Of a DNA stretch of 64,000 nucleotides, positions 1 to 64,000 are shown in pieces. The stretch is from Candidatus Latescibacterota bacterium (GTDB taxonomy: Bacteria > Krumholzibacteriota > Krumholzibacteriia > WVZY01). A model generated the notes under the pieces. It made no database searches. It had not been told where the DNA came from and saw nothing but the letters and a program-made list of their open reading frames with translations. The translations under genes and the position numbers were made by a program. Where the stretch lies: contig CAWBQK010000002.1 in assembly GCA_963791045.1 (NCBI GenBank), positions 1-64,000 on the forward strand, written 5' to 3'. Position 1 is the first letter of the stretch, and the number at the start of each line of letters is the position of its first letter.

Positions 1-2416
1 ATGAACGAAGCCGAAACCAGAGCCGAACACATCGACCCCGCGCTGAAGGCGGCGGGCTGGGGCGTGGTCGAGGGCAGCCGCATCCGGCGCGAATACCCCA
101 TCACGCCGGGCCGGATCGAAGGGCTGGGCCGGCGCGGCAAGCCGCTGATCGCCGACTATGTGCTGGTCTACCGCAACACCAAGCTGGCGGTGGTCGAGGC
201 CAAGGCGTGGGATCAGGCGCTGACCGAAGGCGTCGGCGCAGGCCAAGAACTACGCGGGCAAGCTGGCGATCCGCTTCACCTACGCCACCAACGGCCAGGG
301 CATCTACGGCATCGACATGGAGACCGGCAAGGAAGGCGAGATTGCGGCCTACCCCACGCCGGAGCAGCTCTGGGCGCTGACCTTTGCCAAGGAGGACGCC
401 TGGCGCGACCGCTTCGCCGCCGTGCCCTTCGAGGACAAGGGCGGCAGCCATCCGTCCCGCTACTACCAGGACATCGCCGTCGAGCGGGTGCTGGAGGCCA
501 TCGCCGCCGGACAAGCAGCGCATCCTGCTGACCCTGGCCACCGGCACGGGCAAGACCTTCATCGCCTTCCAGATCGCCTGGAAGCTGTTCCACAGCCGCT
601 GGAACCTGATCGACTGGAAGAAGGGGCGAGCCGACCCGGCGTCCGCGCATCCTGTTCCTGGCCGACCGCAACATCCTCGCCAACCAGGCGTTACAACGCC
701 TTCTCCGCCTTCCCGGAGGATGCGCTGGTGCGGATCGCCCCGGACGACATCCGCAAGAAGGGCAAGGTGCCGAAGAACGGCAGCCTCTTCTTCACCATCT
801 TCCAGACCTTCATGAGCGGCCCGCCCAAGAGACGGCGAATCCCAGCCCGTATTTCGGCGAGTACCCGCCGGACTTCTTCGATTTCATCGTCATCGACGAG
901 TGCCATCGCGGCGGCGCCAACGACGAGAGCAACTGGCGCGGCATCATGGACTACTTCGCCCCGGCGGTGCAGCTCGGCCTCACCGCCACGCCCAAGCGCA
1001 AGGACAACGTGGACACCTACGCCTACTTCGGCGAGCCGGTCTACATCTACTCGCTCAAGGAAGGCATCAACGACGGCTTCCTGACCCCGTTCAAGGTGCG
1101 CCAGATCGCCACCACGCTGGATGAATACGTCTACACGCCCGACGACACGGTGGTGGAGGGCGAGATCGAGGCCGGCAAGCGTCTACGAGGAAGAAGGACT
1201 TCAACAGGATCATCGAGATCAAGGAGCGGGAGGCGAACCGGGTCAAGCTGTTCATGGAGCAGATCGACCAGCGCGAGAAGACGCTCGTCTTCTGCGCGAC
1301 CCAGGCCCACGCGCTGGCCGTGCGCGACCTCATCAACCAGATGAAGACCAGCACAGACCCCAACTACTGCCAGCGGGTCACGGCCAACGACGGCGCGCTG
1401 GGCGAGCAGCACCTGCGCGACTTCCAGGACAACGAGAAGACCATCCCGACCATCCTGACCACCTCGCAGAAGCTCTCCACCGGCGTGGACGCCCGCAACA
1501 TCCGCAACATCGTCCTGATGCGCCCGATCAACTCGATGATCGAGTTCAAGCAGATCATCGGGCGCGGCACCCGGCTCTACGATGGCAAGGACTACTTCAC
1601 GATCTACGACTTCGTGAAGGCGCACCACCATTTCAGCGATCCGGAGTGGGACGGCGAGCCGCATCGAGCCGGAGACCTGCGACCAAGTGCGGCTGCGGCA
1701 GCCCCTGTGTCTGCGAGAAGCCGCCACCGCAGCCGTGCCCCGTCTGCGGCAAGCAGCCCTGCGAGTGCCCGAAGGAGCCGTGTCCAGGTCTGCGGCCAGC
1801 GACCCTGCGTCTGCAAGAAGAAGAGCAAGGCCAAGGTCAAGCTGGCCGACGGCAAGGAGCGAACCATCCAGCACATGATGTGCACCAGCTTCTGGCATCC
1901 CGACGGCACGCCCATGTCGGCGGCAGCAGTTCATGGAGCTGCTGTTCGGCAAACTGCCGGAGTTCTTCCAGGACGAGGATGAACTCCGAGCCATCTGGAG
2001 CGCACCGGACACCCGCAAGCGGCTGCTGGAAGGACTTGCGGAGAAGGGATTTGGGCGCGAGCAGTTGGCGGAGATGCAGAAGGATCATCGACGCCGAGAA
2101 GAGCGATCTCTTCGATGTCCTGGCCCATGTGGCCTATGCCGTCCCGCCCGTGACCCGCGAGGTTCGGGCCGCCAGTGCCAGGATCTACATCAACACCCAC
2201 TTCAGCGCGAAACAGCAGGCGTTTCTCGACTTTGTGCTCCAGCACTACGTGAGCGTCGGCGTTGAAGAACTGGACCAGGAGAAACTCACGCCCCTGCTGC
2301 GGCTCCGGTATCACGACTCCATTGCCGACGCCATCGCCGATCTTGGCCGCCCGGAGGAAATCGGAGCTATCTTCGCCGGATTCCAGCGGTCCTTGTATCA
2401 TGAGGCGGTTGCATGA
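1..2416 (+). CDS. hsdR: Type I restriction enzyme R subunit (EcoAI/EcoEI-like), split by indel errors
   Basis: N-term MNEAETRAEHIDPAL...ADYVL...VVEAK nuclease motif; Walker A LATGTGKT; IDECHRG; GLTATP; QIIGRGTR; EcoEI-R-like C-terminal domain; spread over several frames. Confidence 0.93.
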
Positions 2417-2432
2417 AAATCGGGAAAATACG

Positions 2433-2502
2433 GGCTAACAAGGGCTGCACCGGACGGCAATTCCGCTGCGCTCCATTGCTGCCGACGAGCTTGCCGTTAT
2501 TA
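2433..2502 (+). mobile_element. attC site 1
   Basis: R'' GGCTAAC (2433-2439), L'' GCTGCACCGG, central GGCAAT..ATTGCT stem, L' CCGACGAGC, R' GTTATTA (2496-2502). Confidence 0.85.
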
Positions 2503-2515
2503 TAGAAAGGCAGAT

Positions 2516-3703
2516 ATGAACAGATATGACCCGTTTTGGCAGCAGAGGGAGCTCGAGCGGCTCCTGGCTCAGACTAGGCCGACTTTCGACATCTTAAACA
2601 CACTCCCACGTTCGTTCTTTGACAGCATGCATCAGTTTGAGGAGTTGAGTCGGAAGTTCTCCCTTCCTCCGAGCTTTTTGACTGTCTCGGATGAGATAAT
2701 TCGGGCGATGGATTCGAGTAACTTGTACTCAAGCCTACCGGCATTTTCCCAAGTCGATCATGGAGTACTACGAACATTTGAGTCATTGCAGCAGCAGATG
2801 TCTTCTGCCTTTGCTGCGGTGAAGGGCATTGGCTCGACCCTCGATTCGATATCGAAAGCGATGGCGGACTCTCTAGTAGGGTCCGAGGCTCTAATTGGAG
2901 GGTTAGAGTTTCGACCAATGGACATGGCGGTTTTGACGAGAGCACATGATTCTTTTGAAAAATTCGCGTTGGGCAGGTTGAGTATTTCAAACACGGCGAG
3001 TGATATTTTTCGGGCGAATACATTATCTGCAATTGCTGAAGTTGCTCAGTTTTTGCCCGATCTCGCATACACATCCGAATTAAGCGTTCTTATGGCCGCA
3101 CCTGTGGTGGCGAAACTACAGGGATTGCCCAGGATGAATGTGTTTGAGGAGATCGATCTGGAGCTTGAGTGGCAAGATTTTCAAGTCCCAGATTTAGACA
3201 TTGCCGGTGCGGTTGAAGGATCGTCCGCATCGAAAATGTTAGAGGTTGGTGGGCGGTTGGTAAGGCTCGTATATGAAATCAATGTCGCGGCAGAACGATC
3301 CGGTGAGGGAAATATTTTTAAGCCAACTACCACGACCATGTATGCGTTCCATGTGGTCCCGACGACAGTCGCCTCGGAGGAAAGTCGATTTTTAGAAGTT
3401 GTAGACGCATTGTTCTTTCTGCTTTATGAGGGCAGTGGGGATGGTTCTCGGCTAACATCTAAGATTAATGGTCAGCGTCTTGGTGCGCTGTGGCTATTGA
3501 AATACCTTCGGCTTGGGGCGCGCCATGATCTTGACCACGGAACGGACTCTGGGGCCAAGAAAAACTGACAGGTCGGTACAGCCTATATGAGTTAATTTGG
3601 CAAACCAGTCCCGAGAGTGCGGGAAGACTGGCTTGCCGCCCAACGAGCTCTTTATGAGCGCGTAGTTGAAATGCTCGAGGATATTTGGTTTAACGGGCCT
3701 TAG
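2516..3703 (+). CDS. Cassette-borne hypothetical protein with C-terminal RxxxxH (HEPN-like) motif
   Basis: 350-aa ORF continuing after a frameshift near 3560-3600 to TAG at 3701-3703; LRLGARHDLDHG; bounded by attC1 and attC2. Confidence 0.65.
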
Positions 3704-3721
3704 TCGGGTCGAAGTGATTCC

Positions 3722-3820
3722 ATATAACAAGCGCTTTCAACTACCGATCGCGTTTGTCAGTGTCTTGTGGTGGCGCACAAGCCACGCCGGTCGCACTTGC
3801 AGGCGAAGCCAACGTTGGAT
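3722..3820 (+). mobile_element. attC site 2
   Basis: R'' ATATAAC (3722-3728), GCTTTCAACT / AGGCGAAGC arms, internal CTTGTG..CACAAG hairpin, R' GTTGGAT (3814-3820). Confidence 0.85.
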
Positions 3821-3840
3821 GCATAAGAGGAAACTAATCA

Positions 3841-5035
3841 ATGGCAAAGGTGAAAAAGAAGGATGTTCCTCCCCATATCGTCATTCCAGACACAAGTGTG
3901 CTCTGGCACGGCGACAAGAAATGTGTCGTTGCTCCAGTTTTTTCGACACCTTCTGGTTAAAGAACAGCAGCGAGTTCCATCTTGAGTTGGTGGTGCCTGC
4001 GGTGGTCAAGGGAGAACTGCTATTTCAACAGGTTGGCGTGGCACATCGAGCCACTGAGAAGGTCGGAGACCTCATGGCCAAAATAAGTACCATCTCGAAC
4101 CATAAGTACGCCAACAAAATCAAGCCAGACGACCTGAAGAGCAGGATAGAGACCCGTTTTGACAAATGGCTAGCAGTCTGCCATGGATCCCATAGAGGCG
4201 GTTCCTGTCAAACGAGTTGACTGGAACCGCCTCATATATGATTCGATATGGCGCGTGCCACCATTCGTTGACAAGGACGATAAGGATTTCGAAAAGGGCT
4301 TCCGAGACGCTCTCATTCTCGAAACCGTGGTTGAGTACTGTCGTCATCATGCAATACCTGACACCAGAATCGCGTTCGTCTGCGGCGACAAACTCCTTTG
4401 CGAGGCTGTTTCCGGTCGCCTGGCAGTTGATCAACGCTTTTCGGTCTATGAGTCGTTTCTTGATTTCGAATCCTATCTAAGCCTCACCAAGCAAAAACTC
4501 ACTGACCAGTTCATTCGCAACATATTGAGACGAGCTGGCTCAAAGTTCTTCACCAAAGGCGACGAATCATGCCTTGCTCGCAGGGCGGATGTTCCCGGCA
4601 AAATGCGGAAACAATTCCATCAGTATTTCAATGATCCTGCCTCTGCCCAGACTGATCCGATGGACATCCTATCCTCCATCGGTATCCAGTTCGGAGAAGA
4701 AGTGGAAGTATCTCTTAATGCAGGAATGAACTGGGTGGGCAGCACAGTTTTTGAACGCATCGAAAACAACAACACCTATTACTGGAAGACTACAGTCACT
4801 TTCGCACAGCTCTTCCAAAGAACAGAAACGCAATATGGAGGCATAGGCTTGGCTGGCATTACGGAAGTGACCAAGCAGCGAGTCTTGGTGCTTCCCGTAA
4901 CGGTCAAGTGGCGTGCCCGCGTAACAACTGACGCGCGGTTCCATGATATCGAGACAGAGAATCTGACATTGGGCGAAAAGGACTCCCGCGCTCCACGGAT
5001 GAAACCAGAAGTCCTTCGACCTGCGGAACATCAAC
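3841..5035 (+). CDS. PIN-domain protein (DUF4935-like), cassette-borne, frameshifted; end approximate
   Basis: ATG 3841 after GAGG; IVIPDTSVL, VVPAVVKGEL, KGFRDALILET, FVCGDKLL acidic PIN motifs. Confidence 0.75.
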
Positions 5036-5106
5036 GAAGCTATGGACAGCGACAAGGAAACGCACCTTCGCACCGCTCATGCTTCACGTCATGGAAGACG
5101 TTATAT
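5029..5106 (+). mobile_element. attC site 3
   Basis: R'' CATCAAC (probably one base short), TATGGAC / GTCATG arms, R' GTTATAT (5100-5106), next ATG at 5126. Confidence 0.72.
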
Positions 5107-5125
5107 GGCTTGAAGGGAATGCAAT

Positions 5126-6539
5126 ATGCAGGACTACTCACAAATGTACTCAACTATGTCCGATTATGAAAATCACTACGATCCCAGCTGGTTTATAGAA
5201 TACCCTCAAGTGGATCGAGAGTACATTTGGACATACCCGATTGCGCTTAGAGAAATGACTGGCCAGGCACTCTGGAACTCAACTAAGGATAACTTCGCTT
5301 CCAAGGAACTTTCTCTATACATTCATGTTCCGTATTGTCGCGCCGATTGCCCATTTTGCGCATTTATGAGAATACCGGCAAAATCTTCTCTCGATCTCAC
5401 CAATTATGCCGAATGCCTTTCATCTGAGATCAGGATGTACGGCGGCATTCAAGGGCCGACCACCTCAATGTAATCTCTGTATACTTCGGTGGAGGAACGG
5501 CCAGTTCTTCTTCAAAGCCTCATATCGCGATGGTTTTGGAGTCCATTAACAAATCTTTCAATGTCTCTGACGATGTCGAAACAACCATCGAGTGCCACCC
5601 TGACGATGTCGATGACCGCTATTTAGTCGATCTCAAATAGATTGGAATAAATCGCATCTCATTTGGCGTTCAATCCTTTCAAACTCGATTCTTGAAAGCT
5701 ATCGGTAGAAAGCAGGACTGCAAGCATTCACGGAATATCGTCAAGAAAGCTGTCGATATGGGCTTCCATTCCGTGTCCGTTGATCTCATGTACCGCTTAC
5801 CTGGGCAATCACTACTGGATCTGGAATCGGACCTCAATGACATGGCTGGTATGGGGATTCATTCCATTAGTGCATAAGCCTGGAAGGGTCGGCGACCCGA
5901 CTCGAATCTTCAAAGAAGTTCCAGCCATCGGATGAAGCCGATTTGGAAATGTTCGATTTCATACGGGAAGCCCTTCATCCATGGGTTTCCTACATATCGC
6001 TCAACCAGATTATGCACTGCCGGGTCACGAAAAATCGCTATCTCATGAACCTTTGGCGAGCACCGCAGGCTCACAATTTAGGCATTGGAGCAGGCGCTTT
6101 CAGCGGCCATTTTGCGGGCCACACGTTTTGCAACGTGCACTCGCCAGATGAATACTGCGAAACTGTCAAAGGTGGCCTTTTGCCTGTCATGCTTGGTCAA
6201 GCGATTGATCACAGAGAGGCGTTAGCTCGATATTTCGCTTTGGGAATTCGCTGTCTCATTATTCCGTTGGGTGATTTCAGCGATATCTTCGGAATTGCAG
6301 CAAAAGATGTCTTTGGCCAACAGTTCGATACTCTCAATCGACTTGGTCTTGTGGAATTCTTCAATGACGAGATGCGGATAACCAAGCTTGGTGAGTACTA
6401 TGTGGACAATATTTCAAAGCATTTCTATTCGGAAATGTGCAAAGGCAAAAAGCAACCCTGGGGTTGTTATCTCCAGCATCTAAAACCCAAGTCCTACTTC
6501 TCAATTGAGGCGGGACAAATCACGAAAAAGGAGGACTGA
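5126..6539 (+). CDS. HemN-like (class C) radical SAM enzyme, split by errors
   Basis: YIHVPYCRADCPFC (CxxxCxxC); YFGGGTAS; NRISFGVQSF; SVDLMYRLPGQ; LGIGAGAFS; HemN_C-like C-terminus. Confidence 0.88.
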
Positions 6540-6542
6540 CAC

Positions 6543-7028
6543 ATGAGCAGCAAGCTCGAAACAATAGTCACCGCTTGGAATGAATCTAGGACCATGACAA
6601 TGGAACTATCACACATCCTGACCCAAGAACAGCTCAGAAAGAAACAGGGGAGGCCTGGACTTAACACCGTTGGAATGCATTTATTGGAAATGGCGGACGT
6701 AACCCTGGCATACGCTGAGTCAATTGCGACAGGGAAGTTATCGTTCGGTAGGGTAAACGATAGCTACGCTGACGATCTACAGACACCGGACAAAGTAACG
6801 GCAGCGCTAACCGAGTCATCCGAAGCAATCGAAAGGAATATAAACGCAGCAGCCGGAGACCTGAAGATCAATGCCTTCGGAGAAGAGGTTTCGCTTGAAG
6901 AGATGCTGCTCACATTGATAAGGCATGAAAACATACATCATGGACAGATCATCGCCTTTTCGTACGCATCCAGCATCCCCATGCCGCAGTCATCGCATGA
7001 CAATTGGGCATTGCCAATGGATGAATGA
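6543..7028 (+). CDS. DinB-family protein
   Basis: 161 aa helical; TVGMHLLEMA and LIRHENIHHGQI motifs; RBS GGAGGA. Confidence 0.8.
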   Translation: MSSKLETIVTAWNESRTMTMELSHILTQEQLRKKQGRPGLNTVGMHLLEMADVTLAYAESIATGKLSFGRVNDSYADDLQTPDKVTAALTESSEAIERNINAAAGDLKINAFGEEVSLEEMLLTLIRHENIHHGQIIAFSYASSIPMPQSSHDNWALPMDE

Positions 7029-7855
7029 ATATGTGCACGAGAGCACAAAATGGAATGTTGAAAGCTATGGTGCACACTTGGGCAAGCAATCAATGAGTAA
7101 GGATTTAGATCAGCGTCACGAATGCTCAACGGAAATTATAGTCCACGATTGGCATCTCACTGGGATAGGCTTCGGTGACACACATTACGGGCCAACGGCC
7201 GAGTTTTTGGTCGCCGAGTTAAAATCCCGCGGTCTGCGGCCCGGATATTCGAAATTGGATGTGGCACAGGTCTGCTTGCCGAGAACCTGATTTCTGCAGG
7301 GGCAGAGTTCGTTGGATTATGGGATCGCTCCGGAGAAATGAGGAAAGTGGCGGAGGGACGGCTCAAACAATATTGGGGTGAGCCTGTTGAATGGATAAAT
7401 CCTGAGTCTCAGAGTGAAGATCAATTATGCTTCGGAGCATATTTAGGACAACGTATGTCACCATCGTTGTATGAGTTGGGCTCAATAATCGAGCATTCAG
7501 GTAAGATTCTAATTCAAGGAGGAATTCTTCTCCTTAGCTATTGGACGGGACGTGCGGCCAATTCCTTCAATGTAAATGACTGGCCGCCCGTGGACATTTC
7601 CATCAGACCCGAGAGTTCATGTATGAGGCTGAATAGTTGGGACTTTCTGGGACGAATGGGATCGATCATTGGCGCTTCGCCTGTCTGTATGTTGAAACCT
7701 CCGGAATGAAAGTCGAATTTGGTGAGTTTGAAATGCCTCGGTTGAAGGATGCAGACGTTGCAAACGAACTTATCGCTGCTGGATTTAAGCCATTTGAGAT
7801 ACCAAGGGAACAGATGGATTCAATTGGAATCACAGTTGCAGGAATAAAATGTTAA
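7021..7855 (+). CDS. Class I SAM-dependent methyltransferase, frameshifted
   Basis: EIGCGTG motif at ~7250-7272, DRSGEM, GGILLLS; overlaps the DinB stop. Confidence 0.7.
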
Positions 7856-7878
7856 AAGCTTCTGAGGGTTAATTCGCA

Positions 7879-9040
7879 ATGGCGTATCAAGTTCTGCTAT
7901 GCATGTCACATGACTTTTCATATTACAGTGTTTCCAGTGTATTGGCAATTGAAGAAGCACTGATCGAAGCCGGACATGAATGCGCGATTGTGGCCAATCA
8001 ATCACATATTGACCGCTTGCCTCAAAGAGATGGAATGCTTTTCTCGACACCATCGATTGATATGGAATCGCTGATCTCGTGCCCATTTGTATTGTCGTCC
8101 TGCGCAGATTATCTTACAGCAATCGGATTCGACAATTTCGAAAAGATCGAATTGACATATTCATCAATTGCAAATGCAATTGAGCGCTATAGGCCGGACG
8201 TCATTATTGCAGACTTTTGCGCCATAGGCTCAATCGCTGCTTGTGCGTATCAAGTACCCTTGATTACAACTCTTAGGTGGACCTACCATGCGACGCATCC
8301 AGAAAACCAGAATGATAAACATCCACGCGCGACAGCGGCACTTTATGCGTTCAACAGGCTTCTATCCAAGTTACATCTTGAAAAAACGCACAATCTGGCG
8401 GAGCTGATGTACCGTGACTCAAGCCGACTGATTGTTCCTTCCATTCCGATACTTGAACCGGGAATTGTAGATGGCCCCGATGTCCATTGGTTAGGGCCGC
8501 TCATATCGCGAAGATTGGAACACAATGGCAACACGGGGGGCTGGTCGGATAGCGGCCGCAAGGAGAAGAGACTGTACGTCTACCTTGATCCAGCCGTAAT
8601 CGACATGTCGGAGCAATGTAGGTTGCTATCTGAGGCGTTTGACGACTCGGACTGGAGCATCAGGGTTTCTGTTTCCAGCGAATTAAAAAAGTGCCCGAGC
8701 AAGAAGACAAAGTACTCAATTACATGGTTCGCCCCCCAGGTCACGTATGATTGAATTGGCGGATACGTACATTACTCATTGTGGTTCGAATTCAACGCAA
8801 ATGTCGATTCTCAAGCTCACTCCAGTGGTCGCTATTCCCGGAGACAGTTTGGAGCGACAGTTCAATGCGACCGTTTTGGAGCGATTGGGCTTAGCAAAAA
8901 TATTGGAATTGGGGGAGGAAGGTTGCACCCCCAGGATGATACGAGACTTATGTGAATGCGCTCAATCCCTCTCTCCGAATGAGAATGCAGTGAGCTGGAG
9001 CAACCACATTCAGAGATGTAAAGGTGCTCGTCGTTCCTGA
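7879..9040 (+). CDS. GT-B (GT1/MGT-like) glycosyltransferase, frameshifted
   Basis: AGHEC, RPDVIIADF, WLGPL, ITHCGSNS...PVVAIP...ERQFNA nucleotide-sugar-binding motif. Confidence 0.82.
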
Positions 9041-9068
9041 ATAGTTGCGCGCACATAGTTAGGACGAC

Positions 9069-11116
9069 ATGAAAGAATTCGATACGGTCAACAGAACTCT
9101 GAAATCGCTTGCTAGTAAAAAAACTACCACCAAGGAACATCGTGCAATCGCAAAGGAACTCGCGCACGCAAAGGATGGTGCTTGGTTGCTTGAGAATTTT
9201 GTTGATGCTGCGGTCATAAGCGGTGAGATGAACTCATTGAAGATTGCTTGCTGGATACTTCCAGGATGTGGCAACAGTGATGTGAAGGGCGTATGGAGAC
9301 GCTTTCTGTCAATCGCCGAATCAGATATGTGGGAAGTTCGGAAGAGGCCTCACATTGTTTTAGATTGCTGATCAAAGACAACCCGACGTACATTTCCACC
9401 GTTGAAAGGGGCCTAGGCAACTTAACAGTCAACCAGCTTCGCGCAATTGCAGTTGGATATGTTCGTTTCATGTCGGAAAGATACACAATCGAAAGAAAGA
9501 TCCTGCGTCGGATTGTCGAGAAGTGCCTGTCAACGGAAGACCGGAAGCTTCAGCAGCTTATCGCCCGGTTCGTGATCGGCGATTATCTTTTCTATTGTTT
9601 GCCACAGGAGGCGTTGCGTTTTACTGAATCATGGGCAAGAGATGGAAACTCTGCAGAAAGAGTGAGGCTATCAGCCGAATCGTTGGACGCCTCAAGCGCA
9701 TCGCAGTTCATGGGGCAATTTATTCATATCTTATCCACCATGATGCGATCGACAGATAAGTCGACAAGGCAAGCCGCCACTAGGTCGGCTAGGCGACACT
9801 TGATCGGTGGATATAAATACGATATTTCCAACTCAAGAGGAAGAGCCACGCTTAGTTCTTTACCTACTGATGACCCAATTCAGTCCTTTCGTGACCCTAA
9901 CTGGCTAAGACAGACATATGGGCAGCAGGTTATTGACAAATTGATTGAAATCGCCGTTGAAGTACCTACTCCGTTCACAGTCATCTGTGAAGGCTTGATG
10001 ACCTGCCAAATCAAGGCATTGCAAAGCAAATTACCCACGGACTTTGCTCTTCGGTATGGTGGTAAGGCATGGTTTCACCCTTGGATCGTTTCAGAGGTGA
10101 AGGCTTGCGGGCTTCCTGTATGTGTCTCAAGTAGATATGAGGCTCAGATCGCTCTTCTGCTTGGCTTTGAACCCCAATCTGTTCACTTCATGCAACCTGG
10201 TTGTGATGAATCCGACATATTGGAGGCTCAACGGAACGGTCTTCACATCTCCATCGACAGTGAATGGCAGGCCGATGTCATCTGTAGGTCTGCCGACTCA
10301 TCGAAGAATCGTGAAATCGGTTTGAGGCTTTCATTGTCTTATATCCCAGCCGCAGACGAGGCAGTTGTCCGTTCGACTTCTCCACTTAGGTTTGGACTGT
10401 CAATGGAATCAATCCCGCGCATCGTCGAAAAATTGCGCCGCCATGGATACAGAATAACTGAAGTGATGGGACATGCCGGCTCATTGATTTGGCAACCCAC
10501 TGCCTTTCTGTCCATTGTCAGAGAATTGGCCAACGTGGTTCCCTATCTTAATGACCCTGTCGTATTGAATATCGGAGGAGGGCTCCCATTTTGCTATGTC
10601 GATGAATGTGATCAGATTGATATTACCGAGCTTTCCGACATTCTCCTAGAAGAACGTCAACTAATCATGTTGAGATCACGAAAAGATGTGACTATTGCAC
10701 TTGAACCCGCACGAATGCTTTCAACTCCATGCGCTCTTCAAGTAGCAAGGATTACCGATATAAAACAAAGTCATAATTCATCCCGATTCCTGTTCTGCGA
10801 CGCTGTTCTGGCCTCACTAGGACTAAGCTTGCCTGTATCGATTTTAAGCGCATCGGGGGGTGGAGAAGGTTGGAACAAAGAAGTCGTCGTTAGCAACCTA
10901 TGCGCTCCTGACGACTCAATTTCAGAACATGTTACAGGTGAAGCCCATGTTGGTGCCCTTGCCGTAATCGGAGGCGTCGGTAGCTACGTGCTTCCTTTGT
11001 CACATTCTCTGCAAGCGCAACCAAAGTCAACTGAAGTGCTATTGCGATCCTCTGGTAGTTGGGCAGTGTTGCGCAAGCCAGTCCCGAGTCTTGCATGCTT
11101 TCTGTATGCTCAATAA
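9069..11116 (+). CDS. HEAT-like repeat region apparently fused to a PLP-dependent type III (LysA-like) decarboxylase
   Basis: Helical N-term (WEVR, WARD); from ~9850 YGGKAW (PLP Lys), RFG, HAGS, NIGGG, EPAR, NLCAPDD, GSY. Confidence 0.75.
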
Positions 11117-11145
11117 GCGTCTTACCCAATAAATGAGAAAGAGAA

Positions 11146-12489
11146 ATGAATGGAATGGAACGCGATCAAAGCAGACAGTTGAGGGACATTCTGGTCCATG
11201 CATATAGACACACTCCCTTTTACCGTCAACAATTTAGTGATTGTGGTCTGACCGAGGGAGATCTATCACAATTTTCGATTTCCGATCTGGTCAGAGTCCC
11301 ATCGGTTGATGAGCAATCACTTCGAGAACATTGGAATGATATGTCCGTGATTGATGGGAGTTCCTTTCGTGTAACCACAAGCGGTGGAACGACTGGAAAG
11401 CCAAAGCTGATGGTGAGGACAAGAAATGATTGGGAGAGCAGCCTTGACTCACACATAAAACTAATGAAGATTTGCGGGTTGAATGAATCAGATCGTATAT
11501 TAATCGCTCTTCCATTTGATATATGGGCTATCGGCTACCTAACTCTTGAGTCGTGCAAGCTTATGAATTGTTTTGCAGTCCCCATAGGGGTGCGTATGAA
11601 TGATGACATTACACTTGATTATGCCGAACGATTCAACATCTCAGCCGTAATTACAAGTCCTTCACGATGGGTTCATCTATCAAGGCAGCGACCAGACCTT
11701 CTGAAAAAGCTCGCTGGACTAAAAATGGTATTGGCAGGAGAACCGATCGCGGAAGCTGATAGGAAGAATCTCAATCAAGCATGGAACGGTACTGTTAGTA
11801 GTCTTTACGGTTCAGAGGAAACAGATGGGCTGGGGGCCGAATGCGGAATGGGCAAGACAGGCATGCACGTGTTGTCTGATAGATTTATTTTCGAAATTGC
11901 AGGAGATACATCACCAAGCACATCTTCAATTAACTCCGGATTTGGCGAACTTCTTGTAACATCACTGTATCACAAAGGGACACCGCTGATTAGGTACAGG
12001 CTAGGCGATCTCGTTGATATTTCAATTGAGGATTGCCCATGCGGGTGTGAGCTCCCCAAGATCAGAGTGTTTGGCAAGTGCGGAGAAGTCCTAGTATTTC
12101 GGGATGCTACGCGGGTGTTTGGTTACCAACTCGACGAATCGTTGACTGAAGCTATTGGGTCACAGGTAATGTTTCAAGCAGTAGCGTTAGACGGTGAAAA
12201 CGATACAGAAATATTAGAAATCAGAATTTCTGACGATTTATCGAATGAAGTAATCCAAGCATTATTACATAATGTGTCGTTGATTTCCCTCGAACTTCAA
12301 GAGTCAATTCAGATGGGTGTTTTAACGGTCAGGGTAAAAACAGGGAATCTGCTCTTTGAATGCACGAATAAGGGAAAACAGCGCAGACTCCTGGATCTTC
12401 GGAAACATCCGATATCAAATGTAATGGTTAGCAGAAATACAAAAGAAATATCACTTCAGTTTAAACGTGAGGATAAGGAAATCAAGTAA
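11146..12489 (+). CDS. Phenylacetate-CoA ligase (PaaK)-family adenylate-forming enzyme
   Basis: HTPFY, TSGGTTGKPK P-loop, AGEP, YGSEE, GELLVTSL...PLIRYRLGD, KGKQRRLLDLR. Confidence 0.88.
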   Translation: MNGMERDQSRQLRDILVHAYRHTPFYRQQFSDCGLTEGDLSQFSISDLVRVPSVDEQSLREHWNDMSVIDGSSFRVTTSGGTTGKPKLMVRTRNDWESSLDSHIKLMKICGLNESDRILIALPFDIWAIGYLTLESCKLMNCFAVPIGVRMNDDITLDYAERFNISAVITSPSRWVHLSRQRPDLLKKLAGLKMVLAGEPIAEADRKNLNQAWNGTVSSLYGSEETDGLGAECGMGKTGMHVLSDRFIFEIAGDTSPSTSSINSGFGELLVTSLYHKGTPLIRYRLGDLVDISIEDCPCGCELPKIRVFGKCGEVLVFRDATRVFGYQLDESLTEAIGSQVMFQAVALDGENDTEILEIRISDDLSNEVIQALLHNVSLISLELQESIQMGVLTVRVKTGNLLFECTNKGKQRRLLDLRKHPISNVMVSRNTKEISLQFKREDKEIK

Positions 12490-12689
12490 AGACAGCCATA
12501 TACCCACCGGCCATGCGATGCGTTGGGCAGACCAGAAGAGGAAGGCTGCCAAGTCAGAGCGATAAATAATAATGTAAACGCAGAATATATTCATACAGAT
12601 GAAAGCTCTTCAGTAAGCAGTCATGCCGATCAGCAACTAAAAAGATCAATTGGAAAGGTTTGACAAAGTTTCTACTGCTTGAGAATGCG

Positions 12690-12749
12690 GTATAGCAAGG
12701 TTAATTCAGCCGATGCAAGAAACCGTGTGGCTGATTAATAGCGTTAGTC
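12690..12749 (+). mobile_element. attC site 4 (degenerate R'')
   Basis: GTATAGC-AAGG-TTAATTCAGCCG...TGGCTGATTAA-TAGC-GTTAGTC; long arm with one extrahelical T; short attC type. Confidence 0.78.
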
Positions 12750-12863
12750 CCGAGAGTTCTGATCGAAAAAGAGCTCGGGGAAAATCACCTGTCGCCCATC
12801 AAGCGTCTGTCAACCACCCCACCCCTTGTACCCACCCCGCAGCCCCCTCCCAGATATACCCCC

Positions 12864-12893
12864 TTGCCATACCAGACAATTGTCTGCTATTCT
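12864..12893 (+). promoter_or_regulatory. Putative sigma70 promoter upstream of dnaE2 with palindromic operator
   Basis: TTGCCA-18-TATTCT with TGn extension; perfect palindrome CAGACAATTGTCTG (12873-12886) in the spacer. Confidence 0.5.
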
Positions 12894-13118
12894 TTGTGTA
12901 CACCCTGAACCCAGGGGGGATGATGGTGCTCGGAGCGTGAACTCGAGCAATAAGAAGAGGTTAGGAGCTGGCAAGAGGGCCGGCGGAGGCCTCTGAGGCG
13001 CCCTGGAAGGGCCAAAAGTGCCGCGCCAGGAGGCCCGGAGGGCCAAAAACCAGGCCTCGACGACAGCACCGCGGGGTGAACGGAAGAGCACCATTGTCCC
13101 CAAAAGAATAAAGACACG

Positions 13119-16100
13119 ATGATACGACCGGCATACACATCTTCGTACGCACCGCTGTGGTGCAAGTCGAACTATTCCTTTTTGGAAGGCGCGAGTCATC
13201 CGGAGGAACTGGTGGAGGAAGCGGCGCGCCTGGGGCTGCGCTCGATCGCGATAACAGACCGCGACGGTGTGTACGGTATTGTGCGCGCGCATGTGAAGGC
13301 GAAGGAGTGCGGCGTTCATCTGATCATCGGCTCGGAAGATCACACTCGACGACCAGTCGACAATCATCCTGCTGGCAATGAACGCAAAGGGCTACGCGAA
13401 TCTGTGCGAGCTGATTTCAGACGGGCGGCTTCGTCACCCAAAAGGCGAATCGTCGGTGACATGGAAGGAACTCTGCGCAAGAGCCGAAGGGCTGATCGCA
13501 TTATGGGGCGGTGAGCGCAGTCTAATCGCGGGCCCCACGCGATCCGCTGTTCATCGCAAAAGAACTTAAAGGAAGCGTTCGGCGACCGGCTGTACGCAGC
13601 TGATCGCACGCCACCGCCGCGCGGAAGAAGCAAAGGAAGAACACCGCGTGCGCATCCGCGCAATACGGTACAAGCTCCCAACAGTCGCCGCAACGGAAGT
13701 GCTCTACCACACACACGAACGCCGCGATCTGCAGGACGTGCTGACGTGCATCAAGCACGGGGTGACGCTTTCAACGGCGGGCCGCGTGACAAAACCCAAC
13801 GCCGAGCACGCGCTAAAACCCCCGTTCGCCTTTCGCATGCTCTATGAAGACGACCCGCTTACTGGTCGCGCAAACGGAAGAGATCGCAGCACGGTGCACG
13901 TTTTCACTCGACGAGATCCGTTACCGCTACCCATCGGAAAAGCTTCCCGACGGCTCGACCTCATCGGACTATCTCCGAACACTGACATACGATGGCGCCA
14001 AAGAGCGCTACCCGCGAAGCAACGCACCCGAACGGGATTCCACCCAACGTAAAAGCCCAATTGGAAAAAGAACTCGGTGTGATCGGCGACCTGGAGTACG
14101 ACGGGTATTTCTTGACGATGTGGGAGATCGTGCAGTTCTGCCGCCGCGAACACATCCTGTGCCAGGGCCGCGGGTCGGCGGCGAACTCGGCGGTGTGCTA
14201 CTGCCTGGGGATCACCGCGGTCGACCCGGTGCAGATGGATCTTCTTTTCGAGCGCTTCATGTCGAAGGAACGCGCCGAGCCGCCCGACATCGATCTCGAC
14301 ATCGAGCACAACCGCCGCGAAGAGGTGATCCAGTACGTCTACGCGAAGTACGGCCGGACGCACGCGGCGATGGCGGCGAACGTGGTCCGCTACCGCGCCC
14401 GCTCGGCGGTGCGCGAGGTGGGCAAGGTCCTCGAAGTCCCCGACACGACACTCGACCGCGTCGCCAAACTCCTGTCGCACTACGACGACATCACGCGCGA
14501 CTCGCTCGACCGCGCGGGGTTCGACCCCGACAGCCACGTCCACCAGCACCTCGCGCGGCTCGCCGCCGAGATCCAGGACTTTCCGCGGCACCTCTCGATC
14601 CACCCGGGAGGCTTCCTCCTCGGCCACAAACCGGTCCGCCAGCTCGTCCCGATCGAGAACGCGACGATGCCCGGCCGCACGGTGATCCAGTGGGACAAGG
14701 AGGACCTCGAGTCGCTCGGGCTTTTCAAGGTCGACCTCCTGGGCCTGGGGATGCTCACGGTGCTCAACCGCTCGTTCGATCTGATCGAAACGCACTACGG
14801 CAAACGCATCACGATGGCCGACGTCCCCGACGGCGACGAACCGACATTCGAGATGATCCGCCGCGCCGACACGGTCGGCATATTTCAGATCGAGAGCCGC
14901 GCGCAGATGGCGATGCTCCCGCGCCTCAGCCCCAAAAACTATTACGACCTCGTGATCGAGGTGAGCATCGTCCGCCCGGGCCCGATCACCGGCGGGATGG
15001 TTCACCCGTACCTTCGCCGGCGCAATGGCGAAGAAGAAATCACCTACCCGCACCCGTCTCTCGAACCGGTGTTGAAGAAAACACTCGGGCGTCCCGCTTT
15101 TTCAGGAGCAGGTGATGAAGCTTGCCGTGATCGCCGCCGACTACACACCGGGCGAGGCCGATCAGCTGCGGCGCGACATGGCGGCGTGGCGGCGCACGGG
15201 GCGTCTCGAACGCCACCGCGAACGCCTGATCATGCGGATGCAGGCGAAGGGAATTGAGAAGGAGTTCGCGGAGCGGGTGTTCGAGCAGATCCGGGGGTTT
15301 GGCGATTACGGTTTTCCCGAGAGTCACGCGGCGAGCTTTGCGTACATCGCGTATGTGTCCGCGTGGCTCAAATGCCATTACCCGGAGGTGTTTGTGTGCG
15401 CGCTCTTGAACGCGCAGCCGATGGGGTTTTATTCGCCGGCGACGCTCATCGACGATGCGAAGCGGCACAAGCTCACGGTTCTGCCGGTGGATGTGGCGCG
15501 GAGCCGGTGGGATTGTACGCTTGGAGGTGTGCGGGGAGCGCGCGGCGGGGAATGGGAATGGCAGTGTCCCGTAATGGCGGCGCGCCCATCGAACGGCAAT
15601 GGCAATGGTGGCGGTTCGTCGAACGGCCATGCGCAGCGCATCGCGGCGGCAATCGCGGCAACGTGGCGGCAACGGCAACAACGGGCACAAGCCACACGCA
15701 CCCTCACGCCAACCCCTCGCCGTTCGTGTGGGCCTCCGCTACGTCCGCGGTCTCCACGAAGAGTCGGCCGCAGGATCGAGGCCGCGCAACACAACCGCGC
15801 GTTCACATCGATTGATGATTTCATCACGCGAACACAACTAGAAGACGGCACACTCACGCGGCTCGCCGAGGCCGGCGCCTTCGAGCGATTCAAAAAAGAG
15901 CGACGCAGCGCGTTGTGGCACATCCGCGGGTTCGACCGGACGACCGCGCCGCGGCTAAAACTAAAAGACAACGAACCGCGCGTTCGCTTCGAAGACTTGA
16001 CCCAATTCGAAACCATCGGGTGGGACTACGACATGACCGGGCACAGCACGCGCGGACATCCGCTCTCGCCCTTTCGTGAGGAGCTACGCGCGATGGGCCT

Positions 16101-16419
16101 TCCCGACGCAAAGACCGTCACCGCGATGCGCAACAAACAAAGAGTGAGCTACGCGGGGATGGTGATCAACCGCCAGCGGCCAGGGACGGCGAAGGGCGTG
16201 GTGTTTATGACGCTCGAAGACGAGACGGGATTCGTCAATATAGTTATATGGAAGAACGTATTCAAAAAACATATGGTGATCGCCAAGACCTCATCTTTCC
16301 TCGGTGTAACGGGGACTTTACAGTCCGACGGCGGTGTGGTGCACCTCGTTGCGCAATCTCTATGGGACCCAACAACTAAAGAGCGTCCGCGGCGCCGGCG
16401 CAGCCGCGACTTTCATTGA
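13119..16419 (+). CDS. dnaE2: Error-prone DNA polymerase DnaE2/ImuC, frameshifted
   Basis: [63 protein letters not shown]-terminal SRDFH signature. Confidence 0.95.
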
Positions 16420-16510
16420 TGCGATGTGTAAACCCACACCGACACCTGTAAAGTAAATTGGACACTTTTAACAAAACTGTGGAAAAAATAAGATTTCTTT
16501 AACTATAGCC

Positions 16511-16539
16511 TTGACACTCCGTCAATTAACTGGTAAACA
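16511..16539 (+). promoter_or_regulatory. Putative sigma70 promoter
   Basis: TTGACA-17 nt-TAAACA with TGn extension and AT-rich upstream sequence. Confidence 0.6.
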
Positions 16540-16544
16540 AACTA

Positions 16545-16854
16545 ATGTCAGGGGGAACCGAAGCGCAATCGTTCTTCGCGAACCTTGGCAGGGTGGCCGT
16601 ACATTTACCGGTCAGGAACACCCCCCGTTAACAACCGGTATCCGCTGCCAAAAGTACGGTCGCGACGGAGCTGATCTCACGTGCTGCACTGCTCCGTTTG
16701 GCACTTCTACAGACCGGCCACTGGGTTCCGGTTACCGTCCCAGGCGGTTTCCTCGGTTCGAGGTGGTTAGGATCGTCAACGCTGTAGCTGAGTGCTGCCC
16801 AACTGCTGTGAACGGGTGAGATGCACGCCATGTGTGTCTTGCCCGTTTTCTTTT
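16545..16854 (+). ncRNA. Candidate structured ncRNA (~310 nt), family not recognised
   Basis: Between promoter and terminator; multiple complementary segments with G-U pairs favouring the + strand; no convincing ORF. Confidence 0.6.
16811..16854 (+). terminator. Intrinsic terminator
   Basis: AACGGGTGAGATGCAC-GCCAT-GTGTGTCTTGCCCGTT then TTCTTTT; four G-U pairs work only on the + strand. Confidence 0.8.
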
Positions 16855-16874
16855 GAGTCAAGAATAACGAAGAT

Positions 16875-17921
16875 CTATTTCAAGAAGACGAGCTTTTTGA
16901 CCTCTGTAAAACTCCCCGCCTGGATACGGTAAAAATACACGCCGCTCGCCACCAGATTTCCGGAGGAATCCATTCCATCCCATGTGACATGGTGAATTCC
17001 CGACGGTTTGTCGATGTCTTCGAGCGTGCGGACCAGCCGGCCGGTCGCATCATAGACGGCCAGGAATACGGCCTCGTCTTGTGGGAGTCTGTATTCGATG
17101 ACGGTTGTCGGGTTGAACGGGTTGGGGACATTCTGGCCGAGATGGTAAGATGCATCATGTCCCGGTGTGGTGTCGTCGTATATGCCGGTGCTTGTGCTGA
17201 TTGTCGGCGGTGTTTCACTGTCCGAGATCACGAGCCGGTAGGATGTGATCTCATCGTTCAAGTCTCCAAGACTCAGAATCTCATCGTTATCCGTTAACAC
17301 GGTGTCGGGAATCCCGCCGGAATTCCAAGCCTCGTCTATGTAGAAATACCAGTAGCAGTGGGCTTTGGGCATGGTGCCCTCAACCCCAACCTGAATAGCA
17401 GAGATCTCGTCGTTCCAGTGTCCGTCGAGTTCGCGCAACTCCATAACGACCTCATTCGAATTGCCATGCTTATACAGGTGCATAGCGTGGACTTCACCCT
17501 CATAATTGGTGTCTTCGCAGAATCCGAAATAGGTTCTTTCTTCGTCCGCCGGACAACTGAACTTCAATGAAGAAACTATGTCGCTGTTCGCCCCCAGGCT
17601 GGCTTTCTTCCCATCGCCGACACCAAGATTGGTGTTACAATCGAGATCATTGTATATCAACCAATGGGCGGGATAGTTGTCCCACGTATAAAGAGAGGAG
17701 ATTCTATCGCCCCACCAATCGCTTACAATCTCCACTGCGACTTCGTAGTCACCATTGTCCACATAAACGTCGTACCGGATTTCGTCCCCAAAACCATCGC
17801 CCTCATCATCCCAAGTAACCCTGAGCCAGCAATACGGTCCATCTCCCACGCAAGCAGCCCAGGCAACGTGAAAGCACCCCAACAGCACGGCAACCAGGAT
17901 CAACACGCCTAGCTGCTTCAT
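16875..17921 (-). CDS. Secreted protein with beta/gamma-crystallin-like motifs and C-terminal FlgD-Ig domain
   Basis: Signal peptide; DRISSL, DIVSSL, NDEISAI, NDEITSY; QNVPNPFNPTT...WDG...VASGVYFYRI; RBS AAGGAGG. Confidence 0.8.
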   Translation of the reverse strand: MKQLGVLILVAVLLGCFHVAWAACVGDGPYCWLRVTWDDEGDGFGDEIRYDVYVDNGDYEVAVEIVSDWWGDRISSLYTWDNYPAHWLIYNDLDCNTNLGVGDGKKASLGANSDIVSSLKFSCPADEERTYFGFCEDTNYEGEVHAMHLYKHGNSNEVVMELRELDGHWNDEISAIQVGVEGTMPKAHCYWYFYIDEAWNSGGIPDTVLTDNDEILSLGDLNDEITSYRLVISDSETPPTISTSTGIYDDTTPGHDASYHLGQNVPNPFNPTTVIEYRLPQDEAVFLAVYDATGRLVRTLEDIDKPSGIHHVTWDGMDSSGNLVASGVYFYRIQAGSFTEVKKLVFLK

Positions 17922-18264
17922 CGTTTACCTCCCTTTAAACAAGGCACCACAACGCTTGACAAAACTGTACTCGCGGCGAATCCCGGGCACAGCCGGTCCG
18001 GTTATTTCGATATAGCTCTCCAGGAGAATGCTGCAGGTAGGCGAGCGGTGAATGGACGGTATCCCCCAACAAACAGGGCACAATCTTATCAGAAGGAAGG
18101 TTGAGTGTCACCTGAAAAATACACACTGGACAGGTGGTCACTATTCAAAGAAGCGCCATTCGACGACGACCGCTGGTTGCCGGACAAACCCGCCACCTTC
18201 GGGCCTGCTTATTGCACCTGCTATAATGAGGAGAGTGCCGAAGTCCAATCGAGGAGATCCGCGT

Positions 18265-20124
18265 ATGAGAAGGTCGCTCGCTATCCTGTTGCTTCTTATG
18301 GTTTCGGGGACATCCCTGGCGGGAGCCAGCGGCCTTCGGGTTGGAATCTACTCCAGCATGGGCGCTGAGCCCGACAAAACCCTCGCGTTGTACCGCGCCG
18401 TCGCCTCCGCGGGACACGCACCCATGGCCATCAACCAGGCCGATGTCTTGAACGGCCGCCTCACCACCACCAATTTCGACGTATTTGTTTTGCCGGCGGG
18501 CCAGGACGGGAAGCGCTGCTGCGCCGACCACTACTCGGACAACGGAGCCGCCCTCGGGAGCATTCCGGCGAAGGACGCCATCCGCGCCTACCTGAACAAC
18601 GGAGGCGGAATGGTCGCCATTGAAGCAGGCGCTTATTTCGCGGCAAAGAACGGCGGCACACTGGACGTCTACGACGCCGACTATGAAAACATCACCGACG
18701 ACATCGGTAAGAAAACCATCACCATCACCGACGCCACGTTCGGCGCCGGCACCCTCGAGTCATGGCACTCCTACGGCGGCGGCTATTTCGGGACCACACC
18801 GTCGGCCACGGTCGTGGCGATGAACGCTTCGGGCGAACCGGTCATCGTTCGCGACACATACGGCGCCGGTCGCATTATCTTGACCAGCATGGATCTCGAA
18901 CTGCGCGGCGACAGCGAACTGGACTGGACTATCTGGGACAACTGGGCCATGGGCTCCCACACAAACTCCGCCGGCAACTGGGAGCTGCTGGGCCGGATGA
19001 TCGGCTGGGCCTACAACGGCGATGCGTCCGCCCCCATGATTTCACCGGCGCCAAATCCCTCCGGCGCTCGCGTGGCAATCATAAGCACACGCACGAACGA
19101 CGGAGGCGCGTGGCCGGGCTTACTTCCCGCCGTCGCACGATCGGTGGAATACGCGGGGCACATTCCGCTTTCCATCCGCATCGAAGACGTGAATAACGGC
19201 GCGCTCACCAACACCGAGTTTGACATTGTGCTTTTTCCCGGCGGTTATTCGTACGGGTATAAAACCGGCCTCGACGGTCACGAACAAAAAATCCGGGACT
19301 TTATTATGGCGGGAGGATCCTACTACGGTATTTGCGCGGGCGGGTTTTACGCCGCCGGCACGCTGTGGTGGGAGGGCAAGTCCTATCCCTATCCGCTCGA
19401 CATCTACAACGGCGAACCAACGGGCCCGCTCGATGACATTGCCACGTGGCCCAACTACGCCCTGACACCAACCGACGTTGTCGACCCGTTGCTGGGCGGA
19501 CCGTATACACTCATGCAAACCTACTACGGCGGCGCCCACTTTCCCATCCCGTCGGGCGAGCCGTACACACCGGTCGTCACCTATTCGTACAACGGCCAGT
19601 ACTCGGGCACGAACAATATCGTGCGCTACATGTATGGCGAGGGTCATGTCGCCCTCACCGGCACGCACCCGGAGTGCCGCGCCGGCACCACAGAGGACTG
19701 GCTCTACTGGGATGACTTCGACGCCAACAACCAACCGCTCACGAACCCCGACAACCCGTGGATCTTCGTCGACAAGTTGTTCGACGACTGGCTCGCGCTC
19801 GCGACGGCTTCGGGAATCAGCGACGCGCCCTCGGTGCGAAACACGCCCCTGATGTCGCGAGCAGCCCCGAACCCGTTTTCAAACCGCGTGCGGCTGCGAG
19901 TCACGCTATCGGAATCACGGGCCATTCGACTGACGATCCACGACGTCAAGGGTCGCCTTGTCGCCGGCCTCTCAAACGGACCCGTCGGCGCCGGTGACCA
20001 CGATTTCGTATGGAGCGGCTTTGACGGCGCGGGACAGCGGGTCCCGAGCGGGGTGTATTTCGTTCGGCTCGAATCGGCCGGATTCGTGGAGTCCCAGAAA
20101 ATCGTCCTCATCGAACACCGCTAA
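18265..20124 (+). CDS. Secreted protein with two BPL_N/class I glutamine-amidotransferase-like domains and FlgD-Ig domain
   Basis: ATG 18265 after GAGGAG; FVLPAG..AIEAGAY and LFPGG..GICAGGF..HPE; PNPF...SGVYFVRL. Confidence 0.78.
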   Translation: MRRSLAILLLLMVSGTSLAGASGLRVGIYSSMGAEPDKTLALYRAVASAGHAPMAINQADVLNGRLTTTNFDVFVLPAGQDGKRCCADHYSDNGAALGSIPAKDAIRAYLNNGGGMVAIEAGAYFAAKNGGTLDVYDADYENITDDIGKKTITITDATFGAGTLESWHSYGGGYFGTTPSATVVAMNASGEPVIVRDTYGAGRIILTSMDLELRGDSELDWTIWDNWAMGSHTNSAGNWELLGRMIGWAYNGDASAPMISPAPNPSGARVAIISTRTNDGGAWPGLLPAVARSVEYAGHIPLSIRIEDVNNGALTNTEFDIVLFPGGYSYGYKTGLDGHEQKIRDFIMAGGSYYGICAGGFYAAGTLWWEGKSYPYPLDIYNGEPTGPLDDIATWPNYALTPTDVVDPLLGGPYTLMQTYYGGAHFPIPSGEPYTPVVTYSYNGQYSGTNNIVRYMYGEGHVALTGTHPECRAGTTEDWLYWDDFDANNQPLTNPDNPWIFVDKLFDDWLALATASGISDAPSVRNTPLMSRAAPNPFSNRVRLRVTLSESRAIRLTIHDVKGRLVAGLSNGPVGAGDHDFVWSGFDGAGQRVPSGVYFVRLESAGFVESQKIVLIEHR

Positions 20125-20182
20125 TTCGGCGCGCGCCATGTTAACAGCGCCGCCGACAGTCGGGACATCCTAAGCAACGCCC

Positions 20183-20211
20183 TTGACGCGAGTTCCAGCG
20201 GCGGGTACTAT
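20183..20211 (+). promoter_or_regulatory. Putative promoter for beta-propeller array
   Basis: TTGACG-17-TACTAT (overlapping TATAAT). Confidence 0.5.
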
Positions 20212-20432
20212 AATAGAGTATTCGAAAAGAATCGCCCCACTTCCCTTTCCGAGCACCCACCCCACGGGAAAGAGAACCTCATGACAGCCACCACATCGCA
20301 GCTTCGCGGCTCATCGAACGCACCATCGCATTATCCCTCTGCGCGTTCGGTTCGGCGGTGAAAACGGATTCACTCCAGGCGGTTGCAGAAGAAGGTTGAG
20401 GAAGTGCCGGCCCACAAAAGGAGGGGATTTCC

Positions 20433-22316
20433 ATGAGTGGAAATCTGCGTCATCGAAGGCGATGGCTGTATGTCGCAGCGCTCGTCGCCATTTCACTCTG
20501 CATTTACTCCTGCTCCGATGATTCCACCAGCCCACCACCGCCGCCAGAGTCTCCGCTGAACTGCGAATGGACGTGGCAGCGCCCGCTCCCGACCGGGAAT
20601 TCTCTGAACGACGTGTCGTTCGCGAATGCCGACATGGGAACGGCCGTGGGCGATTTCGGCACCATCGTCCGGACGACAGACGGCGGCTCAAACTGGACGA
20701 GTCACGAGAGCGGCACGGTTCAACATCTCTTTGGCGTGTCGTTCGCGGATGCCAACACGGGTACGGCCGTGGGCGCCGAGGGGACGATCCTCAATACAAC
20801 CGACGGCGGAGCGACATGGACGGCGCAGTCGAGCGGCACGATCGCCGACCTCAACGGCGTGTCGTTCGCCGACACAGAACACGGCACCGCCGTGGGGACC
20901 GAAGGCACGATTCTTAGCACAACGGACGGCGGCGCGTCCTGGGTCATCCAGACGAGCGGGACGGACAATGACCTGCGCGGCGTCTCGTTCACGGTCGCCG
21001 ACACGGGAACGGTCGTGGGCGCCGAGGGGACGATCCTCCGAACGACGGACGGCGGCGACACGTGGACGGCCCAGCCGAACGCCGCGGCGAACAACTTTTA
21101 TTCCGTTTGGTTCACCGACACCAACACGGGAACCGCCGTGGCCGCCGGAGTGGTGGGGGCCGCGATATTCCGGACCACAAACGGCGGCGTCGACTGGCAG
21201 AGCCAGACGAGCGGCGCGCAAACCACGCTCAACGATGTGTATTTCACGGATGCCGACACGGGGTTCGCCGTAGGCTTTAACGGGACGGTCGTTCGAACGA
21301 CGAACGGCGGCGTCTCGTGGGAAAGCACCATGGTCACGATGGCTCCCCTCTTCGGGGTCGCATTCACCGATGCGAATACGGGAACGGCGGTCGGCGGAGC
21401 GGGCACCATCTATCAAACAACCGACGGCGGCGACACGTGGACGACCCAGACGGAAGTCTCTCCCCGCCCGTTCTACGGCGTCGATTTCACGGACGCCGCG
21501 ACGGGTACCGCGGTCGGATCCGCGGGAATGATCCTCCGAACGACGGACGGCGGCTCAAACTGGACGACTCAAAACAGCGGGGTCTTTCGTGAGCTGATAG
21601 GCGTGTCATTCGTGGACGCGAATGTTGGAGCGGTTGTGGGCCACAACGGAACAATTCTCCGAACCCACGATGGCGGCGCCACCTGGAGCCCTCAGACCAG
21701 CGGCACCGGACAGAATCTCTTTGGGGTTGCGTTCGTGGACTCGGCGAGAGGGACGGTCGTGGGTGCGGGAGGCACGATTCTCCGCACCGTCAACGGCGGC
21801 AACGAATGGACACCTCAAGCCAGCGTCACGAGCCTCGTGCTCCGTGGAGTGGCGTTCGCCAACGCGGAAAAAGGAATCGCCGTCGGCCCGGGCGGCACGA
21901 TCGTCTCGACGGAGGACGGCGGAGCCACATGGACGCTTCGGGTCAGCGGGACGTCGGTGGACTTGAAGGGGATTTCGTATATCGATGAGGAAGGCCGAAC
22001 CCCTCCGACCGCAACGGCGGTGGGACTGGATGGAACGATCCTCAGGTCGGGGGACAGCGGCGTGACGTGGGAGGCGCAGGCGAGTGGCGTCGACTCCTGG
22101 CTCTTTGGAGTGGATTTCACCGATGTCAACACGGGAACCGTCGTGGGACTCAGCGGCACGATCCTCCGCACAGTCGACGGCGGCGCGACGTGGGTGGCGC
22201 AGACGAGCCGTTCGAGGCATCGTTTTTTAAGCGTGTCGTTCACCGACGCACAGACGGGCACCGTTGTGGGGGATTACGAATCCATTATCCGCACGACCCG
22301 CTGCGGCGCCGACTAG
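20433..22316 (+). CDS. YCF48/BNR-repeat beta-propeller lipoprotein 1
   Basis: Lipobox YSC-SDD, Pro linker, 13 full TDGGxxW Asp-box repeats plus a terminal partial. Confidence 0.88.
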   Translation: MSGNLRHRRRWLYVAALVAISLCIYSCSDDSTSPPPPPESPLNCEWTWQRPLPTGNSLNDVSFANADMGTAVGDFGTIVRTTDGGSNWTSHESGTVQHLFGVSFADANTGTAVGAEGTILNTTDGGATWTAQSSGTIADLNGVSFADTEHGTAVGTEGTILSTTDGGASWVIQTSGTDNDLRGVSFTVADTGTVVGAEGTILRTTDGGDTWTAQPNAAANNFYSVWFTDTNTGTAVAAGVVGAAIFRTTNGGVDWQSQTSGAQTTLNDVYFTDADTGFAVGFNGTVVRTTNGGVSWESTMVTMAPLFGVAFTDANTGTAVGGAGTIYQTTDGGDTWTTQTEVSPRPFYGVDFTDAATGTAVGSAGMILRTTDGGSNWTTQNSGVFRELIGVSFVDANVGAVVGHNGTILRTHDGGATWSPQTSGTGQNLFGVAFVDSARGTVVGAGGTILRTVNGGNEWTPQASVTSLVLRGVAFANAEKGIAVGPGGTIVSTEDGGATWTLRVSGTSVDLKGISYIDEEGRTPPTATAVGLDGTILRSGDSGVTWEAQASGVDSWLFGVDFTDVNTGTVVGLSGTILRTVDGGATWVAQTSRSRHRFLSVSFTDAQTGTVVGDYESIIRTTRCGAD

Positions 22317-22340
22317 AACTCGAAACGAAGGGAAATCTCC

Positions 22341-24221
22341 ATGACCGCCGTTATACGATCCAACTGGAGATGGCTTCGAATCGCCGCTTGTCTCGCAGTC
22401 GCCGCGATCGCACTCGGTATGGGGGGCTGTTCGGACGACCCGGCGGCCCCCGAGCCTTCCCCCGCCGTCCCGCAAAACGGCGAGTGGGTCTGGCAAAACC
22501 CAATTCCGACCGGCCAATCCCTCTTCGGTGTCGCGTTCACCGATGCCCAGACGGGGACGGTGGTGGGCGCGTTCGGCACGATCCTCCGGACCACCGACGG
22601 CGGGGTGACGTGGGACACGCAAACGACCGGGGTCCCTCCGGCGGTCGATCTCAATGCGGTCTCGTTTACGGACGCGGAGACGGGGACGGCGGTGGGCGCG
22701 TTCGGCACGATCATTCGAACAACCGACGGCGGAGCCACGTGGATGAGCCGGGAGACTTCCACCATCGCCAGTCTAAACGGCGTGTCGTTTACCGATACCA
22801 ACACGGGGACAGCCGTGGGAGAGGACGGCACGATCCTCCGGACGACCGATGGCGGCGCAACGTGGGTCAACCAGACGAGCAATACGGGCCGCTGGCTCTA
22901 CGGCGTGTCGTTCACCGATGCCAACACGGGAACGGCCGTCGGGGCGGGCGGCGCCATGCTTAGGACGACGGACGGCGGCGCCACGTGGGTCAACCAGACG
23001 CCCCAGACAAACCATACGCTTCGCGGCGTGTGCTTCACCGACGCGAACACGGGAACGGCCGTCGGGGATTACGGCGTGATCCTCCGAACCACCGACGGCG
23101 GCACCCAGTGGGTCGAGCAAACCAGCGGCGTGGGCACCATGCTCCGGGACGTGTGGTTCAACGACAGTGAAACGGGAGTGATCGTTGGATTCACCAATAC
23201 GATTCTCCGGACGACGGATGGCGGCGCGACCTGGACGACCTGCACGATCGAATCGCCCTCCGAATCGCCAAACTTCATACTGGCCGGCGTGTCATTCGGC
23301 GACGCGAACACAGGGACGGCGGTCGGATGGACGGGCGCGATCTTGCGGACCACCGACGGCGGAGCGTCGTGGGTGTCTCAGACGAGCGGCATGACGGCCC
23401 CGTTGTACGCGGTCTCGTTTGCGGACGCAAGTACGGGGACCACGGTGGGCGACGGCGGTACGATCTTGCGGACCACCAACGGCGGCGCCACCTGGGTGAG
23501 CCAGACGAGCGGCACGAACGTCACCCTTTTTGGCGTCACGTTTACCGATGCGAATACGGGAACCGTCGTGGGTGATGAGGGAACGATCTTACGGACCACC
23601 GACGGTGGCGCGACGTGGGAGAGTCAACGGTCGTTCTCTGATTACCCGCTCTACGGTGTGTCGTTCATTGACGAGAACACGGGAATCGTCGTCGGCCGCG
23701 GCGGAACGATCCTGAAAACCACGGATGGTGGCGCCATCTGGAGGCACATGACGACTTCATCCGGAAGGGTTCGCGCGGTGTCGTTTGGAGACGCCAACAC
23801 CGGCGCCGCCGTGGGAGAGAGCGGTGACATCTACCGAACGACCGACGGTGGAGACACCTGGGAATATCAGGAGAGCGGAACGGAGTACGATCTGCGGGGG
23901 GTATCGTTCGGTTCCGCGAACATCGCAACCGCCGTGGGAATAGGCGGTACGATCCTGAAGACCACCGACGGCGGGGCCACCTGGGTGGCCCAGGAGAGCA
24001 ACGCGACCAACCCGCTCTATGCCGTATCGTTCACCGACGCCAACAACGGAGCGGCCGTGGGCGCGGTCGGTACGATCCTTCGAACGGCGGACGGTGGCGC
24101 GACGTGGTTCAATCAGGCGGGGCCCACTGCAACCCCGCTCTACGGTGTTTCGTTTGTGGACGCCAACACCGGGAGCACCGTGGGCTTCAACGGGGTCATC
24201 CTCCGGACGACGACGCGGTAA
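22341..24221 (+). CDS. YCF48/BNR-repeat beta-propeller lipoprotein 2
   Basis: Lipobox GGC-SDD; ~41-aa repeats. Confidence 0.88.
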   Translation: MTAVIRSNWRWLRIAACLAVAAIALGMGGCSDDPAAPEPSPAVPQNGEWVWQNPIPTGQSLFGVAFTDAQTGTVVGAFGTILRTTDGGVTWDTQTTGVPPAVDLNAVSFTDAETGTAVGAFGTIIRTTDGGATWMSRETSTIASLNGVSFTDTNTGTAVGEDGTILRTTDGGATWVNQTSNTGRWLYGVSFTDANTGTAVGAGGAMLRTTDGGATWVNQTPQTNHTLRGVCFTDANTGTAVGDYGVILRTTDGGTQWVEQTSGVGTMLRDVWFNDSETGVIVGFTNTILRTTDGGATWTTCTIESPSESPNFILAGVSFGDANTGTAVGWTGAILRTTDGGASWVSQTSGMTAPLYAVSFADASTGTTVGDGGTILRTTNGGATWVSQTSGTNVTLFGVTFTDANTGTVVGDEGTILRTTDGGATWESQRSFSDYPLYGVSFIDENTGIVVGRGGTILKTTDGGAIWRHMTTSSGRVRAVSFGDANTGAAVGESGDIYRTTDGGDTWEYQESGTEYDLRGVSFGSANIATAVGIGGTILKTTDGGATWVAQESNATNPLYAVSFTDANNGAAVGAVGTILRTADGGATWFNQAGPTATPLYGVSFVDANTGSTVGFNGVILRTTTR

Positions 24222-24282
24222 GCGAGGTCAGGCGGCAAGCCGTCATTCATAGTGCATGGCCCACTGGTATGCCCCCCCCGGG

Positions 24283-24312
24283 TTGACGCGGACTCCGGCG
24301 CAAGGATAGAAT
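24283..24312 (+). promoter_or_regulatory. Putative internal promoter
   Basis: TTGACG-18-TAGAAT upstream of ATG 24361. Confidence 0.45.
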
Positions 24313-24360
24313 CGACAAAATTGGCTTCCCCGGCCTGATAACCACAGGAAAGGTCTTCTA

Positions 24361-26243
24361 ATGCGCACTTCACACGTACTGTACCTCGCGCTTCTCGCCC
24401 TGACCCTTCAGTTCTTTTCCTGCTCGGATGATCCGACGAGTCCGCCGCCAACCTCCGGCCCCGATCAGACGTGCGACTGGTTCTGGCAAAACCCCCTGCC
24501 GCAGGGCAATTCCCTGAGCGGCGTTTCATTCACCGACGCGAGTACGGGAACCGCGGTGGGAGGCAACGGCAGCATCATGCGCACAACGGACGGCGGCGTC
24601 ACATGGGCGTTTCAAACGAGCGGTACGGACGTCCCGCTCATGGCCGTCGAGTTCACCGATGCCAATACGGGAACGGCCGTTGGATATTTCGGCACGATCC
24701 TGCGCACAACGGATGCCGGCGCCAACTGGGTCAGCCAGGATAGCGGCACGGACAACCACCTCCACGGCGTGACGTTCACCGACGCCGATTCGGGGTATGT
24801 TGTTGGCGCCGCCGGCACGATCCTGCGCACAAAAGACGGCGGGATCACATGGGAAAGCCAGACCATCGCCACGACGGATAATCTCCAGGCTGTGTCATTC
24901 CCGGACGCGATGACGGGAACCGTAGTGGGAGGAAACGGCACGATCCACCGCACAACGGACGGCGGCACAACCTGGGTGCTCCAGCCACCCGGCACGGGCG
25001 GCATGATGGGGTTTAGCGGCGTAACATTTACGGACGCCAACACGGGAACGGTGGTGGGATCGAGCGGGGCGATCCTGCGCACAACCGACGGCGGCGCGAC
25101 GTGGGAGAAACAAACGAGTGAAGCGACATTCATGCTGGCTGACGTTACGTTCACGGACACAAACACAGGATTTGCAGTTGGAATGAATGGCGCCATTGTC
25201 AAAACCACCGACGGCGGGACCACATGGGTGAGTCAGACGAGCGGCACCCTGGCATGGCTTACCAGCGTATCGTTCACGGACGCCAATACGGGAACGATCG
25301 TGGGAACCGTCGGCGAAATCCTGCGGACAACCGATGGCGGAACCACGTGGACGAATCAAACGGCCCGCGTCGTCGACTTCGTCCCCCTCACAAGCGTGTC
25401 ATTCACGGACGCCAACACAGGCATAGCCGTGGGAGAAGCGGGGACAATCCTGCGCACGTTCGACGGCGGAACCACATGGATGGATCAAATGAGCGGCACG
25501 TCCGTCAGCCTCCGCGGCGTATCGTTCACCGACGTGAACACTGGCACGGTTGTAGGGCATAGCGGCACGATCCTGCGCACAACCGACGGCGGAACCACGT
25601 GGGACAAACAAACGAGCGGCACGCCCGTTAACCTCCGCGGCGTATCGTTCACCGACGCCAACACGGGAACGGCGGTGGGTTTGAACGGCACGATCCTGCG
25701 AACGACCGACGGCGGAACCACGTGGGAAAAGCAAACAAGCGGCACGGTCAACACGCTCCGTGGCGTATGCTTCGCGGATGCCAATGCGGGAACGGCGGTG
25801 GGCTTGAACGGTACCGTGCTTCGCACAACCGACGGCGGGGCCACGTGGACGAGCCAACAAGTGGCGTGGTCAACCATCTCAATAGTGTGTCGTTCACGGT
25901 CGCGAGCACGGGCACGGCGGTGGGAGAGGGTGGCACCATCATACGGACGACGGACGGCGGCGCCACGTGGGTGACGCAAGCAAGCGGCCTGCATGAATCG
26001 ATCGCGCTCTACGGCGTGTCGTTCACGGATCCGGAAGGAAGGACGACGGTGGGAATGGTTGGGAAAGCCGTGGGAAGTAATGGTACCATCCTTCGAACGG
26101 TGGACGGCGGGGCGACCTGGGAGATCCTGCCGAGATACGCCAACTACCAGCTCCTGGGTGTATCGTTCCCGACCCAAAGCACGGGCACGGTCGTGGGAGA
26201 TGCCGGCACGATCCTCCGGACGACGACGTGCGGCGCGGACTAA
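24361..26243 (+). CDS. YCF48/BNR-repeat beta-propeller lipoprotein 3 (one frameshift near 25860)
   Basis: FSC-SDD; repeats continue in ORF 25722-26243 ending TTTCGAD. Confidence 0.85.
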
Positions 26244-26309
26244 TTATCGGGCAGGCGCGAGTCGGTAATTTCAAATGAAATTGAACGGGTTCAAAGGAAG
26301 GCCATTTAA

Positions 26310-28148
26310 ATGAGCGGTGCGCTGCGGGTTCGCTGGCGATGGATACACGTTTTTGCGCTTGTGGTGATTGCGCTGCAGATCTGTTCCTGCTCGGATGATC
26401 CAGTGAGCCCGCCCCCCCCACAGAACTGCGATTGGTTCCAGCAGTATCCCTCGCCGACAAACAACTCGCTCTTCGGTGTATGTTTCACGGATGCGAATAC
26501 GGGAACGGCCGTCGGGTCTTTCGGCACGATTATCCGAACGACGGATGGCGGCGCCACATGGCTGAGTCAAACCAGTGGAACCAGCTACAAACTCAGTGGC
26601 ATATCGTTCACAGATGCAAATACGGGAACCGTTGTAGGGGATGGCGGCACCATCTTGCGCACGACCGACGGCGGCGCCACGTGGGTGAGGCAGACGAGCG
26701 GGACGCCCCAGGCGCTGTATGGCGTATCGTTCACGCACGCCGATTCGGGATTTGTGGCCGGAAATGCCGGCACCATCCTGCGAACGACGGATGGCGGCGC
26801 CACGTGGGTGACCCAGACAAGCGGCACCGATGTTCCGCTCTACGGGATTTCGTCTACGGATGCCAATACCGCGACGGCTGCGGGAGATGACAACACCGTC
26901 CTGCGAACGACGGACGGGGGAACTACGTGGGAAGTTCAGAGGAGCGGCGGCGATAACTTTTTCTTCGCCGTAGATTTCACGGACGCGGATGCGGGAACGG
27001 TCGTGGGGTTTGACGGCATCCTCATGCGAACGTCGAACGGCGGCACCAAATGGGTGGGCCAGGCGAGCGGCACGAGACAAATTCTCTCCGGGGTATCGTT
27101 CACGGACGCCCTCACGGGGACGGTCGTGGGATCGAGCGGCACCATTCTCAGGACGACCAACGGCGGGTACAACTGGGAAAAGCAAACAAGCGGCACGGGC
27201 TTTCGACTCTACGATGTGTCGTTCACGGATGCGAATACGGGAACGGCGGTGGGAGCAGAAGGCACGATCTTAAGAACAACGAACGGCGGCGCCACGTGGG
27301 TGACACAAACGAGAGGCTCGACGTACGACTTGAACGGCGTGTCGTTCATCGATGCCAACACGGGAACGGCCGTGGGTGACCGCGGCACGATTATCCGGAC
27401 GGTGGACGGTGGAACCAACTGGGAGAGGCAGGAGTGCGGGGTGACGATCGACCTCTATGGCGTATCGTTCGCCGATGCCAATAACGGGACGGCCGTGGGA
27501 GCGGAAGGCGCGATCCTTCGGACCACCAATGGTGGGGACACCTGGGTGAGCCAAACCAGCTTCACCGACGTGGACCTCTATGGCGTGACGTTCACCGACG
27601 TCAATACAGGTACTGTTGTGGGAAACAACAGCAAGATCCTCAACACGACCGACGGCGGCATGACCTGGAGACACCAGATTGGCGGGGGTTCACTCCGCTC
27701 GGTGTCCTTTGCGGACGCCAGTACGGGGATCGCAGTCGGATTAAGTGGTGCGATTGTCGGAACGGCGGATGGCGGCGCCGTGTGGGAGTGGCAAACGAGC
27801 GGCACTGAGCACGACCTCCGCGGCGTGTCGTTACCTGCTGTCACGACGGGGACGGCCGTGGGAACGTTCGGCACAATCCTGCGAACGATCGATGGCGGCG
27901 CCACATGGGTGAGTCAAACCAGCGGCACGGACCTCCCTCTCTACGCCGTATGTTTCACGGACGCGAATACGGGTACCGCCGTGGGGGCATCCGGCATCAT
28001 CCTGCGGACGACGAACGGTGGGGCCTCATGGGCAAGCCAGGTGAGCGGAACGATTTCTCCGCTTTACGGTGTGTCTTTCACGGATGCTAATACTGGAACC
28101 GCCGTTGGATACCAGGGCGTGATCCTTCGCAAACCCAAGTGCCAATAA
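26310..28148 (+). CDS. YCF48/BNR-repeat beta-propeller lipoprotein 4
   Basis: CSC-SDD; 13 full repeats plus a partial. Confidence 0.88.
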   Translation: MSGALRVRWRWIHVFALVVIALQICSCSDDPVSPPPPQNCDWFQQYPSPTNNSLFGVCFTDANTGTAVGSFGTIIRTTDGGATWLSQTSGTSYKLSGISFTDANTGTVVGDGGTILRTTDGGATWVRQTSGTPQALYGVSFTHADSGFVAGNAGTILRTTDGGATWVTQTSGTDVPLYGISSTDANTATAAGDDNTVLRTTDGGTTWEVQRSGGDNFFFAVDFTDADAGTVVGFDGILMRTSNGGTKWVGQASGTRQILSGVSFTDALTGTVVGSSGTILRTTNGGYNWEKQTSGTGFRLYDVSFTDANTGTAVGAEGTILRTTNGGATWVTQTRGSTYDLNGVSFIDANTGTAVGDRGTIIRTVDGGTNWERQECGVTIDLYGVSFADANNGTAVGAEGAILRTTNGGDTWVSQTSFTDVDLYGVTFTDVNTGTVVGNNSKILNTTDGGMTWRHQIGGGSLRSVSFADASTGIAVGLSGAIVGTADGGAVWEWQTSGTEHDLRGVSLPAVTTGTAVGTFGTILRTIDGGATWVSQTSGTDLPLYAVCFTDANTGTAVGASGIILRTTNGGASWASQVSGTISPLYGVSFTDANTGTAVGYQGVILRKPKCQ

Positions 28149-28219
28149 AATTGATTCCTGGAAAGGCTCGAAGCAGATTTACGTATGGCATTGAGCGGCT
28201 CCAATGGGAGGAACTTTCC

Positions 28220-30095
28220 GTGAACGAAGCTTTTCGGGTTAGTTGGAGATGGATTCACGTTTTTGCGCTTCTAATATTTGCGCTGCAAGTCTATTCCTGC
28301 TCAGATGATCCAGTGAACCCAACACAATCCCCCGAGCCTCCGCAGAGCTGTGATTGGTTCCGGCAAGACGTCGCACCGATCGACAACATTCTCTTCAGTG
28401 TGTCCTTCACTGACGCCAATACAGGAACAGCCGTCGGAGATTACGGCACCATCGTTCGGACCACGGACGGCGGTACAACCTGGCTGAACCAAACGAGCGG
28501 TGTCGCGAGTGACGTAATGCTCTTTAGCGTATCGTTCACGGATGCCAATACGGGGACTGTCGTGGGATCGGGCGGCACCATCCTTCGGACGACGGATGGC
28601 GGAGACCACCTGGGTGAGTCAAACGAGCGGCACGAATAACGATCTCAACGCCGTATCGTTCACGGACGCCAATACAGGGACAGCCGTGGGAGCTTACGGC
28701 ACGATCCTTCGGACGACGGATGGCGGAACCACCTGGGTGAGTCAGACGAGCGGCACCAACACCGCGCTCTTCGGCGTATCGTTCACGGATGCGAATACGG
28801 GGACTGCCGTGGGGAGCGGACGGGCACGATTCTCCGGACGACGGATGGTGGTGCCACCTGGGTGAGTCAAACGAGCGGCAGCGGATAACTGATCTTTTCG
28901 GCGTATCGTTCACGGATGCGAATACGGGGACTGCCGTGGGAATGGACGGCACGATCCTTCGGACGACGGATGGCGGGACCACATGGGTGAGTCAAACGAG
29001 CGGCACGAGCAACAGGCTCTCTGGCGTATCGTTCACGGATGCGAATACGGGGACTGCCGTGGGAGATTACGGCACGATCCTTCGGACGACGGATGGCGGG
29101 ACCACATGGGTGAGTCAAACGAGCGGCACGAGGCTACGCTCTCTACGGCGTATCGTTCACGGATGCGAATACGGGGACAGCCGTGGGAGATGACGGCACA
29201 ATCCTTCGGACGACGGATGGCGGGACCACCTGGGTGAGTCAAACGAGCGGACGAAACCGTGCTTCATGGCGTATCGTTCACGGATGCGAATACGGGAACA
29301 GCCGTGGGATCGGGCGGCACGATCCTTCGGACGACGGATGGCGGGACCACCTGGGTGAGTCAAACGAGCGGCACGATGAATAGACTCTACGGCGTATCGT
29401 TCACGGATGCAAATACGGGGACAGCCGTGGGAGATCAGACGGCACAATCCTTCGGACGACGGATGGTGGGGACCACGTGGGTGAGCCAAACGAGCGGAAC
29501 CTTAAGTGATCTCCACGGCGTATCGTTCACGGATGCGAATACGGGAACAGTCGTGGGAGCGGGCGGCACCATCCTTCGGACGACCGACGGCGGAACCACC
29601 TGGGTAAGCCAAACCAGCGGAACCTTAAGTGATCTCCGCGGCGTATCGTTCACGGATGCGAATACGGGAACTGTCGTAGGATCGGGCGGCACGATCCTTC
29701 GAACGACCGACGGCGGAACGACCTGGGTTAGCCAAACCAGCGAAGTGATATATAGCCTCTACGGGGTATCGTTCACCGATGCGAATACGGGCACTGTCGT
29801 GGGAGCAGCCGGCACCATCCTTCGGACAACCGACGGCGGAACGACCTGGGTTAGCCAAACCAGCGATGTGATGCATAACCTCTTCGGCGTATCGTTCACG
29901 AATGCTGCTATCGGGACAGCCGTGGGATCGGGCGGCACCATCCTTCGAACGACGAACGGAGGAACCACGTGGGTTCGTCAGTCGAATCACTGGTGCAACT
30001 CGCTCAACGGTGTATCGTTCACGGACGCCAATACCGGAACAGCCGTGGGCTATTGGGGCATCATCCTTCGAACGACAACATGTGGCACAGACTAA
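28220..30095 (+). CDS. YCF48/BNR-repeat beta-propeller lipoprotein 5 (several frameshifts in near-identical repeats)
   Basis: GTG 28220 after GGGAGGA; YSC-SDD; ends TTTCGTD. Confidence 0.8.
28510..30000 (+). repeat. Near-identical ~123-bp coding tandem repeats
   Basis: GGCGTATCGTTCACGGATGCGAATACGGG..ACGATCCTTCGGACGACGGATGGCGG..TGGGTGAGTCAAACGAGCGG recurs about every 123 bp. Confidence 0.9.
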
Positions 30096-30261
30096 TTATC
30101 CGGCAGGTCTCCCAGGCCGGATAGAATCAGAACTCTAATTGCCCAAGATATCGCGGTATCGTATAGATTAGAAGCGCCGTTGAAGTCTGGTTCTTGACGC
30201 CAGACCGAAGCCCCGGCCGCTGGTCCCCAAATCCCCAGGTGTGGTATACTTGCAGACGGCG

Positions 30262-31199
30262 ATGCTTATGACACCAACGTCCGCCATACGCTTATCAACT
30301 GCCAGCCTGCTGATCTTCCTTCTTTCATTTTCGGCGACTCAGGCCAGTGACGAATTCTGGGATCCCACATTCGGTCCGCAGGGCATGAACGGCTTCGTTT
30401 ATTCCATTGTCCTCGACGGCGTATCGGACGTATATGCCGGGGGGCGTTTTACAAAGGCGGGCGACCTTGACGTCGGCTATGTGGCCCGGTGGGACGGCGC
30501 CTCGTGGTCGGATGTCGGCGGCGGCGTGGGCGGCCCGGATGGTTATCACGAAGTCAGGGTGCTTTTTCTCCATGAAGGCATCTTGTACGCAGGCGGGCTT
30601 TTTCAAGGGGCGGGCGGCGGCGCGTCGGCGACCAATGTCGCCCGGTGGGACGGCGCCGCGTGGACCGGCATGGGCACGCTCGACGGCCCGGTTTATGATT
30701 TCGAAGTTTTTGATGGCGAGATCTACGCATGCGGTGATTTTGAAAAGAGCGGGAGCGTCATCCTCAACGGCATCGCGCGATGGGACGGCGTGCGATGGCG
30801 GCCGCTCGATTTGGGCTTGCGGGTTGTGACGAATCCGGGAACAGGCAAAGCAATGGACGCGGGCGACACCCACCTTTATGTCGGCGGCGATTTCACAAAA
30901 GCGGGCTCGATCACCGCGATCAAGACGGCCCGGTGGGACGGCGCCGCATGGTCGACGGGAACGGGAATACTCCAGGGTTACGTCGAAGCGATGCTCGTCG
31001 ACGGCGCGGTCTCGACGGTAGCGCACTCGGTGCGTACACCATCGCGCCGGTGTCGGCGACGGAGTTCTGGGTGGGGGGCGCTTTCACACAGGCCGGCGGC
31101 AAATCGTCAAACTACATCGCCCATTGGCGAGAGGAACCATCCGTGCCCGTCGAGTCAAAACGCTGGGGCAACATCAAGAATATCTACCGGGGCGACTAG
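30262..31199 (+). CDS. Secreted beta-propeller protein (VARWDG repeats) with C-terminal WGxIKxxY motif, frameshifted
   Basis: Signal peptide; repeated YAGGxF..ARWDG..W; other frame ends EPSVPVESKRWGNIKNIYRGD. Confidence 0.75.
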
Positions 31200-31212
31200 C
31201 GGGGCGGGGCGC

Positions 31213-31854
31213 TCAAGCCTTGCGTGCGACGATTGCTTTGAAATCAACCTTCGACCCCGTGTCGGGGTGGACGCTCGCAACGAACTCGAGGCCTTTCAAG
31301 ATCTTGAACGCGTTCTTGCGGAGAAGCTCGCCGACATAGCCTTCGCTGTGACGATAGATTTCGAACCCGCTCTCCTCATCGACACGTTTTGAAATCTCTC
31401 CCGGGCGTACAGCCGTCCCGCTCCCCGTTCCAAGCTTGTGCTTCTCGAATGTGAAGACGAACACCCCGCCGGGCTTCAAGAGCCGCGACGCTTCGGCCAT
31501 AAGCGGACCAAGATCCTCGACGAGATGAAACACCCCGCACACAACCACATGATCGTAGCCGCCATCGTCGTAGGGCAGCGGTGTGTGGCGCGCGTCGTGA
31601 TGTTTAAGATCGCGGGTGAATTTCTTTGCGCGGCACACATCGAGCATATCTTTGGACTCGTCGACCCCATCGACAACAATCCCCGCGCGGTGAAAGGGCA
31701 ATGCACTCAAGCCCGTGCCGATTCCAATATCGAGAAGTGTTTGTCCCTCGTCCAAATATTCGAACACGAGACCGAAGACGACTTCTGGCCCGTGCCATTC
31801 GTAACGAACGCTGTCCGCGTCGTACTCGTGCGCGTATCCGTTGTGGGAACTCAT
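31213..31854 (-). CDS. Class I SAM-dependent methyltransferase
   Basis: LLDIGIGTG, LKPGGVFVF. Confidence 0.88.
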   Translation of the reverse strand: MSSHNGYAHEYDADSVRYEWHGPEVVFGLVFEYLDEGQTLLDIGIGTGLSALPFHRAGIVVDGVDESKDMLDVCRAKKFTRDLKHHDARHTPLPYDDGGYDHVVVCGVFHLVEDLGPLMAEASRLLKPGGVFVFTFEKHKLGTGSGTAVRPGEISKRVDEESGFEIYRHSEGYVGELLRKNAFKILKGLEFVASVHPDTGSKVDFKAIVARKA

Positions 31855-31939
31855 GATTGGAGCCGAGCGATTCCGGCGCCCGGCGGCCGGTTTACCTGAA
31901 ACGTGCGGTCGCGTCCCTCGCGACCGCCCGGCGGCCGGT

Positions 31940-33286
31940 TTACTCGAGCCACTTTCCAAATAGAGTGAGGTACATCATACGGTAGATGTCGGTGTTGTCG
32001 ACATTGTTGGGAAGCGCCTCCGAGTTCATGCCGTGCGCGCGGGCAACGACCCCGCCGGCAAAGTCGGCATCGCCCGCCCAGGCGATCCCGAACGCGAGCG
32101 CCTTGCCGGTGCGATCGGGCGCCGCGATAAACGGCGGCGTTTTCGATCCGTCGCGTCCGTCGAGCGGGGCGCCATCCTTCATCTTGCCGGGAAGCGCATT
32201 CTCGGGATTCTTGTGTTCGAGGACACACTGAATGCTCATCCCGCCGGCGTTGCTGTCGGCGGCGGTGATAATAAGTGTGTTGGGGTTCTTGTCGACGTAT
32301 TTCAACGCGACACCGATCGCTTCGTCGGCGCGCCGCAGAGCCTCGAGTGTGCCTTTTGCGTTGTTGCGGTTGCCGAAGTTATCGGTGCCTTCCTCCTCGA
32401 CGACGAGAAGGAATTCCCCGCCCTTCGCCTCGAACATGCGAAGCGCAAAGTCCGTCATCTCGGCGACCGACGGCGCCGTCTCGACATAGAGCGGCAGCCC
32501 TTCCGCTCTGAGTTCCTCTTCGGTCGCCTGGTTGAACGTGTGCCCCGCGGCGAAGACACCGAAGACTTTGTCGGTGGTTTCGGGGAGAGCGAGGAGCTCG
32601 TCGCGTGTGAAGACAACTTCGTAGCCGAGCGCCCGGGCGTGGTCGATTATATTCTCGCCGTCCTTGCGTTTGCCCGGCGCACCGTGACGGCCCATGACGC
32701 CCTTCGGCAGGAGGTATTCTTCGCCGCCCGCCATGACGACTTCCGCGCCGCTTTCAATAATCTTTTTTGTGATCTCGTCCGTCATCGCGCGCTCGTTGAC
32801 ACCGGCAAGGAATACTCCCGTTCCCGGCTCGGCGATCTGGCCGCTGTTGATGACGCCGACACTCAACCCCGCTTTCTGCGCCTCGGTCATGATGCTGTAT
32901 TTTTTGCCCGAGCGCGAGGTGAGCGGGTAGTCGCGGCTCGCGCCGTAACTGAAGTATTTCGCTTTGACGCCGTAGGCGTGTACTGTCGCGCCGCCGTTCG
33001 AACTGCTCGCGAGCGAGTCCTTGAGGTGGCCGCGGTAGACACCCATGTGATCGAGCTTGTCCCAGTTGAGCATTCCATCGGGGCCGACGGTGAGGAGACG
33101 CAGCGCCGCCCATGCCGAGATGCTCGTCCCGTCGGGATGGATGAAGATCGCGCTGCCGCGGATGGGCGTCGAGCTCTCCGCCTTTTTGGTGCCGAGCATC
33201 TTCACCACGATCACCGCCATGATCGCCGTCAACAGCATTACAATCGCCGCTTTTATGATCGTCGTTTTCAAATCTCTATTGTTCAT
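31940..33286 (-). CDS. Alkaline phosphatase family protein
   Basis: IFIHPDG, SSSNGGAT, EEEGTDNFGN, AADSNAGG, VDNTDIY. Confidence 0.85.
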   Translation of the reverse strand: MNNRDLKTTIIKAAIVMLLTAIMAVIVVKMLGTKKAESSTPIRGSAIFIHPDGTSISAWAALRLLTVGPDGMLNWDKLDHMGVYRGHLKDSLASSSNGGATVHAYGVKAKYFSYGASRDYPLTSRSGKKYSIMTEAQKAGLSVGVINSGQIAEPGTGVFLAGVNERAMTDEITKKIIESGAEVVMAGGEEYLLPKGVMGRHGAPGKRKDGENIIDHARALGYEVVFTRDELLALPETTDKVFGVFAAGHTFNQATEEELRAEGLPLYVETAPSVAEMTDFALRMFEAKGGEFLLVVEEEGTDNFGNRNNAKGTLEALRRADEAIGVALKYVDKNPNTLIITAADSNAGGMSIQCVLEHKNPENALPGKMKDGAPLDGRDGSKTPPFIAAPDRTGKALAFGIAWAGDADFAGGVVARAHGMNSEALPNNVDNTDIYRMMYLTLFGKWLE

Positions 33287-33419
33287 TCCAGGCTCCCTCG
33301 CAGTTGTCGCGGGCGTGGTCGCGGGCCGCGACCGGGCGGCCATCCACGATGATAGCAACAAACCCCCGCGAGGTGCAGGGGTTTGTTGAAGTTCCGATGA
33401 CGCGGCAGGCCGCCAAAAT

Positions 33420-33923
33420 CTACTCGTGGTGCTCTCTCATGTGGTCGAGATCTTCTTTGCCGAAATACGCCTCGTTGAATTCGGCTGTAAGTTTTTTTAG
33501 ATTTTCGACATGCTTGAGATCCGTCGTCTGCTTGGTCTTCATCGCTTCGACAAGCATCCCGTGCAGGAGCGTGAGCTTCTTGAGATAGCTGTCACGCGTC
33601 GCCGCGTCGGCACCCTCGGACGGTTTGAGCCGCTGTGTCATAAAATACTGGGTAACGATTTCCTGGATTTTGTTGGCGTGCTCTTCCTTGTTGGTCGTCC
33701 AACGGATGAGCTGGTTGTAGTCGACGGGCGTTGCCTTCGAGAGCTCGTTGATCTGCTTCATCGATTTTTCGATCGTCTGCACGTGTTCCTTGATGAGATA
33801 CACACGAACGTCGTCGTGATAAATCCCGCACGGGATCTCGCAGTGCGCGAGCGGCGACGACACCCAACCAAAAAGAATCAGCGCAACCGCAGCGACAAAA
33901 CCGGCGGCATGAATGCGTTTCAT
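33420..33923 (-). CDS. sodN: Nickel superoxide dismutase precursor
   Basis: Ni-hook HCEIPCGIY directly after signal peptide; KEEHA..IQ..YF. Confidence 0.92.
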   Translation of the reverse strand: MKRIHAAGFVAAVALILFGWVSSPLAHCEIPCGIYHDDVRVYLIKEHVQTIEKSMKQINELSKATPVDYNQLIRWTTNKEEHANKIQEIVTQYFMTQRLKPSEGADAATRDSYLKKLTLLHGMLVEAMKTKQTTDLKHVENLKKLTAEFNEAYFGKEDLDHMREHHE

Positions 33924-34053
33924 ATGGGGACTCCTTTGCTTATTCCTGAAAAACAGGCCTCTGATCTCTCTATTGTATGTGTATTGTGAAAGCGTCAATC
34001 AGATGTGGCCGTCGTATGTCATGTTGTGTGAAAATAAGCAATTGGCGCGGTAC

Positions 34054-34190
34054 AGCCAAGCTGAATCCAACACTCTGGCAACGGGGCAGCGCCCCGAACC
34101 GGGGGCCGCGGCATAGCCAAGTTGAATCAAACAATCTGGCAACGGGGCAGCGCCCCGAACCGGGGGCCGCGGCCGAGCCAAGTCGATTCG
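34054..34190. repeat. 61-bp direct repeat (about 2.2 copies) with GC hairpin
   Basis: AGCCAAG..GAATC..TCTGGCAACGGGGCAGCGCCCCGAACCGGGGGCCGCGGC starting at 34054 and 34115, partial at 34176. Confidence 0.85.
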
Positions 34191-34214
34191 CACGCACCCC
34201 GAAACGGACCCTGA

Positions 34215-35408
34215 ATGACCCCAACGAGCCCCAAGAAGCGCCTCCACCTGGACCCGAACCTCCATATTGTGTTCGCGGTTACACTTATGGCGGTGATGGG
34301 GGTAGCGAGCGTGACCCCGGCTTTTCCCAGGATTGCTGAGGCATTCGGCATTTCGCCAAAACAAATTGGCTATCTTATTACGGTATTTACAGTTCCGGGG
34401 GTCTTTTTGACGCCGGTCCTGGGGGTCCTCGCCGACCGCACGAGCCGCAAGCGGATCCTCGCGCCGTCGCTATTTCTCTTTGGCGCGGCCGGGGTGGCCT
34501 GCGCGTTTGTCAATGATTTCAACACGCTTCTCATGCTCAGGTTCATCCAGGGTGTGGGCGCCGCGGGGCTCGGCTCGCTAAACGTCACCATCATGGGCGA
34601 CCTTTACGCGGGGCACACACTCACGACGGCGATGGGGTACAACTCGAGCGTGCTCAGTATCGGGACGGCGACCTACCCGCTCATTGGCGGCGCGCTCGCC
34701 ATGCTCGGGTGGCACTACCCGTTCGTGCTCCCGATCGTCGCGATTCCCGTCGGAATCGCCGTACTCACCGCGCTCGAGTCGCCGGAGCCGGCGAACCAGC
34801 AGCGGTTGCGGTCGTATTTTGCCGACGTGTGGCAGATCGTCCGCGGCAGGTCGGTCATCGGGCTTCTTCTCGCCGGGCTCGTCACGTTCATCGGTCTCTA
34901 CGGCGCGTATCTGACCTTTCTTCCGTTTTTGATTTCCGATGAGTTTGGCGGTTCACCGCTATCGATCGGGCTCATCATGTCGGCCGCCTCGCTCGCGACG
35001 GCCGTCACATCGGCGCGCCTCGGCAGTCTTGCCCGCCGTTTCTCAGAGAAATCACTTCTCGCCACCGGGTACATCTTTTTTGCCGCGTCGCTTGCCCTGG
35101 TCCCGTTTGCTTCGAACATCTGGCAGCTCGTTCCGCCCGCGCTCGTCTACGGTGTCGGGTCGGGACTCAACATTCCCAACATTATTTCGCTTCTCTCCCG
35201 GTTTGCACCGCTCAACCAGCGCGCCGCCGTGATGTCGATCAACGGAATGGTGCTCCGGCTGGGGCAGACCCTGGGGCCGATGATCATGGCGGGGGTTTAC
35301 AGTGTGTGGGGGCTCGATGCGGTGTTCTACGCGGGGGCGATTTTTACGTTGGGAATGTGTGTTTTAGCCGTTATTATGATAAGACAACCAGATGAACGGG
35401 GCGTGTAG
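34215..35408 (+). CDS. MFS transporter
   Basis: GVLADRTSRKR motif A; about 12 TM segments. Confidence 0.9.
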   Translation: MTPTSPKKRLHLDPNLHIVFAVTLMAVMGVASVTPAFPRIAEAFGISPKQIGYLITVFTVPGVFLTPVLGVLADRTSRKRILAPSLFLFGAAGVACAFVNDFNTLLMLRFIQGVGAAGLGSLNVTIMGDLYAGHTLTTAMGYNSSVLSIGTATYPLIGGALAMLGWHYPFVLPIVAIPVGIAVLTALESPEPANQQRLRSYFADVWQIVRGRSVIGLLLAGLVTFIGLYGAYLTFLPFLISDEFGGSPLSIGLIMSAASLATAVTSARLGSLARRFSEKSLLATGYIFFAASLALVPFASNIWQLVPPALVYGVGSGLNIPNIISLLSRFAPLNQRAAVMSINGMVLRLGQTLGPMIMAGVYSVWGLDAVFYAGAIFTLGMCVLAVIMIRQPDERGV

Positions 35409-35464
35409 CGTCGCCCTCACATAATCGACAATTTCGATAATTGAATCTTAAAAAGGAGGCTCCC

Positions 35465-35677
35465 ATGCCCAACCATATCTATAAGAAAATCGAACTCACC
35501 GGTTCGTCGACGACGACGATCGAGGACGCCGTCAACGCGGCAATCGCCAAAGCGTCGGAGACAATCCGCAACATGGGTTGGTTCGAGGTCGTCGAGACCC
35601 GCGGCCAGATCCAGGACGGCAAGGTCGCCTACTGGCAGGTCACCCTCAAGATCGGTTTCACGCTCGACAAGGAGTAG
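35465..35677 (+). CDS. Dodecin (flavin-binding)
   Basis: [11 protein letters not shown]...WFEVVETRG...[18 protein letters not shown]. Confidence 0.93.
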
Positions 35678-35770
35678 GAGCCACGGCGGGAACGATTGGC
35701 GGTTCGAAGAAATCAATGGAGGCATCGCAGAATAGTCATGACTATTTTACGATGCCTCGTTTTTTGTTGT

Positions 35771-36418
35771 TCAGTCCTCATCGGCGATCGGCAGGACCCC
35801 GGCAAGGAAATGCTGTTCGGGTACCGAGCCCTCGAGAACGCTCTTCTCATTCGCCACCGTTTTGGGAACGCCCATCACGCCGTACTTTTGTGCGAGGTGG
35901 GGGAATTCCATCGTCTCCACCATGTCTGCCGTGATGAAATCGCTTTCCATCGCAAACTTGTGTGCCAACTGCACAGCCGGTGCGCAGTAGGGTCAGGTGG
36001 GTGTAACGAACACCTGGAGGTGAAGCGGTTTTTTTAGCCCGGCGAGCGCTTTCTTGGTGTCGTCGGCGAGGCCTGAGTCCTTCTTCGATACCATGAGGAT
36101 CGATTCAAGGACGGTTGTGAACTCGTACCCCGATGGGATTCCGAAGAAACGAATTCCGTAATCCTTCTCTCCCATGACGACGGTCGCCGGTATCTTGTCG
36201 ATGTTGTATGCGTGGGCTTTATCCTTGTCGGCAACGAAGTCGAGGACTTCGAGCGAGATCTTGTCCGAGAGTCCCGCGATCTCTTCCATCAAGCGGCGGG
36301 TCTCGGTGCAGTACTGACATTCCATTTCCTGCGTGAAGTTGATGATCCTGACCGGTCCGTCGAGTTCCTTGAACTTCTCCTCGACCTGGGCCCGGACTTT
36401 ATCGTCGAGCAGCGCCAT
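35771..36418 (-). CDS. Two-domain thioredoxin-fold protein disulfide oxidoreductase, selenoprotein (UxxC)
   Basis: CQYC in domain 1, GIPSGYEF; in-frame VTPT-TGA-PYC continuing to GVMGVPK; hairpin after UGA. Confidence 0.88.
35968..35988 (-). promoter_or_regulatory. Putative bacterial SECIS hairpin
   Basis: ACTGCGCA-CCGGC-TGTGCAGT on the - strand, starting 5 nt after the UGA at 35995-35993. Confidence 0.65.
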
Positions 36419-36433
36419 GTCACATCGCCTCCT

Positions 36434-36898
36434 TTACAAGCTGTCCCGATACTTGATCTGCACACCTTTGAGGAAATTGCGCAAGATCTGATCTTTGCAT
36501 TCGCGGTAGTGCTTGTGATCCGGCCGCCGGAAAAACGCACTGAGCTCGGACTTGCCGATACGTTGGTCCGCCAGGGCAAGAATCTCCAGCACACCGTCCG
36601 CCTGAAGGTCCAAAGCGATTTTGAGCTTTCTGAAAATGATATTGTTCGTCAGGGTCTTCTCCGGCTCGGGCTGCGCGCCCTCTTTTTTGCCCCGTCTGTC
36701 GTTGATAAATCCATTGAGGAAAATCGCGAGCATCCGGTCCGGGCAGTTCTGATAGTCCGGATCTTCCTCTTTTTTTAACCAGTTGCTGATCTGCGGCCGG
36801 GTGACATCGACACCCGCCTGGCCAAACATGGAAATCATTTTCGAATCGCCGAGATCAAACGCATAGCGGATACGCCGCAAGACATCGTTATTGGTCAC
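36434..36898 (-). CDS. DUF1456 (YehS) family protein
   Basis: MTNNDVLRRIRY; LTNNIIFRKLKIAL; SELSAFFR..YRECKDQILRNFL. Confidence 0.9.
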   Translation of the reverse strand: MTNNDVLRRIRYAFDLGDSKMISMFGQAGVDVTRPQISNWLKKEEDPDYQNCPDRMLAIFLNGFINDRRGKKEGAQPEPEKTLTNNIIFRKLKIALDLQADGVLEILALADQRIGKSELSAFFRRPDHKHYRECKDQILRNFLKGVQIKYRDSL

Positions 36899-36938
36899 AA
36901 GTGTGTCCTCATCAGAAATACAACCGTTTCGAAACTTC

Positions 36939-37526
36939 CTACGATCTTACAAATTCCAAGAGAGGAATGAAATTCCCACCGTCCGCATCTTTGAGCGCCT
37001 TGATGTACCTGTTTCTGGTCTCACCCGAACTTGACAGGTCCTTTCTGCCCCAGGAGAACCGGGAATCGTGCAGAACGTTCTCCAAGAAAATGTCCGTCAT
37101 GATGCGTGCGTGGCGTCCGTTTCCGTTGGGAAACGCGTGAATCCAAACCAGGCGATGATGAAGACGAACGGCCATTTCCTCTGGCGATTCATTTTTTGCA
37201 GTCATCCATACTGTCACATCATCACACAAAATACCAAGGGACATCGGGATTTGATGCCAAGAGACCCCGATGTTCTTGTCGGTCCGGCGATACTGCCCCG
37301 CCCATCGCCACACATTGCCAAACATTCTTCTGTGCATTCGCTTGATAAACTTCTCATTCACGATGTTCGTCGGCTTTGTCCGATCAAGCCAGGCCAGTGC
37401 CTCAACTATGTTGTCTTGTTCCCAGCGGTTCAATTCCTCACGCGTGGTGATATGCGTGAGCAGCAACCCTCCCAACTCGTCTGGGTCGACAGGTGTGGCG
37501 CCGTCCGGATATTTGAAGTTTATCAT
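36939..37526 (-). CDS. Fic-domain protein (mobile mystery protein B)
   Basis: GATPVDPDE, WRWAGQYR, IHAFPNGNGRHAR Fic motif. Confidence 0.9.
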   Translation of the reverse strand: MINFKYPDGATPVDPDELGGLLLTHITTREELNRWEQDNIVEALAWLDRTKPTNIVNEKFIKRMHRRMFGNVWRWAGQYRRTDKNIGVSWHQIPMSLGILCDDVTVWMTAKNESPEEMAVRLHHRLVWIHAFPNGNGRHARIMTDIFLENVLHDSRFSWGRKDLSSSGETRNRYIKALKDADGGNFIPLLEFVRS

Positions 37527-37984
37527 GAGTCGTCCCACAAGTCTGAAGGAAGCGTGCGGATGATTTCATTGGTCAAATCAGCCAGCGCACTCGCGTTATC
37601 GTTTGCATTCAGCGATTGATTCTCCAGGCTCATGGATTGAGACGCCCTTTCAAGTCGCCGGGCCGCGACCTTCTGGGCCTGCCGGGCAACTGTCTCTTCC
37701 AAGCTCGTGCGTGGCACAAACCCGTATACAAACACACAATCGAGGCCTTCAGCGACTCGCCGCATGGTTTTGATGGTCACCGCCCCGGGGATCTCTTCTT
37801 TCTCAATCCGCGCCACAGCTTGCTGAGCGATGCCGAGGCGGCCGGCCAACTGCCGGGCGGTCATCCCCAGGCCGTCGCGGATGGCCCGTATCCATCCTTT
37901 CGGCGGCGCGGTGACCTGGAGCAGGGGGCGGAGACGCTGGAGCGACGCGTCAAGCTGCTCCCATATCAGTTTTTTCTTGTACAT
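37523..37984 (-). CDS. XRE-HTH protein (mobile mystery protein A)
   Basis: PPKGWIRAIRDGLGMT..QLA; SMSLENQ; LWD; overlaps the Fic gene start. Confidence 0.9.
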   Translation of the reverse strand: MYKKKLIWEQLDASLQRLRPLLQVTAPPKGWIRAIRDGLGMTARQLAGRLGIAQQAVARIEKEEIPGAVTIKTMRRVAEGLDCVFVYGFVPRTSLEETVARQAQKVAARRLERASQSMSLENQSLNANDNASALADLTNEIIRTLPSDLWDDS

Positions 37985-38036
37985 TATTTCGCGCCTTCGA
38001 GTTCAGGCCGGTGCTCATTCGACTCAACCCTTTCAA

Positions 38037-38120
38037 TACAACATATATATTGTAATGATGTCAAGGACAAACAACATATATATTGTACTTATGCGCCCGA
38101 GTTACAACATATATGTTGTA
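38037..38120. promoter_or_regulatory. Three 18-bp palindromic operator-like sites
   Basis: WACAACATATATRTTGTA at 38037, 38070 and 38103; TTGACA on the - strand at 38064-38059. Confidence 0.75.
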
Positions 38121-38165
38121 TGGCAGGCTCAAGCCGGCGTTGAGCCTGGCTTTGGCGGTCGGGGG

Positions 38166-38369
38166 CTACTTTGCGGCAAGCTCGTTGAGATCTTTGACGA
38201 AAACATCGATCTCCTCGTCGGTGAATCCTTTCTTCCGGGCCGCTTCCTCGAGCGTGCCCCAGATGGGCTCACCGCACGCGAGACACTTGATGTTCTTTTC
38301 CATGAGATACGTCACCGCTTTGGGAAGCTTGTGAACGAGATCTTCTATGAGGATGTCTTTCTCGATCAT
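38166..38369 (-). CDS. DUF1858-like small protein
   Basis: IEDLV..P..V.YL...KCLACG..WGTLEEAA. Confidence 0.75.
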   Translation of the reverse strand: MIEKDILIEDLVHKLPKAVTYLMEKNIKCLACGEPIWGTLEEAARKKGFTDEEIDVFVKDLNELAAK

Positions 38370-38438
38370 GACTTCTGACTCCTGCGTTTTTGCGCGGTTA
38401 GGCACGGGTCCTGTCATCGATTACCCCGCGCGTGCCGG

Positions 38439-40346
38439 TTACGGCAGCACGTGGACCTCGATACGCGACTGCTGCCCCTGTGTTCGGTACACACGGTGCA
38501 CCGCCTCGACAAACAGGACCTCCTCGGCGTTCACAATATCACCGACATAGGTCTGCGGGTTGCGATCGATGTACGGGAACCATGAACTCTGGATCTGCAC
38601 CATGATCTTGTGCCCGGCCTTGAACGTGTGACAGATGTCCGCGAGATCGAATGTCACGCGCGTGGGCTCACCGGGGACAAACTTCTTCGGTGTCGACGGG
38701 TCATCGCGGTAGCGACCGCGCACGACTCCCGCGCGGACGAGCATCTGATACGAACGAAGCATCATGAGCTGCCGCGATCCGTCCGAGCCCATGTCCTGCG
38801 GAAAAACATCGATTAGCTTAACCACCCAGTCGGCGTCCCCCTTCGACGTCGACACCCACAAGTCCGCGGTGATCGGCCCCGCGATTGTGACATCGGATTC
38901 GAGCGCCGGCGTCTCGTACATAACGACATCGGGGCGCCCGTACGCAAACCGCTGGTCCTCGACCATAAACTCGGGCGGCACCGTTTTGGTTTTCCGGTGG
39001 GTAAAGGGCACCGGATTCTGCGGGTCGCTTATAAACTCGTCGAACCCTTCCGCGGCTTCCGCGGCCACCGGTGAGAACCCAAGAGCACCGTCCGCGCCGG
39101 GATAAAGACTCTTCGTCTCCACGCCCTTCGGCGGCCAGTTGTCGAATGCGCGCCACTCATTTTGCCCCGTCTGAAAAACAAACGCCTCGGGCAGATCGGC
39201 GCGGCCCTTGTCTTTTAGAAAATATTCAAAGAACGTGAGCTCGATATTCTGTTGAAAAAACTCCGGTGTGTTCGACTCGAACATGATGTCGCCAAGACCG
39301 TCCTCGGCCTCGTACTGACCGAGCCACCCCTCATGCCCCCACGGCCCCATAACGAGAATGTTGAACGCGCCGGGGTTTTTCGATTCGACCGAGCGGTAGC
39401 ACGCAAGCGGCCCGGAAAGAGCGTGCGCGTCGAACCAGCCGCCGACCGTCATGACGGCCGGCGCAACTTTCTTAAGATGCGGCAGGAGATTGCGCGACTG
39501 CCAGAACGAGTCGTAGTCGAGGTGACGTGTGAGGTCGTTCCAGAACGGGCGCCGGGTTCGAAGGTAGAGGTCGTCGACATTGGACACAGGCCCCATGTTC
39601 AGCAAGAAATCATACCCGTCCGGCGGAATCCCCACATAGAGCATGTTGTACCGGGCGGTTTTTCCGGGAATCGGCTCACCGTATGTTGTAACAAAATCAA
39701 TCGCGTTCATGAGCATGAATGCGCCGTTTCCAAAAAACTGATCGCGCCAGGCGTCCACGAGCGGCGCCTGTGGTGAAACTGCTTTCAAAGCGGGGTGCGC
39801 GTCGATCATCCCCGCCGCGGCGCAAAAACCGGGGTAGCCAATTCCCCACATTCCCACGCGGCCATTGTTGTTGGGAATGTTTTTGACGAGCCAGTCGATG
39901 GTGTCGTACGTGTCGGTGCTTTCATCGATATCACGTTCACCTTGCTTACCTGTAATGTGCGGGGTGAAGTATTTGAGTTGTCCGCTCGATTCGTAGGTCC
40001 CGCGGATTTCCTGGCGGACGAGGATGTACCGCTCGCGTACGAGCGTCATGTTGGGACCCTGCGAGCGGCGCGCCCGCTCGCGGCCGAGGGCGCCGTACGG
40101 CGTTCGCTCGAGAAGGATGGGATAGGTCTGGCCATCATTGGGGTGGTAGACCACGGTAAAAAGCAACGCCCCGTCGCGCATCGGAACGTGATAGTCGTCG
40201 CGCGTGTAGTTCGCGTCGACATATTCCTGAAATTCGTCGGTCGGCCGCTTTGGCGCGTCGGCGGATATATCGGCACCGCTTGCGAGGATGATGGCGAACG
40301 CGAGTACCAACGCTGTCATGGTGTGTTTCAAAGTTGTCGTGAACAC
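38439..40346 (-). CDS. CocE/NonD-family hydrolase (alpha-amino acid ester hydrolase-like)
   Basis: VPMRDG, RTPY, DTYDTIDWL, GWFD, GPWGH, WFPYIDRNPQT. Confidence 0.9.
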   Translation of the reverse strand: MFTTTLKHTMTALVLAFAIILASGADISADAPKRPTDEFQEYVDANYTRDDYHVPMRDGALLFTVVYHPNDGQTYPILLERTPYGALGRERARRSQGPNMTLVRERYILVRQEIRGTYESSGQLKYFTPHITGKQGERDIDESTDTYDTIDWLVKNIPNNNGRVGMWGIGYPGFCAAAGMIDAHPALKAVSPQAPLVDAWRDQFFGNGAFMLMNAIDFVTTYGEPIPGKTARYNMLYVGIPPDGYDFLLNMGPVSNVDDLYLRTRRPFWNDLTRHLDYDSFWQSRNLLPHLKKVAPAVMTVGGWFDAHALSGPLACYRSVESKNPGAFNILVMGPWGHEGWLGQYEAEDGLGDIMFESNTPEFFQQNIELTFFEYFLKDKGRADLPEAFVFQTGQNEWRAFDNWPPKGVETKSLYPGADGALGFSPVAAEAAEGFDEFISDPQNPVPFTHRKTKTVPPEFMVEDQRFAYGRPDVVMYETPALESDVTIAGPITADLWVSTSKGDADWVVKLIDVFPQDMGSDGSRQLMMLRSYQMLVRAGVVRGRYRDDPSTPKKFVPGEPTRVTFDLADICHTFKAGHKIMVQIQSSWFPYIDRNPQTYVGDIVNAEEVLFVEAVHRVYRTQGQQSRIEVHVLP

Positions 40347-40352
40347 TGACGT

Positions 40353-40793
40353 TTATCCCTTTCTCCGTGATGTCAAAAATCCGATGGGCAGGAACATCGG
40401 CACGCGTTTTTGATACTCTCTGTATTCGTCGCCGGACTCGGTAAGCCCCTTACCGGCAGCATCGCCGCCGAGCTGGCGCAGCCCCAGAAACCGCCTGAGG
40501 TCATAGTGCCGGGCGCCCGTGATAAAAAGTATCAATGCGGCCGCAAGAAGCGACGCCTGGGCGTACACGAAGAAGCCTTCCCAGCTCCACACCACCCGGC
40601 TCTCGAGCGATCGTTCGTACCAGGCAATCGCCACCAGAGTCAGAAGCGCCACAATATTATACAACAGCCGGTAGAAACGAATTCCACGCCCCGGGCGCCG
40701 TTCGAGGCGGCACATCACCGCTGGCGTTATCATCGCGCTGTGGATGACGCACCAGCATATCCACAACGCGGCGAGTATAATGTGTGATTTCAT
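40353..40793 (-). CDS. NnrU/ICMT-like membrane protein, apparently internally shortened
   Basis: HSAM, FYRLLYN, FLGLRQ then directly GDEYREYQKRVPM. Confidence 0.6.
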   Translation of the reverse strand: MKSHIILAALWICWCVIHSAMITPAVMCRLERRPGRGIRFYRLLYNIVALLTLVAIAWYERSLESRVVWSWEGFFVYAQASLLAAALILFITGARHYDLRRFLGLRQLGGDAAGKGLTESGDEYREYQKRVPMFLPIGFLTSRRKG

Positions 40794-40992
40794 CACTGGT
40801 TCGGTAATAATACCACACCAGGGGCCATGCGTCCGGCAATGCACCCGCGTATCAGGGAGATATTTTCAGTAAGCATCTCAACCCCGGCACTCCGTGCTTT
40901 CGTTTTTTGGCTGCGGTAAGTTGTCAAATATGGCAACTTATGAGCATGGTGTGAAGTGACCTGGTGTCGGTTCAAATGACGGGAACATTGCT

Positions 40993-42765
40993 TTGACCTT
41001 TGATCAGATATTTTTGCTGAGCCTGCTCGGGGTCGTCCTCATTATGTTTGTTTGGGGACGGTGGCGCTATGACGTCGTTGCAATTGGTGCAATGCTCCTT
41101 GTCGCGGTCGTCGGCATCATTCCGGGCAAAGACGTTTTTCTTGGGTTCGGGCACCCGGCGACATTGACCGTGGCGATGGTGCTTATAATAAGCCGAGGCC
41201 TGTTGAATTCCGGTGTTGTTGACCTCATGGCCGAGCACGTGCTTCGGCCGCTCAAATCAACCACCGGGCAGATCGGTATTGTGTCGTTCGTGGCGGCGGG
41301 GCTTTCCGCCATTATGAACAATGTCGGTGCACTTGCGCTATTGATGCCGGCCGCCATCCGTTCCGCCACCAAAGCCGAGCGCCCACCGGCGGCCATCTTG
41401 ATGCCGCTGTCCTTCGCATCGATCCTTGGCGGGATGCTGACACTGATCGGAACACCACCAAACATTATCATCGCAGCCATTCGCGAGGAGACGTCAGGTT
41501 CGGCATTCAAAATGTTTGATTTCACACCGGTGGGCGGCGGCGTCGCGCTGGCCGGGGTCCTTTTTGTGTCGTTGGTGGGCTGGCGGTTGATTCCCAAGAA
41601 ACGTCGTGCACGGTTGTCGTCTGCAGAACTATTCAATATCAAAGACTACGTGACCGAAGCCATCGTCCTCGAGAAAAGTCCGCTCATCGGACGACGGCTT
41701 AGTGAGATTGACGACGAAGCGAACGAAAAGGAGTCAGACCTTCTCGGTGTCGTCAGAAACGACGTGCGCCTCGACATGCGGGCCGGGGGACGAACATGTC
41801 TGGTCGGCGACGTGCTGCTTCTCGAAGCGGCGCCGGAACCACTCGAAAGACTCCTCAAAGACTGGGGACTCGAGACCGTCTCGGCGGGCGACGGCGAAAA
41901 GCGACCGTCCAACTTGAGTCTCGCGGAAGTCGTGATCCCTCCGCGCAGCCGCCTGTTGGGGCGAAACGTCGCGTCGCTCGGGCTCCGCCGCCATTACGAT
42001 GTGAACCTCATCGCTGTGTCGCGCGCAAGCAAACCGTTTCGGGGGCGTCTGCGCTCGTTTCGTTTTGAAACGGGAGATGTCGTTCTTCTCGAAGGCGACG
42101 CGGACAACCTGCCCGAGGCTATCGCTGAGCTGGGCCTGCTGCCGCTTGCTGAACGTAATCTGCGTGTCGGCCGACCCAGGCGGGCGCTTCTTGCGAGCAC
42201 GCTGTTCGTGTTCGCGATCGCGCTCGCATCAATCGGTGTCCTCAGCCTTCCCGTCGCACTCGGCGGTGCGGCGCTCGCGATGATTCTTACCGGCCTGGTG
42301 CCGGTCCGTGAGATGTACGACCACATCGATTGGCCGGTGATCGTTCTTCTGGGCGCAATGATTCCCGTGGGACAAGCGCTCGCCGTCACCGGCACAACCG
42401 AGCTGATTGCCTCGAGCATCGTCACCCACTCGGCGGGGCTGCCGCCCGTGGCGCTGCTCACCATCATCCTCGTTCTTACCATGACCTTGTCCGACGTTAT
42501 AAACAATGCGGCGACCGCGGTGGTGATGGCACCGATCGCGCTCATGATCGCTCAACAACTCGGTGTCAATCCGGACACCTTTCTGATGGCCGTCGCGATT
42601 GGAGCGTCGAGCGCATTCTTGACGCCGATCGGACATCAGAACAACGCACTGATTCTCGGACCGGGCGGGTATCGTTTCGGCGACTATTGGCGGATGGGTC
42701 TCCCGCTCGAAATTCTGATCGTGCTCGTCGCGATACCGATGCTTCTTCTCGTCTGGCCTCTTTAA
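40993..42765 (+). CDS. SLC13-family permease with TrkA-C domains
   Basis: MNNVGA, LTLIGTPPN, INNAAT, LTPIGHQNN, GGYRFGDY. Confidence 0.9.
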   Translation: MTFDQIFLLSLLGVVLIMFVWGRWRYDVVAIGAMLLVAVVGIIPGKDVFLGFGHPATLTVAMVLIISRGLLNSGVVDLMAEHVLRPLKSTTGQIGIVSFVAAGLSAIMNNVGALALLMPAAIRSATKAERPPAAILMPLSFASILGGMLTLIGTPPNIIIAAIREETSGSAFKMFDFTPVGGGVALAGVLFVSLVGWRLIPKKRRARLSSAELFNIKDYVTEAIVLEKSPLIGRRLSEIDDEANEKESDLLGVVRNDVRLDMRAGGRTCLVGDVLLLEAAPEPLERLLKDWGLETVSAGDGEKRPSNLSLAEVVIPPRSRLLGRNVASLGLRRHYDVNLIAVSRASKPFRGRLRSFRFETGDVVLLEGDADNLPEAIAELGLLPLAERNLRVGRPRRALLASTLFVFAIALASIGVLSLPVALGGAALAMILTGLVPVREMYDHIDWPVIVLLGAMIPVGQALAVTGTTELIASSIVTHSAGLPPVALLTIILVLTMTLSDVINNAATAVVMAPIALMIAQQLGVNPDTFLMAVAIGASSAFLTPIGHQNNALILGPGGYRFGDYWRMGLPLEILIVLVAIPMLLLVWPL

Positions 42766-42888
42766 ACGCTCGCCAAACGCTCGCCTGGCTGGCGACTGGC
42801 TCCGTCAAAACCCCCTTTTCGCGGCATGCCGCGCGCGGTATACTCTTCGGATGATTTTCACCTGTAATCACCATTCGAGGAGATTTCC

Positions 42889-45006
42889 ATGAAACGACTT
42901 TTTGTGTGCCTGCTCGTTCTTCTCGTCGCCGTTCCCGCCGTAGCGCAGAAACGCGCGCTCGAAATCGAGGACCTCTACAAGCTCAAGGGTGTCGGGGATC
43001 CGCACTATTCCCCCGACGGCAAGCTCGTCGTGTTTTCGGCGACCGAGTATTTTCTCGAAGAGGGAAAGTCGAACTCGGACATTTATATAATGAAGGCCGA
43101 CGGGACCGACATGCGGCAGCTAACACACAACAAGGCGGCCGACTATCACCCGCGCTGGTCGCCCGACGGCGATTGGCTCATGTTTGTGTCCACGCGCGAG
43201 AACGGTTCGCAGATGTGGAAACTCCCCGTCCACGGTGGCGAGGCCGTCCAGGTTACTGATTTCTCCATGGGTGTGAGCGATCCGCGCTGGCTTCCCGACG
43301 GTAAGAGCATTGTTTTTTACGCGGAAGTCTTTCCCGAGTGCGGGGCGGACAGCGAGTGCAACAAGAAACTCGCCGACGACATGGACGGCGGTCCCGTCCA
43401 CGCGCATATCGCGGACGACCTCCTCTACCGGCATTGGACGCACTACAAGGACGGGAAGCGCTTTCATACATTCCTCTATAATATGGAGAGCGACGAGTAC
43501 ACCGACATTACGCCCGGTCACATGGATGCGCCGGCGTTCCTGACCGGTGGCGGGCATGCGGGTTTTGATGTGTCGCCCACGGGCACCGAGCTTTGCGTCG
43601 TCGCCAACGCCGATCCCAACGAATGGGAGACGACAAACAAGGACCTCTGGCTGGTCCCGCTCACGGGCGGCGAACTCAAGAACATCACCGACGACAACGA
43701 AGCGTACGACGCGGAGCCCCAGTACTCGCCGAACGGCCGCTACATCGCCTACGTCGCGCAGATGGCCCCCACGTTCGAAGCCGATCTCGTGCGGCTCATG
43801 ATTTACAACTGCGACTCCGGAGAGACGACCGATCTCACCGGGGACTTCGACTACTGGGTGGGTAGTTTCGAGTGGTCGCGGGATTCCAAAGAAATCTATT
43901 TCACCGCGCAGTACCAGGGCACCAATCCGCTTTACAAAGTCGAAATCAAAAACAAGAAGATCAAAGAGATCGTCAACTTCCGGACGATCGACTCATTCGA
44001 CGTATCCCCCGACGGCAAGCAGGTCGTTGTCTCGCGCCGCGCGATCAGCGAACCCGCCGAAATCTGGACATCGAAGATGAACGGCAAGAACATGGAACGG
44101 ATCACGTTCTTCAACAAGCCGGTCGAGGACGAAGTCGACATTCGCCCCGTGGAGGAAATGTGGATCGAGTCGCCGACGGGCAAGAAGATCCATACATGGG
44201 TCGTCAAACCGCACGGTTTCGATCCTTCGAAGAAGTATCCGTTGATCCTCAACGTCCACGGCGGCCCACAGGGGATGTGGTGGGACAGCTTCCGCGGCGA
44301 CTGGCAGGTCTACCCGGGCAAAGGGTATGTGGTGGCTTTCCCCAACCCGCATGGGTCGACTGGTTACGGGCAGGAATTCACCCACGCGATCTCGCGCGAC
44401 TGGGCGGGGAAGGTCTACCAGGACTGCATCGCCGTCGCCGACCACATGGCCGCGCAGCCGTGGGTCGATGAAGAGCGCATGGGCGCTATGGGCTGGTCGT
44501 ACGGTGGTTACATGATGATGTGGTTTGCCGGACACACCGACAAATTCAAGTGCCTTGTGTCAATGATGGGCGTATACAACCTTGCGTCGATGTGGGGCGC
44601 GACCGAAGAGCTGTGGTTTCCGCAGTACGATCTCGGCGGCGCGCCGTGGGAATCCGATGACTACGTCACGTTGTCTCCGCACAATTACGCGTCGGAGTTC
44701 AAGGCCCCGACACTCGTCATCACGGGTGAAAAAGATTACCGCGTGCCTTATACGGAAAGCCTTCAGTTCTACACGGCGCTTCGCAAGAACGGCGTGCAGT
44801 CACGGCTTATCGTTTTCGAGAACGACGGGCACTGGCCGAGCTGGGTCAAGTCGATGCCGCTCTATTACAACGCTCATCTCGAGTGGTTTCACGACTACCT
44901 CGGCGGCGAGCCCGCGCCGTGGGATTCGCGGGATATGGTGAACAACCGGGCGTACAAAGATAAAGACGCGGAGGATGACAAGGACGATGACGATGATGAC
45001 GATTAG
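42889..45006 (+). CDS. S9 family peptidase
   Basis: Signal peptide, PD40 repeats, VHGGP, GWSYGG, DYRVP, GHW. Confidence 0.93.
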   Translation: MKRLFVCLLVLLVAVPAVAQKRALEIEDLYKLKGVGDPHYSPDGKLVVFSATEYFLEEGKSNSDIYIMKADGTDMRQLTHNKAADYHPRWSPDGDWLMFVSTRENGSQMWKLPVHGGEAVQVTDFSMGVSDPRWLPDGKSIVFYAEVFPECGADSECNKKLADDMDGGPVHAHIADDLLYRHWTHYKDGKRFHTFLYNMESDEYTDITPGHMDAPAFLTGGGHAGFDVSPTGTELCVVANADPNEWETTNKDLWLVPLTGGELKNITDDNEAYDAEPQYSPNGRYIAYVAQMAPTFEADLVRLMIYNCDSGETTDLTGDFDYWVGSFEWSRDSKEIYFTAQYQGTNPLYKVEIKNKKIKEIVNFRTIDSFDVSPDGKQVVVSRRAISEPAEIWTSKMNGKNMERITFFNKPVEDEVDIRPVEEMWIESPTGKKIHTWVVKPHGFDPSKKYPLILNVHGGPQGMWWDSFRGDWQVYPGKGYVVAFPNPHGSTGYGQEFTHAISRDWAGKVYQDCIAVADHMAAQPWVDEERMGAMGWSYGGYMMMWFAGHTDKFKCLVSMMGVYNLASMWGATEELWFPQYDLGGAPWESDDYVTLSPHNYASEFKAPTLVITGEKDYRVPYTESLQFYTALRKNGVQSRLIVFENDGHWPSWVKSMPLYYNAHLEWFHDYLGGEPAPWDSRDMVNNRAYKDKDAEDDKDDDDDDD

Positions 45007-45040
45007 CGTCTGGATTCTTGGCTGACCTCAGCACAGATAC

Positions 45041-45071
45041 AAGGGGCCGTCTCACCGAGACGGCCTCTTTT
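45041..45071 (+). terminator. Intrinsic terminator
   Basis: AAGGGGCCGTCTC-ACC-GAGACGGCCTCTTTT between convergent genes. Confidence 0.8.
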
Positions 45072-45093
45072 GCATCAAGCGGCGAGTGTTGAA

Positions 45094-45606
45094 TCAACCC
45101 GTCGGGGGCGGTTGGACGGTCTCAAAATGCGACGTACACGCCGGGCAACGCACTGCTTTGAACGCGATCGTCGACAAACAGAACGGACACTTCTTCTCGG
45201 TCGGGTCGCCCACAACTGCTTTCTCCTGGCCAAACTCCTCTTCGAGTTTTGAATCGAGTTGGTTGATCATGCGAACGATGAGAAACATCGCAACGGCCAC
45301 AATAAGAAACGCGATGGTGTTGTCGATAAACACACCGTAGTTGACCGTCACCGCCCCGGCGGCCTGCGCGTCGGCGAGCGTCGCGTACGGCCCCGGCGTC
45401 GCCCCCCCTTTCAAGAGCCAGAAGAAGTTCGTAAAGTCCGCCTTGCCGAGAAGAAGCCCGATCGGCGGCATGATCATATCGCTCACCAGCGACTTGACGA
45501 TCGTCGTGAACGCCGCGCCGACGGTGAACCCGACGGCGAGATCGATCATATTGCCGCGAAGCGCGAATTTTTTGAATTCGCCAGCGATTTTCATAATCAC
45601 CTCCAT
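45094..45606 (-). CDS. mscL: Large-conductance mechanosensitive channel with C-terminal CxxC/CxxC
   Basis: EFKKFALRGNMIDLAVG; NYGVF. Confidence 0.93.
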   Translation of the reverse strand: MEVIMKIAGEFKKFALRGNMIDLAVGFTVGAAFTTIVKSLVSDMIMPPIGLLLGKADFTNFFWLLKGGATPGPYATLADAQAAGAVTVNYGVFIDNTIAFLIVAVAMFLIVRMINQLDSKLEEEFGQEKAVVGDPTEKKCPFCLSTIAFKAVRCPACTSHFETVQPPPTG

Positions 45607-45631
45607 GCACTCAGCCGGTACATATCACTGT

Positions 45632-47029
45632 TTACGATTTGAAATCAGAAATGTCGCCAGAGTCTACTTTCGTCCACCCGGGCGGATCGGCCGGCCGCGG
45701 CTTCTCGCCGTAGAAAAGATCGTCGAAGTATATCGCCATCCGGCGAAAGAGCGAGGAGTTCTTCACGCCGCGGCGCACGAGGTTGTGGAGCAAATTGTCG
45801 GGATGCGAGTACGGGCATACCTTTACGCACCGCGCGCAGTCGGTTCCTGCCGCGCTCCAATAAGTGTAACACGCTTCCTGGTCGATCTGCCAACGGAGCA
45901 CGCCATCGATTTCTACTCGTTTCTCGAATGAAATTGCGCGGCTCGGACACACATCCGCGCATTTGCGGCAGTGCGTACAAAAGTCGAGGGTTGTATAGTC
46001 GCGGCGGGGCTCGTCGATAACGAGCGGGAGGTCGGTCGTCACCACGGAGATACGCACCCGCGGACCCAGCTCGGGTGTCATAAGCAGTCCCATCCGTCCG
46101 ATTTCACCGAGCGCTGCGTCGCGTGCAACGAGCGGGCACACCACACGATAGTTGGCGTCGATGTGCGCCCGCGCCGGGTATCCGAGATTGCGGATGAAAA
46201 CAGCGATCTGTGTCGCGATCATACCCGACTCAAGATACTGCTGGGCCGATTCCATCAAGGTGGGACCGAGCGGCGCGGCATCGATCATCTCTTTGTTCAT
46301 CTCGACGGTAAACGCGATCGCGTATTTGTGATCGAGTGTCACCGTTTTGCCGAAGTCCGGGCCCCGCCCAATGACGGAGTACTTGTGATAATCCCTGAGT
46401 TCGGTCACGCCCACAGACACCGCGCCCGTCTGGAGCGCCCACTCTTTTATAAAGTGGGTGATGTCGGCGTCGTCGACATCGACGCGGTCACCCGATGGCT
46501 CCCCGTCGACAATCGAATGCAGGTTCTTAACGGTCGTGAAACTCGCGTGCGCCGCTTCGAAGGTCACGGGGTCGTAGTACCTGGACCCCTTTGCCATAAG
46601 ACCCGGCTTCGCGCGGAACTTGTCGTCGAGCGGTTTGAGACCCGGCTTCTCATTATAGTAGGTTTCAAATCGTTCGGTTCCGGGCTCGAGGAGCTTCCGC
46701 GAAAACATGACGTCGCGTTCGTCGATCCGCCCACGAGGGGTATCGTCACCCACCGCCGAAGCGGGCCGCCCGGTTGGAAAACTAAACGCCCCAATTTTGA
46801 GCCCGGCAAGAATGAGAAGCGCCACGCCGATCACATTCTTGTCCGGGATATCCAGGACGCCGATGAGGACAAAGGGGAGCGCCGCGGCGAGCGACATGAG
46901 AAGCGCCACGCCGGCCGCACGCTTTTCGTTTTCGCGAAGAGAGACCACCGCCATCCATATAAAGCCCGCATAGAGGAGGGCACCGACGGCAATAAGTACA
47001 GTGGAGATAGTATCGAGGCTTTGGATCAA
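45632..47029 (-). CDS. Reductive dehalogenase/QueG-like cobalamin, 2x[4Fe-4S] protein with N-terminal TM helices
   Basis: IDERD, FIRNLGYPA, LGEIGRMG, GPRVR..V.TDLP, CTHCRKCADVCP, CYTYW..DCARCVKVCP. Confidence 0.82.
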   Translation of the reverse strand: MIQSLDTISTVLIAVGALLYAGFIWMAVVSLRENEKRAAGVALLMSLAAALPFVLIGVLDIPDKNVIGVALLILAGLKIGAFSFPTGRPASAVGDDTPRGRIDERDVMFSRKLLEPGTERFETYYNEKPGLKPLDDKFRAKPGLMAKGSRYYDPVTFEAAHASFTTVKNLHSIVDGEPSGDRVDVDDADITHFIKEWALQTGAVSVGVTELRDYHKYSVIGRGPDFGKTVTLDHKYAIAFTVEMNKEMIDAAPLGPTLMESAQQYLESGMIATQIAVFIRNLGYPARAHIDANYRVVCPLVARDAALGEIGRMGLLMTPELGPRVRISVVTTDLPLVIDEPRRDYTTLDFCTHCRKCADVCPSRAISFEKRVEIDGVLRWQIDQEACYTYWSAAGTDCARCVKVCPYSHPDNLLHNLVRRGVKNSSLFRRMAIYFDDLFYGEKPRPADPPGWTKVDSGDISDFKS

Positions 47030-47241
47030 GAATCGCCGCCCAAGGATAAGCCCTTGTCAAATAGTCGGTTAGAACCAAAGGTCCCGTCCGAGCTCGCGGG
47101 CGCGGTCTTTGGTTCCCTTCCCGGACTTTAGCATCCCCGGGCACCGTTGCGCCAAGGATTTCCATGTGGGCGGTTTTGACCCCCACACCGAGGAGATGGT
47201 CGAACCAGCCTTTTCTTTTCGCGGGGCGCGGTATCGGAATC

Positions 47242-47694
47242 TCAAGCCGACGGGCCGCCGTGGAGCCCGCCCTTCACATGCGAAAAAATCATAACACCGA
47301 GCTGAATGAAGTAGGTCACGAGCGTGACGGCGCCAAATCTCCGCCCCATGAGAAACGAATAACCAACCATCGCCCAGACCCCGGCATAGAACACCGCGAT
47401 GTATGGCCACAAGAGGCCGGTTTCTCTGAACGGGATCTTGAAAATGTAATCGAGAAGAAGTTCGATGAGAAGATAAAGAGCAAGAACGAGCGGGAGGACG
47501 ACGGACCACCACTCGCGTCGCGCGACGGCGTTGGAAGCGGCCGCCGCACACACAGGCACAATCATTGCGACGATAATGAGCCCGAGCACATACTCGACAC
47601 GCTCGAGCCCACGCCAACGCACATAAAACAACACCGCGAGCAAAACGTTGATGAGATTCGCCGCGCCAAAAACAACAAGATCGGCGGTTTTCAA
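47242..47694 (-). CDS. Membrane protein of unknown function
   Basis: Hydrophobic ORF with about 5 TM segments, RBS GAGGGG. Confidence 0.65.
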   Translation of the reverse strand: MKTADLVVFGAANLINVLLAVLFYVRWRGLERVEYVLGLIIVAMIVPVCAAAASNAVARREWWSVVLPLVLALYLLIELLLDYIFKIPFRETGLLWPYIAVFYAGVWAMVGYSFLMGRRFGAVTLVTYFIQLGVMIFSHVKGGLHGGPSA

Positions 47695-47713
47695 TTTGTT
47701 ATCCCCTCAACGC

Positions 47714-48658
47714 TTATTTGTTCGCGGCGGCTTCTGGCGTGACACCCGCCGCATCGGATTGGATCCAGTAAATATCGGGAAACGGCCGATCCGTCGACCG
47801 GTCGCTCGTAAAGAACAACACCTTGTTGTCAGGCGAGAACACGGGGAAATTCTCTTCGCCCGGCGTATTTATCTCCGGCCCCATTTTCCGGGCCTCCGAC
47901 CACGCCCCGTTCTCGAACCTGCTGATATAGAGGTCGCCCCCGCCGGTTTCACCGGGACGATTGATCGCGTAAAAGACGAGCGTCTTGCCGTCTCTCGAGA
48001 TGGCCGGGTCGGCCTCGCTGCGGGCGGTGTTGATCCCGGTTCCGAGGTTCTCAGGCATCTGGAACTTTCCGTCTTTGAGTTCGCTCTTGTAGATGTCGTT
48101 CTCGCCATGGCCGCCGTACGCGTTTGATTGAAAGTAGAGCGTTCTGTCCGCCCCCACCGCGGGGCTCCGCTCGTCCATGCCCGAGTTGACCGGCGGGCCC
48201 AGGTTGGTCGGCTCCGACCACCCATCCTTCGTGCGTTCGACCTTCCATATATCGAAATCCTTCAAGAATCCGTCGGTCTCGAGCGGTCGATTAGAAACAA
48301 AATAGAGCGTGTTCCCATCCGGAGAAAACGCCGGTGAGCCGTCGACAAAGAAGCCCGTGAACGATGCCGGCTCTGGTTTGGACCATCCGTCTTTTGTGTA
48401 CGTCATATGCATGACTTTTGGAAGCTGGCTCCGCTCGACGAGCGTATAGAATAGTTCCCTCATGTCGGGCGAGAAAGCAGGTCCAAACTCGATCGCATCA
48501 CCCGATACGAGCCCCTGCGCGAACACAGATGGTGTGGCCCCGGGCACATCGCCGCCGGGGTAGGACGGCGGCTCCGAACTGCACTGAGTGAGCAGAACCG
48601 CGAACCCTAACGACAAGGCCACATTAGTCGCCTGCTTAAGTCTTGTTTGCACCATCAC
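47714..48658 (-). CDS. PD40/TolB-like beta-propeller lipoprotein
   Basis: LTQC lipobox; repeated PAFSPDG, NLGPPVN. Confidence 0.85.
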   Translation of the reverse strand: MMVQTRLKQATNVALSLGFAVLLTQCSSEPPSYPGGDVPGATPSVFAQGLVSGDAIEFGPAFSPDMRELFYTLVERSQLPKVMHMTYTKDGWSKPEPASFTGFFVDGSPAFSPDGNTLYFVSNRPLETDGFLKDFDIWKVERTKDGWSEPTNLGPPVNSGMDERSPAVGADRTLYFQSNAYGGHGENDIYKSELKDGKFQMPENLGTGINTARSEADPAISRDGKTLVFYAINRPGETGGGDLYISRFENGAWSEARKMGPEINTPGEENFPVFSPDNKVLFFTSDRSTDRPFPDIYWIQSDAAGVTPEAAANK

Positions 48659-48851
48659 GCTTGGGTTCTCCTTTTGGCTGGCGGAAGATAAAGTTCGTGT
48701 GATTATAGGCCAGATGAGAAAAGAGCGTCAACCGCCCCGGCGGGAGGAGTCGGCCGCAGATGGGATCAGGCCACGGAGATCGGTACAGACCGCGGGAGGG
48801 AGCGCAAGCCGCGGAGGCGTGGGAGATGGAGGGACATCGACGGCGACCGGA

Positions 48852-51800
48852 TTAATCGCCGCCGTTCATCACCTTGTCCGTGCGGCGGCGGATGCGAAGA
48901 AGCCTCAACAGCCACACAAAGAAGCGGCGAGTGAGGTCGAACGAGTCTTCCACGAGCGTCGTGGTCGTCGGCAGGAGAATCGCCGTCAAGAATGTCGAGG
49001 CAAACAGGCCGCCCATGATAACAAGCGCCATCGGGTAATAGTAGACACTCCCGATCGACGGTTTTTGAACGGCGATGGGAACGAGGCTGATCAGTGTAGT
49101 GATCGCCGTCATCAGAATCGGGCGAAGCCTCTCGCGCCCGCCGCGGATCATCGCTTCGTAACGATCCATTCCTTTGCGGCGGTAGCTATTGATATGTTCG
49201 ATCATTACAATACCGTTATTCACGACGATGCCTATCAGGAGCAGCAACCCCACGGCCGCGGTCGTGTCGAAATCCGTCCCCGTCAAAAACAAAATCCATA
49301 CTGCCCCGCACAACGCAAACGGCAGCGCGATCATGAGCCCGATCGCCTGGCGAACGGATTCAAAGAGCCCGGCCATCACGGCGAAGATCAACGTGAGGGC
49401 AAGCGCCAGATTCACAAGAAATTCCCGTGATTTCTCGGCGCGGTGCTGCTGCCACCGGCCAAACGTCCACCGGTACCCGTACGGCATTTCCATGCTGTTC
49501 ATCGCGGCAGTGATCATCGGCACATACTGCTCCCTCGACCCCTCCTCGTACCGCGCCCCGACCCACACACTCGTCATGCGATCGTCGCGCTGGATACGTT
49601 CAGCCCCGGGCACTTCCTTGAACTCGGCGAGCGAGGCGAGCGGAACCTTCTCTCCATCAGAAGTCCACAACGGGGAGATTGCTCAGCTGCGCCACCGACT
49701 CTGTTTCTTTCTCATCAAGCGTCATTCGCATCTCGCGCTCGCCGTCGGATGTGCGGAACCGCTGCAGTCTGCGGCCGCGGAAGGTGAGCCCCACAACCTC
49801 GGCGGGCTGCATAGGCGACACACCGTATCGTGACGCGAGATTCCGATCGAGCTCGACGTGAAGCTCCTGTCCACCCTGTTCGTTGCTCGACTGCGGATCG
49901 CCAAGACCGGGAATCCCCGCAAGAAGAAGCTTGGCGTCTTCGGCGAGACTGCGCGAGCACTTCGGAGTCTTCGCCGGCTATCTGGAACCAGACCTGTTTG
50001 CCGCCCTGGTGACGCCAGTGCTGCCTGTTCTCCTGCACTTCCAGTTTGACGCCGGCAATCTCGGGCAGGACCTCTTTGAGCCTGGTTCGAACCTTGGACA
50101 TATTTTCGGGTGTCGCGTCGCCCTCGTTGAGATAAATGCGCGTCAGCGACCACCGGTCGCTCCAGAAACTGTAGATCGACCGCGCCTTGAATTCCTCGCG
50201 GTACGGTTCGAGATGCGCTTCAACGCGGGTGACAAGCTTTTCCTTGTTTTCGAGGGTCATCTCTTCGCTGATGTCGTACCTCACCTGAACGAACATTTCG
50301 CTCTCGGTGGTGTCAAAATTCTTTTCCACCTTCATAAACGGGTAAATCGAGATGGCTACGAGCCCAAAACCGACAACCGGCGCCAGCCACCGGTGCCGGA
50401 GGTTGAACGAGAGAAGGCGAACGTATCCGTTTTCGATCGACGTGATCGTTCGGCCGCGCGGTTTCGGCTTCGACCGGATGAACCACGACGTGGCCATCGG
50501 TATAAGCGTCTGGCTAATAAATAGCGACGCGAGAAGCGTGAGACACACCGTGATGCCGAGCTCTTTCAAATAGATATTCATCTCGCTCGGCTTGTTAAAA
50601 ATAAGGGGAAGGAAGACGATCACCGATGTAAGCGTGGCGGCAATCACCGCGGTCGATACTTCACGCGCCCCGAGACGCGAGGCGGTGTGGCGGTCGTACC
50701 CCAGCTCGCGATGACGGAATATGTTCTCCATCACCACCACGGCGTTGTCGACAAGCATCCCAATTCCGACGATCAGCCCCAGAAGAGTCAGCGTGTTGAG
50801 CGTCTTACCCTGCAGCCAGATAATTCCGCAGGTTACTACGAGCGAGAAAGGGATACAAACCGATGCAATAATCGTGGTTCCGACACGGCGCAAAAACCCA
50901 AACAGGATTACTGCGGCGAGGAGCCCGCCGAAGATACCGGTGAACGTCAAATCCTTGAGCGCACCCTTGATTTCATCGCCCTGGCTGAACCACACCAGAA
51001 AATTGATCCCATCGAGTTCGGGATCATCACCCATTGCGTTGATCCGTTCTTCGATCGCGGCACAGACTTCAACGGTGTTGGCTTTTGCCTCCTGACTCAC
51101 CGTGATTCCGACGGCGAAGTCGCCATCGAGATGGCGGCCGTATTCGAGCGGGGGCTCTTCGTAAAGAACGTCTGCGATGTCCGAGAGCCGGAGCCCATCG
51201 GCACGGATGGGGAGATTCCTGATTTCTTCGACATCACTGAAACGCGCCGACCGTGCGGACGGCGAAACGCGACTCGCCCTCGGTGATCTTTCCGAGCGAC
51301 ATGTCGAAGTTGCTGTTTGCAAGTGTTTGCCGGAGCCCCCGGATGTCAACTCTGTGCGCTTCAATGTCGGCGATGCGGAGATTGACCGAACCTCGCGCGG
51401 ATTGACGCCGTCGAGCCGCACCTGCGCGACCCCGGGCGACTCGCTCTATCGGCTTTATAATTTTGCGCTCGAGCAGGTCGTAGCTTTCGCTCAGGTCGCG
51501 TTTGGACGAAATCCGCCCCTCGAGGATCGGCATATCGGCGTCGCGCGAATCCCAGTTGCTCGAAACGGTGATGTCGCCGACGTCATCGGGCAGGTCCCGG
51601 CGTATTCGGTCGATCTTCTCCCACACTTCGACGCGCGCGAGCGACATGTCAGTCGACCAGTCGAACTGGAGGCGGACCATACCGCCGTCGCGGTCGCAGT
51701 GCGCCCACATTTGCCGAAGCCCCTTAACCGAACCCAGAGCGTCTTCGACCGGGCGAACGATCATCCGTTCGATTTGTTCCGGCGATGCGCTCTCATACGG

Positions 51801-51947
51801 CAAACGGACAAAAATGTGGGGTTGTTCGAAATCGGGAAGAAATGCCAGCGGCAGACGGAAGAGCGCTACAAGCCCGAGCACGACGAGACTCACAATAATC
51901 ATCAGCGTCGTGACGTGTCGTTTGATGGCAAGTTCGGGCAGTGTCAT
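48852..51947 (-). CDS. RND efflux permease, frameshifted
   Basis: GMLVDNAVVV, GIVVNNGI, RLRPILMT across three ORF pieces. Confidence 0.9.
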
Positions 51948-51972
51948 GTTGCGTCTCCTCGGTATCCGGTCA

Positions 51973-54900
51973 TTATACCGTTACGTCTACTTCATTGTCC
52001 GCGGGTGATTCAGCATCTTCGTCCGGCCCCGTCTTCGACGGCACAACCATGTATGCGGCGGGAATTACAACGAGCGTGAGAAGCGTGCTCAGAAAAAGAC
52101 CCGACGCCACGGTGATAGCAAGCGGCGACCGCAGTTCGGCGCCCTCTCCCCAGCTCAGCGCCATCGGCATCAGCGCGAGAATCGTTGTCAATGTCGTCAT
52201 CAAAATCGGCCGCAGCCTCAAGTGGCCCGCGCGAATAACGGCGTCGTACTTGGATACGCCGGCGCGGCGGAGCCTGTTGATTGCATCGATAAGAACGATC
52301 GCGTTATTCACAACGATACCGACAAGCATGATCGTGCCGATGAGAACGATCACCGTGATCGTGGTGCCCGTCGCGAGGAGCCCGGCGATCACACCCACAA
52401 GGGCGAGCGGGATGGTGAACAAAACGATGAAGGGATGGACGAACGACTCGAACGTCGCCGCCATCACGAGATAAACAAGAAAGATCGCCAGCGCCATCGC
52501 GAACCGCAGACTGGCGAACGACGCCTGCATTTCACGGTTCTGGCCGGCGAGTTCAGTTGTAATCCCTGCCGGCGGCGGCGCACTTCGAGCGCGGTGCCGA
52601 TATTATCGATTACCGCTCCGAGGCTTCGCCCCTTCAAATTTGCGGTGATCACGGCGGCGCGCTGCTGCTGGAGCCGGTGAATCTCGGCGGGACCGCGGTC
52701 GAGTTTGACATCGGCGACGGAGAGAAGTCGAATCGGCTGCCCATCGGGACCGGGGAGCACGAGATTTCGGACATCGCCGATGGAACCGCGCGTGATCTCC
52801 TGGTTCCGGATACGCACATCTATCTGGCGGTCTTCCTCCTTGAATCGCGTGGGCACGACGCCCTGAACCCGATTTCTCAGTGTCTCCGAAAGCACGCCCA
52901 TGTCCAGACCCAGCCCGGCGAGTCTGCGCCTGTCAAAGATTACCTGTATTTCGGGGTTCCCCGCTTCGAGCGACGAACGCACGTCGACAAGCCCAGGGAC
53001 CGTAGACAATTCTTGTGCGAGTTCGAGCGAGTAGGCTCGAAGCTCTTCGAGACTTTCGCCGTAGATGACTATCTCGACGGGCGTTTTCAAGCTGAAGTAA
53101 GAGGGCCGTCCAAATTTGACGTCGAGATCGGGAATCGACTCGTACTGCTGGCGAAGACCGACAGTGGTGGCCGTTTCGCCGGCCTGGTCACCGCGTTTTT
53201 TCATGGCGATATTGAGCTGTCCGAGATTCTCCGCTTTTGTATTGAGAGACATTCCACCGGCTATAAGCCGGCTTCCAACGGTCGCGTAATAGTAATCGAT
53301 TTCGTCATCGCCCGATGCGGCCTGCTCCATGGTGGTGATCACGCGGTCGGTCGCGGCAAGCGATGTTCCCTCGGGCATGTTGACTTCAAAATAGAATTCA
53401 CCCTCGCTCAATTGTGGAATCAACTCGGTCCCAATAAACCGGAGTGAAAACAGGGCGGCAAAAAATAGCGCGAACGCCACGGTGAGCGTCGCCCAGCGTA
53501 CACGGATTGCCCCACGGACAAAGCGGTCGTACGCCCGCGAGAACCACCCAAGCGTCATCTTCGCCTCGGTGTCTATAAGGGTCTTGCTGGACATCCCGCT
53601 CATTACTTGCCGCCGATCGCGCTGAGCATCGGGATCATCGTGATGGCCACCACGAGCGACGCGAGCAGACTTATCGTCACCGTCCACGCCTGGTCCTTGA
53701 ACAGCTGCCCCGCGATTCCCTCGACAAAAACGATCGGGAGAAACACGGCCACAGTGGTGAGCGTCGAGGCCACGACGGCGGGGCCCACCTCCGTCGTTCC
53801 GTCGACGGCGGCCGGCACGAGAGCCTCGCCCTTTGCCTTTTTGCGAAAGATCGATTCGAGCACTACGATCGAGTTATCGACGAGCATCCCAATTCCAAGC
53901 GTCAAGCCCCCGAGCGACATGATGTTGAGCGAGATGTCCATCCGATACATTACGAGGAATGTCGCGATCACGGAGAGTGGGATCGACGTGGCGATAATAA
54001 GCGTGCTTCGCAGATCTTTGAGGAAAGCAAACAACACCAGAATGGCGAGAAGCCCGCCAATGAGCGCGGCATTGCGAACTTCGCCGATCGCCTGCTCGAT
54101 AAAATGAGACTGGTCGAACATCACCGTCATCGTGTACCCGGGCGGGAGCTTTTCCTTCCATTCCTCGATCCGCTCCTGAATGAGCCGGGCAACGGTCACG
54201 GTGTTGGCATCACCCTCTTTGTAGAGCGCTACTTCGATACATTCCTTGCCGTTTACGCGCGAAATCTCCTCGCGTTCCTTGGTCCCCATCTGAACCGTGG
54301 CGACATCATTCAAAAGAACGAGACCGTCATCGCTCTGATAGATGATGAGCTCGCCGATCTCCTCGACACTGTCGAATTCGTTGACCGTTCTTATGAGAAA
54401 TTGGCTGTTCTCGCCGCGGAGCGCGCCCCCCGGGAGGTTGACGTTCGACACACCCACGACCTGCTGGATGCGGTCGATCGGTATCCCAAGCGCGGCGAGC
54501 CGCTCCTGGTCGACATTTATCTGCACCTCATCCTCAAGCCCGCCCTTTATCTGCGCGGCGGCAACACCAAGAATGGTTTCGAACTCAGGTTTGATCTTTT
54601 TTTCGGCGAGCCGTCGCATCTCGACCAGATCGTCAGATCCGGAAATGGCGAGCCGCACGATGGGATCGAGAGACGGATCGTAGCGCAGAACGATCGGATC
54701 ATCCGCTTCTTCGGGAAGAAGCAGGCGGTCGATCTTTTCACGGACCTCCATGGAAAGCATGTCCATGTCGGACTTCCAGTCGAACTCGAGCGTGACTTCG
54801 GACACTCCCGGCCGCGACACCGAGTGAATCGTCTGAAGCCCGCGCAGAACCCCAACGGCCTCTTCAACCGGGCGCGTGACGAGATACTCCACTTCTTGCG

Positions 54901-55072
54901 GAGCGGTGTCGGGAAAGTCGGTCTGAACCGTGAGAGACGGATATGTGATGTTTGGAAAAAGTTCGAGCGCGAGCCGCTTGTATCCCACGAATCCAAAAGC
55001 GGCTACCGCGAGGGCAAACATGATGACACTCACCCGGCGGCGCACTGCAAGCGCGACAAATGAGCGCATCAA
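51973..55072 (-). CDS. RND efflux permease (second subunit), frameshifted
   Basis: GMLVDNSIVV, GIVVNNAI, RLRPILMT across three ORF pieces. Confidence 0.9.
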
Positions 55073-56304
55073 GAACCTTCTTTTTTCGCGTGTTCGGCGC
55101 TTGTGGTGTCGGGCGCCGGGCTGGCAACGGGCGCGTCACCAAGAATTTTTATCGGCGAGCCGTGTTTGAGCGAGCGCTGCCCCTTGACGATGATCGGTTC
55201 TCCGTCCGATACGCCGTCGAGGATTTCGGCGTACGCATCGTCTTCAAAACCAACTTCGACCACGCGGCGTTCGGCCGTGCTGTCCGCCGCGACATAAACG
55301 ATCTGATCACCGCGGTCCGTGAAGACAGCTGTTTTTGGAATCAGCGTCCGGCCCTCGCGCCGTTCGGTCACAATGCTTACCTCGGCGAAATCACCGGGGC
55401 GTGTGTTCTTCGGATATTCGACTATTTCAATGGTGACCTTGATCGTCCCGCTACTTGGGTCGATAATCGGGCTCACAAGTTTGATCCGGCCCTGGAGACG
55501 ATCTTTGTTGCTGTCGAGAAGAAGCTGGACCGGTTGATCGGGTTTGAGTTTTTTGAATTCTTTTGAGGGAACGTGAACAATGGCAAGAAGCGGGTTGAAA
55601 TCGGACACAACAAAAAGGGATGTCCCCGCGCTGACATTCTGTCCGACATCGACAAGACGGCGGACGACGGCGCCGGTGAACGGCGCGCGAATCACCGTGT
55701 GGGACAGGTCAAGTCGCGCCAGATCCTCGGCCGCTTCGGCGGCGGCCAACTCGTTCTTGGCCGCTTCGAATTCCTCGGCCGATACCAGCTGTTGTTCGAA
55801 CATTCCGTCGAGACGGCTGTAGCGGTCTTTGAGGCTCGCCGTATTTGCCTCAGCCTGCCGCAAGCGATACTGGAACTCGCTCCCCTCGATCCGGAGCAGG
55901 ACGTCTCCCCTGGTCACCAGGTCGCCTTCTTCACACTCAAGCGCGTCGACCACACCGGTGACACGGGCGAGCATCTCGGCCTCTTTCTCGGGGGCCAATG
56001 TCGCCGTAGCGGTATAATAGCTTGAAATTGAACCAAGTTGCGCCATTTCAACTGCCACGGGAACAGGGGGTTGGCTGGGGCCCTTACCCGGGCCGCCACC
56101 GTTACCAGCGTGCTGTCCGCCTCCCGGACCGCCATTTTGATTGCCGCACCCCGTCACCGAACCCGCGACGAGAACCGCAAGAGTGGCGACCGCCAGGAGT
56201 CGTCCCGGCCGAGCTAAAACCTTATATAATGAGAATCTCGCCGGCCGGCGGCTGTGGGGCGTGCCAAACTCGCCGGGCGCTGAGTGCAAATCGTTTGAAG
56301 ACAT
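55069..56304 (-). CDS. RND periplasmic adaptor (MFP)
   Basis: Lipobox, IRAPFTG, lipoyl/hairpin pattern; overlaps the permease start. Confidence 0.9.
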   Translation of the reverse strand: MSSNDLHSAPGEFGTPHSRRPARFSLYKVLARPGRLLAVATLAVLVAGSVTGCGNQNGGPGGGQHAGNGGGPGKGPSQPPVPVAVEMAQLGSISSYYTATATLAPEKEAEMLARVTGVVDALECEEGDLVTRGDVLLRIEGSEFQYRLRQAEANTASLKDRYSRLDGMFEQQLVSAEEFEAAKNELAAAEAAEDLARLDLSHTVIRAPFTGAVVRRLVDVGQNVSAGTSLFVVSDFNPLLAIVHVPSKEFKKLKPDQPVQLLLDSNKDRLQGRIKLVSPIIDPSSGTIKVTIEIVEYPKNTRPGDFAEVSIVTERREGRTLIPKTAVFTDRGDQIVYVAADSTAERRVVEVGFEDDAYAEILDGVSDGEPIIVKGQRSLKHGSPIKILGDAPVASPAPDTTSAEHAKKEGS

Positions 56305-56606
56305 GGCCTTGCAACCTTCTGTGGATAATTATGGGTTGGGTTCAGCTGAATGGCTGATCGCTGCGCCGAGAGGCATGTCCGGGTCATCTCGGCCGGCGAT
56401 CCGCCTGTTGATTTTTAGTACGGAAATACCCCGCTGCTGGTTCCTAATAATATGTAAATACACCACATAAAATGCAAACGTGAACTCGCGGCGCTGCCGA
56501 GGCATTGATAGCGCGGGTGGCATCGATGGGGCCCCCGACGCGAACGGAGCGTCAGCGAGTACGCGCGGGGTGATCGATGACAGGACCCGCGCCCTAGCAG
56601 TGCCGA

Positions 56607-58073
56607 TCAGTCGCTCCGGAGCGCGACCACGGGGTCGACGCGCGCCGCCCGATATGCGGGATAGAGACCGGCAAGCAGACTCACGAGAATACCAAACCCG
56701 AGCGCGAGAAAAATCAGCCATACGGGGAGAGCGAACGGATCGAATACCGGCATTTCTTCACGCTGCATGAATATTTTGAGTACCGCGGCAACAATCTTCG
56801 TCCCCACCCATCCAAACAATATGCCCACCGCGGCGCCCAGTGCACCGATCACACCCGACTCGACGAGAAAGACGAGGCGGATCTCGCGTTCGCCCGCACC
56901 CAGTGATTTCAAGATACCGATTTCGCGGCGGCGCTCCGTGATCGACATCACCATTGTGTTGACGATTCCCAGCGCGGCGGTAAAAAGCGCGATCACGCCA
57001 AGGACGCCGAGACCAACGTAGTAGTACACAAAGAACCTCTGGATCTCTTTCAAGTTCTCCGCAAAGCTGAACGCCCTGTAGCCAAGCGCTTCGACCGAGT
57101 CCGTAACCGTCTCGTGCGACGCGGTCGCTTCCAGGTCGAGCGTCACCCGCCGGTAGCCCCGGCTATCGTCCGTTCCGCCCGGCTGAAAGAGATTTCCGTC
57201 CTGGAGGGCGGTGAGAAGATCCGCCGGATCGCTCGACAGCCCGATCCCCGCGGATCCGAACCGGCGGGCCGTTTCTTCGGGGACGACAATCGGCGCCACT
57301 GCGATCGCGTACTCCTTGAGTTCGTCGCCGACGGCAATGATTGTGAGCGTATCGGCCACGGTCATCTGCCGCGTCATGAGCGCCTCGAAGAAACGAGACA
57401 TGCGGCCGCTGAGTTCGCTACGAACCATCCTCTCCTGATAAGATCTGTCGTGGAGCGAGTCCATGCGGACCATCCGCATAAGTGTAGCCAGCTCGGTTTC
57501 CGGATTGCCGACCGCGCCGGCGATGGCGCTGTCCAAACTCGCCACACGCGTCGTCAACACCATTTCCCTTCCGATAAGCGAGTCGGGGTCGTCGATGCCG
57601 ATCTCCTCGAGAAAACGCGGTGTGAGAATCGCCTCTTTCGCGTCCGCCGCCGAGAAAACAGCGCCGCCCAGAAGCAGTGAAAACGGTTTGATCTTCATCG
57701 CGTCGATCGAGAGCGCCCTCGCGCTAACCGTCACCTGGGTGTCGGCAACCGCGGCGGTCACATCGAAGTCTACATACGGGTAAGCGAACCTTACACCAGG
57801 TATCTCGGTGAGTATCGAGAGCGCGCGCCGGTCAAGTGCCGCCGTTTTTGTGGAATCAGTATCGTCGCCATCTTTGGGATAGACATTTACGCGCGTGAGA
57901 AAACCGAGTTCGTTGTACGCGCCGGTCACCCATTTCTGGTTGCCCGCGGCGAAGGAGAGCATCGCCACAAAGGTCGCGATGGCGATGACGACCCCCGCAA
58001 TGGTCAGCGTCGCCCTTAGCTTGATCCGCCAAAGGCTCCCGATTGACAAGTCTATAAGATCACGAAAGTTCAT
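56607..58073 (-). CDS. ABC transporter permease (MacB/FtsX-like)
   Basis: GIVNTM..ERRREIGILKSLGA; PAYRAARVDPV.ALR. Confidence 0.92.
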   Translation of the reverse strand: MNFRDLIDLSIGSLWRIKLRATLTIAGVVIAIATFVAMLSFAAGNQKWVTGAYNELGFLTRVNVYPKDGDDTDSTKTAALDRRALSILTEIPGVRFAYPYVDFDVTAAVADTQVTVSARALSIDAMKIKPFSLLLGGAVFSAADAKEAILTPRFLEEIGIDDPDSLIGREMVLTTRVASLDSAIAGAVGNPETELATLMRMVRMDSLHDRSYQERMVRSELSGRMSRFFEALMTRQMTVADTLTIIAVGDELKEYAIAVAPIVVPEETARRFGSAGIGLSSDPADLLTALQDGNLFQPGGTDDSRGYRRVTLDLEATASHETVTDSVEALGYRAFSFAENLKEIQRFFVYYYVGLGVLGVIALFTAALGIVNTMVMSITERRREIGILKSLGAGEREIRLVFLVESGVIGALGAAVGILFGWVGTKIVAAVLKIFMQREEMPVFDPFALPVWLIFLALGFGILVSLLAGLYPAYRAARVDPVVALRSD

Positions 58074-58105
58074 TTACGTTTTCCGTTGCGTATCCGCGCG
58101 ACCGA

Positions 58106-58780
58106 TCAATCAACGATCTCGCCGTAGTGCATTCGTATGGTGCGCTGCGCGATACGGTTCGACATCTCCGTATCGTGGGTCACCATGACGACCGTCAGGC
58201 CGTCGCTGTGAAGCTCCGATAGTAAACCGGCGATCGAACGCGAGTTCTCTTCGTCGAGGTTCCCGGTTGGTTCGTCCGCAAAAATAATTTCGGGCTGTTT
58301 GACCAGTGCACGCGCGATGGCGACACGCTGCTGCTCGCCCCCCGACAGGTCGACCGGCCGGTGCGTCATTCTGTCGCCCAGGCCCAGGCGTTCCATAATT
58401 GCCGTCGCGCGTTTTCGCCTTTCACGCCGCGGCGTGCCGTTGAAATAAAGCGCCATCTCGACGTTGCGCAGTGCCGACTGATTCGTGAGAAGATTGAACG
58501 ATTGAAAAATCATCCCGACTTTTGTCGCGCGGTAAACCGACAGTTCTTTGCTCGATAGTTTATCCAGCCGGTCGCCGTCGATCTCAATAAATCCTCCCGT
58601 CGGCGTATCAAGCCCGGCGAGAAGATTGAGCAGGGTCGACTTCCCCGATCCCGAAGAACCCACCACACCGATAAATTCGCCCTTATCTATAGACACGCTT
58701 ACACGGTCCACGGCGCGCACTTCGTGGCGTGCGCGCTGGTAGTACCGGCAAAGATCCGTCGTCTGGATCCACGGACTCAT
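58106..58780 (-). CDS. ABC transporter ATP-binding protein (MacB/LolD-like)
   Basis: [25 protein letters not shown]. Confidence 0.95.
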
Positions 58781-59871
58781 TCGCTTATCCGCCCATCTTC
58801 GATCTTGTACACCCTGGCACTCCCGTCATTTCCCCAATCCATCATTACAGGTGTTGTAACAAAAATCTGGTGGCCGTTCTCGAGAACATTCCGGAGCCGC
58901 TCGCTGACTTGTTCGTCAAGTTCAGAGAAGAGGTCGTCGAGAAGCAACACGCATGGTTCGTTGAGTTTTTCCTCCATATACGAAAGCTCCGTCAATCGAA
59001 GCAAAACAGAAACAAGACGCCGTTGCCCTTGCGAACCAAACCGGCGGACATCGTGATCATCCAGAATGATTCTTATATCGTCACGGTGCGGGCCGATAAG
59101 AGTCGTCTTGCGCCGCGATTCTTCTTCCTCTAAGTCTACGAGTCTCGCCGTGAAATGTTCCTCACGAGCAACACCTTCCGGAATGTTTTCGACGAGATCC
59201 GATTCGTAGCGAACATCGATATTGTATCCGAGATCGAGTTCCAGAACGTGTTGTTTTAAATGATCGAACAGCGCCTGGACAAGATCGATTCTCTTGGCTA
59301 TTAACGCGCACCCGCGCGTAACCAATTCCTCGTCCCATACGCGCCGCGAAGACCGTGACCCGCGCGATTTCAAAAGAGCATTCCTCTGCGTGAGCACACG
59401 CCGGTACAAGCGAAGATCATCGAGGTATATCCTGTCCGTCATGCTCCCCGTCATATCCAGGAAGCGGCGGCGCTCGGTGGGAGCGCCAGACGACAGCGCC
59501 AGGTCATGGGGACCAAAAAGAACACACGGGTAGCGTCCAACAAGGTCGGAGAGTTTAGGAAGTTCCTTCTCGGCTACTTTAACACGCTTGTCGCCCCGGC
59601 GTTCGATGGACATGCGCGAACGACGTCATCACCACCCGCTGCAATATTCAACGGATATTTCGACTCGGGAAAAAGCCTCTTCGAATTTTATAAGGTCGTT
59701 ATCACGGCTGGTTCGAAACGAGCGGCCAAATTTAAAAAGCGAGAGTGCTTCGAGGATGTTTGTTTTACCCTGGCCATTATCTCCGACAAAGAGATTAACC
59801 CCGGCCGAAAATGACACCGGTTCGTGAACGAGGTTTCTGAAATGAGTGGTGGATGGCCGTGTTATGTGCAA
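58777..59871 (-). CDS. recF: DNA replication/repair protein RecF, frameshifted
   Basis: GDNGQGKTNILEA, ERRRFLD, GPHRDD, SQGQ, LLDD. Confidence 0.93.
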
Positions 59872-59895
59872 AGGAATGGATGACCCTTTACCAGA

Positions 59896-61014
59896 TCAGT
59901 CGTTGAGCCTCAGCGGCATCAACAAACAGTGGTACTGGAGATCCTCCACGTCTCCAACCGGGGAGAAGCATTCCGGCATTGTCACTCCTGTCGAGCAGGA
60001 AAGTCACATCGTCGGTTTCCATTGTTTTCAGAATATCAAGCAGATACCGAGCGTTGTAACCGATATCCATCGGATCATGCGCGAACGCGCAGTGGACCTC
60101 TTCAACCGCCTCGCCGACATCCGGTGTGTTGACGCTTATCGTCATTGCGTCCTTGCCAACAGCGAGCTTTACCTGGTGTGTGATGACACTCGAGAGAATC
60201 GCGACTCGTTTGCACGCGTCCGTGAACTCTTCTCTGTTAACAACAAGTTCTTTCTCGTTGCTCTTGGGTATCACCTGTGTGTAGTCGGGGAAACGGACCC
60301 TCAAGAAGACGCGAGTAAATAATACTGTCTTCGAGATCAAATGTGACATGGTTCTCAGCGAATACAATCTTGACTTGTTCTTTGTTATCGATAAGAGACT
60401 TTAAAAGATTGAGCGCCTTTGGCGACACAATGAAATCTTTACCTTCCACGTTGCCGTAATCCGCCTGTGCGAATAACTCGCGATAATCTGTGGCCGTCCG
60501 TCGCCACCATCGTCAATGTATCCTTGGCAACGACCCACAACACGCCGCAAAGCGCCGGCCGAGTTAGATCGTTGGATACCGCATAGATGGTCTTAGAGAT
60601 CATATCGTTTATCACCGGTGTGTCGATGGAAATAGTCGCGATCGATTTTTGCTCAGGAAGTTTTGGAAACTCATCCGCCGCTTTCCCTACCATCCGGAAA
60701 CGACTCTTGCGACACTTGACCGAAACCTTATCGCCTTCGACTTTGATTTCTACTTTGTCATCGGGAAGCGAGCGCACGATTTCAAAAAACTTTTTACCAG
60801 GGACCGCAACCTTTCCTTCGACTTCAACATCGCAATCAAGAATGGTTGTTAGTGATACATCAAGATCATTCGCGGTTAAATACACCTTTCCCTTTTTTGC
60901 TTCCATCAAAAAGGTTGAAAGAATAGGGAGCGATGTTTTTGTAGGAACGACTGACGCGATGCCCTGAATCTTTTTGGTCAGTAGCTTTTGATCCACTGAA
61001 ACCTTCACAACCAA
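59896..61014 (-). CDS. dnaN: DNA polymerase III beta clamp, frameshifted
   Basis: LPILS, ATDGHRL, SRLLEG-FPDY, ends LLMPLRLND. Confidence 0.95.
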
Positions 61015-61157
61015 ACCTCCTGAATTTCCGATGATTAAATTTCAATTTTGAGACGTCAGAGAACTATAAAGGAACTTCGGTCTGCTTTCAACCCCTCGAA
61101 AAAGCCATCGAGAAAGGCTCTCGCGTGGAGGGAAAGAGGGCTAAGAGTTCTGCTTCT

Positions 61158-61350
61158 GTTTAATAAAGAATAATACAGAAGTAGTAGTAGGCACTGTTGA
61201 TATGTTGGTAGATCGCCCTCTTTGTTTTATCACAGCGGGTTCAACCTGTGGAGCGATGTGAAACGTTTGTTTTGTGAATGTCGTTAAGGTTGTTGTTATC
61301 CCCGGGGGTGTCGGTATTAACAAACATTCCACATCACATATCCACGATGG
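61158..61350. other. oriC: oriC unwinding region (dnaA-dnaN intergenic)
   Basis: - strand: TACCAACA-TATCAACA-GTGCC-TACTACTAC-TTCTGTATTATTCTTTATTAAA (DnaA-box-like pair, DnaA-trios, AT cluster); further degenerate boxes. Confidence 0.75.
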
Positions 61351-61359
61351 TTGATAACT

Positions 61360-62719
61360 CTAGGTGAGCTCCTTTCTCAACTGAAGAATCGTGGCCTTCA
61401 ACTGCACGTCGGCGGCCATTTTTTCTTTTATCTTTTGAACCGCGTGAATGACGGTTGTGTGATCACGCCCACCAAAATGCTGTCCGATTTGAGTCAGCGA
61501 ACAACTAGTAAGATCACGCGCGAGATAGATAGCTATCTGTCTCGGATAAGCGTACGCGGCCGTGCGAACCTTTGATTTCATCGCGTCAACAGGGATGCGA
61601 TAGTGATGGGCAGTGACCTTTTGTATGATAGCAATGCTGGTTTTCTTGGGTTGGTGTGTGATGAAGTCTTTAAGGATCTCTTTGGAGGATTCCAAAGTGA
61701 CGTCTTCGTTATACACACTTGCGTGGACCAGCAGCTTCACAAGACTGCCCTCGAGTTCTCGAATGTTGCTCTTAACATTGTCGGCGACAAACTCGAGTAC
61801 CTCGTCGGGAATCGGCCGCTTTTCTTTTTCAACTTTTTTCTTCAAGATCGCAATACGCGTCTCGTAATCCGGGGGTTGAATGTCGGCAATAAGGCCCCAT
61901 TCAAAACGGGACCGCAGACCTTCTTCGAGTGTCGGGATCTCCTTGGGAGGACGATCGCTCGTAAGAACGATTTGCTTTTCGGCGCCGTGAAGCGAGTTGA
62001 AGGTGTGGAAGAATTCTTCCTGGGTACTTTCCTTGTTTGCCAGAAACTGGACGTCGTCGATGAGTAGCACATCGACATTGCGGTATTTCTGACGAAATTC
62101 TTGACTTTTGCCCGTACGAATGGAAGTAATGAGCTCGTTCATGAAGATTTCCGCTGAGCTGTAATGAACCTTGATACCCGGTTTGGCGTCCAGTAGGTAA
62201 TGGCCGATGGCCTGCATAAGATGTGTTTTGCCGAGGCCCACCCCGCCATAAATAAACAGGGGGTTGTAGACCTTGGCCGGTTTTTCGGCAACAGCAACGC
62301 TGGCCGCGTACGGCATCCTGCTGTTGTTGCCCTGGACAAATTCTTCAAACAGGTATTTGGGGTTTAGCGGCTCCCCACCATTCCCGTTCCTTCTCCGTGG
62401 AATCTGCACCACCGGAGGGGCTACCCGCCTCTGTGGAATTTCACCGCCGAACGCCGTTGGTGTGTTTAAAAAACACCGACGGTTCCCGGCCGATCAATTC
62501 CTCGAAGACGTAGCAGACCTTATCCTTGTGGTGTGCCTCAACCCAATCCATGGAGAATTTACTGGGGCATTCGATGGTTACGCTGTCGTCTTCTATCGAC
62601 GACAGGCGCATCGGCTTGAACCAGGTCTCGAGGGTCTGTTTGGTGACCATCGTACTGACTCGCGTCAAGAAGTCCGCCCATATCTGGTCGTAGGTCCCGC
62701 CTGAAGGGTGGATGGACAT
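61360..62719 (-). CDS. dnaA: Chromosomal replication initiator DnaA, frameshifted near 62440
   Basis: TWFKP domain I; YNPLFIYGGVGLGKTHL; DDVQFL; GGRDHTTV. Confidence 0.97.
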
Positions 62720-62858
62720 CGTTGAAGCCCTTTCGTGATTTAAGCGAACCATCGCTGGGGACACTCCTCCGTTGGGCGGTGCCCCGGCCCTCTAACAAAA
62801 TTCCTGTGTCGGGAAAAAAACCCGCCACTCTCGACAAAGCAAGCAGGTTGTTCAGCGC

Positions 62859-63133
62859 TTATCCACAATTGTGGAAAAACAAGCATCCATCTGAAAAACA
62901 ACAAGATACGCCTGGCGGCGCTTTTAAAATCGGCAGGTTGTCCACAATCTGCTCCTGAGATGCGGGATTTCTTGTTGTTGGGATATCGCTTTAATGACTG
63001 AAGAAGACACTCGACTGAGTGAAGGAACGCTACCAAAAAACGCCGGGTGCTTTCAAGGTCAAAATCGAGTTTCCCACAACATTCCCCAAGACGATTGTTA
63101 GTAAATGGTTAGCATTGTATAAATTGTGGATTA
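62859..63133. promoter_or_regulatory. DnaA-box cluster upstream of dnaA
   Basis: TTATCCACA 62859, TGTGGAAAA 62870, TTGTCCACA 62938, TGTGGATTA 63125. Confidence 0.8.
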
Positions 63134-63281
63134 CTTTGTCGTATAAATGCCTTGACTTTACGCCCGTGCCGGGGTAGTTTCTATTGTTTGAGTGACAAAT
63201 ATTTGTTCTCACCCAGACATTAGTCATCCAGTCATCAATTGATACACAAAGAATCGACCGCCGAACGGCCGGAGTATAGCT

Positions 63282-63416
63282 GTGAAAAGGACTTTTCAAC
63301 CAAAATTGCAGAAACGAGCGCGCGTACATGGTTTTCGCGCGAGAATGAGCACGAAAGGCGGCAGGCTCGTCTTGAAGCGTCGCCGCAAGCGAGGCAGAAA
63401 GCGTCTGGCCGTCTAA
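63282..63416 (+). CDS. rpmH: 50S ribosomal protein L34
   Basis: GTG start; [44 protein letters not shown] (absent from the ORF track). Confidence 0.96.
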
Positions 63417-63482
63417 AGGCACAGCCGCCGGTTTCCGCCGGTTCGATCACCAGCGGGTGAAACCAGCCGGGGGCAAGGTGGT

Positions 63483-63827
63483 ATGATGTCCCGCAACGTC
63501 CTGCGCAGCTCGTGGCAGTTTCGGCTCGTCTATGAGCGTGGCAGTAAAGCCTATTGCAAATACTCGATTCTTTTTTATCACAAGACGGGTGAAGAAGGCA
63601 TCGGCCCGCAATTTGGGGTCGTCGCCAGCAAGAAGGTTGGCAATGCCGTCGAGCGCAGTCGGGCCAAGAGGTTGCTCCGCGAAGCGCTTCGTTCTACGGA
63701 AAATCGATTGATCGACCGGGATCTTTGGATCGTCGTCGTCGCCAGAAAAAACATACTAACCTGTAAGACGCCGGACGTTCTCGCTGATCTCGAAAATATG
63801 ATGATGGGTGAGGGGCTGGTTCGGTAA
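63483..63827 (+). CDS. rnpA: Ribonuclease P protein component
   Basis: GVVASKKVGNAVERSRAKRLLRE; follows rpmH. Confidence 0.93.
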   Translation: MMSRNVLRSSWQFRLVYERGSKAYCKYSILFYHKTGEEGIGPQFGVVASKKVGNAVERSRAKRLLREALRSTENRLIDRDLWIVVVARKNILTCKTPDVLADLENMMMGEGLVR

Positions 63828-63890
63828 TATGCCTTGCAATTATATTGATATCATATAATTAGATCGAATTCTAATAAGGCGAACATTGTA

Positions 63891-64000
63891 ATGAAGCGTA
63901 TATTGAGCGCACCACTAATCGCTGCCATCGGCGCGTATCAGAAGCTCATTTCCCCGTTTCTCCCCAGGAGCTGCCGGTTCTATCCGAGCTGTTCCACTTA
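63891..64000 (+). CDS. yidD: Membrane protein insertion efficiency factor (partial)
   Basis: YQKLISPFLPRSCRFYPSCS; truncated by the window edge. Confidence 0.9.
   Translation, partial: MKRILSAPLIAAIGAYQKLISPFLPRSCRFYPSCST

Follow-up and report, generated by a model that had tools for sequence, protein, structure and literature searches.

A six-gene operon lies near the start of contig CAWBQK010000002.1 (C2) of a Candidatus Latescibacterota genome, and the question it raises is whether a whole biosynthetic operon has been packaged as one integron cassette. A first-pass annotation had proposed exactly this, with a cassette of ~7.6 kb bounded by two sites named attC3 and attC4. Here we analysed the first 64,000 nucleotides of the contig (the window). 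The answer that we prefer, and to which we give an even chance of being correct, is that ~2433–12749 is a foreign, horizontally acquired low-GC island and the remnant of an eroded integron array holding the operon in its last interval, being either the far end of an array that starts from the intI gene on contig C21 or a stand-alone attC cluster.

The low-GC island and its operon

GC content is 0.45–0.50 at 3–13 kb of the contig compared with 0.59–0.67 in the flanks, and at the right edge it changes from 0.41–0.48 to 0.55–0.67 past position 12800. The genes of the island and its flanks are as follows:

1–2416, + strand: C-terminal part of an hsdR-like type I restriction gene (PF08463 EcoEI_R_C, 64.9 bits)
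2516–3568, + strand: 350-aa ORF of unknown family, the content of a 1.3-kb unit ending with the attC site at 3722–3820
3841–5169, + strand: PIN_12-like gene of a ~400-aa family (PF16289, 27.6 bits, under the cut-off of 32)
5126–6539, + strand: HemN-like (class C type) radical SAM enzyme with a CxxxCxxC motif (PF04055, PF06969)
6543–7028, + strand: DinB-family protein, intact (PF05163, 37.7 bits; PF12867, 30.1 bits)
7021–7855, + strand: class I SAM methyltransferase (putative start)
7879–9040, + strand: GT1, a macrolide-glycosyltransferase-like enzyme of GT-B type (TIGR01426 MGT; PF13439, 24.3 bits)
9069–11116, + strand: fusion of a helical repeat (HEAT/AlkD-like, ~290 aa) with a fold-type III PLP decarboxylase (PF02784, 69.7 bits)
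11146–12489, + strand: PaaK/F390-synthetase-like adenylate-forming ligase, intact (PF00501, 42.6 bits)
13119–16419, + strand: DnaE2-like polymerase gene with a PHP domain at its start (PF02811, 49.5 bits)

The six operon genes are co-directional and tightly coupled, as had been stated, with their families confirmed on the + strand using Pfam and NCBIfam and junctions, in order, of +3, −8 (the methyltransferase overlapping the DinB stop), +23, +28 and +29 nt, and therefore no gap above 29 nt. The radical SAM gene has NCBIfam matches of HemN/HutW/HemW type and is 73–77% identical to the homologue P0129 across three frames, while among solved structures it is closest to NocN (E 4.5e-33), followed by HemN (E 1e-31). 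Matches of the methyltransferase to Methyltransf_12/25/28 are weak and below cut-offs, with a CpaM-like NCBIfam match of 33.9 bits, and GT1 covers positions 82–265 of the TIGR01426 model in one piece and 284–352 in a second. Full-length homologues of the decarboxylase fusion are 681–682 aa, and using VIA-align its residues 307–555 gave a Z of 20.5 to DAP decarboxylase and residues 2–165 a Z of 12.8 to AlkD2; the N-terminal domain also scored 0.86–0.87 to PF08713/HEAT clusters in the Atlas, which weakly suggests that it is AlkD/HEAT-like. The C-terminus of the ligase is ~21 aa longer than in its relatives.

Of the remaining genes, the 350-aa ORF has no match in Pfam, NCBIfam or PADLOC and only unnamed clusters in the Atlas (0.90–0.91). 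The PIN-like gene has 693 relatives, the closest being P0132 (406 aa, 66% identical), and judged by this homologue its true end is probably near 5082. Both flanking genes are GC-rich (0.63–0.67 in the hsdR-like gene, which is truncated by the contig start) and consist of overlapping ORFs, in several frames in the hsdR-like gene and in succession in the DnaE2-like gene, which lies outside the island. Across all three putative units GC content is uniform, which one donor block fits as well as an array.

attC-like sites and the integron integrase

Covariance models of attC (R1, R2 and R3, the last with R-box pairs enforced) were trained on 54 genuine sites from the same phylum, which form arrays 3' of intI in other genomes. 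Applied to other intI-side loci, outside the training sites, the models recovered 20 and 89 matches; of the 89, most were in arrays on the intI strand and many others were the same sites matched on the opposite strand. In 100 kb of control DNA the best full-length chance match was 12.2 bits under R2 and 13.5 bits under R3, and inside a gene of the window such matches reached 14.8 bits (R2) and 15.7 bits (R3; 41907–41961, − strand). We took 12–16 bits as the noise ceiling, and the tool itself describes E-values from such models as rough. Of the eight R2 matches in the window, the top three were, in order, 3722–3820, 12690–12749 and 2433–2502. The sites considered here, with scores and predicted folds, are:

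2433–2502, + strand: marginal attC-like site at the left GC edge of the island, lying between hsdR and the ORF that follows it (R'' GGCTAAC, R' GTTATTA); R2 15.8 bits (E 0.07), R3 15.2 bits (E 0.14), R1 10.6 bits; fold −13.3 kcal/mol, z −0.9
3722–3820, + strand: certain attC relic (R'' ATATAAC, R' GTTGGAT); R1 35.1 bits (E 6e-7), R2 50.1 bits (E 1.6e-11), R3 49.6 bits; fold −15.9 kcal/mol, z −0.5
5029–5106, + strand: candidate attC3, ending GTTATAT; R2 6.5 bits (E 4.1 in 8.9 kb), R1 ≤2.4 bits; fold −12.3 kcal/mol, z −2.3, R box left unpaired
12690–12749, + strand: attC4, short and marginally attC-like, at the right GC edge of the island (R'' GTATAGC instead of ..AAC, a single T bulging from the L stem, R' GTTAGTC); R2 18.2 bits (E 0.016), R3 14.3 bits (E 0.25), R1 7.0 bits; fold −4.9 kcal/mol, z −1.1, with 28 of 200 shuffles at least as good

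The presence of integron material in the window was borne out by the site at 3722–3820, which at 35–50 bits in three models is of the same type as the attC sites of the phylum's own arrays and is the sole model match at E ≤ 1 in the 3.66 Mb genome. It was also the only significant match (41.2 bits) among the 524 listed genome-wide by nhmmer, a list in which 12690–12749, 2433–2502 and 5029–5106 are absent. In this site the sequence is kept and the pairing has been lost through substitutions, with a fold well short of the −33 to −50 kcal/mol of genuine ~100-nt sites. Likewise, four genuine short attC sites fold at −16 to −25 kcal/mol (z −2.7 to −8.8), whereas the z of the three main window sites is only −0.5 to −1.1, and no attC-like site in the window is predicted to fold like a working attC.

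In the array remnant that we prefer, the certain relic would lie inside the island and the two marginal sites at its edges. All three are on the + strand, with a ribosome binding site and an ATG after each, at 13 nt past 2502 and 21 nt past 3820 (the start of the PIN-like gene) for the first two. The edge sites are model-dependent, dropping to 14.3 and 15.2 bits under R3. A different reading, which we consider doubtful at roughly one chance in four, is that the operon was never cassette-borne and arrived by an IS or composite transposon, or by homologous recombination of a larger island, beside a remnant of one or two cassettes, with 12690–12749 and 5029–5106 as chance look-alikes. Consistent with this, attC4 scores under R3 below the evident chance match at 41907–41961 and is unsupported by R1 and nhmmer. 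On the other hand, we found neither a transposase or IS end nor flanking repeats, direct or inverted, around the operon, the ends of which share only 8–9-mers. Furthermore, two marginal same-strand intergenic matches fall exactly at both GC boundaries of the island in which the one certain attC of the genome lies, and since the background at this strength is about one match per 50–150 kb, such a coincidence is unlikely.

The full first-pass reading is of one 7.6-kb cassette (5101–12744) between attC3 and attC4, intact in the organism and excisable by IntI as a circle, with frameshifts as assembly errors, and we regard it as unlikely, with odds of about one in five. The lack of an internal attC was confirmed between the claimed boundaries, as the best other R2 match within 3821–12689 is 5.3 bits. 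The boundaries themselves fared worse. As an upstream boundary attC3 fails in the covariance models, lying within noise and unsupported as an attC site, although it may be a decayed relic. In its favour, with filters off it is the top R2 match of the 8.9-kb interval (the next being 5.3, 5.2 and 5.1 bits), on the right strand and exactly between the PIN-like and radical SAM genes; its two halves are each similar to the phylum consensus and stand in the correct order, and the 19 nt between GTTATAT and the radical SAM ATG are like the layout after the two upstream sites. The downstream boundary, attC4, is second in the window under R2 but is let down by R1, R3, its poor fold and the missing AAC. 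The claimed 5/7 match of GTTATAT to GTATAGC is arithmetically correct but weak as evidence. Testing with covariance models found the upstream relic, whereas attC3 failed and attC4 was only marginal.

If 5029–5106 is a decayed attC, the operon alone would fill 7.6 kb (a 7644-nt unit, 5101–12744); with the certain attC as boundary, the PIN-like gene and operon would together fill a last interval of 8.9 kb (3815–12744). Across nine arrays of the phylum, attC-to-attC spacing has a median of 800 nt and a maximum of 5028 nt (n=71), and in the window it is 8968 nt from the certain attC or 7661 nt using attC3. With either boundary, the one inter-attC interval that contains the operon is much longer than all the spacings in the phylum arrays examined, which is what a block that is not a cassette would be expected to show. 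Of the single-cassette claim, the position downstream of an attC, without internal attC and with a marginal site at the end, was retained, and the upstream boundary and the folding of the sites were not. Capture of the operon as one cassette is possible, with the chances for and against evenly balanced, and present-day mobility is unlikely.

The genome does encode an integron integrase, which matches TIGR02249 with 385.6 bits (cut-off 265) and is located on the − strand at the left end of contig C21, running off it. In every examined array of the phylum the attC sites are 3' of intI and on its strand, an inverted arrangement also known from Treponema denticola, and because of this, reverse-complemented C21 followed by C2 would be orientation-compatible, the two being separate contigs in this assembly. 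The window resembles sedentary chromosomal integrons and CALINs in its lineage-type attC, its same-strand attC-RBS-ORF units, the integrase in the genome and foreign content of mostly unknown function, but differs from sedentary integrons in that the integrase has no physical link to the array. Its eroded attC sites and genes are like those of eroded arrays in Xanthomonas, where integron arrays are described as subject to genetic erosion in part of PMC5371416. The same part gives median cassette CDS lengths of 575 bp in mobile and 362 bp in chromosomal integrons; unlike such typically short cassettes, the window interval is 7.6–8.9 kb with a six-gene operon.

Frameshifts and the in-frame stop

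In this assembly four of the six operon genes are disrupted, with at least eight frameshifts in total and one TAG stop, while DinB and the ligase are unbroken. Using tblastn with P0129 we located four frameshifts in the radical SAM gene and the in-frame TAG at 5638–5640. There are at least two frameshifts in the methyltransferase gene (ORF overlaps at 7179–7290 and 7637–7709), at least one in GT1 within 8687–8754, where there is a C6 run and the NCBIfam MGT match is split, and one in the decarboxylase near 9338–9347, in a G-run (tblastn). The PIN-like gene has two (tblastn), near 3938 (T6) and 4189 (C3).

Many of these frameshifts are at homopolymer runs, including both in the PIN-like gene, that in the decarboxylase and probably that in GT1, and they may be assembly artefacts, as the intact-cassette reading holds. 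Amino acid identity to homologues is also alike in broken (73–77%) and intact genes (76–79%), and no lesions occur past about 16.4 kb of the contig (the affected stretch of ~16 kb includes flanking hsdR and dnaE2), the rest of the genome containing 118 open frames of ≥900 aa. Against this, at least one frameshift (5871–5877, in the radical SAM gene) and the TAG stop are outside homopolymer runs, and the loss of pairing in the certain attC through substitutions points to real decay. As assembled, the element would be a fossil, and if the indels are assembly errors it would be an intact operon inside a decayed array; both belong to the array-remnant reading, for which the chances stand even.

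The clustering of lesions at a contig end also bears on whether a foreign low-GC fragment was joined there by assembly or binning, with low coverage causing indels, which we consider highly improbable. The bin is incomplete (80.9% complete, 5.8% contamination, 21 contigs), the island is in the first 13 kb of its contig, and long-ORF cover is somewhat lower at contig ends than in interiors (mean 0.84 versus 0.88, Mann-Whitney p 0.03). However, GC-rich host-like sequence flanks the island on both sides in a single contig, the attC at 3722–3820 is of the phylum's own array type and the integrase is in the same bin.

Relatives of the operon and its possible chemistry

Part of the gene set recurs elsewhere, with the radical SAM, decarboxylase and ligase genes found together on three other metagenomic contigs. 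Among 5.8 billion clustered proteins the decarboxylase has only three close relatives (73–76% identical), and their contigs measure 13143, 7681 and 9554 nt; ligase relatives are on contigs of the same three sizes, and radical SAM relatives on these and a fourth of 4082 nt. The 7681-nt contig is close to the 7644-nt unit, as if assembly had broken at flanking repeats, a hint only in favour of an intact cassette. From these comparisons, the operon is a conserved evolutionary unit, rare, older and self-contained, that also exists elsewhere.

Ligase homologues are 74–87% identical. At the one related locus examined in full (L009; 74% nucleotide identity over 1263 nt) the ligase is the only operon gene, its neighbours are an rve integrase-core (transposase) fragment and two paired genes of defence type, and no attC was found, in keeping with non-cassette transfer, although homology halts at the ligase stop codon. 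In 16 distant ligase loci from many phyla, a radical SAM gene was present in 15, DinB in 14 and an AlkD-family gene in 12, with the ligase-radical SAM-DinB core in 14. The DinB genes adjoining ligase and radical SAM there are 27–35% identical to that of the window, and the AlkD-like genes match solved AlkD (E 1.4e-14), while the window's methyltransferase and HEAT domain did not match their distant counterparts in sequence (hhalign probability 0.15%), and the tie to the cluster family is partial. None of the 16 had an attC match above noise (none >12.6 bits), also in line with a non-cassette block, with models from one phylum making this a limited test. The operon belongs to a widespread, apparently undescribed cluster family of PaaK-like ligase, HemN-like radical SAM enzyme and DinB.

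In a possible pathway, the decarboxylase would convert a dibasic amino acid to an amine, and the ligase would adenylate a carboxylate and join it to this amine. The radical SAM enzyme and methyltransferase would add one carbon to give a methyl or cyclopropane group, GT1 would glycosylate, and DinB and the AlkD-like domain may handle reactivity or give self-protection. A proposed role in chemical defence found no link (PADLOC, 0 of 9 proteins). Overall, the first-pass observations stood for the genes and the absence of internal attC but not for four broken genes and weak boundary sites, and its interpretation stood for integron material and a real, rare operon but not for attC3, folding, intact genes or defence.

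The suggested analogy to C10P/C10Q gained some weight from the AlkD-family genes in related clusters. CC-1065/yatakemycin genes include a HemN-like radical SAM enzyme C10P (YtkT), a methyltransferase C10Q and an AlkD-type glycosylase C10R5 (YtkR2); compared by gene type, the window's HemN-like gene likewise adjoins a class I methyltransferase, AlkD-family genes occur in its cluster family, and weak evidence adds the AlkD/HEAT-like decarboxylase N-terminus. Benzodipyrrole assembly, according to part of the review PMC9570651, includes a decarboxylation and a step that couples an amino acid; the terms ligase and decarboxylase have zero occurrences in PMC6050322. Unlike these systems, the window radical SAM enzyme has NocN and HemN as nearest solved relatives, the AlkD-like domain occurs in a fusion with an enzyme and is not free-standing, and the cluster has GT1, DinB and a PaaK-like ligase and is far smaller than the Streptomyces clusters. 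The ligase matches NCBIfam models of PaaK/coenzyme F390-synthetase-like ligases (BagE/FevW, FlxY, DVU_1553; E 4e-39 to 9e-26) but far below equivalog cut-offs (e.g. 134.5 versus 300 bits), and is a family member with a PF00501 core.

Phage thymidine hypermodification pathways use a PLP decarboxylase together with a radical SAM enzyme to process DNA-appended amino acids. The window module, unlike that system, is without a DNA kinase or pyrophosphorylase. By analogy, however, its PLP decarboxylase, radical SAM enzyme and glycosyltransferase-type enzyme, the fusion of the decarboxylase to a helical repeat of nucleic-acid-binding type, and the restriction-type and nuclease-type genes nearby may offer a lead in this direction.

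A six-gene operon in a low-GC island

The genome bin comprises 3.66 Mb in 21 contigs, of which contig C2 (CAWBQK010000002.1) supplied the window as its first 64 kb. A GC profile placed a low-GC island at ~2430-12800, with a GC content of 0.45-0.50, and using Pfam and NCBIfam we identified six genes within it. Searches of the window with Rfam gave zero matches, and a tRNA search found none.

Features of the island and its flanks
1-2416: GC-rich hsdR fragment (PF08463), left of the island
3841-~5100: PIN-like gene, upstream of the operon
5126-6539, + strand: HemN-like radical SAM (rSAM) enzyme
6543-7028, + strand: DinB
~7021-7855, + strand: class I methyltransferase
7879-9040, + strand: GT1/macrolide-GT-like glycosyltransferase (GT)
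9069-11116, + strand: fold-type III PLP decarboxylase with a fused N-terminal helical domain of ~290 aa
11146-12489, + strand: PaaK-like ligase
13119-16419: DnaE2-like gene (PHP domain), right of the island

As the first-pass annotation had described, the six genes are co-directional and tightly coupled, with junctions that range from -8 to +29 nt (+3, -8, +23, +28 and +29 nt). Their functions are assigned from sequence and at family level only. The rSAM translation holds the CxxxCxxC motif as CRADCPFC and matches PF04055 with 31.2 bits, while the HemN C-terminal domain PF06969 scored 23.8 bits on the piece encoded in the window, against a cut-off of 24. The precomputed families of P0129, a 471-aa homologue, include both PF04055 and PF06969, and NocN, a class C methylase, and HemN are the nearest relatives with solved structures. 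By motif, core and C-terminal domain the window rSAM belongs with the HemN-like enzymes of the class C type.

The PLP barrel of the decarboxylase was clearly recognised (PF02784, 69.7 bits; cut-off 23.4), with DAP, D-Orn/Lys and BtrK decarboxylases as its closest solved relatives, and comparison with DAP decarboxylase using VIA-align gave a Z of 20.5 and an rmsd of 3.2 over 235 aligned residues; all NCBIfam equivalog models were under cut-off. The structure model has a mean pLDDT of 51.5 and is confident at residues 1-130 only. For the N-terminal ~290 residues a Pfam search to an E-value of 10 returned zero matches, and an hhalign comparison between the decarboxylase family and AlkD-like proteins yielded a probability of 0.15%. 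Neighbours in the Atlas, a language-model resource, were PF08713/HEAT clusters at 0.86-0.87, under the 0.9 threshold for a lead. The best structure match was AlkD2 (Z 12.8, rmsd 3.2, 153 aligned residues; for helical repeats ~13 is advised), followed under the advised level by AlkC (Z 10.1) and a PF08713-type protein (Z 9.5). These matches weakly suggest that the modelled helical domain may be AlkD/HEAT-like.

Intact reading frames were found for DinB and the ligase, which are free of frameshifts in the assembly, and not for the remaining four of the six genes. Aligned with P0129, the rSAM gene runs through three frames with four frameshifts and an in-frame TAG at 5638-5640, which makes five breaks, while two or more frameshifts were seen in the methyltransferase, one or more in the GT and a single one near 9338-9347 in the decarboxylase. 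The PIN-like gene has two, and the flanking hsdR and dnaE2 genes are likewise fragmented. All frameshifted genes of the window lie within 1-16419, and from 18 kb onward genes of 550-710 aa are unbroken. The rest of the genome holds 118 open frames of at least 900 aa, which indicates that the lesions are local to the first ~16 kb of the contig. Low cover by long open frames was also observed at the starts of contigs C10, C13 and C15.

This confinement to the first ~16 kb, with long open frames elsewhere, is what would be expected if the lesions were assembly errors at a poorly supported contig end. Several also fall in homopolymers: the two PIN-like lesions at T6 and C3, the decarboxylase lesion in a run of G, and the GT overlap at a C6 run. 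Identity to homologues is equal for broken and intact genes, at 73-79%. Against assembly error, the frameshift at 5871-5877 and the TAG stop are outside homopolymers, and the pairing of the attC sites has been lost via substitutions. A contig-end quality effect was only weakly indicated (p 0.03), and we give assembly error and real decay about equal weight. Unless the indels are assembly errors, it is doubtful that the operon functions in this genome.

Two palindromic elements were observed near these genes. Within the PIN-like coding sequence, 4195-4233 forms an almost perfect inverted repeat of 17 bp around a 5-nt loop (fold of -19.7 kcal/mol, z -7.3, equalled by 0 of 200 shuffles); it adjoins one of the two frameshifts of that gene, and both arms code for residues conserved in P0132, a 406-aa homologue. 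The second, ATACCAGACAATTGTCTGCTAT at 12869-12890, has arms that are 92% complementary, lies ~230 nt upstream of the DnaE2-like gene and may be an operator.

attC sites, the integrase and the size of the interval

An integron integrase gene (intI) is present in the genome (TIGR02249, 385.6 bits; cut-off 265), at the extreme left end of contig C21 on the - strand, where it runs off the contig; no attC-like repeats were seen on C21 beyond it. Within the phylum, 91 of 208 species genomes have an integron integrase, mostly at contig ends. A folding scan beside six of these intI genes revealed classic arrays 3' of intI in three genomes, with 14, 13 and 6 sites of 94-142 nt (most ~98-117), R'' RYCTAAC and R' GTTAGRY. 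The attC consensus common to genera is GnCTAAC..GCTTGCAGCnGAC...GCAGCTGAAGC..GTTAGnn, and all arrays examined in the phylum are found 3' of intI, their attC sites sharing its strand. In a complete genome of the same family as the window genome (G202), we observed a single attC (L058 13364-13462, 42.5 bits) 6.6 kb from intI and without an array, which suggests that this family may often have integrons that are reduced or eroded.

The arrays recovered by the folding scan were the source for three covariance models: R1 from 33 sites (three arrays, three genomes), R2 from 54 sites in 20 genomes with L-box pairs only, and R3 from the R2 alignment with R-box pairs added. Outside its training sites R1 gave 20 and 89 matches at other intI-side loci; most of the 89 were arrays on the intI strand, and many others hit those same sites from the opposite strand. 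Control DNA of 100 kb, searched with the same settings, gave a best full-length match of 12.2 bits with R2 and 13.5 bits with R3, and a chance match on the opposite strand within a window gene reached 14.8 and 15.7 bits, respectively; full-length matches arising by chance thus attain 12.2-15.7 bits. A rule-based scan (RYYYAAC...GTTRRRY plus L stem) had given one palindrome on both strands versus 2-6 hits in shuffles, and 114 hits with zero clusters genome-wide; it was dropped as insensitive because real arrays were missed. Among the finds of that scan is an 86-nt AT-rich palindrome at 38036-38121 (ATACAAC...GTTGTAT, with a perfect inner stem), which does not resemble an attC under the attC models (9.0 bits with R3).

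One site in the window, 3722-3820 (+), is an attC with certainty on its sequence, scoring 35.1 (R1), 50.1 (R2) and 49.6 bits (R3), with 41.2 bits from a sequence-only profile, and it is the sole significant attC of the whole genome in covariance and nhmmer searches. Together with intI it bears out the integron context proposed by the first-pass annotation, which had also bounded the operon by attC sites at 5029-5106 (attC3) and 12690-12749 (attC4). These boundaries fared less well. The right-hand one, attC4 (+), was second of the 8 window matches with R2 (18.2 bits, E 0.016), scored 14.3 bits (E 0.25) with R3 and 7.0 bits with R1, and is absent from the nhmmer match list; it retains a 10-bp L stem with one bulged T. 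A third site at 2433-2502 (+), in the gap after hsdR, gave 15.8 (R2) and 15.2 bits (R3). Given the scores that chance matches reach, these two edge sites score at the upper limit of the noise or slightly higher. What favours them is their context: they share the strand of the certain attC, occupy intergenic gaps that coincide exactly with the island's two GC boundaries, and each precedes an RBS and ATG.

The left-hand boundary, attC3, fails as an attC: R2 gave it 6.5 bits (E 4.1 over the 8.9-kb interval) and R1 no more than 2.4 bits. It is nonetheless the highest-scoring match of that interval, has the right strand and falls between the end of the PIN-like gene and the start of the rSAM gene, where P0132 aligns to 5064, six residues before its end, and the GTTATAT-19 nt-ATG arrangement that follows resembles the layout after 2502 (13 nt) and after 3820 (21 nt). 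That attC3 is a decayed attC is somewhat less likely than not. No attC was found inside the operon when the 8.9-kb interval was searched with R2, in agreement with the first-pass annotation.

Folding gave -15.9 kcal/mol (z -0.5) for 3722-3820, -13.3 (z -0.9) for 2433-2502, -4.9 (z -1.1) for attC4 and -12.3 (z -2.3) for attC3, the last with its R box unpaired. For comparison, four real short attCs gave -15.9 to -24.8 kcal/mol (z -2.7 to -8.8), and real ~100-nt attCs -33 to -50 kcal/mol. None of the four window sites takes on the fold expected of a functional attC, a bottom-strand hairpin with paired R and L boxes and extrahelical bases. The array is eroded and unlikely to recombine today, and present-day mobility of the operon is likewise unlikely.

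In total, 10.3 kb of the window holds one certain and two or three marginal attC sites, in an orientation compatible with the intI at the end of C21. When reverse-complemented, C21 would point into the start of C2, and the window sites may thus continue the array from intI.

Integron cassettes are usually thought of as single short genes. The distance from the certain attC to attC4 is 8968 nt, and from attC3 to attC4 7661 nt, while the 71 spacings measured in nine arrays of the phylum had a median of 800 nt, the longest being 5028 nt. As the 5' end of a cassette is set by the R' (G|TTRRRY) of the preceding attC, taking the certain attC as this end, with the cut at 3814/3815, gives a unit of 8.9 kb that includes the PIN-like gene. 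If attC4 is real, the operon occupies one exceptional inter-attC interval. Passages of PMC5371416 describe cassette CDSs as comparatively short, and add that an undetected attC makes a cassette look longer.

The observation behind the first-pass annotation was partly confirmed: its genes and its integron context are real, while attC4 is marginal and attC3 unsupported. Its interpretation was partly supported, with the operon probably occupying one exceptionally long interval in what is left of an eroded array. Whether it was captured as one cassette is evenly balanced. A whole operon in one inter-attC interval would widen the range of integron cargo; as the present case is decayed and weakly bounded, it is a lead and not a demonstration.

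A rare operon and a widespread ligase-rSAM-DinB family

Whatever the answer on the integron, the operon is very rare. In a collection of 5.8 billion protein clusters no more than three proteins are closely related to the decarboxylase (73-76% identity); their contigs measure 13143, 7681 and 9554 nt. Relatives of the ligase (74-79%) are on contigs with those sizes, as are members of the rSAM 90% cluster, which also includes one on a fourth contig of 4082 nt. These shared contig sizes indicate that the first gene and the last two occur together in at least three other places; the 7681-nt contig has space for six genes and no more. A metagenome scan with the rSAM returned only loci with 26-28% identity and missed the 4082-nt JGI contig. 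Neither a single-sequence pattern search of genome contigs nor a search of 207 further genomes from the phylum turned up the decarboxylase.

Among close loci, L009 in a Planctomycetota bin was the one that could be read, and it has the ligase alone, with 74% nucleotide identity over 1263 nt, and the decarboxylase was not found in the genome it comes from. Its neighbours are an rve transposase fragment and then an AAA_15/OLD-TOPRIM ATPase and a UvrD-family helicase (2156-5607). This ATPase/helicase pair may be Gabija-like. An attC search at the locus found none. The window ligase extends ~21 residues beyond the stop position of its relatives (12486-12489 versus 1526-1529 in L009), and relative to L009 the stop codon has been removed by a duplication-like 5-nt insertion (AATGT/AATGG).

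More distant relatives of the ligase, 28-35% identical, were found at 16 loci from Rhizomicrobium, Nostoc, Desmonostoc, Hormoscilla, Nitrospira, Polyangia, Clostridia, Enterococcus, Gammaproteobacteria, Desulfobacteraceae, Saccharibacteria, Minisyncoccia and Archaeoglobaceae. A HemN-like rSAM accompanies it in 15 of these (32-41% identity to P0129; one copy is incomplete, at the end of its contig) and DinB in 14 (27-35% identical), and this ligase-rSAM-DinB core is shared with the window operon. Thirteen loci have a class I methyltransferase of low identity, 12 an AlkD-family gene (PF08713), nine a pair of dihydroorotate-dehydrogenase-like and creatininase-like genes, and three a pyruvoyl arginine decarboxylase. 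Two forms can be distinguished, a compact one with the pyruvoyl arginine decarboxylase and a large one with a BATS-domain rSAM and the dihydroorotate-dehydrogenase-like and creatininase-like genes; the Nostoc locus additionally has a tryptophan halogenase.

The AlkD-like proteins of the 12 loci match solved AlkD with an E-value of 1.4e-14, and a W-x3-D motif and a later W are invariant among them. These residues may correspond to the catalytic residues of AlkD. The methyltransferase and helical domain of the window had no sequence match to those of the 16 loci, and no attC above noise was found in the 258 kb of these loci using models trained on one phylum. In open-access papers and preprints we found no description of the ligase-rSAM-DinB family or gene combination, and ligase, DinB and F390 appear nowhere in the text of PMC8626424, PMC10114718 and PMC6050322. 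Compared with the integron question, the rare operon and this widespread family (ligase-rSAM-DinB, with or without AlkD) are on firmer ground and more reusable as results.

Proposed chemistry and analogies

In a pathway built from these family assignments, the decarboxylase would convert a dibasic amino acid to an amine, to which the PaaK-like ligase would couple a carboxylate after its adenylation. The HemN-like rSAM and methyltransferase could transfer a C1 unit, the GT1 enzyme would glycosylate, and DinB and the AlkD-like domain may handle reactivity. The first-pass annotation had suggested a role in defence, which found no support, as 0 of 9 proteins of the block matched PADLOC defence-system models at E <= 0.001.

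The combination of a HemN-like rSAM, a methyltransferase and an AlkD-type protein would parallel C10P, C10Q and C10R5 of CC-1065 and YtkR2 of yatakemycin, as these are presented in passages of PMC6050322, PMC8626424 and PMC9570651. In the window the rSAM and methyltransferase are separated by DinB only, and the AlkD-like domain is uncertain, whereas it is clear in 12 of the 16 related loci. By this analogy a DNA-reactive product of the operon is a reasonable guess, though less likely than not.

A fuller reading, in which an integron captured a whole small-molecule pathway as one 7.6-8.9 kb cassette and its product is directed at DNA, is in our view improbable. The product could be a compact genotoxin made through a C10P/C10Q-like rSAM-methyltransferase pair, with tolerance conferred by the AlkD-like domain; alternatively, the enzymes might themselves act on DNA, where the HEAT-like domain would keep the decarboxylase at an amino-acid adduct bound to the DNA. 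If this combined reading were true, integrons would be vehicles for whole pathways, and a function would be revealed for the ligase-rSAM-DinB family, from Cyanobacteria and Clostridia to candidate-phyla bacteria. Through its parallel to the CC-1065 and yatakemycin genes for the warhead and self-resistance, this family becomes a testable candidate for new DNA-reactive chemistry.

Follow-up and report, generated by a model that had tools for sequence, protein, structure and literature searches.

A probable stand-alone, lineage-restricted non-coding RNA gene in a Latescibacterota bacterium

Lineage-specific non-coding RNAs (ncRNAs) of unknown function are common in bacteria, and several described systems come close to the locus reported here. 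Trans-encoded small RNAs (sRNAs) form one such group, with about 265-310 nt lying at the long end of the bacterial sRNA size range. 6S RNA and Ms1 RNA, abundant RNAs that bind RNA polymerase and of which the latter is about 300 nt long, form another, and a further set comprises the OLE, raiA and IMES RNAs, orphan ncRNAs that emerged from surveys of GC-rich intergenic regions or metatranscriptomes and that have many members and covariation support. For the Latescibacterota, also known as candidate division WS3, no model organism is available in culture; to our knowledge no regulatory RNA has been described in them, and one literature search found none.

Here we describe an intergenic tract in a 64-kb window (the whole stretch of DNA analyzed, 64,000 nucleotides, from an uncultured, sediment-type Latescibacterota bacterium) that is probably a genuine, undescribed, lineage-restricted stand-alone ncRNA. 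Like trans-encoded bacterial sRNA genes, the tract comes with a sigma-70-type promoter and an intrinsic terminator of its own and is intergenic, non-coding, single-copy and confined to a narrow lineage; a point of difference is that no Hfq gene was found in the genome, which is 81% complete. With 6S and Ms1-type RNAs it shares size class, apparent abundance and a stand-alone gene, and the 6S gene of this genome shares the TGGTAAA form of the extended -10. However, the tract does not match the 6S model RF00013, the genome already has a 6S RNA (58.1 bits), and the predicted fold of the tract is a chain of hairpins whereas 6S RNA is a rod with a central bubble. The tract resembles the OLE, raiA and IMES RNAs in being a GC-rich island in an AT-rich spacer and in occurring in environmental RNA libraries, and differs from them in being known from one lineage and one near-identical variant only and in having no match to their Rfam models. 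In kind, the tract belongs with the lineage-specific ncRNAs of bacteria, and neither Rfam 15 nor a limited literature search holds a description of it.

The promoter can be read directly from the + strand. Its -35 hexamer, TTGACA (16511-16516), is separated by 17 nt from TAAACA (16534-16539), and the spacer ends in TGg (TG at 16531-16532) to give the extended -10 element TGgTAAACA (16531-16539). Abutting the -35 on its 5' side is an AT-rich spacer with A-tracts (16440-16510, GC 0.30-0.39) that appears UP-element-like. Every motif of the promoter described in the earlier note, made from the letters alone, is in place; the promoter was nevertheless unlisted by our scan because TAAACA lacks the final T, and the absence of this usual final T from the -10 hexamer speaks against the ncRNA reading. 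Since the promoter had been missed, and since the terminator scan found 1 site against 1.4 +/- 1.2 in shuffles, a result by itself within chance, the promoter form was tested directly. The pattern TTGACA-N13-15-TGGTAAA occurs in 15 copies in 36 genomes of the order versus 1 for the reversed control, with only 3 copies in the 3.66-Mb genome, one of them the promoter of the tract. Other copies precede tRNA, cold-shock-like and secreted-protein genes, the last of these with clear Shine-Dalgarno sites; two tRNA-gene promoters of this form likewise lack the final T, and the 6S RNA gene of the genome also carries a TGGTAAA extended -10. The enrichment in the order, together with the genes that the form drives elsewhere, thus identifies it as a strong promoter typical of the lineage. 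From this sigma-70-type element (TTGACA, 17 nt, TGgTAAACA), + strand transcription would start near 16546, as placed from the position of the -10, and an ATG at 16545 coincides with this predicted start. A 15-bp palindrome, TTGAC-N5-GTCAA (16511-16525), spans the -35 hexamer and could be the operator of a dimeric regulator.

An intrinsic terminator lies on the same strand 300 nt 3' of the promoter, with nothing coding in between. As the earlier note had claimed, it is a + strand element, formed by an 18-pair hairpin (16810-16848; ensemble P 0.95) and a U-run that extends the site to 16856; in the terminator scan the stem is followed by TCTTTTGAGT. The T-run is found 3' of the hairpin on the + strand alone. 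Transcription would end at this site (16810-16856), possibly with subsequent 3' trimming to about 16810. Between promoter and terminator lies the predicted RNA body (16546-16809), a GC-rich stretch that has no coding signal, no Rfam match and a single copy in the genome, where blastn (word 7) and nhmmer matched only the tract itself. At the start of this stretch the composition changes, with GC content rising from 0.30-0.39 over 16400-16549 to 0.56-0.61 over 16550-16849. The tract is not a 5' leader, as had been argued before, because the next gene (16875-17921) is convergent, and the terminator closes the unit; a riboswitch or other leader is thereby ruled out, the 3' gene being on the - strand with the terminator intervening.

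The tract does not belong to a known RNA family. The Rfam comparison suggested in the earlier note, run here with cmscan against Rfam 15 (4227 models), gave no match at gathering score in the 64-kb window, and a permissive scan of 16350-16950 at E <= 10 gave none inside the tract, its two matches (E 2.4 and 9.3) falling outside it at 16445-16516 and 16401-16414. ARAGORN likewise found no tRNA or tmRNA gene in the window. The four RNAs that the earlier note had failed to recognize in the tract are all encoded elsewhere in the genome: RNase P RNA (bacterial type A, RF00010) at C18:178740-179107 with 294.6 bits, tmRNA (RF00023) at C13:4806-5159 with 180.8 bits, 6S RNA (RF00013) at C6:15203-15379 with 58.1 bits, and SRP RNA (RF00169) at C7:60059-60159 with 74.7 bits. 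None of these models matches within the window, neither Rfam nor ARAGORN reports a tmRNA there, and the hairpin chain predicted for the tract is a further point against 6S RNA. As all four lie on other contigs and score above their cut-offs, the tract is no divergent copy of any of them. A sub-threshold match to the tmRNA model (33.9 bits, model positions 47-315) was observed at G000:C6:6587-6863 on the - strand, apart from the true tmRNA on contig C13.

Candidate partners and other classes of RNA were considered in the same way. Hfq (PF17209), CsrA (PF02599) and Ro60/TROVE (PF05731) were not found in the 81%-complete genome, by which we rejected, respectively, an Hfq-dependent sRNA, a sponge of the CsrB/RsmZ type and a Y RNA, the last of which also has no Rfam match here. 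GGA motifs number 4 in 267 nt of the tract, approximately the number estimated for chance. Guide RNAs of mobile elements (omega RNA, bridge RNA, retron ncRNA) were rejected as well: the neighbors are a fragment of DNA polymerase III alpha and sorting-domain proteins, no transposase, reverse-transcriptase, TnpB/IscB or phage gene lies near the tract, and no repeats were found at the borders or termini of the unit. The longest matches to the RNA elsewhere in the genome measure 16-20 nt and are at chance level (E >= 1.1).

In the predicted ensemble the RNA would fold as a chain of four hairpins, with helix probabilities of 0.74-0.97, and not as one closed multi-helix junction. H1 (16546-16590) consists of an outer stem (16546-53/16583-90) and an inner stem (16559-63/16574-78), with P 0.88 and 0.97. 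The domain P2/P3 (16593-16663), in which P2 (16593-602/16654-63; P 0.88) encloses P3 (16606-12/16634-40; P 0.74), has CAGGAACACCCCCC in its apical region and a predicted single strand of 13 nt at 16641-53. P4 (16664-16698) is a hairpin with a 19-nt loop (16664-71/16691-98; P 0.97), and H5 (16700-16796) is a long irregular hairpin composed of 16700-12/16782-96, 16716-22/16762-68 and 16734-39/16743-48 (P 0.90-0.97). The complementary segments from which the earlier note had assembled a six-stem model are all present in the sequence (16555/16751, 16593/16654, 16606/16634, 16664/16691, 16711/16745 and 16721/16739), as is a CUGCCAA segment at 16645 that is complementary to either 16585 or 16697 and through which a hypothetical pseudoknot or switch might form; a ribozyme, which the earlier note also considered, is likewise conjectural. 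The model itself survives by half. Stems 16593/16654, 16606/16634 and 16664/16691 recur in the ensemble (P 0.74-0.97), whereas the closing stem 16555/16751 and the two 3' stems, 16711/16745 and 16721/16739, have P near 0 and compete with H5; forcing the closing stem costs 9.5 kcal/mol, and the full six-stem model reaches -55.0 versus -94.1 kcal/mol for the minimum free energy fold.

On the + strand the full unit with its terminator folds to -119.7 kcal/mol (z -1.56, with 6 of 100 shuffles as good), better than the - strand, which at -102.4 kcal/mol (z +0.47) is worse than its shuffles. Once the terminator is left out, the core has no advantage over shuffled sequence (16546-16812, z +0.43; 16585-16765, z +0.42). 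Thus, of the earlier claim that the RNA is structured, the three ensemble stems stand, and the energy of the core, which lies within that of shuffles, adds nothing to it; these predictions weakly support a structured RNA. Seven copies of the tetramer GCUG are present in the RNA (16643-16806), where 0.89 would be expected from the genome background, and four of them lie within 16780-16806, directly before the terminator; the excess has p 4e-5 before correction for 164 tests, and we attach no meaning to it.

Searches for homologues returned essentially the tract itself, and the want of divergent homologues, and hence of an RNA family, weighs against the ncRNA reading. BLAST of 16500-16860 against 41 genomes of relatives gave only the self-match. 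A single-sequence covariance model of 16546-16700 (R1) identified no homologue in 36 genomes of the order, the output being the self-match and 3 weak matches (E 0.04-0.86 per genome) whose alignments lack P2/P3, and a model of 16546-16812 (R2) identified none in 151 genomes of the phylum, where it returned itself and 6 short local matches (E 0.02-0.09) in 5 genomes. Plasmid and phage collections held no match to the tract, and an exact 20-mer from the core had 0 matches in genome_contigs, viral_contigs and metagenome_contigs, collections that may omit near-identical records of this genome. For synteny, the C-terminus of the neighboring polymerase served as probe, for which metagenome_contigs gave 75 loci, the best with 69% identity, and genome_contigs gave 80 that were kept; the 348-aa neighbor on the other side is useless for this purpose because only its C-terminal sorting domain recurs. 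Comparison of the RNA by nhmmer and blastn with 106 syntenic and other loci, a set that left out the 80 genome_contigs loci (L122-L201), gave nothing significant, the best match having E 0.04 over 22 nt. In 5 family relatives (L014, L015, L016, L018 and L019) the region downstream of the orthologous polymerase contains other genes and no similar tract.

One near-identical variant is known, and it came to light through an open frame of 102 codons that spans the tract (16511-16819). Among 5.8 billion protein clusters, the translated frame has a single relative, a 104-aa ORF with 93% identity on a 520-nt contig, and among 1.84 billion representatives there were only this variant again and a spurious match of 35% identity; shorter forms of the 102-aa frame and a 77-aa ORF on the - strand had no relatives. 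The variant is seen only as this 104-aa ORF, itself spurious, and 8 nucleotide changes were deduced from its amino-acid differences, silent changes being unseen. Two of these lie just 5' of the -35 (16507 and 16508) and six inside the RNA (16558, 16565, 16634, 16769, 16781 and 16788). G16565A turns a G.U pair of H1 into A-U, A16634G turns a U-A pair of P3 into U.G, A16769G would add a C16715-G pair to H5, and the other three of the six fall in loops or bulges. None of the six breaks a predicted pair, an outcome matched by 2.8% of 5000 random sets of the same type, or by 1.5% when the folding energy has also to be kept, in a comparison built on only 6 changes seen at the amino-acid level and on random sets that were not refolded. 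The change at 16558, on the other hand, breaks the closing stem of the earlier model unless 16756 has changed silently. The visible changes are also unevenly placed, with 1 of 8 in the central 203 nt versus 7 of 8 in the outer 109 nt (binomial p estimated at about 0.004, with boundaries chosen post hoc). This pattern offers modest support for a fold and a core that may be under constraint.

The tract is present in public RNA libraries. Of the 31-mers sampled from 16420-16875, 19-50% occur in each of 20 public runs, which come from 11 studies and of which 11 are registered as RNA. Four of these runs, each of a different study and chosen because they hold the stretch, were aligned to 15900-17500 at a likeness of at least 80%, and in each of them one contig, without mismatch and wholly inside 16558-16810, covers the tract. 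These contigs span 16558-16810 in run X1 (253 nt, depth 2.2; labelled metatranscriptomic but flagged as probably DNA), 16576-16799 in X2 (224 nt, depth 4; RNA), 16586-16806 in X4 (221 nt, depth 22.9; RNA) and 16603-16753 in X10 (151 nt, depth 2; probably DNA). High-identity cover excludes the spacer (16440-16547), the terminator (16818-16871) and the flanking genes, for which the four runs contain only short pieces below 95% identity, on conserved domains; neither these gaps nor the contig ends count as evidence on the extent of the RNA, and no conclusion on habitat or strain is drawn from the other 16 runs (X3, X5-X9 and X11-X20). The contigs are unstranded, ends and abundance cannot be read from them, and RNA libraries can hold DNA. 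As to the check on transcription proposed in the earlier note, the tract is present in RNA-labelled libraries (X2 and X4), in contigs that carry no strand and that are consistent with an abundant discrete transcript but are no proof of one.

Upstream of the tract, a + strand gene that ends at 16419 encodes the C-terminal portion of a second DNA polymerase III alpha, which is DnaE2-like, with finger, HHH_6 and OB domains in its C-terminal ORF. The polymerase gene is split over several frames, with PHP at 13119-13514, NTPase and finger at 13992-15257, and the end of the finger, HHH and OB at 15112-16419, whereas relatives encode the orthologue in one uninterrupted frame of about 1035-1156 aa; within the family, identity to the orthologues is 58-78%. 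Among titled entries of the genome collection, the fragment comes closest to a 'Candidatus Latescibacterota' MAG (68% identity over the best segment). The split reflects either a pseudogene or assembly indels, and the region beside this fragmented gene may be decaying. An intact main dnaE, with a 1171-aa frame, is found on contig C7. Downstream, the convergent gene at 16875-17921 (-) encodes a 348-aa protein with a C-terminal sorting domain of the FlgD-Ig/Por type; it ends 19 nt beyond the terminator of the tract and has no terminator of its own. The sorting domain, seen here at 16875-17921 and 18052-20124, has about 100 copies in the genome and 30-135 per family relative, and the N-terminal 230 residues of the 348-aa protein have no relative in the family.

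This arrangement leaves several explanations other than an ncRNA gene to be weighed. An mRNA for a small protein might be translated from a leaderless 28-codon ORF starting at 16545, from the 102-codon frame or from the 77-codon ORF of the - strand, a reading encouraged by the ATG at the predicted transcript start and by a frame that is open across the whole tract here and, with 104 codons, in the variant as well. Codon usage tells against it. In a log-odds model built from 687 long open frames of the genome, true gene frames score 0.189 +/- 0.085 and off-frames -0.059 +/- 0.174 per codon, and the six frames of the tract, at -0.19 to -0.008, are all non-coding-like, as the earlier note had judged from the lack of a convincing ORF; the 102-codon frame scores -0.114, the 28-codon ORF -0.005 and the 77-codon ORF -0.022. 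The 102-codon frame moreover begins inside the -35, upstream of the predicted transcript start, and chance is estimated to produce an open frame of that length in about one of every 8 tracts of this GC content when all six frames are counted. Of its 102 residues, 7 differ between the near-identical copies, with A>D, R>G and N>K among the changes, and neither it nor the 77-aa ORF matches a Pfam family, the one variant being its sole relative in either protein collection; in the 28-codon ORF the variant has one non-synonymous and one synonymous change, which is uninformative on its conservation. We regard a small-protein mRNA as very improbable. Nearly as improbable is a processed piece of a neighboring transcript, whether - strand RNA from the 3' UTR of the convergent 348-aa gene or RNA that reads through from the polymerase gene. 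Unstranded library contigs and the close approach of the terminator-less 348-aa gene would accommodate such an origin, but the T-run of the hairpin on the + strand alone and the - strand folding worse than shuffles do not, and a lineage-typical promoter lies 12 nt upstream of the start of the longest contig, with no contig among the four runs bridging the tract and either gene.

The recurrence of an identical sequence in soil-, sediment- and seawater-labelled runs of four studies raises the further question of whether a contaminant or spike-in common to many libraries was misassembled into the contig. The four runs hold no variants of the tract at 80-99% identity, and the silence of the three collections probed with the exact 20-mer, incomplete for near-identical records as they may be, would fit as well. 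Nevertheless, the tract is joined seamlessly, with no repeats at its borders, to a promoter typical of the lineage and to a terminator, it has no plasmid or phage match, and the variant, which has at least 8 substitutions and includes the promoter region, represents natural variation and so argues against a spike-in or contaminant; an artefact of this kind is extremely unlikely. A functionless transcribed relic has a better claim, while still unlikely: here the tract would be a decayed gene fragment or spacer beside a broken polymerase gene, with promoter-like and terminator-like sites that arose by chance. The split of the upstream gene over several frames, a core with no excess of folding energy, and the lack of homologues among the 36 genomes searched from the order and the 151 from the phylum all suit a relic. 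Chance is, however, a poor account of a strong lineage-typical promoter with only 3 copies in the genome, of assembly without mismatch from RNA-labelled libraries of separate studies, and of a variant whose visible substitutions avoid breaking predicted pairs and, with one exception among 8, lie outside the central 203 nt.

We therefore consider it fairly likely that the tract is a genuine stand-alone gene for an ncRNA of 265-310 nt, whose transcript would run on the + strand from near 16546 up to the terminator, accumulate in situ and act in trans. In this reading the sequence features, the lack of a coding signal, the standing outside known families and the presence in RNA-labelled libraries are shown by the data, and the strand, ends, fold and action in trans are inferred from them. 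Such an RNA would accumulate sufficiently to be assembled from environmental RNA libraries and would serve as a protein-binding or base-pairing regulatory RNA; as there is no co-oriented gene downstream and no coding signal, action in trans is the most likely mode. A strong promoter and recovery from RNA libraries of several studies make the tract a concrete handle on the RNA biology of the phylum, and should further variants bear out a conserved fold, the tract would found a new RNA family. A bolder proposal, that the Latescibacterota possess a new class of housekeeping-like RNA, abundant and structured, of which the tract is the first to be recognized, strikes us as distinctly doubtful. If true, the tract would be a catalytic or switching RNA, or else the RNA part of an unknown ribonucleoprotein, with relatives in sister genera that have diverged beyond the reach of single-sequence models.

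Two further features were observed in the course of this work. In genomes of a sister family (G020 and G021), the same type of promoter is followed by a similar non-coding stretch, on the - strand from base 55 of locus L213 and on the + strand from base 1501 of locus L214. The L213 stretch is about 150 nt long and ends in a GC hairpin and T-run, and that of L214 is truncated by the end of the locus; neither has an Rfam match at gathering score or evident similarity to the tract, and they may be another undescribed small RNA of the order. Within the window itself, four tandem + strand genes (20433-28148; 627, 626, 537 and 612 aa) all carry BNR/YCF48-like repeats (PSII_BNR, Sortilin-Vps10) and look like a paralogous array of secreted beta-propeller proteins.
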